Shown one piece after another: positions 1-25,897 of a stretch of DNA of 25,897 nucleotides. Source of the DNA: a virus (Duplodnaviria > Caudoviricetes). Numbering within the stretch: the stretch's first letter is position 1; each line of letters opens with the position of its first letter. The translations under genes were made by a program, and so were the position numbers. The notes beneath the pieces are model-generated. The model ran no database searches. It was not told the origin of the DNA and saw nothing but the letters and a program-made list of their open reading frames with translations. The stretch covers positions 1-25,897 of the IMG/VR virus record IMGVR_UViG_3300049810_001502; one strand, 5' to 3'.

Positions 1-125
1 ATAGCATCAACATCAGAACTATTATTCCATCCTGTTGATCTGAGATACAAGACAGCTTTACCTTTCAAGGTAGCATATCGCTCAATAAAATTATCAAGAT
101 AAAATGCGTCGTAGGATGTGTTCAT
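1..125 (-). CDS. Hypothetical phage protein, 5' part only (runs off window start)
   Basis: Not in the ORF track. ATG at 125 overlaps the TGA stop of the upstream gene (ATGA). The frame is open to base 1: MNTSYDAFYLDNFIERYATLKGKAVLYLRSTGWNNSSDVDA... Confidence 0.7.
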   Translation of the reverse strand, partial: MNTSYDAFYLDNFIERYATLKGKAVLYLRSTGWNNSSDVDA

Positions 126-637
126 TTTAGTATTAGTTTCCAAGCAATAGTTACTCTCAATCCAGAAAATAATCTAGATGTTCCCTCTGCCATGTGGGGT
201 GTGTTACCGGGGAAAAGAACAGCAGAGTTTGGTATAGGATTTTGATAAAATAATTCTTCTTTGTCAAGAAGAAATATAGTCTTCCCGCCCCACTCTGGTC
301 TCCAGTTAGAATTTGCATAATATAATAGGGTTCTCCCGTTTGGTTCATACCAATCAACATGGAATTCTCCTTGAGTACCAAATGTATGCCCATTAGCATA
401 CACATCATACAAATCATAATCTTGTTGGGTTTTTTCCCTAATGATATTTAGAAGATAATCAGAAAAGTATGTGTCATCTAAAAGATCCATACGCCAAAAT
501 GGTATGCCAAGAGAATTGTTATTCTCATCTACATGTGATCCATGCCCATGTCTCCATCGTGGTTCATTTATTTTAGATGTAATTCTTTCTACTACATTAA
601 AAGAAAAAAACCTGTCATATTGTATAATATCATTCAT
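122..637 (-). CDS. Fe(II)/2-oxoglutarate-dependent dioxygenase (prolyl-4-hydroxylase-like)
   Basis: HxD (FHVDW), LLYY...W..EWGG.T.F, distal His (TPHMA) and 2OG-binding Arg (LRVTIAWK). ATGA overlaps at both ends. Confidence 0.9.
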   Translation of the reverse strand: MNDIIQYDRFFSFNVVERITSKINEPRWRHGHGSHVDENNNSLGIPFWRMDLLDDTYFSDYLLNIIREKTQQDYDLYDVYANGHTFGTQGEFHVDWYEPNGRTLLYYANSNWRPEWGGKTIFLLDKEELFYQNPIPNSAVLFPGNTPHMAEGTSRLFSGLRVTIAWKLILK

Positions 638-1110
638 ACTTCAATCCAACATACGAATACATCTCTCCTACCACATTTTACCTCATTTACTCTATGAAGT
701 AAATTGCCTGGATATATTACTGCTTTGCCTTTAGATAATTTAATACTACGTTCATTCTCTATCACTAACTCACCGCCATCATAATCATCATTAAGAAAAC
801 AAGTCATACTATAATCTGATCTCACACCACCACAAGGATTAGCATCATAATGATTATCATACATGCCCCCAACATCATACTTGACAAAATATATCTGTGA
901 TATTATTGACGCAGTGAATGGCAATTTGTTTGCTATTATATCACGACAATACATATTCAAATCTAAATTACCAGGTCCATCAAACACAGTCTGACAGACC
1001 TTATTAGCATCTAGATTACTTTTCGTACCATCTTCAAATGTTAAGTATTTGAAGTATTGTGTGATATGTGATATCTGCTCATCATTTAGTAAATCAATCT
1101 CACATATCAT
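634..1110 (-). CDS. PKHD-type (PiuC/YbiX-like) Fe(II)/2OG hydroxylase
   Basis: Y..GG.Y..HYD...RSD.S.T.FLN..YDGGEL.I...KL..G.AV.YP...LHRV.EV..G.R...V.WI closely follows the PKHD/PiuC pattern. Confidence 0.88.
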   Translation of the reverse strand: MICEIDLLNDEQISHITQYFKYLTFEDGTKSNLDANKVCQTVFDGPGNLDLNMYCRDIIANKLPFTASIISQIYFVKYDVGGMYDNHYDANPCGGVRSDYSMTCFLNDDYDGGELVIENERSIKLSKGKAVIYPGNLLHRVNEVKCGRRDVFVCWIEV

Positions 1111-2054
1111 AGTTCATTTTCATCGACAAAGAATCTATCCCAATCTACTTCAACATCCTCATTAATCTTCAATTCTTTCATCATATCCAAGATTTTCTGT
1201 GTAACTTTCTTAGTAGGAGCAATTCCTCTTTGTGCCAGGTTGAACATGTTGACCTCTCTATTCTTAAAGAAATCGGTTGATGCTTGAGAGTCATGCTTAA
1301 CCCATTGATTGGTATCATCAGCATCCATAAACGCAGGAGCATCTGTTACACCATCATCCAACTTTCCATCTACATACAGTTTCCTATATTTTGCTGGGTC
1401 GATTGGAAATTTAAGATTGTATGTATACTTAAAATATTCCAATCCAGAGTTATTAAATTCTGCATTTGTTGGAGCAGGTGTAGAGTTGTCTCTAATCCAC
1501 TTTCTCCACTTAATCCATTCTGCTTTTTCGCCTTCGTAAGTATCTTCAATATCAGGAAGAATTCTCCAATCAGACAGAGTTAGCATCTCACGCTTCTGCC
1601 TTTTTAGTTTATACATACGCTGCTCATAGAAAGCAACTTCTTTATCAACACCAGCAACTAAGGTATCAACTTTAAGGTTTTTAACCTCAACTACAACCGC
1701 AAAGAATGTTTTAACTAATTCATATAATTCCTTTGCCTGTTCATTTGTAGCACCGGTAAAGGAATATGTTTTCAAGTAATTGCTTTCAGTAGCAAAATCA
1801 TACTTTACTCTTTTCCTTTGGCAGAAATATGTTCCATCATTAAAGTATTGAAAGAACTCAAGTAAATCTTTGTCGGTATGCCAAAATTCGTCAACTGATG
1901 TGCTTAAGAATTTTTCTTTAATTTCAGCATCCATCTTATATCGCTTACCATTATATTCGGTAGGCAGCAAAGTAAATCCTGAGTCAGGACTTCCACCTTC
2001 TAGTATGGTATCGTTTGCGAAATCAACTTGAATAAGAGCTATTTTTTGTTCCAT
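1107..2054 (-). CDS. Putative tail-fibre assembly chaperone-domain protein
   Basis: Central motif KRQKREMLTLSDWRILPD...EWIKWRKWIRD..P resembles the phage tail assembly chaperone pattern R..LL..SDW..LPD...W..YR..LRD.P. The gene lies downstream of tail-fibre genes. Confidence 0.65.
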   Translation of the reverse strand: MEQKIALIQVDFANDTILEGGSPDSGFTLLPTEYNGKRYKMDAEIKEKFLSTSVDEFWHTDKDLLEFFQYFNDGTYFCQRKRVKYDFATESNYLKTYSFTGATNEQAKELYELVKTFFAVVVEVKNLKVDTLVAGVDKEVAFYEQRMYKLKRQKREMLTLSDWRILPDIEDTYEGEKAEWIKWRKWIRDNSTPAPTNAEFNNSGLEYFKYTYNLKFPIDPAKYRKLYVDGKLDDGVTDAPAFMDADDTNQWVKHDSQASTDFFKNREVNMFNLAQRGIAPTKKVTQKILDMMKELKINEDVEVDWDRFFVDENEL

Positions 2055-2060
2055 GGGTCG

Positions 2061-2726
2061 TTAATTACGTTTAATGTACCATCCTGTCAAAATATATTTA
2101 TCTTCAGTCAAAACAGTATTGCCTTTATGTGTATGTGTATATCCTGCTGGCCAGATAACTACCGTGCCTGCCGTTGGTTTAATTCTTCTTCTTTGATACA
2201 AAAATTCTGTCTCTGCTTCACCATCTGGCATATCATTTAGATATATCATCCACACTATTTCTCGCATAGAGTGTGCTTCATCAGAATCTTCATAATGCCA
2301 AAGATGATACCCACCACCAGGAGGTGTTTTTTGTATTTTGATGTCAGAAGAAATTAAACTAGTTTTAGTTAATGATTGATATTGTGAGATGTAGTGTAAT
2401 ACACATGATCTTAGTATTGAATTGATCTTAAGTACCAAATCTCTGTTGGCATAATTTAATATAAATGCCATATCTTTTCTGTTCATCTCACCGCCATATA
2501 AATCTTGCGATTTAATAACACGATCAGCACTATCTACTTGAGATAAATCTAAACTTGGATTAATAACACATGCTTGTTCAATGGTATTGTCAATGAACTC
2601 ACGTAGTTCATCACACACTGGACGGGGCATAAAGTTTGGCCAAACACCAATAAAATCATCAAATTCAACTTTGGTTATATTAGGGTCAAGCATTAATTCA
2701 TGCGGTCTATAATCAGGTAATTTCAT
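2061..2726 (-). CDS. Fe(II)/2OG dioxygenase (221 aa; start moved to MKLPDY)
   Basis: IQKT.PGGGYH.WHYE...WMIYLND...ETEF...P..G..VIWPAG.TH.HKG...KYI.TGW. The ATG at 2726 sits 1 nt after the TAG of the fibre gene, so the 2852 start in the track (125-nt overlap) is unlikely. Confidence 0.88.
   Translation of the reverse strand: MKLPDYRPHELMLDPNITKVEFDDFIGVWPNFMPRPVCDELREFIDNTIEQACVINPSLDLSQVDSADRVIKSQDLYGGEMNRKDMAFILNYANRDLVLKINSILRSCVLHYISQYQSLTKTSLISSDIKIQKTPPGGGYHLWHYEDSDEAHSMREIVWMIYLNDMPDGEAETEFLYQRRRIKPTAGTVVIWPAGYTHTHKGNTVLTEDKYILTGWYIKRN
2095..2102 (-). promoter_or_regulatory. Possible T4-type late promoter (GATAAATA)
   Basis: Same octamer as at 5698-5705, about 40 nt upstream of the ATG at 2054. 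It lies inside coding sequence (D-K-Y codons), so it may be chance. Confidence 0.4.
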
Positions 2727-2727
2727 T

Positions 2728-5670
2728 CTAATATGCTTTGATGATATATTTAGTCTTATGGAATGGATTGATAATTGGTACTTGAATCTGTGGTGACATT
2801 GCAACACTAGGAACCGGTTTAGCAAAACTACTATTCCAGTTGAACGTAGCATCTGTCATATCCATAAAAATATCTGCTTGGGTAAATACCAGGTTAAGTT
2901 GAGTCACGCCATTTCCTAGTCCACTTGTAATGGTGCCAGCACCACCACTATTACCGGAACTAAAATCAAGTTGAGCATTCTGAACAATATCTTCTGTGAG
3001 GAAGTGAGCATGTGCATTTGTAAATCCACTAGTGGGAATATATTGCTCAATTGTAAATCTAGATGTTTCAGTATCAACAACAGCAGCTGCTGCGTTTTGG
3101 GTAGCGCCACCAGTAGATTGTAACGATGCCCCTGCTAAACCACTAACAGGAGATATCCACCAGGTCATAAAATCAACTGTTGCTTGATCATCATCATTCT
3201 CTGGTCCAAAATCAGATTGACCAGTGGCTCCACTTGGAACACTCACATTAACTTCCCAATTAGTTGGCAAATTAGCAGCTGCCCAATCTTTCAAATTAAA
3301 ACCATTGCCATAATACAATTTCATCTCATTTTCAAAAATTCCAAGACCACCAATAAAATCTGCCCATTTACCAGCAATATCATCAGAACTACCAACTTGA
3401 TTTCTATAAGTACTTCTTCCAGTGCTACCACCAAACATAGCCCTACCAGCAGGAGGACCCCATTTAATTAATGGATCTCCACCATCACCATCAGGAAGAG
3501 CGGCAACATATGCATGATCATGTAAAGGAACATTCACCACAACATCTTCCAATGGACCAATTATACCACTAACTTGACCAGCAACAGAAAATGTAATATC
3601 ATCTGTAACTGTTTCAAGACCAGATAATCTCACTGTGCCTAAAGTAAAAAATTCACTATTTACTCCAGTAGTTCCGGTTCCCTGGATTTGTTCTAGTGGT
3701 GGAGAACCCAAAACATCTATTTTATCGAAATACCAATATCCACCTTCAGCACCAACGCTAAGAATAGATCCACCACTATCAATTGGTAGTGAAGTAGAAT
3801 TACCTCTACTAGCATCAACTTGACCAGTTCCACACAGTCTTCTATTTCTATAGTCAGGAATATTAAAACTGGATCCAGACCCACCATACGTATATTGAAT
3901 TACATCAAATAACATAAAATATTGAGTAGTGTCTAAACTTTGACCTTCACATTTAATAAATCCTGGATATCTAGAGCTCAAATCTCCGTCCAAATCACCG
4001 TATCCAACTACTGTATTTTCTTTAAGGATAGGTATCACAGTGCCAATAGGATAACCATCAAATTTTGCTATTTTCTTACTATACCAAACACCTAAATTAT
4101 CTGGTGGTAGAGGTGCTGAGGCATAAGTTGTCGCTGTCCAAGTAAAAGGATTGTTCAAAGATCCTGTGCCCACTGTAACTACCGTAGACGCCCCCGTATT
4201 AAGATTTACTGATGTTAATAGTGTCAATGAGAATGACGTATTCACATTAGGATCAAAAGTTCTAGGACCAACAACAGGAGTATCAGAATCAATAGAGATT
4301 AAACATCCGTTTGTAGCACTAATAGTAATCGGTATATTGATGTCACTTATTGTAACTTGAGAACTACTCACATATGTGCTTGGAACTTGATTAGTTATAT
4401 CAAGTGGAGGAGTAAATATTGCATCACCATCTGGTCCACTACCAGTTATAACAGTCCATGTAGATATAGTACGTTCTCCTACTTTAATCTGTAAAGTTTT
4501 AGGAGTATTAAATGCAGTACTAGATTGTAAATAAATTGTTAACTTATCACCATTTTGCACAGATGTTGGAAATACACCAATAGATCCTGCATTAACTTTC
4601 ACACGAACTAAACTAGAATTCGTAGAAACTACCTCAACAGGAACAGATAAACCAGCTGTCAATCCAGTAATACCAGCAGGTGGTTGCGTATCCGATCCAA
4701 CTAACACATTGGTTAACTGACCAGTTTTATCTTGGAATGAAAAATTACCAGGTGTATCATCATCAGCAACACCAGTAGTAACTGTCCAGGTTGATCCGTT
4801 TGCAGTATCAGCAATAGACAAATCTGTAAATACAGGTGTTAGGTTAGCATTAGAACTTGGAATTCTTAATTGTAGGTAATCTCCATTAGATACAGTTCCA
4901 CTAGTGGACCAAGCAGCACCAAGTAATACATCAAACCCATTAACATTAGTGCTAGTATTACCAGATACAGATAAAGCATATTCACCTGTGCCACTAACAC
5001 TAATAGGACCGTCTTCACTCATTCCTTGTACTGTTAGAACTTCACTATAGATCATAGTATCTGGTTCTACCGGATTTAAATCAGTAAAATTTGGAAATGG
5101 TGTGGCAAAATTACCTGGGACAGCTTCATTTTGCACATCCCATGATTCAGTTGCTGTTCCAATCTCCAGAACAACTTTCATAATTTGAGTGTAAAAAGTA
5201 GAAGTTCTTCCTCTTACCTGTATCCTTGCGCCGTTCTCAACTGTTACAGCAGTAGTATTATCAATCCAACCAGTATCCCAACTTCCATTACCATCGTAAT
5301 CAATACGCATCGCAACATAATCAGTAACAGGAGCTCCTCCAGGTATAGGAACATTAGATGAAATACCTACAGCTGCCTGTGTAGTTGGTGTTAATCCACT
5401 AACAACAACAATTGATTCTCCTGGTCTACTACCATCAGCAAATGTATACAAAGTATCAACTTCAGCACCCTCAAATCCCTCCATGGGATATGGATCTGGA
5501 GTGAAATCCTCCTTGATCGTAATAATCAACCAATATTGAAGTAAGTCACCAATTTGAAGAGTGACTGTTTGGGTTGTATCCCAAGAAGAAGGTGCCTTAA
5601 ATTTAAACTGAACGTAATCGCCTTCGGACACGTAAAGTGGTTCATCATTTGGTGCAAATGAAAATGTCAT
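2728..5670 (-). CDS. Tail fibre protein with N-terminal Ig-like repeats and a tail-collar domain
   Basis: About 4.5 repeats of D.TP..F...V.NGD...W.V.T. Collar motif PIGTVIP...GFIKCEG....Y..LF.VI..TYGG....FNIPDYR at about 3824-4050. HxH motifs at 3514-3522 and 3004-3012. C-terminal YIIKAY. Confidence 0.85.
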   Translation of the reverse strand: MTFSFAPNDEPLYVSEGDYVQFKFKAPSSWDTTQTVTLQIGDLLQYWLIITIKEDFTPDPYPMEGFEGAEVDTLYTFADGSRPGESIVVVSGLTPTTQAAVGISSNVPIPGGAPVTDYVAMRIDYDGNGSWDTGWIDNTTAVTVENGARIQVRGRTSTFYTQIMKVVLEIGTATESWDVQNEAVPGNFATPFPNFTDLNPVEPDTMIYSEVLTVQGMSEDGPISVSGTGEYALSVSGNTSTNVNGFDVLLGAAWSTSGTVSNGDYLQLRIPSSNANLTPVFTDLSIADTANGSTWTVTTGVADDDTPGNFSFQDKTGQLTNVLVGSDTQPPAGITGLTAGLSVPVEVVSTNSSLVRVKVNAGSIGVFPTSVQNGDKLTIYLQSSTAFNTPKTLQIKVGERTISTWTVITGSGPDGDAIFTPPLDITNQVPSTYVSSSQVTISDINIPITISATNGCLISIDSDTPVVGPRTFDPNVNTSFSLTLLTSVNLNTGASTVVTVGTGSLNNPFTWTATTYASAPLPPDNLGVWYSKKIAKFDGYPIGTVIPILKENTVVGYGDLDGDLSSRYPGFIKCEGQSLDTTQYFMLFDVIQYTYGGSGSSFNIPDYRNRRLCGTGQVDASRGNSTSLPIDSGGSILSVGAEGGYWYFDKIDVLGSPPLEQIQGTGTTGVNSEFFTLGTVRLSGLETVTDDITFSVAGQVSGIIGPLEDVVVNVPLHDHAYVAALPDGDGGDPLIKWGPPAGRAMFGGSTGRSTYRNQVGSSDDIAGKWADFIGGLGIFENEMKLYYGNGFNLKDWAAANLPTNWEVNVSVPSGATGQSDFGPENDDDQATVDFMTWWISPVSGLAGASLQSTGGATQNAAAAVVDTETSRFTIEQYIPTSGFTNAHAHFLTEDIVQNAQLDFSSGNSGGAGTITSGLGNGVTQLNLVFTQADIFMDMTDATFNWNSSFAKPVPSVAMSPQIQVPIINPFHKTKYIIKAY

Positions 5671-5697
5671 TCCTCTTACATTGTATCCCAGTATTAG

Positions 5698-5705
5698 TAT
5701 TTATC
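5698..5705 (-). promoter_or_regulatory. T4-type late promoter (GATAAATA; consensus TATAAATA)
   Basis: Located in the only real intergenic gap of the window (5671-5712), 28 nt upstream of the fibre ATG. A purine-rich AAGAGGA directly precedes the ATG. Confidence 0.75.
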
Positions 5706-5712
5706 TATGATG

Positions 5713-8700
5713 TTATAGTTGACGAACATCTTTATAATCATTCTCTTGATTTGTGTCAACTTTAATAGGATAATTTGCTTTAATTTCAATATCAACATCA
5801 ATATCATCAATCAAAATCAACTCAGACAAAATATCTCCTTCTGGACTGAAAACTGGTTCTTGAGCCTTAAGTAATTCGTCCGAATCTGGAATATTTAAAT
5901 TGTCTGGTGTCTGATCAATATTTACTGTGGTAAGTTTGACATCATTAGCAGTGCCGCCTTCACCAACAACATCAATAGAAAAACTAATTTGAGAAGGACC
6001 AAAATTACTCCAAGGAACAGTTATGGGAACAGTTCCATTTGCCTTAGTTTGTGAATCAGGATCTCCCAATTCAGCACCAGTAGCAGGTGTTCTATTAATA
6101 GAAGTTCCTGTTGTTGTTGTACCATTCAAATAAGTATATGTTGGAGTAATACTTATACTAGTGTTAGCATATTGAGTATTGTATTGAATGTTAAAATTAT
6201 TTCCATAATCTACTTCGTTTGGAACTGTCAAAGATGCGGTTGGAATTTGTTTTACATTAATTGTGATACATGTTACAGGCGATTGTCCAGCAACTCCATC
6301 TAAAAAAGCACAATATGTTGTAGTATCTGTCGGACAAACTTGTGATGAACTAGTCAAATTTCCATTAGTTATAGTTCCAGTAGTCCACGTAATAGTGGAA
6401 GCATCTCCAGTATAACCCCAACTGATATTGGCACATGTTCCAACAATAATAGTAGTTTTATTAGCACTTATCTGAAGTGTTGGTGGAATTAAAACATTAA
6501 CTGTAACTTGTCGTGTTGTACTTCCTGCAGGACCAGTTGCTGTTAGAAGATATGTAGTATTTGATTGTGGAAATACAACAGCACTACTGACAAAATTACT
6601 GAACGTAGTAGCGTTTGATAAAACTCCTGGAGCAATATTAAGAGTATTAAGATCACCAAACGCAACCCAGTCTAACGTGACGGACTGCCCCTGAATAATT
6701 GTAACGATATTTGTTGTATTATTTACAGTAAAATTAGCACTAGGAGGAAGATATACAATATGACCCTCAATATATCTCTCACCAGCAGCACTAAGACTCA
6801 ATACAATTTCAATACCAGCATTAGCACAACGTGTCAAGAAATAATTATATGATGCCTGAACTGTAGAGAGTCTCATCGAACCGGAAATATCAATCCAGAT
6901 AGAAACAATTGTTCCATATGGCAAAGAACCAAAATTACAAATCGCAAACCAATCAGATCTATTACCAGCATTTCCTTCATCGCGATTAACACGAATTGGT
7001 CCAATTGCGTTAGGATCTGCTGGATATGCTGTAGGCACATCAATACCACCTTGCCCTGATGCTTGTGGATCTAGGATATAGAAAGTTCTGTATGGGAATG
7101 CTGTTCTAAATCCTCTACGATTATTTACAGCGCCACCAATAATAGCACTACCTGCCCACACATTATTTAAATTTGATTGATTATTATAATAACTATTATT
7201 TGTTTCATCAATGACAGATACACAAGTAACTAACTTCGCAAAATCTACTGCTGTAATATTACTTGATTTAACATTAAATTCTTCATCAATACTTACAGGA
7301 TCACTATTTGGTTTTATGAGATATACACCAGATTCAGTAGGCAAAGAGTTTCCACCAACCGAACTTCCCTGAACATAAGGAGGAGTGCCAATTTGTCTGA
7401 TATCATACCATTCATTTTGTTGATTGAGATCAATTTGAATAGGGTAATCACTTTTAACTTCTACTTTAATGTCAACATCATCAATTAAAAGCAAATCAGT
7501 TAAAACTTCTACATCAGGGGGAGTATAAATGGGTTGTTGATCTTTTATTAAATCTACACTCTCGGGAATGTTTAAATTATCAGGAGTATCATCAATAATG
7601 ATCGGTATAGTAATTACTTCTTCTTGGAACGTTCCCAGTTTACCAGTTGCTCTAACTACGTATGTAACACTCAATGGTCCTCGATCATCGTACGGTATTG
7701 TCGTAGTGTAAATATCCGTATTTTCTATGCCAGTAGATTCGGCACTATCATTAACAGATAAATTAGCAGCAGATGCTGTAGTAGATCCAACAAAATCATA
7801 CGTGTAAGTTGGTGTTATTGTGACAGACTCAGTAGCATATCTTGTAGTAACTTCGATATTGCCTTGTTGACCATATAAAATATTTGTTGGATAATCAACT
7901 TCTACTGTTGGAAAATAATAAACAACAACAGAAACTGAAGATACATCTGAAGTTCCGCCAAGTCCCGATACATATGCGGCATATGATGTAGTGGTTGTAG
8001 GACTGACATTACTATTACTACTAAGATTTGAATTAGTTATTCCACCAGAAACCCATACAATATTATCAGCATCTCCAGTTGTAACCCAAGAAAGATTAGC
8101 CACACTACCAAGCATCATTTCGATCTTATTGGTAGAAATAATAATAACAGGAGGAATGTAAACTACGATGGATACAGTAGCAGTATCAGTCAATCCACCA
8201 TAACCAGTAACAGTTAATGTATATGTTCTATCGTCTGGGGGATAAACATCAATAGAACCATTGGGAACATTAACTGCATTAACGCCATTATTAATGCTAC
8301 CAAAAAGAGAATTTGTAGATGTCCACGTTAATGTAGCTTTTTCTCCAGCAATGATAGGCGAAGGGTTAATAGTAAAACTATCAATTGTTGGAGCACCTAT
8401 GTTCCATTTTACTATAACAAATCCATTTCCAAAATTAGATGTTCCTGTATTATTAGTAAAAGAACAATAACTACTATCATAAGCAGACCGTCCACCATTA
8501 CCACCACGTCCGCCATAATTGTTGTCAAGTCCAAAGGCTCCACCAGAACCACCAGATGCGCCTCCGCCTCCTCCACCTCCCCCACCACCGTCAGTGGGAC
8601 ATGATGAACCAGTAGAACCACCACTAATACTGTTTATATTTCCAGTAAACATTCCGGTGCCAGCACCACCATTAGTAGCATTTCTATTCCAAGAAGCACC

Positions 8701-11292
8701 ACCACCGCCGCCACCTCCTCCGGCTATAGCAACATATCCATTTTTAACGGAATCATATACAGCAGTAGCGCCGCCACCGCCTCCTCCTCCACCAGAGCAT
8801 CCTTGGGGACCACTTCTGCCACCAAATCCACCGGTAGCTACATTAGAACTTCCTCTTGATCCTGCTCCACTATTTGCTACACAACCAAAACCAGATCCAC
8901 CTATAAAACCTATCCTTAATGTAAATGTCCTTGCCGTATAATCATTAAATGTCAAAAGTGCTCTTCTACCAGAACCTCCAGATCCAGCACTACCATTAGC
9001 ATCTGTACCACCCTTGCCACCACTAGCAGCTGCTATATCTGCGGTAACATTAATAGCATAAGATGGAATAATAACAGTAGCATCTGATGTATATGTTGTA
9101 TTTGAATCAGTTGCTGGACCAGGAGGAGGGGTAACATTTATCGCAACACATTGAGTATCACTAATTCCTCCAGGTCCACTAGCAATAGCACAATATTGTG
9201 TAGAATTTGTAGGAGAAACTGTTGCTGTTCCATTTATTGAATTGTTAGTAATTCCCGGAGTTCCTGAAGTCCAATTAACAACATTTGCATCTCCAGTTGT
9301 ATTCCAATTTATGTTAACACTTTGACCCGATACTATAGACGATGCATTAGCAGTTACTACAATTTGTGGTTTGACAGGAACAGTAATTGTTCTACTAGCA
9401 GTCGAAGTTCCTGTAGAATTTGTTGCTGTAAAAGTATAAGTTGTCGTAGTTGTAGGACTTACTGCTACACTACCAAGATTACCAGGGTTAGTAACACCGG
9501 TCATCGTGGTGTTTGTTATATCAAAACCAGACGCAGCCCACGTTAAAATTACAGAATCACCAACAATAATTGTATCATCGGGATCATCTGAAGAAAGACT
9601 TACTGTCGGGGCAAGAATATTAACAACAATTGTTATAGTTGTTGTAGTTGTTCCAGAAGGATTAGTTGCTCTAAAAGTATAAGTTGTCGTAGTTGTAGGA
9701 CTTACTGTTACACTACCGTTAAGTCCAGGATTAGCAACACCAGTCATTGTAGTGCTGCTAATAGCAACATTTGCAGTAGCAGACCAAGTAAGTATTACAG
9801 ATTCTCCTCTCAAAATAGTATTATTAGCATCATTTGAGGTAAGAGATACTACTGGAAGATCATTTAGAACAGTAACTGTTACAGAAGTAGTAGAAGTTCC
9901 ATATGGGTTAGTTGCCGTATACGTATAAGTTGTTGTTACTGTAGGAGCAGGAAAATATACACCACTATTTCCAACACTAGGAATAGGATTAGTTACAACT
10001 CCATTAGCAGTTGCAGTAAAAGTATTGGAAGTTATACCCTCGCCAGTGGCAGAGTATGTAAGCCTCAGACTTTGACCTTTGTAAATGCTAGTAATATTAT
10101 TTGGTGGGGTGCTATAATCAGTTGCAGTTAGACTTACTGTTGGTGGTACTGGAGGAATATATCCAGTCCAATCCATTGCTACACCATATGGACCACCATT
10201 ATTAACATGTTCAATCCGTATAGTATGTTCACCAGCACTAATAATGTCTGCTGTGGTTAAAGAAGTATTGGCGTTATAAGTGTTAAGTGAAAATTGCAAT
10301 ACATTGTCAATGTATACGTCAGCATCATCATCTACAGCTGTATTAAATATTTGTCTTCCAGTATTGTTAAAATCAACTTTCCATTCAATTGATCTAGTAA
10401 CGGTAGTGCCTTCAGGTTCATAACCACCTACGTTAGTATTAGTTAAAAAAGTAGTCCACTGGTTATTTGGATCAGATCCCTGAGATCCTATAATATTATC
10501 AATTTGGGGAGATCTAGTGGTCCAATCAAAATCTTCTGTGACAATTTGATCCTCATATGAAATTGTAACAAAAGAACTATTAGAACTAGAAGTTTCAAGA
10601 GTAGAAGCACTGTTATGATATGAAGGATTGTACAACCCAGCACCACCAGCACCACCAAATCCACTACCATCATTACCACTGACGTAGGCATATCCAGGAG
10701 CAAACAATCCTGTAGTGCCACCAGGAAATCCCCCACCAGCGCCTCCACCGCCGCCATTCCAAGCGCCACCAGAATTCTGTCCAGCAGCACCATTAGATCC
10801 GCCACTAGTGTTAATATCAGAAGATGTCTGACCATTGTCAGCAGCGCCATTGGTACTAAAACAAATACACGCTCCTCCACCGCCTCCACCAGCACCAGCT
10901 AATACAGTACCACCAATACGAATAGCAGTAGCGCCACCTCCACCGCCGCCGCCACCAGCATTCCATCCATTACTACTATCCGAGGAATTATTATTACCAC
11001 CACGTCCACCATTCCAATATCCACCAGCACCATTTCCACCAGTATCTCTATTTCCACCAACTCCCGATCCATTGCCACCCATCGTTAATGTGAGTGTTGA
11101 ACCAGCAACGCCAGTTAAAGTTCCAGATATTTTTTGTCCTCTAGCACCAGCACCACCAGAAGATCGGTTAACACGAGTATTACATGGACCACCAACAGCA
11201 CCTTTACCACCATGAATAATATATGTAACATTAGCAGCATCCGAAGGAATAGCATATGTAGTGCTAGATGTAAACGTTTGAGTGGTTGCCAT
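5713..11292 (-). CDS. Large modular virion/adhesin protein (2 Gly-rich domains, PA14-like, Ig/PKD-like repeats, VWA-like, 2 half-Ig modules)
   Basis: Gly-rich domains at about 10555-11292 and 8404-9099. VDDDADVYIDN at PA14-like position. About 81-aa Thr/Val-rich repeats. DISGS MIDAS-like motif at 6877-6891. D.TPDNLNIP...RQ module occurs twice. Confidence 0.8.
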   Translation of the reverse strand: MATTQTFTSSTTYAIPSDAANVTYIIHGGKGAVGGPCNTRVNRSSGGAGARGQKISGTLTGVAGSTLTLTMGGNGSGVGGNRDTGGNGAGGYWNGGRGGNNNSSDSSNGWNAGGGGGGGGATAIRIGGTVLAGAGGGGGGACICFSTNGAADNGQTSSDINTSGGSNGAAGQNSGGAWNGGGGGAGGGFPGGTTGLFAPGYAYVSGNDGSGFGGAGGAGLYNPSYHNSASTLETSSSNSSFVTISYEDQIVTEDFDWTTRSPQIDNIIGSQGSDPNNQWTTFLTNTNVGGYEPEGTTVTRSIEWKVDFNNTGRQIFNTAVDDDADVYIDNVLQFSLNTYNANTSLTTADIISAGEHTIRIEHVNNGGPYGVAMDWTGYIPPVPPTVSLTATDYSTPPNNITSIYKGQSLRLTYSATGEGITSNTFTATANGVVTNPIPSVGNSGVYFPAPTVTTTYTYTATNPYGTSTTSVTVTVLNDLPVVSLTSNDANNTILRGESVILTWSATANVAISSTTMTGVANPGLNGSVTVSPTTTTTYTFRATNPSGTTTTTITIVVNILAPTVSLSSDDPDDTIIVGDSVILTWAASGFDITNTTMTGVTNPGNLGSVAVSPTTTTTYTFTATNSTGTSTASRTITVPVKPQIVVTANASSIVSGQSVNINWNTTGDANVVNWTSGTPGITNNSINGTATVSPTNSTQYCAIASGPGGISDTQCVAINVTPPPGPATDSNTTYTSDATVIIPSYAINVTADIAAASGGKGGTDANGSAGSGGSGRRALLTFNDYTARTFTLRIGFIGGSGFGCVANSGAGSRGSSNVATGGFGGRSGPQGCSGGGGGGGGATAVYDSVKNGYVAIAGGGGGGGGASWNRNATNGGAGTGMFTGNINSISGGSTGSSCPTDGGGGGGGGGGASGGSGGAFGLDNNYGGRGGNGGRSAYDSSYCSFTNNTGTSNFGNGFVIVKWNIGAPTIDSFTINPSPIIAGEKATLTWTSTNSLFGSINNGVNAVNVPNGSIDVYPPDDRTYTLTVTGYGGLTDTATVSIVVYIPPVIIISTNKIEMMLGSVANLSWVTTGDADNIVWVSGGITNSNLSSNSNVSPTTTTSYAAYVSGLGGTSDVSSVSVVVYYFPTVEVDYPTNILYGQQGNIEVTTRYATESVTITPTYTYDFVGSTTASAANLSVNDSAESTGIENTDIYTTTIPYDDRGPLSVTYVVRATGKLGTFQEEVITIPIIIDDTPDNLNIPESVDLIKDQQPIYTPPDVEVLTDLLLIDDVDIKVEVKSDYPIQIDLNQQNEWYDIRQIGTPPYVQGSSVGGNSLPTESGVYLIKPNSDPVSIDEEFNVKSSNITAVDFAKLVTCVSVIDETNNSYYNNQSNLNNVWAGSAIIGGAVNNRRGFRTAFPYRTFYILDPQASGQGGIDVPTAYPADPNAIGPIRVNRDEGNAGNRSDWFAICNFGSLPYGTIVSIWIDISGSMRLSTVQASYNYFLTRCANAGIEIVLSLSAAGERYIEGHIVYLPPSANFTVNNTTNIVTIIQGQSVTLDWVAFGDLNTLNIAPGVLSNATTFSNFVSSAVVFPQSNTTYLLTATGPAGSTTRQVTVNVLIPPTLQISANKTTIIVGTCANISWGYTGDASTITWTTGTITNGNLTSSSQVCPTDTTTYCAFLDGVAGQSPVTCITINVKQIPTASLTVPNEVDYGNNFNIQYNTQYANTSISITPTYTYLNGTTTTGTSINRTPATGAELGDPDSQTKANGTVPITVPWSNFGPSQISFSIDVVGEGGTANDVKLTTVNIDQTPDNLNIPDSDELLKAQEPVFSPEGDILSELILIDDIDVDIEIKANYPIKVDTNQENDYKDVRQL

Positions 11293-12083
11293 TTTAGATC
11301 TGCCTTACTTTTGTCCAATCATTATCTTGATTGAGATCAACTTGAATAGGATAATTTGATTTAATCTCTACTTTAATATCAATATCATCAATTAAAATCA
11401 AATCAGATAAAACTTCCACCGCTGGTGAGACAACTGGTGTTTGATCTTTTAACAAATCCTCGCTATCAGGAATATTTAGATTATCTGGAGTATCATCAAT
11501 AATAATTGGAATAGTAACTACTTCTTCTTGGAAGTTGCCTAATTTACCTGTTGCTCTAATTACGTATGTAACACTTAGTGGTCCCCTATCATTATAAGGT
11601 ATTGTTGTAGTATATGCTGTAGTAGATTGAGTTCCACCAATTTCAGCACTGTCATTAACAGGCAAATTAACTACAGAACCCGTAGATGATCCAACAAAAT
11701 CATAATTATATGTTGGTGTTATTTTTATAGAATCTGTAGCATATTTTGTGGTAACATCAATAGTTCCCTGGTTATTATATACTAAATTGGTTGGAGAATC
11801 TACAGATAATTGTACTGGTTGATAAACAACAACAGTTACACTACCGGTATCTGTTCCACCAACACCAGAAACTCGACCCGTATATATTGTAGTATCTGAT
11901 GGAGTTACATTTGAATTGCTATTCAAATTTCCATTAGTAAGACCACCAGATAACCAAGTTAAAGTAGGAGTCCAATTTAATCCACCACCATCGCCACTAA
12001 CAGTCCAAGAAATATTGGCAGTGCTGCCAAGCATCATTTCCGTTTTATTAGTAGAAATACTAAAAATAGGAGGAATGTAAACC
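7390..12083 (-). repeat. Duplicated ~260-codon stalk module (7390-~8165 and 11297-~12083; diverged third copy 5716-~6495)
   Basis: Shared peptides VYIPP...STNK.EMMLGS.AN.SW, TPTY.YDFVGS, TTIPY.DRGPLSVTYV.RATGKLG.FQEEV.TIPIIIDDTPDNLNIP, with visible DNA similarity. Confidence 0.9.
9429..9717. repeat. Intragenic direct repeat, 36 nt exact (46 nt with 1 mismatch), period 243 nt
   Basis: taaaagtataagttgtcgtagttgtaggacttactg at 9429-9464 and 9672-9707, encoding the VSPTTTTTYTF segment of adjacent Ig-like repeats. Confidence 0.9.
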
Positions 12084-12781
12084 GTTAAAGTTTTTGTGAC
12101 TGACTTATTTGTAATATTATAATAAGTTGCAGACAAAGTACGACTAATAGTATTATTAGGACTATAGTTCAAACTACCAGATGCTCCAACATTACCTTGA
12201 CCAGTTAAAGTTCTGGATGTAGAATTACTAACTGACCAAGATAATGTAGATGTTTGTCCTCTCTTAATAGCAGTAGGATTGAAATTTAAAGTAACACTTG
12301 GCGTTGGATATACACAAGTTCCATTATCAACATCTGCGTTTGGATTATAGTTTGTAGCACGAGAGTCTGTACATCCAGGAACAGGCGGGGGTGGAATATA
12401 TCCAACCCAATCTATAGCAATACCCCAAGGTCCACCACCACTGTTAATAGATGTAGCACTAAGAGTATATGTACCCGGACCATAGTAATTTGCGGTAGTG
12501 ACTAAACTTTGTCCCCCAAATCCACCCATTCCCATTTCATAGTTGCCATTAATATAAATCGCCCCACTATCATCCACATTAGCATAGAATCGTTGTCTGC
12601 CATAATTTGCAAAAGTAATAGTCCAAGAATATGTTCTATTGATGCCCCCACCAGAACCACCAGGATCCCTGCCCCCAATATTATAAGTGTTCATGAAATT
12701 AGACCAATTAGGCTCATAAAATGTGCCGTTAAATCCTTGGTTATTAGGAGATCTACTTGTAAAACTAGAATCTTGGGTCAT
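11294..12781 (-). CDS. Modular virion protein, paralog of the 1,859-aa protein (PA14-like, GCTD motif, Ig-like, half-Ig module)
   Basis: N-terminal domain NVDDSGAIYINGN...GGGPWGIAIDW.GYIPP matches the downstream gene. Contains GCTDSRATNYNPNADVDNGTC and the shared C-terminal module. Confidence 0.8.
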   Translation of the reverse strand: MTQDSSFTSRSPNNQGFNGTFYEPNWSNFMNTYNIGGRDPGGSGGGINRTYSWTITFANYGRQRFYANVDDSGAIYINGNYEMGMGGFGGQSLVTTANYYGPGTYTLSATSINSGGGPWGIAIDWVGYIPPPPVPGCTDSRATNYNPNADVDNGTCVYPTPSVTLNFNPTAIKRGQTSTLSWSVSNSTSRTLTGQGNVGASGSLNYSPNNTISRTLSATYYNITNKSVTKTLTVYIPPIFSISTNKTEMMLGSTANISWTVSGDGGGLNWTPTLTWLSGGLTNGNLNSNSNVTPSDTTIYTGRVSGVGGTDTGSVTVVVYQPVQLSVDSPTNLVYNNQGTIDVTTKYATDSIKITPTYNYDFVGSSTGSVVNLPVNDSAEIGGTQSTTAYTTTIPYNDRGPLSVTYVIRATGKLGNFQEEVVTIPIIIDDTPDNLNIPDSEDLLKDQTPVVSPAVEVLSDLILIDDIDIKVEIKSNYPIQVDLNQDNDWTKVRQI

Positions 12782-12783
12782 TT

Positions 12784-13671
12784 TTAGAACTTAATAATAT
12801 ATTCTACAAGAATAAATGGTGTAACCAACTGATCTAATTTTTCGTCATTACTAACATCAATGTCAACCCTAGCAAGTACTCCAGACATATCAATATCTTT
12901 TTGTGGATATGAATAAGTAAAATTACTAGTATATGCTATTGGTTTTTCAACTCTGTGGTCATGAATAGATTCTCTACCAGATTCAAAAGTAAAATCAGTT
13001 TGATTACCAGCACCACTATTTGCTAATCTTAGCGCATTATCTTTACCACCTTCTCCACCTACTTGATGACTAGTACTATAGTTTAAATATGTTTGATTTG
13101 CCCGATGAAGATGTCCCTGAAAATTTTCAATATTTAATTCAGTTTCAGAAGTATTTCGGTCTAATTTATATCTAGGATTGCCCAACATATTGAGTGTCCC
13201 ACTGGCAGTAACACGAGCAGATCCTATATAATTCGCGCTAATTTGACTGCCAAAATTACTGATAACTTCAATTTGTGGTCCAACTCTATTTGTTGTAGCA
13301 GCATTTAAATCTTCCCTGTCTACAAAATCATTATTATATGCTCCAGTTCCTCTACCACCAATAATTACCTTAGATCCCAAATCAGGCAATTGAAACTGCC
13401 CCAAATCATTAATAGAAGGATCAGCGTTTCTAACCTGTGAAATTTCTCTTTTAAATCTACACTGATCTCCAACACCAACGACTCTAGATAATGCCAAAAA
13501 ATCTTTTGCCAATAAAACAGATCCATCACACTTCAAATACCCCGCTGGAATATTTTCTTTAAATTGGGCAGTAGTGGGGTCGTTAGATGAAGAAATTGCT
13601 GGAGTAGTATGCACTAATATACTACCAACACATCCTCCATATTTTGATCTTTCGTATGTGTAATTTGCCAT
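12784..13671 (-). CDS. Tail-collar domain protein (short tail fibre-like)
   Basis: VGSIL...IPAGYLKCDGS.....F.AL..V.G...FQLPDL...VIIG. HLH and HDH motifs. C-terminal EYIIKF. Confidence 0.85.
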   Translation of the reverse strand: MANYTYERSKYGGCVGSILVHTTPAISSSNDPTTAQFKENIPAGYLKCDGSVLLAKDFLALSRVVGVGDQCRFKREISQVRNADPSINDLGQFQLPDLGSKVIIGGRGTGAYNNDFVDREDLNAATTNRVGPQIEVISNFGSQISANYIGSARVTASGTLNMLGNPRYKLDRNTSETELNIENFQGHLHRANQTYLNYSTSHQVGGEGGKDNALRLANSGAGNQTDFTFESGRESIHDHRVEKPIAYTSNFTYSYPQKDIDMSGVLARVDIDVSNDEKLDQLVTPFILVEYIIKF

Positions 13672-13672
13672 T

Positions 13673-14971
13673 TTAGTATGCTCGGATGATGTATATACAT
13701 GTCATAGACGGTTGACTAGTGTTCATACTAATCTGTAGTGCTGCAACATTTGAAGCATTATCTAGATTGGTGGTAGCGGGAATATTGACATCAGCAACCA
13801 ATGTAGATTGTGGTTTTAAACTATTTTGATCGTATAGAACTGTAATTGGTTCATGATCATGAGCATCAACATTTGCTTGTGCGCCACCACCAGTATCAGT
13901 AATAAAACTAGATCCAGGATTACTTAGTAATGTGCCATAGTTTCCAGCAGCTGGCGTATCTTCGTAATAATTAGTAAATCCTGCAGGAATATTAGTATTA
14001 CCACCACCAGACGCAAAAGGAACCGAATTAGCTCCATTGCCGCCCAAAACAGGATAATCATAATTAATAGCTTGAGCAAGAGAAGTTTGAGTAACTCTTT
14101 GTGGTGATAAGTTAATAGGTGGATTTTCACCACTAACTCTCATAACAGTTCTTCCTGGGTCTCCACTACCAAATCCACTAAAATTACCAAAAGATCCCCA
14201 GTTGCCCCCTCCAGCTAACTCAACATTACCTTTTTTAAATCCTTCGTGTCCAAGTCGAACAGAGTCAACAACACCATCATCAAATCTACTACCAAAAAAT
14301 GATGGCGCTTCATCAATAGCAGCATAATTAAATGTTGCCGTTATATTATCATAAGGTACAACACCTAATCCAGGTCTTTGATTTGTTTGTGTTCCAGCAC
14401 TACCAAGACCACCAGTTACAGTTTCATAAATTCCACTATGACCATGTGCTCTGACGTGAGTATGTCCTAATTTTCTACCACCAATAAATATAGATTTTTC
14501 CCCTTCACCATCTATAATATTGTTACCTCTAACATTTCCAGAATATCCAGTTCTCTCATTTAATGTGAAAATTACATCAGTATATACATTATTCCAAGCA
14601 GCATTCACTCCATTATCAGTATTTTGTCCAATATATGGAGAAATTAAATTACCAGCATCAGGATCATTATCTCTGTCAGCAGTTAATGATCCAAAATAAG
14701 ATTGTTCAATGTCCATCAACATTTTACCACCAACTAAATTAGGTAGTGTAAAATTACCAGTATATCCTGGAAATCCTCCTCCTAAATTAGTCGTTCCAGA
14801 ATTATAAGTATCCCCAATTGCTTGCACAAGTAAAGGATACTCATTTGCTGGTGGTTGAGTTCCATCACAAATAATCCAACCTTTTGGTATATTACTGACA
14901 GGTCCAGACCATGGCATGATGGTGCCAATAACGGCACCTTTCATGGTTCTTGTTTCTTGATAGAAAGGCAT
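13673..14971 (-). CDS. Tail-collar domain protein (short tail fibre-like)
   Basis: IGTIMPWSG....IPKGWIICDG......YP.L...IG.TY...F.LPNL.G. HTH, HGH and HDH motifs. C-terminal QPSM...YIIRAY. Confidence 0.88.
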   Translation of the reverse strand: MPFYQETRTMKGAVIGTIMPWSGPVSNIPKGWIICDGTQPPANEYPLLVQAIGDTYNSGTTNLGGGFPGYTGNFTLPNLVGGKMLMDIEQSYFGSLTADRDNDPDAGNLISPYIGQNTDNGVNAAWNNVYTDVIFTLNERTGYSGNVRGNNIIDGEGEKSIFIGGRKLGHTHVRAHGHSGIYETVTGGLGSAGTQTNQRPGLGVVPYDNITATFNYAAIDEAPSFFGSRFDDGVVDSVRLGHEGFKKGNVELAGGGNWGSFGNFSGFGSGDPGRTVMRVSGENPPINLSPQRVTQTSLAQAINYDYPVLGGNGANSVPFASGGGNTNIPAGFTNYYEDTPAAGNYGTLLSNPGSSFITDTGGGAQANVDAHDHEPITVLYDQNSLKPQSTLVADVNIPATTNLDNASNVAALQISMNTSQPSMTCIYIIRAY

Positions 14972-14975
14972 TTTC

Positions 14976-17900
14976 TTATACGTCCATTAAGTACCAACCC
15001 GCAAGGGATGAAGGCACACCAGGTTGACCACCAGGCGCAGATATTCCAGCATAAACTAATCCAAACGAAGCATTAGGTGTTTGAACAACTAATTCACCAC
15101 CGCCCCATCCAGCAAACTCAATCGATTGAACACCTGACGTTAGTGACTGTCCAGTATTCGATATTTCACCTTGAACTTTGGTATTGTCATATGCTCTAAC
15201 AATCATCGTCTGATTATATGTGAGACTACCACTTATATCTATAATACGAACCATATCACCCATTTGAGGATCGGGAGGTAATCTCAAAAGAGTATTACCA
15301 GTGCAATTAACAAAGTAATTAACATTAGCGTCTAAAGTCTCTGCAGTATCACCAATATACACCCACTTACGACCACCAGTATCAGTGATATAATTTTCAA
15401 TTTTGGCAATTTTTAATGATCCGTTATCAGAAACTTGGAAGATGCTATCACCATCCGTATTTGTAATTTCAAACTTAGAATCAAGTGCCGTTCTACCAAT
15501 CCCTTCCTGGAACTCAAGGTTGATTCCACCATCGATGTCAAGTGATCCACCAAATGTAGATACTCCCGTTCCTAAAGCAGAGAAAGAACCATATACAGCG
15601 AAGTCTCCAGAAGAGTTATCAAATGTCAAGCGTGGAGTAGTGCCATCAGTTCCAAAGAAGTTCATGTCACCACCGTTGATCGTTAGATCTCCAGTTGCGG
15701 TATCAACTTCTAAAGTTGTTCTAGCAGGAACACCACCAGCACCACCATCAGTAATGGTAAAGAACTGCTGATTTACAATCGTAGAACCATTAATCGTTAG
15801 TGTATTTTCTGTAGTTAGAGTTCCGGCAACAGTAGTGTCCCCAGTAACACTATCAATAGTAAACTTACTAAATCCAACACCAACTCCAACATCACCTAGA
15901 ATGATAGTATCTCCAGTTGTAGATTCTACTCTGAATACATCAACCGCAGGATCTCCACCATCATTAACAATTAGAGATTGTGGTGAAGTTGAAACCAAAC
16001 TTTCAATAGCAACAAATTCAGACTTCGACAATCGGATAAGATCAGCAGTAGTTAAAGTACCACCAAATTCAGCAATACCAATTCTTACATTGCCAGTTCC
16101 ATTTCCAATACCGGATAATGGTTCGTCTAGTTGACCATCATTGTTAAGGTCAGAACCAGTAATGTAAGAAGCATTTGATTGCTTATCAAGTTTAGCAAGT
16201 AAACAACCATCAGGATGATTGGTGCCGAGATTTGTTCCTTCTTGTCCTCTGCTAACAATTAATCTGTAACCGTTTATATCAGATGGGTTAGCAACGTTAG
16301 CGATACCAACAATACGAACAATTTCACTTTGAGATTCATCTCTCAATCCAGTTACGATATTTGCTCCACTACCAACACTATCAGGAGAGAAAGAACTTCC
16401 TCTATCAACTAAGATTAAATCTCCAACCTTGAAATCAGTAATAGAAGGAGTGGTAATTGGTAGATAGTAGTTATTACCAACAGAGTTAACTCCATTTACT
16501 TGGAACGTAAGGTCTCCACCGCCACCGCCACCTAACTGAGAATCAGTAATGGTGATTGTTTCATCGTTAGCATATCCTTCACCAGGACTTTCAATTGTAA
16601 TATCAATAGTGAAATCAAATCGAACAAGAACTGTAAAGTTTGCTCCGATACCAGCACCATCAGAAGTGCCCTCAAGGAAGTTATAAGTTCCAGGTGTTCT
16701 ACTTGTCGATCCGTTATTAACAATGTTGTCAATAGCAGCAATTTGACCCCCAGAAACTAAGAACGTGTTTGATCCCCAAGAAGAAACACCCGCAGTATCA
16801 ATGTATCGTCCGGTAGTCTGATATTTGTAGAAGTCAATGTTTGGATTATCAACTCCACCAACTTGGTGTCCAACAATATTAGTTCCAAATCTACCTCTTA
16901 CAACTTCAATAATACCAGCGTTTAAACCACCGTCCAATCTGATATTACCTTCAACGATTGCAGAAGCAAGAACATTCAATGTGTTTCTAATAGTGGTTGT
17001 TCCACCAGTAGAACCTAAAGTAAATGTAGTTGCGTTGGTAGCAAGATTAACTGTATTGGTTTGATCTCCATCAAAAAGGTTAGCAACTCTTGTTTGCGTA
17101 AACAATCTAGAACTGCTAGTTCCAGCACCATATCCAGTACCAATCTCAAGATTACCAGCAAGTCCAGTGTAGAATGTTTCAATCTTAACGAAAGAAGATG
17201 TATCTGCCTGTGTTGCCCATGCTCCACCCAAAGTGATGTTACATGTAGATGCTACATCATTAGCAACAGTAGCAATATCTAATACTGCTGACTGAGTATT
17301 TCTAAGAACCTTAAGAGTTCCATTTGTAGCAGACTCACCAATAAGTGTATTAATATTACCAGAGGAATTAGCAATATTAATTGTCTGATTAGAACTAGTG
17401 TTATTCAACAGATTAAGAATCTGACCCTCACCAGCCCAATTTAGAATATTAGCATTTTGATTGACGAAGTTGAATGCATTGTTTGTAGTTGTAATATCAC
17501 CATCATTAACTTCAAGATCACCAGTAATCTCTAGATTCTCGTGAATCCTAGCATCACCAACGACAACAAATGTCTTATCAAGACTCTTGTAAGGATTGAT
17601 TGTATCGTTAACAGCAGTGTTAATACCGACTCTACCATTATTGGTAGTCATCACTCTGAATGTAGCATTATCACTAGGATTGTCACTATCACCACCAACT
17701 AAGAATGCATCGTCAACATTAGTTTCAGTCTTGATAATAGAAGACTCAGTTAAGTAAGAATTAATTTTCTTACCGCTGACGAATGTTGTTCCAACAATGT
17801 CTAAGTTAGCTCTTGGTAGGACTTGATCAGAACTAAATGCGTCTAAACAATCATCATGAGCAGATCTAGCAATAGTATTAATACCTAGTTTATAGTCACC

Positions 17901-20900
17901 AATTACTTCTGTATTCGCACGTAATACTTCACCGCCAACTACTCCATATTCCTTCCAGTTAGAATTAGAGAAGTCAACTGATGGTACTGGCACACCAGGG
18001 GCAACATCAGTAACACCACCAGTTCCTCTCCAGGAAAGAGTTGAGATATTAACGTTAGTATAAATCTGGAAGTGTACGTAATTATTTGTAGGACTAAATG
18101 CATCACCATTAGGACTAAAGATTGTCCAGGTAGAGTTAAGATTAGAATCAGAATAATTTCTAACTCTAATTTGAGATCCACTTGTAATTCCGATACCAGC
18201 ATTAGTAACATCTACACCAAACTCATCTTTGAAAGTAAGTTTAACTAGATTTGTGCCATCAAATTCAATACTAAAGATATTGTTAGTGGGAATTTGTGCG
18301 AAGTAGTTTGCATAAACCCAACCTAAAGACCCAGTTCTTCCAACTTGCTTTCCTTTTAGAAGAATATCACCAGGTTTAGCAGCAACGCCGCTATAATCCA
18401 CAAATTGAGAGGAAAGTAATCTACTACCACCAGACGCGATTGTAGCAGAGTTGTTTGGTGTGATATTAGAAGGAACACCAGAAGTGATATGAGTCTGAAT
18501 TTGATACTTCTGACCCATTCCTCTTGCATTAAATCCAAATACAGCAGCATCAACTCTGTTCTTACTAATTCTAACATCACCAGAATTTGGTGGTTGGAAA
18601 TTGGTTCTATCTAAAGTCTCATCTTGCTCGTCTAAAGTAACAGGATCTACACTAGATACGTTAGAACGAACAGTGAAAGAATCTCTTACTTCAGTTAGAT
18701 CGTTATCCTGAACAGAAACGATTAGAGGAGACTGGAATACATTCTGCTGTGAACCATCACCACCAACAACTGTAATGTTCTGGTTGAAAGTTACAGGAGT
18801 ATCGAATGATGTAACCAGATTACCGATATCCTCGTTATCATCCTCACTATCAGCAAGAACTGCTCTTTCTAAGAATGTCTCTTCACCGGTAATAGCATTA
18901 ATCTTACGGTTACCAATGTAAAGATCACCGTTAGAGTTTAGACCTGTGTAGAAGACAATACCAGCGTCCTCTTTCTTACTTTGGGCGTAGAAGTCCTCAG
19001 TAGGTGATAAGACGATCTCCTGACGCGCAGGGAGACCAGTAGAGTAGTTTCCTGGACCGAATCCAAGATACTCAAACGTATGGTTACCAGCACGAGCAAT
19101 AGAAGGTCTTCTAAGTTCAACATAGTAACGTTGATCAGAGACTACCGTGCTATCACCAGAAATCGCAATTCTACGATCTTCAGAACCAGAAGTTGCATTA
19201 CCAGTTTGTGCTTGGAGTTGATTATTTCCAGTAGAATATGTGTTATTTACAAATGCTGGTTGTAATACAAGATCCTGAACTAGTTCTTTTGTTACAGAGT
19301 TTTTGTAGTCATTAGTCGTAACAAGACCATGAACATAGTTGTCAGCAGCAGAAATTGTAGCAGGAGGATCAAGCAACTGAGAAGCAAGATTAAGTTCTTG
19401 TGTTGATGTGCCTGCTTTCTGGAACCAAAGAGGATCGTTCTTATAGTTAAGAGGATACAAACCACTGACTGGTTGCGAGAAGTTAAACTTCTTGAAGTTT
19501 TCAGCAACACCAGCACCAGTTGGGAATGGTGAAATATTACCACGTAAGCAACTTAAGTAATAGATACCGTCTTGCTGACCAGCAATTCTACGCTGTAGAG
19601 TTTCATAACTAAAGACATAGAATGTATCTTCGATAATTCCAGCATCTTCAACACTCTCAACATAGTATTCAATACCAGCGTCATCTTGAATGCGATCACC
19701 AGGAGTAATAGTATAAACGTTAGCGCCGTTTTGCTTGTAATAATACTGGGGATATTTTTTCGCGATTAGTGTTTTTAGAGGTAGCGATTTTCCAAAATCC
19801 TGATCATTAAGCATGTCAGCAAAAACACTACCCTGAGTGAATCTGGTATTAGTGTACTCTGAGTACTCTAATTTTCCGCCGCGAATATTTTTCAGAATTA
19901 GGTAATGTAGTCCACCAATTGTGTAATAGGCATGGATATTAGCAAGACCAGAAGAGTTTCCAGTCCATTCAATTTGATTGGCGGTAATGCTAGCAGTTTT
20001 ATTAACTACAAATGATCCACCCTGAGGTGCATTAATCTGAACCGTAGTAAATGATTCGTTTCGTAGACCAGAGAAGTTGAGTGTATCGATACCATGATCA
20101 AATACAGTTAACTCAAGATAGTTAATTGTTGGATCTAACTGATCTTCTACATAACGACCAGACTGGATAGTTGCTTGGATACCAGAAGAGAACTTAGCAA
20201 AAGCACGATATTCAATACCTTGTCCTGTTTGATCTTTCGCATATGGATCATATGCGAAATCCGTATTTAATCCAGCAGTACTAAAATCAGAATCAGTAAA
20301 TCCAATAAATTCAGCAGGTTGAACTGGATTCCTGAAACGAGCACCATATACAGTACCAGCAACAGGTTTTAGAAGAAGTTTTTGTGGTACTAACTTACGT
20401 GTGTCATCAGTTCTTGTCTTGATAACAAATCCGTTGATAGGATCTCTTGCGTTCTCAAGATACTTAGGAATAACATAACGTAGTTTATATGTTCTGTCAT
20501 TTGCTTCACGCTCATCTTCTAGACGAGTGAACCACATATCTGTAGATCTTGGACGATCTGATAGATCTTGCTGCTTAATTCTCCAGAAAATATTTTCGTC
20601 TCTAATTGCCTGATCAATAGTAGATGATCCTTCATCCTTACAGTTAACGAACCACTTACCGGTAGTGACAAGACCATTACCAAATCCAGGATCATATTTT
20701 ACAGGACTTCTGCGCTTGTTCGAGAAGATTCTAAACCCAGCACTCTGACCTGATGTAAATGTAATTGGGAATACATTATTAATAGCATCAGCATGAGTCT
20801 TGTGAATCGTAAAGACTCGATCATTCTGATAGCGAGCAAAGAATGACTTGTTGGGATTAATCTTACCAAAGTTAGCATCTGATACATCAGTTACTGCTAC

Positions 20901-23900
20901 GTCGCTATCATTAGCATACGTTGTAGAAACATCTGGAAGAACTTCTCCATCAAATGCTCTAATGAATACCTCATGTGGTGTTACAGAAGAGAATGGAACG
21001 TCAAAGATATGCGATACTTCAGTTTCAATACCAGCGTTAACAGTATTAGTTAACTTAGCCTTGTATGTGTGTAGGTCATACTTCTCGTCAAGGACGAACT
21101 GATAGATATCAATTTCAACATTAGCATCGATAGACTCAGATTCAGAAGCATAGATGTAAATACCTGTTGCAGCATTCTCTCTAGAAGTTGCTAGCATCAG
21201 TTTAGTCTGATCACTACCGTTAAAGAATGTAGTGGTAGAATAATCTTCTGGTGATGTTCTTCTGCCAGGAGCAATTACATAGTAAGTTTTGTTAGTCTCA
21301 AAACCATTAGGTAGTCTGACGAGACGCTTATCTACTTCAACATATTTACCAGAAGCAACGTCAAAACGTGGACGTGGGACTAATCTAACTGGTGTTCCAG
21401 TTTCAAAGTTATGTGGATTAGAAGCACCAACACCAGAAGTATTGATTGTAAATACCGTTGCTCTAGACGCAAAGAGTGAAACACTAGCAGTTTGCTCTTC
21501 TCTGTCAACTGATCCCACACCACTGTTAATAACAGTAGTAATGTTACCAATCAAAGTGGTGATAGCATCAGCAGTTCCAGAACACTCAATACCAGGTGTG
21601 GTGTCTACCAGCACATCAGGAGTAGGAACAGAACCAGCTGGTCCAACAATTACTGTCTTAGGTAAAGTATCTGCCCACTGACCTTTTTCAAAAGTAAAGT
21701 ATAAACCAAGTCCGTTAGTATTGGTTTGTTGTGCGTTGATAGTATTACCAAAATCAAGTCTAGAATTTTGAACTCCAATTTCAATTTCAGTGCTACTTAC
21801 AATTCTCTTAACGAATGCGTTCTCTTGAATTGTAGAAGAAACTTGAGGAGATCCAGGAGTAAGAAGACCATCAACAATATTATTGCTATTATACTCAGCT
21901 ACTCGCATACCAATTATAATACCGCGAGTATCATTAACTTCAACAATCGCGCTGCCAGCAGTTGTACTACAACCCTCAACCCAAACATCAAAGTTTCTCA
22001 TGGCAGCAGTTGCTACCTGACCAACATAGTTCCATGCGTCAAGAGTTTCAGTCTTCTCACCATCGATGTAAGTTAGGTTGTTGCCAACATAGTATGCTTC
22101 ACCTGCCTGTACCGAGTTAATGTTACCACCTAGTCTTAGGTCATTAACAACAGCGTCAACAATATATGAAACGTCACGATAACACTTAGATTGTTCAGCA
22201 TCTGTAGTAAATCCACCTCTCGTCACAACGGGTAGAGTTGTTAGTGAAGTTACAGAGAAAGCATCATCAGCAATATCAAATAGAGTTTCAATAGATCCAC
22301 GAACGTTAGCACAATCCCACTCACCTTGATCTAGTGGAGGAAGACTGTCTAGATTACCAGCAGCAGTTGTATCACAAATAATTTCAACTAAAGTATTAAC
22401 AGTAGATACAACATCAGAACAATTACCTGCTACATATCCACCTGGTTGTGGGAAAACACTACTTGTATTTGGTTGGTTTGGCGCAGTTCTACTAATACCA
22501 ATTAGATTTCCAACACCAACATCTGTTCCAATTGCTTGAATGATAGTGTCTAGATTACTGGTTGTTGCGTTAATAGCATCAGCACAAGCAGGAGTGTCCC
22601 AATCAGTAACAATGTTGTTGTCAATTACCTGAGTTTCTAAGTTAGCAGGTTTGGGAGTAATGGATATGTTTCTGAGAACATCAGCAATAAGGTTTTTAGC
22701 AGCAGTAAATACAGCAGCTGCCTCATCACGCTCAGGATCTAGGAATGTTGCCGCAGCAACACCATAACTAACACAGTTATTAGCCGCAGAAACAAATGTA
22801 TGAGCAGATTGTGGGTTATGTTGTACAGCACCAGCAGCAGCACTTACGAATGTATGTGGAACACCAGCAGCAGATCCAGCATTACCAACATTAACAGTAA
22901 TAGTAGTTGCTGTTGTTGCTGTAATTGGAATGGACTTACCTGCCAAAGGATCTTGACCAAGACGTGGATAGGTGTGTTGAGTCTGGTTGCTATCTTGATC
23001 ACAAGTAAAGGTGAATGAATTGTTAGCAAGAATAACACCTTCACTAACACTCAATGAATGATTACCAATGGTGATTTCCATATCACCAGTCGTGGAGTTA
23101 TATACTGCGTTGGTTGGATTAAAACTCTGGTTAGCACTAGAAGCACCAACATTAACAGTCACTGTAGAAGAATCTACTGTAGTGATTTCCATCCACTGAC
23201 CAGCATAAGGATCATCAGAACTTGGTGATGCGTGTTGTGTCTGGTTGTTATCCATGGCACATGTAAAGATGACACTTCCAGTATCAACTCTAATGTATCC
23301 ACCTGTTGTCATATCATGACCAGGAATAGTAAATACCGAAAGACCAGTTGCTGGATCATAAGATACAGAGGTAGGAGTGAAATTCTTCCTCTGCTTACTT
23401 AATCCAAAGTAAGGCATTACGTTAGTAACGTAAATCTCAGCAGAATCATAAGTTTTAGCGTTTCCGCCAAACTTAACGTCATACATGACTTCTTCTAAGA
23501 CATTATAGACATCATCTAAACAGTCTTGCTCAGTATTATCTGCCTGAGGAGTGTAAGAAGGATAGGATTCCTTCATTGTTTCATATGCTTGCTTCGCAAT
23601 GAACTTCTTATTTGCTAGAACAAGATTATAAGCATCCGCATTCATATCGGATACAATAGGAGGATCTCCTACTTGATCAAGCGTAACCGTAGAATCTTTG
23701 TAGTATAGTTGGTTGTTGATTGCTAAGTTGATAGCATCAGCAGCTCTCTTAAATGCTGTGATAGATGGTGATTCTTCTCCAGCAAGACCAGTACTAATTG
23801 GTCCACCAAAGCGATTGTAATATGTCTTTGCCATCGCGATGGAATAGGCATTACCACCAAACCAAAGATCTTGTCTTATAGCGTCAACAATATGTCCAAT

Positions 23901-25897
23901 ATCTCTTCTACACTTACTCGCACCTGTCAGTAAATCTCTTTCTGTAGGAGTAACATAGTTTGCGTTATTTGAATTAGTAATACTATCATTATTACCGTCA
24001 CTAATACATTGAGTTACAATTGATGTTAGAGATGCAATGGCATTTTGTACATCAGCACAAGCAGTAGCAACAACATTAGAAACATCACCGTTTCCATCTC
24101 CATATATCGACTCACCAGTAGAAACGGTAAGGTCTTGATATCCAGAACTCAATTGGTTAGATACAGCATCTTGTAGATAGTCTCTAGCAGCATTGTATGC
24201 GGCAATACTTTGTAGTTCTTCACCCTGTAGTCCACCAGTGATCCATTGACCTGTACCATCAAAGTATTTGTCAATAAACGTTCTGCTCCATAAGTTACCA
24301 CCAAGGAAAACATCCATCGCTACAGCATCGATGAAATATCCAATATCTCTCTTACACTTATCAGGTCCACCAGGGAAGACGAACGATGGATATAAAGTAG
24401 AGACCTGACCAATAGCATAGTTTTGGGCATCCTCTTTGTTTCTTCTAACTAAACGATATGCTGTCTTAAATCTGGATTTAGCAGTTTCAACAGGATCTCC
24501 AGGGAAAGAGAAGAATGGAGCTTCATCGTAAACAGCAATTTCAGCAAGAGCATTATCAATGATATACTCTTTGTTTTGTGTAATTAAATTGTATGTGGTC
24601 TTATATCTCTTAGCATCTTTAATTGCGAGGTCAATGGTTACACCATTCGTGGTGTCTCCATCATTCTCTGCTTGAGATCCTGTCTTACCAGAAGTAATAC
24701 TACCACATGGAAGATTACTATAGAAATTATAAGGACTGTCTGCGAAAGGAACAGGATCATATAGATTTGCTTTTACACTTAGCAAGTTAGCTACTGCTTG
24801 CTTACACAGATCACGAGCTCTTCTAAATGCCCAAAGTAGATTTTCTTCTTCACCAGCTAATACTCCAGTAAGTGTTGTGTCATTAGCAAAGAATCCTTGT
24901 ACAGCAGCAACTGTATTATAGTTACCACCATCTCTTAAATCTTCTGCTACAGCATCAACAATAGTGCCAACATCGTTAAAACTAACAGCAGAACCACTAG
25001 GACTAAAGACTCCCAAAGAAGCAATAGTCTCATTAATAATATTCTGTCTGTTAGCAATAATTAGATTGCGAGCATCAAAATAACGGTTCGCATTAGGATC
25101 TCTTCCAGGATTAACATAAGAAATATCCTGAAGTCTTGGATACTTTTCAATGATATATCCAAAGACTTCCTCTTGGATCATCTTACGGTTGCTTTCAATT
25201 AAGTTAGCAGCATCTGCATAGATGTTATTGATAGCAAATCCAGATGGATTTAGAATTTGAGGAGCAGCAATATACTTAACAAAACCAGTTGGTTCTAATG
25301 TTGCGTTAAACTCTTCAGTTCCACCAGCAACTGCTGGATCTAGTTTAACATATAGTTTTTCTCCAGACTTAGAACCAAGTCTATACCCACCAATAGATAC
25401 AGCAGGGCGATTTAGTGGACTGGTAATGTCTTCACTACCAAGGAATAATTTAGTATAGTTGTTAGTATCTTGAGTTGTTCCAGAAATATCAATAGTATAG
25501 TATTGAGTTCTCTTGATATTAGCAGCACCACTATCAACTGCTTCAGGTGGAATGATGTCAGTAATGAAACCACCCTTATCTTGGTTAAAGGCGAAACCTT
25601 TGAAACCAATAGCATGAAGTGATGTATTACCAAAGTTGGAGTTTGAGTTCGTGATGGACATATCACCACCACTTTCCATTAGGAAGTGATCAGCAAAACC
25701 AACAGCGAAGATAGAAACGTTCTGGATGAATGCATCTTCTGATGCTTTAACGTGGAAGGTTCTCCAGTCATCCTTCCAATAAGAATCGCCCTTAGCGTGA
25801 TAAGGAACAGTCGCAAACGCATCAGTTAGTGATGCTTGGTTCCAGGTGTTAGAATACTCATCATAACGGATGAATGCTCTGTCATCTTTCTGAAGCG
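14976..25897 (-). CDS. Giant virion structural / long fibre protein (>3,639 aa, 5'-truncated by the window)
   Basis: The frame stays open upstream of the listed Met to the window end (LQKDDRAFIRYDEYSNTWNQ...FIQNVSIFAVGFADHFL-MESGGD). Contains helical Cys repeats, beta-rich shaft repeats and a C-terminal LP..P..GD.V.IID...LVY...GW domain. Confidence 0.9.
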   Translation of the reverse strand, partial: LQKDDRAFIRYDEYSNTWNQASLTDAFATVPYHAKGDSYWKDDWRTFHVKASEDAFIQNVSIFAVGFADHFLMESGGDMSITNSNSNFGNTSLHAIGFKGFAFNQDKGGFITDIIPPEAVDSGAANIKRTQYYTIDISGTTQDTNNYTKLFLGSEDITSPLNRPAVSIGGYRLGSKSGEKLYVKLDPAVAGGTEEFNATLEPTGFVKYIAAPQILNPSGFAINNIYADAANLIESNRKMIQEEVFGYIIEKYPRLQDISYVNPGRDPNANRYFDARNLIIANRQNIINETIASLGVFSPSGSAVSFNDVGTIVDAVAEDLRDGGNYNTVAAVQGFFANDTTLTGVLAGEEENLLWAFRRARDLCKQAVANLLSVKANLYDPVPFADSPYNFYSNLPCGSITSGKTGSQAENDGDTTNGVTIDLAIKDAKRYKTTYNLITQNKEYIIDNALAEIAVYDEAPFFSFPGDPVETAKSRFKTAYRLVRRNKEDAQNYAIGQVSTLYPSFVFPGGPDKCKRDIGYFIDAVAMDVFLGGNLWSRTFIDKYFDGTGQWITGGLQGEELQSIAAYNAARDYLQDAVSNQLSSGYQDLTVSTGESIYGDGNGDVSNVVATACADVQNAIASLTSIVTQCISDGNNDSITNSNNANYVTPTERDLLTGASKCRRDIGHIVDAIRQDLWFGGNAYSIAMAKTYYNRFGGPISTGLAGEESPSITAFKRAADAINLAINNQLYYKDSTVTLDQVGDPPIVSDMNADAYNLVLANKKFIAKQAYETMKESYPSYTPQADNTEQDCLDDVYNVLEEVMYDVKFGGNAKTYDSAEIYVTNVMPYFGLSKQRKNFTPTSVSYDPATGLSVFTIPGHDMTTGGYIRVDTGSVIFTCAMDNNQTQHASPSSDDPYAGQWMEITTVDSSTVTVNVGASSANQSFNPTNAVYNSTTGDMEITIGNHSLSVSEGVILANNSFTFTCDQDSNQTQHTYPRLGQDPLAGKSIPITATTATTITVNVGNAGSAAGVPHTFVSAAAGAVQHNPQSAHTFVSAANNCVSYGVAAATFLDPERDEAAAVFTAAKNLIADVLRNISITPKPANLETQVIDNNIVTDWDTPACADAINATTSNLDTIIQAIGTDVGVGNLIGISRTAPNQPNTSSVFPQPGGYVAGNCSDVVSTVNTLVEIICDTTAAGNLDSLPPLDQGEWDCANVRGSIETLFDIADDAFSVTSLTTLPVVTRGGFTTDAEQSKCYRDVSYIVDAVVNDLRLGGNINSVQAGEAYYVGNNLTYIDGEKTETLDAWNYVGQVATAAMRNFDVWVEGCSTTAGSAIVEVNDTRGIIIGMRVAEYNSNNIVDGLLTPGSPQVSSTIQENAFVKRIVSSTEIEIGVQNSRLDFGNTINAQQTNTNGLGLYFTFEKGQWADTLPKTVIVGPAGSVPTPDVLVDTTPGIECSGTADAITTLIGNITTVINSGVGSVDREEQTASVSLFASRATVFTINTSGVGASNPHNFETGTPVRLVPRPRFDVASGKYVEVDKRLVRLPNGFETNKTYYVIAPGRRTSPEDYSTTTFFNGSDQTKLMLATSRENAATGIYIYASESESIDANVEIDIYQFVLDEKYDLHTYKAKLTNTVNAGIETEVSHIFDVPFSSVTPHEVFIRAFDGEVLPDVSTTYANDSDVAVTDVSDANFGKINPNKSFFARYQNDRVFTIHKTHADAINNVFPITFTSGQSAGFRIFSNKRRSPVKYDPGFGNGLVTTGKWFVNCKDEGSSTIDQAIRDENIFWRIKQQDLSDRPRSTDMWFTRLEDEREANDRTYKLRYVIPKYLENARDPINGFVIKTRTDDTRKLVPQKLLLKPVAGTVYGARFRNPVQPAEFIGFTDSDFSTAGLNTDFAYDPYAKDQTGQGIEYRAFAKFSSGIQATIQSGRYVEDQLDPTINYLELTVFDHGIDTLNFSGLRNESFTTVQINAPQGGSFVVNKTASITANQIEWTGNSSGLANIHAYYTIGGLHYLILKNIRGGKLEYSEYTNTRFTQGSVFADMLNDQDFGKSLPLKTLIAKKYPQYYYKQNGANVYTITPGDRIQDDAGIEYYVESVEDAGIIEDTFYVFSYETLQRRIAGQQDGIYYLSCLRGNISPFPTGAGVAENFKKFNFSQPVSGLYPLNYKNDPLWFQKAGTSTQELNLASQLLDPPATISAADNYVHGLVTTNDYKNSVTKELVQDLVLQPAFVNNTYSTGNNQLQAQTGNATSGSEDRRIAISGDSTVVSDQRYYVELRRPSIARAGNHTFEYLGFGPGNYSTGLPARQEIVLSPTEDFYAQSKKEDAGIVFYTGLNSNGDLYIGNRKINAITGEETFLERAVLADSEDDNEDIGNLVTSFDTPVTFNQNITVVGGDGSQQNVFQSPLIVSVQDNDLTEVRDSFTVRSNVSSVDPVTLDEQDETLDRTNFQPPNSGDVRISKNRVDAAVFGFNARGMGQKYQIQTHITSGVPSNITPNNSATIASGGSRLLSSQFVDYSGVAAKPGDILLKGKQVGRTGSLGWVYANYFAQIPTNNIFSIEFDGTNLVKLTFKDEFGVDVTNAGIGITSGSQIRVRNYSDSNLNSTWTIFSPNGDAFSPTNNYVHFQIYTNVNISTLSWRGTGGVTDVAPGVPVPSVDFSNSNWKEYGVVGGEVLRANTEVIGDYKLGINTIARSAHDDCLDAFSSDQVLPRANLDIVGTTFVSGKKINSYLTESSIIKTETNVDDAFLVGGDSDNPSDNATFRVMTTNNGRVGINTAVNDTINPYKSLDKTFVVVGDARIHENLEITGDLEVNDGDITTTNNAFNFVNQNANILNWAGEGQILNLLNNTSSNQTINIANSSGNINTLIGESATNGTLKVLRNTQSAVLDIATVANDVASTCNITLGGAWATQADTSSFVKIETFYTGLAGNLEIGTGYGAGTSSSRLFTQTRVANLFDGDQTNTVNLATNATTFTLGSTGGTTTIRNTLNVLASAIVEGNIRLDGGLNAGIIEVVRGRFGTNIVGHQVGGVDNPNIDFYKYQTTGRYIDTAGVSSWGSNTFLVSGGQIAAIDNIVNNGSTSRTPGTYNFLEGTSDGAGIGANFTVLVRFDFTIDITIESPGEGYANDETITITDSQLGGGGGGDLTFQVNGVNSVGNNYYLPITTPSITDFKVGDLILVDRGSSFSPDSVGSGANIVTGLRDESQSEIVRIVGIANVANPSDINGYRLIVSRGQEGTNLGTNHPDGCLLAKLDKQSNASYITGSDLNNDGQLDEPLSGIGNGTGNVRIGIAEFGGTLTTADLIRLSKSEFVAIESLVSTSPQSLIVNDGGDPAVDVFRVESTTGDTIILGDVGVGVGFSKFTIDSVTGDTTVAGTLTTENTLTINGSTIVNQQFFTITDGGAGGVPARTTLEVDTATGDLTINGGDMNFFGTDGTTPRLTFDNSSGDFAVYGSFSALGTGVSTFGGSLDIDGGINLEFQEGIGRTALDSKFEITNTDGDSIFQVSDNGSLKIAKIENYITDTGGRKWVYIGDTAETLDANVNYFVNCTGNTLLRLPPDPQMGDMVRIIDISGSLTYNQTMIVRAYDNTKVQGEISNTGQSLTSGVQSIEFAGWGGGELVVQTPNASFGLVYAGISAPGGQPGVPSSLAGWYLMDV
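21522..25214 (-). repeat. Five nested helical repeats (phycobiliprotein/globin-like motifs) in the giant protein
   Basis: Five copies each of four motifs: A..L...N+..I, (C).(R/N/D)D....DA...D...GGN, (G)EE....AF..A, and C..V...I..L..I. Confidence 0.8.

What the first reader, a model, noticed from the sequence alone, without database searches (positions are those of the whole stretch)
5518..11497. Split Ig-like domain: three 'plugs' on adhesins and one 'socket' on the fibre
Seen: the 980-aa fibre is built from a repeat (DDTPGNFSFQD...VEVVS...VKVN / VQNGDKLTIYLQSS...LQIKVG...TWTVIT) but begins with only the second half (VSEGDYVQFKFKAPSSW...VTLQIG....WLIIT, 5518-5670). The first half appears as an orphan ~67-aa module three times: ending the 495-aa protein (11297-11497), inside the 1,859-aa protein (7390-7593) and ending it (5716-5916). 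Module VLSDLILIDDIDIKVEIKSNYPIQVDLNQD aligns without gaps to fibre repeat VSSSQVTISDINIPITISATNGCLISIDSD, and DDTPDN matches DDTPGN. Inference: the halves complete one fold in trans, docking lectin/Gly-rich/VWA cargo onto the fibre, similar in principle to pilus strand complementation. Three plugs would fit three sockets of a fibre homotrimer (3:1:1). In a heterotrimer they would instead be alternative tips.
Basis: partly seen in the sequence, partly recalled or inferred. Interest (0 to 1): 0.85.

Follow-up and report, generated by a model that had tools for sequence, protein, structure and literature searches.

The report
Snap-on adhesin joint in cyanophage fibres
In this marine cyanobacterial virus one small protein domain is cut in two, with its first half on two accessory proteins (three copies) and its second half at the start of a tail-fibre protein, so the halves likely snap together and would let the virus hang a choice of putative host-binding heads on its fibres.

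Summary
The window is a Synechococcus phage ACG-2014j-like tail-fibre locus. The 980-aa fibre has four whole Ig-like repeats but starts with only the second half of a fifth (HHalign 93-96%). Three 67-68-aa 'plugs' resemble the missing first half: directly only weakly (12-40%), and better through a bridging clade (98.5% to the plug, 82-89% to whole repeats). All 185 plug-bearing ORFs with an intact end finish with a plug, and 119 of 120 fibres start with the socket. A sister lineage (Sf-CH1b) cuts the same repeat family at its last strand instead, another lineage adds a plug-only gene, and two phages lack both socket and plug genes. Docking by fold completion is therefore likely (about 0.8) but inferred; the complex predictor was unavailable. 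The 3:1:1 homotrimer reading is not supported, because plugs number 1-6 per locus. Three collar genes travel together, which favours a heterotrimer with one socket and alternative tips. The principle is known (Tuc2009 BppU-BppA, pili); I found no paper on a one-socket, many-plug version. The scan noted this joint before on another genome (e1-5787773).

The parts
5509..5670 (-). Socket: fibre aa 1-54, the second half (last four strands by analogy with repeat 3) of an Ig-like repeat
   Evidence: HHalign 93-97% to second halves. Model shows only the last hairpin, pLDDT 49-77. At the N-terminus of 119 of 120 homologues.
4111..5508 (-). Four whole Ig-like repeats, fibre aa 55-520 (arm)
   Evidence: pLDDT 75-94; Foldseek top hits are Ig-like domain arrays; no Pfam family.
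2728..4110 (-). Collar domain and HxH-bearing fibre tip, aa 521-980
   Evidence: Pfam Collar aa 569-610, E 1e-10; PHROG 4924 short tail fibre; HxH at 717 and 887.
5698..5704 (-). Late-promoter-like ATAAATA in the 42-nt gap before the fibre gene
   Evidence: TAAATA lies before 29 of 29 distinct fibre-gene leaders and 9 of 88 cargo-gene leaders; motif described in PMC2984593 (passages).
5716..5916 (-). Plug 3: C-terminal first-half module of the 1,859-aa protein
   Evidence: pLDDT 58-68 alone against 79-96 for the neighbouring Ig domains.
7390..7593 (-). Plug 2: internal first-half module, followed by a G/P/S-rich linker and not by a socket
   Evidence: pLDDT mostly 33-38. In ACG-2014i the equivalent unit ends a separate 1,204-aa gene.
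6751..7251 (-). Predicted alpha/beta head with a DxSxS-like motif (VWA-like, unconfirmed)
   Evidence: Secondary structure; no Pfam hit; fold search not obtained.
5713..11292 (-). 1,859-aa cargo protein: Gly-rich, PA14 (aa 288-376), Ig and second Gly-rich blocks, plug, alpha/beta head, Ig, plug
   Evidence: Pfam PA14 E 4e-6; PHROG 29022, 2155 and 9770 'virion structural protein'.
11297..11497 (-). Plug 1: C-terminal first-half module of the 495-aa protein
11294..12781 (-). 495-aa cargo protein; its N-terminal part resembles the PA14 region of the 1,859-aa protein
   Evidence: BLASTP aa 1-171 to aa 251-417, E 5e-19; PHROG 2155.
12784..13671 (-). 295-aa collar/HxH protein, candidate heterotrimer chain
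   Evidence: Pfam Collar E 9e-4, below cut-off; PHROG 4714; HxH at 187 and 237.
13673..14971 (-). 432-aa collar/HxH protein, candidate heterotrimer chain
   Evidence: Pfam Collar E 3e-11; PHROG 4591; directly before the 295-aa gene in 86 of 89 loci.
14976..25679 (-). Giant fibre gene (3,567 aa as called here; the frame is open to the window edge), likely the proximal fibre
   Evidence: PHROG 4527; role inferred from gene order.
1107..2054 (-). Tail assembly chaperone
   Evidence: PHROG 4697.

Best explanation
The three plugs and the fibre's first 54 residues match the two halves of one Ig-like repeat, and they likely bind by rebuilding that domain, which would hang a cargo protein on the end of the fibre's four-repeat arm. 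Shown: the halves, their terminal positions, their complementary cut point and their variable number. Inferred: the 980-aa fibre likely forms a 1:1:1 heterotrimer with the 432-aa and 295-aa collar proteins, so each distal fibre would have one arm and one socket. The plugs would then compete, different fibres of a virion would carry different heads (PA14-like, Gly-rich, alpha/beta), and a two-plug chain could bind by either plug or bridge two fibres. Host binding by the heads is inferred from domain type. Docking alone about 0.8; docking plus heterotrimer about 0.62.
For: (1) Socket = second half: HHalign 93-97%. (2) Plug = first half. 52 of 89 plugs beat the 99th percentile of 1,780 shuffles on a bacteria-only first-half HMM. 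The best hit falls inside a plug in 85 of 132 cargo proteins against 17.5 expected. In the reciprocal search, 30 of 30 hits above 3 bits lie in the first half. Bridging-clade plugs match the plug at 98.5% and whole repeats at 89%, 82% and 53%. (3) Position: 185 of 185 plug ORFs with an intact end finish with a plug and none holds a socket; 147 of 150 representatives likewise; 119 of 120 fibres start with the socket. (4) Moved cut: in the Sf-CH1b lineage, 19 of 19 repeat-bearing ORFs stop at position 86-89 of the 105-position repeat HMM, and the six collar proteins examined start with the missing last strand. (5) Joint absence: S-H9-1 and ACG-2014h have three consecutive collar genes with no repeats, socket or cargo genes. 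(6) A plug-only 49-59-aa gene precedes the fibre gene in 13 of 14 Sf-FR1-type loci. (7) Whole repeats model at pLDDT 75-94, the socket at 49-77 with one hairpin, and the plugs at 33-68. (8) The socket is the most conserved fibre segment, 0.64 against 0.48-0.61 for the repeats. (9) Heterotrimer: plug counts of 1-6, a conserved triad (86 of 89), and a biochemically shown collar-protein heterotrimer in DSLV2 (PMC12724248, passages).
Against: The direct plug-to-repeat match is weak (HHalign 12-40%, E 3e-4 to 2e-3), and the window's own plug A does not score on the bacterial first-half HMM (-1.0 bits). The bridging plugs were picked with the plug HMM, so the 98.5% is partly circular. The plug has drifted: it has an insertion and 16-18 acidic residues against 6 in the first half of repeat 3, so it may have gained another role. 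Low pLDDT can also reflect shallow alignments (33 rows). Three plugs is the commonest count (34 of 51 locus rows, redundant rows included), which a homotrimer would also predict. The three collar proteins differ in length and align poorly beyond the collar. Plug-socket co-variation is slight (partial r 0.18, untested). The moved-cut loci are one closely related lineage.
Confidence: 0.62

Rival explanations
1. Same split-domain docking, but the 980-aa fibre is a homotrimer with three sockets, so up to three plugs decorate each fibre at once.
For: Three plugs is the modal count (34 of 51 rows). T4 gp37-type collar tips are homotrimers (PMC12724248 passages). The fibre gene has its own late-promoter motif, which would allow higher output.
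Against: Counts of 1, 2, 4 and 6 occur. The other two collar genes are always alongside and sit consecutive with it in S-H9-1 and ACG-2014h.
Confidence: 0.2
2. The plug is a diverged, self-standing anchor that binds some other virion part or other plugs, and the fibre's half repeat is completed otherwise or is a relic of an old gene fission.
For: Weak direct homology, acidic drift and an insertion in the plug. Internal plugs exist (38 of 223 copies).
Against: The socket is better conserved than whole repeats. Socket and plug genes are absent together. A second lineage has a different but again complementary cut. Two plugs in one chain did not fold confidently.
Confidence: 0.13
3. Plug and socket end up in one polypeptide through stop read-through, ribosomal bypass, splicing or DNA rearrangement, so no docking in trans is needed.
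For: In the window the 42-nt gap between plug 3 and the fibre start is in frame.
Against: The gap holds a second in-frame stop. In relatives it is 32-49 nt and falls in all three frames, and it carries a promoter motif in 29 of 29 leaders. The route could not serve upstream or internal plugs.
Confidence: 0.03

Closest known systems
Lactococcus phage Tuc2009 BppU-BppA joint (PMC4742702, passages read; PMC9692632, passages)
   Same: An accessory carbohydrate-binding protein is attached to a phage adhesion device by a composite beta-sandwich: a BppU hairpin completes a sheet of BppA's C-terminal domain, and the composite resembles a titin domain.
   Different: One partner on one site, a hairpin rather than half a domain, and a siphophage baseplate. 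No sequence link: the plug and repeat profiles find no convincing solved structure. Here 1-6 plugs share one socket gene and the intact domain survives as repeats next door.
Chaperone-usher pilus donor-strand complementation (recalled, not looked up)
   Same: An incomplete Ig fold is completed by a partner's N-terminal segment. The Sf-CH1b lineage has this one-strand form.
   Different: The window's cut is mid-domain. No chain carries both parts, so it cannot polymerise, and there is no usher.
Virophage DSLV2 tripartite tail proteins (PMC12724248, passages)
   Same: Three linked collar-domain genes, related to Synechococcus phage tail proteins, co-purify as a 1:1:1 heterotrimer.
   Different: About 58 kDa in total, with no Ig arm or docked cargo in the passages read. 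That paper models Synechococcus phage fibres as homotrimers.
T-even gp38 adhesin on gp37 (PMC3157838, passages)
   Same: A separate Gly-rich adhesin attached to a distal fibre by a conserved attachment domain.
   Different: gp38 attaches by its N-terminal domain to the fibre's C-terminal tip and there is one adhesin gene. Here the attachment module is C-terminal, the site is the fibre's N-terminus, and several genes share it.
Pseudomonas phage A1002 split nozzle gp39/gp42 (PMC13730344, passages)
   Same: A phage structural protein split into two genes whose products fill each other's missing beta-strands, shown by cryo-EM.
   Different: A one-to-one split of a nozzle propeller, not a reusable tag on several cargoes.
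Unnamed ~98-aa Ig-like repeat of large bacterial proteins (L105-L231)
   Same: The same repeat: 67 of 75 motif-bearing ORFs are hit by the phage-only HMM, with up to 17 whole copies in one ORF.
   Different: No Pfam family. Whole in the bacterial ORFs examined; partial copies were at locus edges or were 31-position motif-only hits.

Membership tests
Ig-like beta-sandwich repeat | All-beta ~100-aa sandwich resembling Ig-fold domains | tested here: met
   Model repeats are all-beta at pLDDT 75-94; Foldseek top hits include axoneme central-apparatus chains, PrgB Ig-like domains and titin (whole-chain search, low TM-scores). Predicted, not solved.
Split-domain (fold-complementation) joint, BppU-BppA type | Two chains carry complementary, near non-overlapping parts of one fold | tested here: met
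   strong for the socket, moderate for the plug.
Split-domain (fold-complementation) joint, BppU-BppA type | The two parts bind and rebuild the domain | not testable with these tools
   Needs a complex prediction or a bench test; see Tried and rejected.
BppU-BppA family proper | Sequence homology to BppU/BppA | tested here: not met
   Profile searches of the PDB gave only weak capsid hits, E 0.015-0.64.
Chaperone-usher donor-strand complementation | A single missing strand supplied by an N-terminal extension | tested here: not met
   The window's cut is mid-domain. The form is met only in the Sf-CH1b lineage.
Chaperone-usher donor-strand complementation | Subunits carry both donor and acceptor and polymerise | tested here: not met
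   No ORF holds both plug and socket.
Tripartite collar-protein heterotrimer (DSLV2 type) | Three linked collar-domain fibre genes | tested here: met
   consecutive in S-H9-1 and ACG-2014h, separated by cargo genes in the window.
Tripartite collar-protein heterotrimer (DSLV2 type) | 1:1:1 assembly | not testable with these tools
   The three chains exceed the 1,000-residue limit of the complex tool, which was also unavailable.
T-even gp38 adhesin | N-terminal attachment domain binding the fibre's C-terminal tip | tested here: not met
   The conserved module is C-terminal (185 of 185); no gp38 family among the PHROG or Pfam hits.
VWA domain (cargo head) | Rossmann-like alpha/beta fold with MIDAS motif | tested here: inconclusive
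   An alpha/beta domain is predicted with a DxSxS-like motif; no Pfam hit; fold search not obtained.

The most novel reading that the evidence does not exclude
T4-like cyanophages use a natural split-Ig tag as a plug-and-play port. One socket per heterotrimeric fibre accepts any of 1-6 tagged heads, so a single genome builds virions with mixed fibre tips. Multi-plug chains cross-link fibres, a plug-only cap tunes occupancy, and the port arose at least twice at different cut points of the same repeat.
Probability: 0.4. Interest if true: 0.87.

Novelty: new variant of a known kind. Interest (0 to 1): 0.72.

Why it matters
The T4 tail-fibre genes g34, g35, g37 and g12 are listed among those not found in all cyanomyoviruses, and their fibre proteins are largely unassigned (PMC2984593, passages). 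This locus gives a concrete, testable assembly model for the distal fibre of S-PM2, Syn1, S-CAM1 and relatives. It names the genes likely to carry host-binding heads, and it explains how heads can be gained, lost or fused without changing the fibre. In an S-PM2d chemostat study, early mutations fell in genes labelled S-PM2d219 and S-PM2d224, and a late series fell in S-PM2d220 (PMC9910659, passages); these numbers match the three collar genes of this locus in S-PM2. If binding is confirmed, the 67-aa and 54-aa halves would also be a small natural split-domain pair worth characterising.

Full report
Setting. The window is a stretch of a T4-like cyanophage: fibre aa 1-180 is 99.4% identical to Synechococcus phage ACG-2014j and plug 1 is 100% identical. 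On the minus strand the order is a giant fibre gene, collar proteins of 432 and 295 aa, cargo proteins of 495 and 1,859 aa, the 980-aa collar-bearing fibre, a 2OG-Fe(II) oxygenase and a tail assembly chaperone. The same order holds in S-PM2, Syn1, S-CAM1, S-CAM3, S-CAM4, S-RIM32, S-H9-2, ACG-2014e, ACG-2014i, Sf-FP1 and Sf-CH11.

Observation. The three modules and the fibre N-terminus are at the stated coordinates. The fibre has four whole repeats (aa 55-520). They model as all-beta domains at pLDDT 75-94 and match Ig-like arrays in Foldseek. The repeat also occurs whole, in arrays of up to 17, in large bacterial proteins: a motif scan gave 127 loci, 75 motif-bearing ORFs, 67 of them hit by a phage-only HMM, and 97 dereplicated repeats. 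It has no Pfam family.

The socket. Fibre aa 1-54 matches second halves at 93-97% HHalign probability and does not match first halves (0.7%). It starts 119 of the 120 listed fibre homologues (120 of 141 hits were listed); the exception is a fragment beginning inside a repeat. It is the best-conserved segment of the fibre (0.64 against 0.48-0.61 for the repeats, 108 sequences). In the monomer model only its last hairpin forms, at pLDDT 49-77.

The plug. Direct profile matches to first halves are weak: 12-40%, E 3e-4 to 2e-3, always in the same register; two early comparisons (repeats 1 and 2) gave about 1% or less. The window's own plug A scores -1.0 bits on a bacteria-only first-half HMM. At family level the signal is clear. 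52 of 89 plugs exceed the 99th percentile of 1,780 shuffles. The best first-half hit lies inside a plug in 85 of 132 cargo proteins, against 17.5 expected by length (135 examined, 3 without a hit). Reciprocally, 31 of 97 bacterial repeats beat the shuffle threshold and all 30 hits above 3 bits end before residue 58. In part of the Sf-FR1-type clade, where the plug follows a whole repeat, 22 plugs match the window-type plug at 98.5% (partly circular, as they were picked with that HMM) and whole repeats at 89%, 82% and 53%. Both halves seem to keep the short aromatic-bearing segment at the cut, an overlap of about seven residues (read). Modelled inside the cargo chain, the C-terminal plug reaches pLDDT 58-68 and the internal plug mostly 33-38, against 79-96 for the adjacent Ig domains (33 rows).

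Position and number. Across 104 loci plus the window there are 223 plug copies: 185 C-terminal and 38 internal. All 185 ORFs with an intact end finish with a plug, none holds a socket, and internal plugs are followed by low-complexity linkers. An independent profile search found 188 proteins; of the 150 listed, 147 end in a plug and none has a socket. In 51 complete locus rows (redundant rows included) the count is 3 in 34, 2 in 14, and 1, 4 and 6 once each; one ORF holds four plugs. Plugs within a genome are more alike than between genomes (0.64 against 0.46). Heads vary: among 50 of the 150 representatives Pfam found PA14 (2), SUEL lectin (1), CBM5/12 (1), Gly_rich_2 (1) and DUF5648 (4), several below cut-off, and nothing in 38.

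Natural experiments. (a) Sf-CH1b and 11 related viral contigs have the orthologous locus with the cut moved. The cargo genes carry the repeats, and 19 of 19 such ORFs stop at position 86-89 of the 105-position repeat HMM. The collar protein has no repeats and begins with a strand matching the last strand of the window's repeat 4 (six examined). (b) S-H9-1 and ACG-2014h have three consecutive collar genes with no arm, socket or cargo genes. (c) Sf-FR1-type loci keep the mid-domain cut and add a plug-only gene of 49-59 aa just before the fibre gene in 13 of 14 loci. A tree of the collar-tip region (30 sequences) puts the four layouts in four well-supported groups; it is unrooted, so the order of events is not shown. 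Two different yet complementary cuts in one repeat family, each duplicated on several cargo genes, are hard to explain unless the parts re-join.

Mechanism. Shown: complementary halves, terminal placement, joint absence, moved cut, variable number. Inferred: a plug and the socket fold together into a fifth Ig-like repeat, making the cargo a continuation of the fibre arm. By general Ig topology each half contributes to both sheets, so neither should be stable alone; the plug-only gene would then be a cap for empty sockets. The fibre gene has its own late-promoter motif (29 of 29 leaders against 9 of 88 for cargo genes) and the gap falls in all three frames, which argues against read-through. 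For stoichiometry, the 432-aa and 295-aa collar genes sit together in 86 of 89 loci (the three misses are cut by a locus edge), all three proteins have a collar, HxH motifs and a similar C-terminal strand, and a related virophage triad co-purifies 1:1:1 (PMC12724248, passages). I therefore favour a heterotrimer with one socket and competing plugs (0.62). A homotrimer with three sockets remains possible (0.2), since three is the modal count and the three chains align poorly beyond the collar.

Against. Direct homology of the window's plugs is weak, the plug is more acidic than a whole first half, co-variation with the socket is slight (partial r 0.18 against -0.12 to 0.08, 22 genomes, no test), and the VWA label is unconfirmed. 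A fully fused cargo-arm-collar form was not found, by a weak search.

Comparison and novelty. Fold completion between phage proteins is known: a BppU hairpin completes BppA's beta-sandwich in Tuc2009 (PMC4742702, passages), and the A1002 nozzle is split with strand complementation (PMC13730344, passages). Pilus donor-strand complementation is recalled, not looked up. The window's system fails the sequence and architecture tests for these families but likely works like them. I found no paper on a one-socket, many-plug joint in cyanophages in seven searches of an open-access library. The moved cut, the bare triad and the plug-only gene do not appear in the few lines of that note that I saw. Verdict: a real feature and a new variant of a known kind, interest 0.72.

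Noticed in passing
L232:13137-21250 (Synechococcus phage Sf-CH1b) and L234-L244: Orthologous locus cut at the last strand of the repeat next to the collar: a one-strand donor form of the same joint.
   Followed up: yes
L245:6753-6929 (Sf-FR1) and L248-L260: Conserved plug-only gene of 49-59 aa directly before the fibre gene, a possible cap or chaperone. These fibres (1,850-1,990 aa) are longer; Sf-FR1's carries a Gly-rich head between repeats.
   Followed up: partly
L246:8974-12098 (S-H9-1), L247:8974-12719 (ACG-2014h): Three consecutive collar genes with no arm or cargo; the simplest test case for a heterotrimeric cyanophage fibre tip.
   Followed up: partly
L037:3159-9938: One 2,259-aa ORF with four plugs separated by acidic linkers.
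   Followed up: partly
L105-L231 (bacterial genomes): A ~98-aa Ig-like repeat in arrays of up to 17 in large bacterial proteins, with no Pfam family; about 430 stored stretches estimated to hold the motif.
   Followed up: partly
L233:13410-17447 (S-SCSM1): A 1,345-aa protein annotated as a virion protein carries whole copies of the repeat at a different locus, without a collar hit.
   Followed up: no
window 122-2852: Three 2OG-Fe(II) oxygenase genes flank the chaperone right after the fibre gene, as in most relatives; a link to fibre modification is untested.
   Followed up: no
window 14976-25897: The giant fibre's reading frame is open to the window edge, so the protein is probably longer than 3,567 aa; relatives are about 3,700-4,300 aa.
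   Followed up: no
window 7479 and 11571: One contig in run X12 joins these places with a 26-letter short side; it may come from a relative with another plug layout or from a repeat artefact.
   Followed up: no
L010/L049 (S-CAM4) against L006 and the window: Close relatives (fibre about 90% identical) differ in plug layout: two plugs in two genes, three in two genes, or three in one ORF, which suggests recombination between plug-adjacent repeats.
   Followed up: partly
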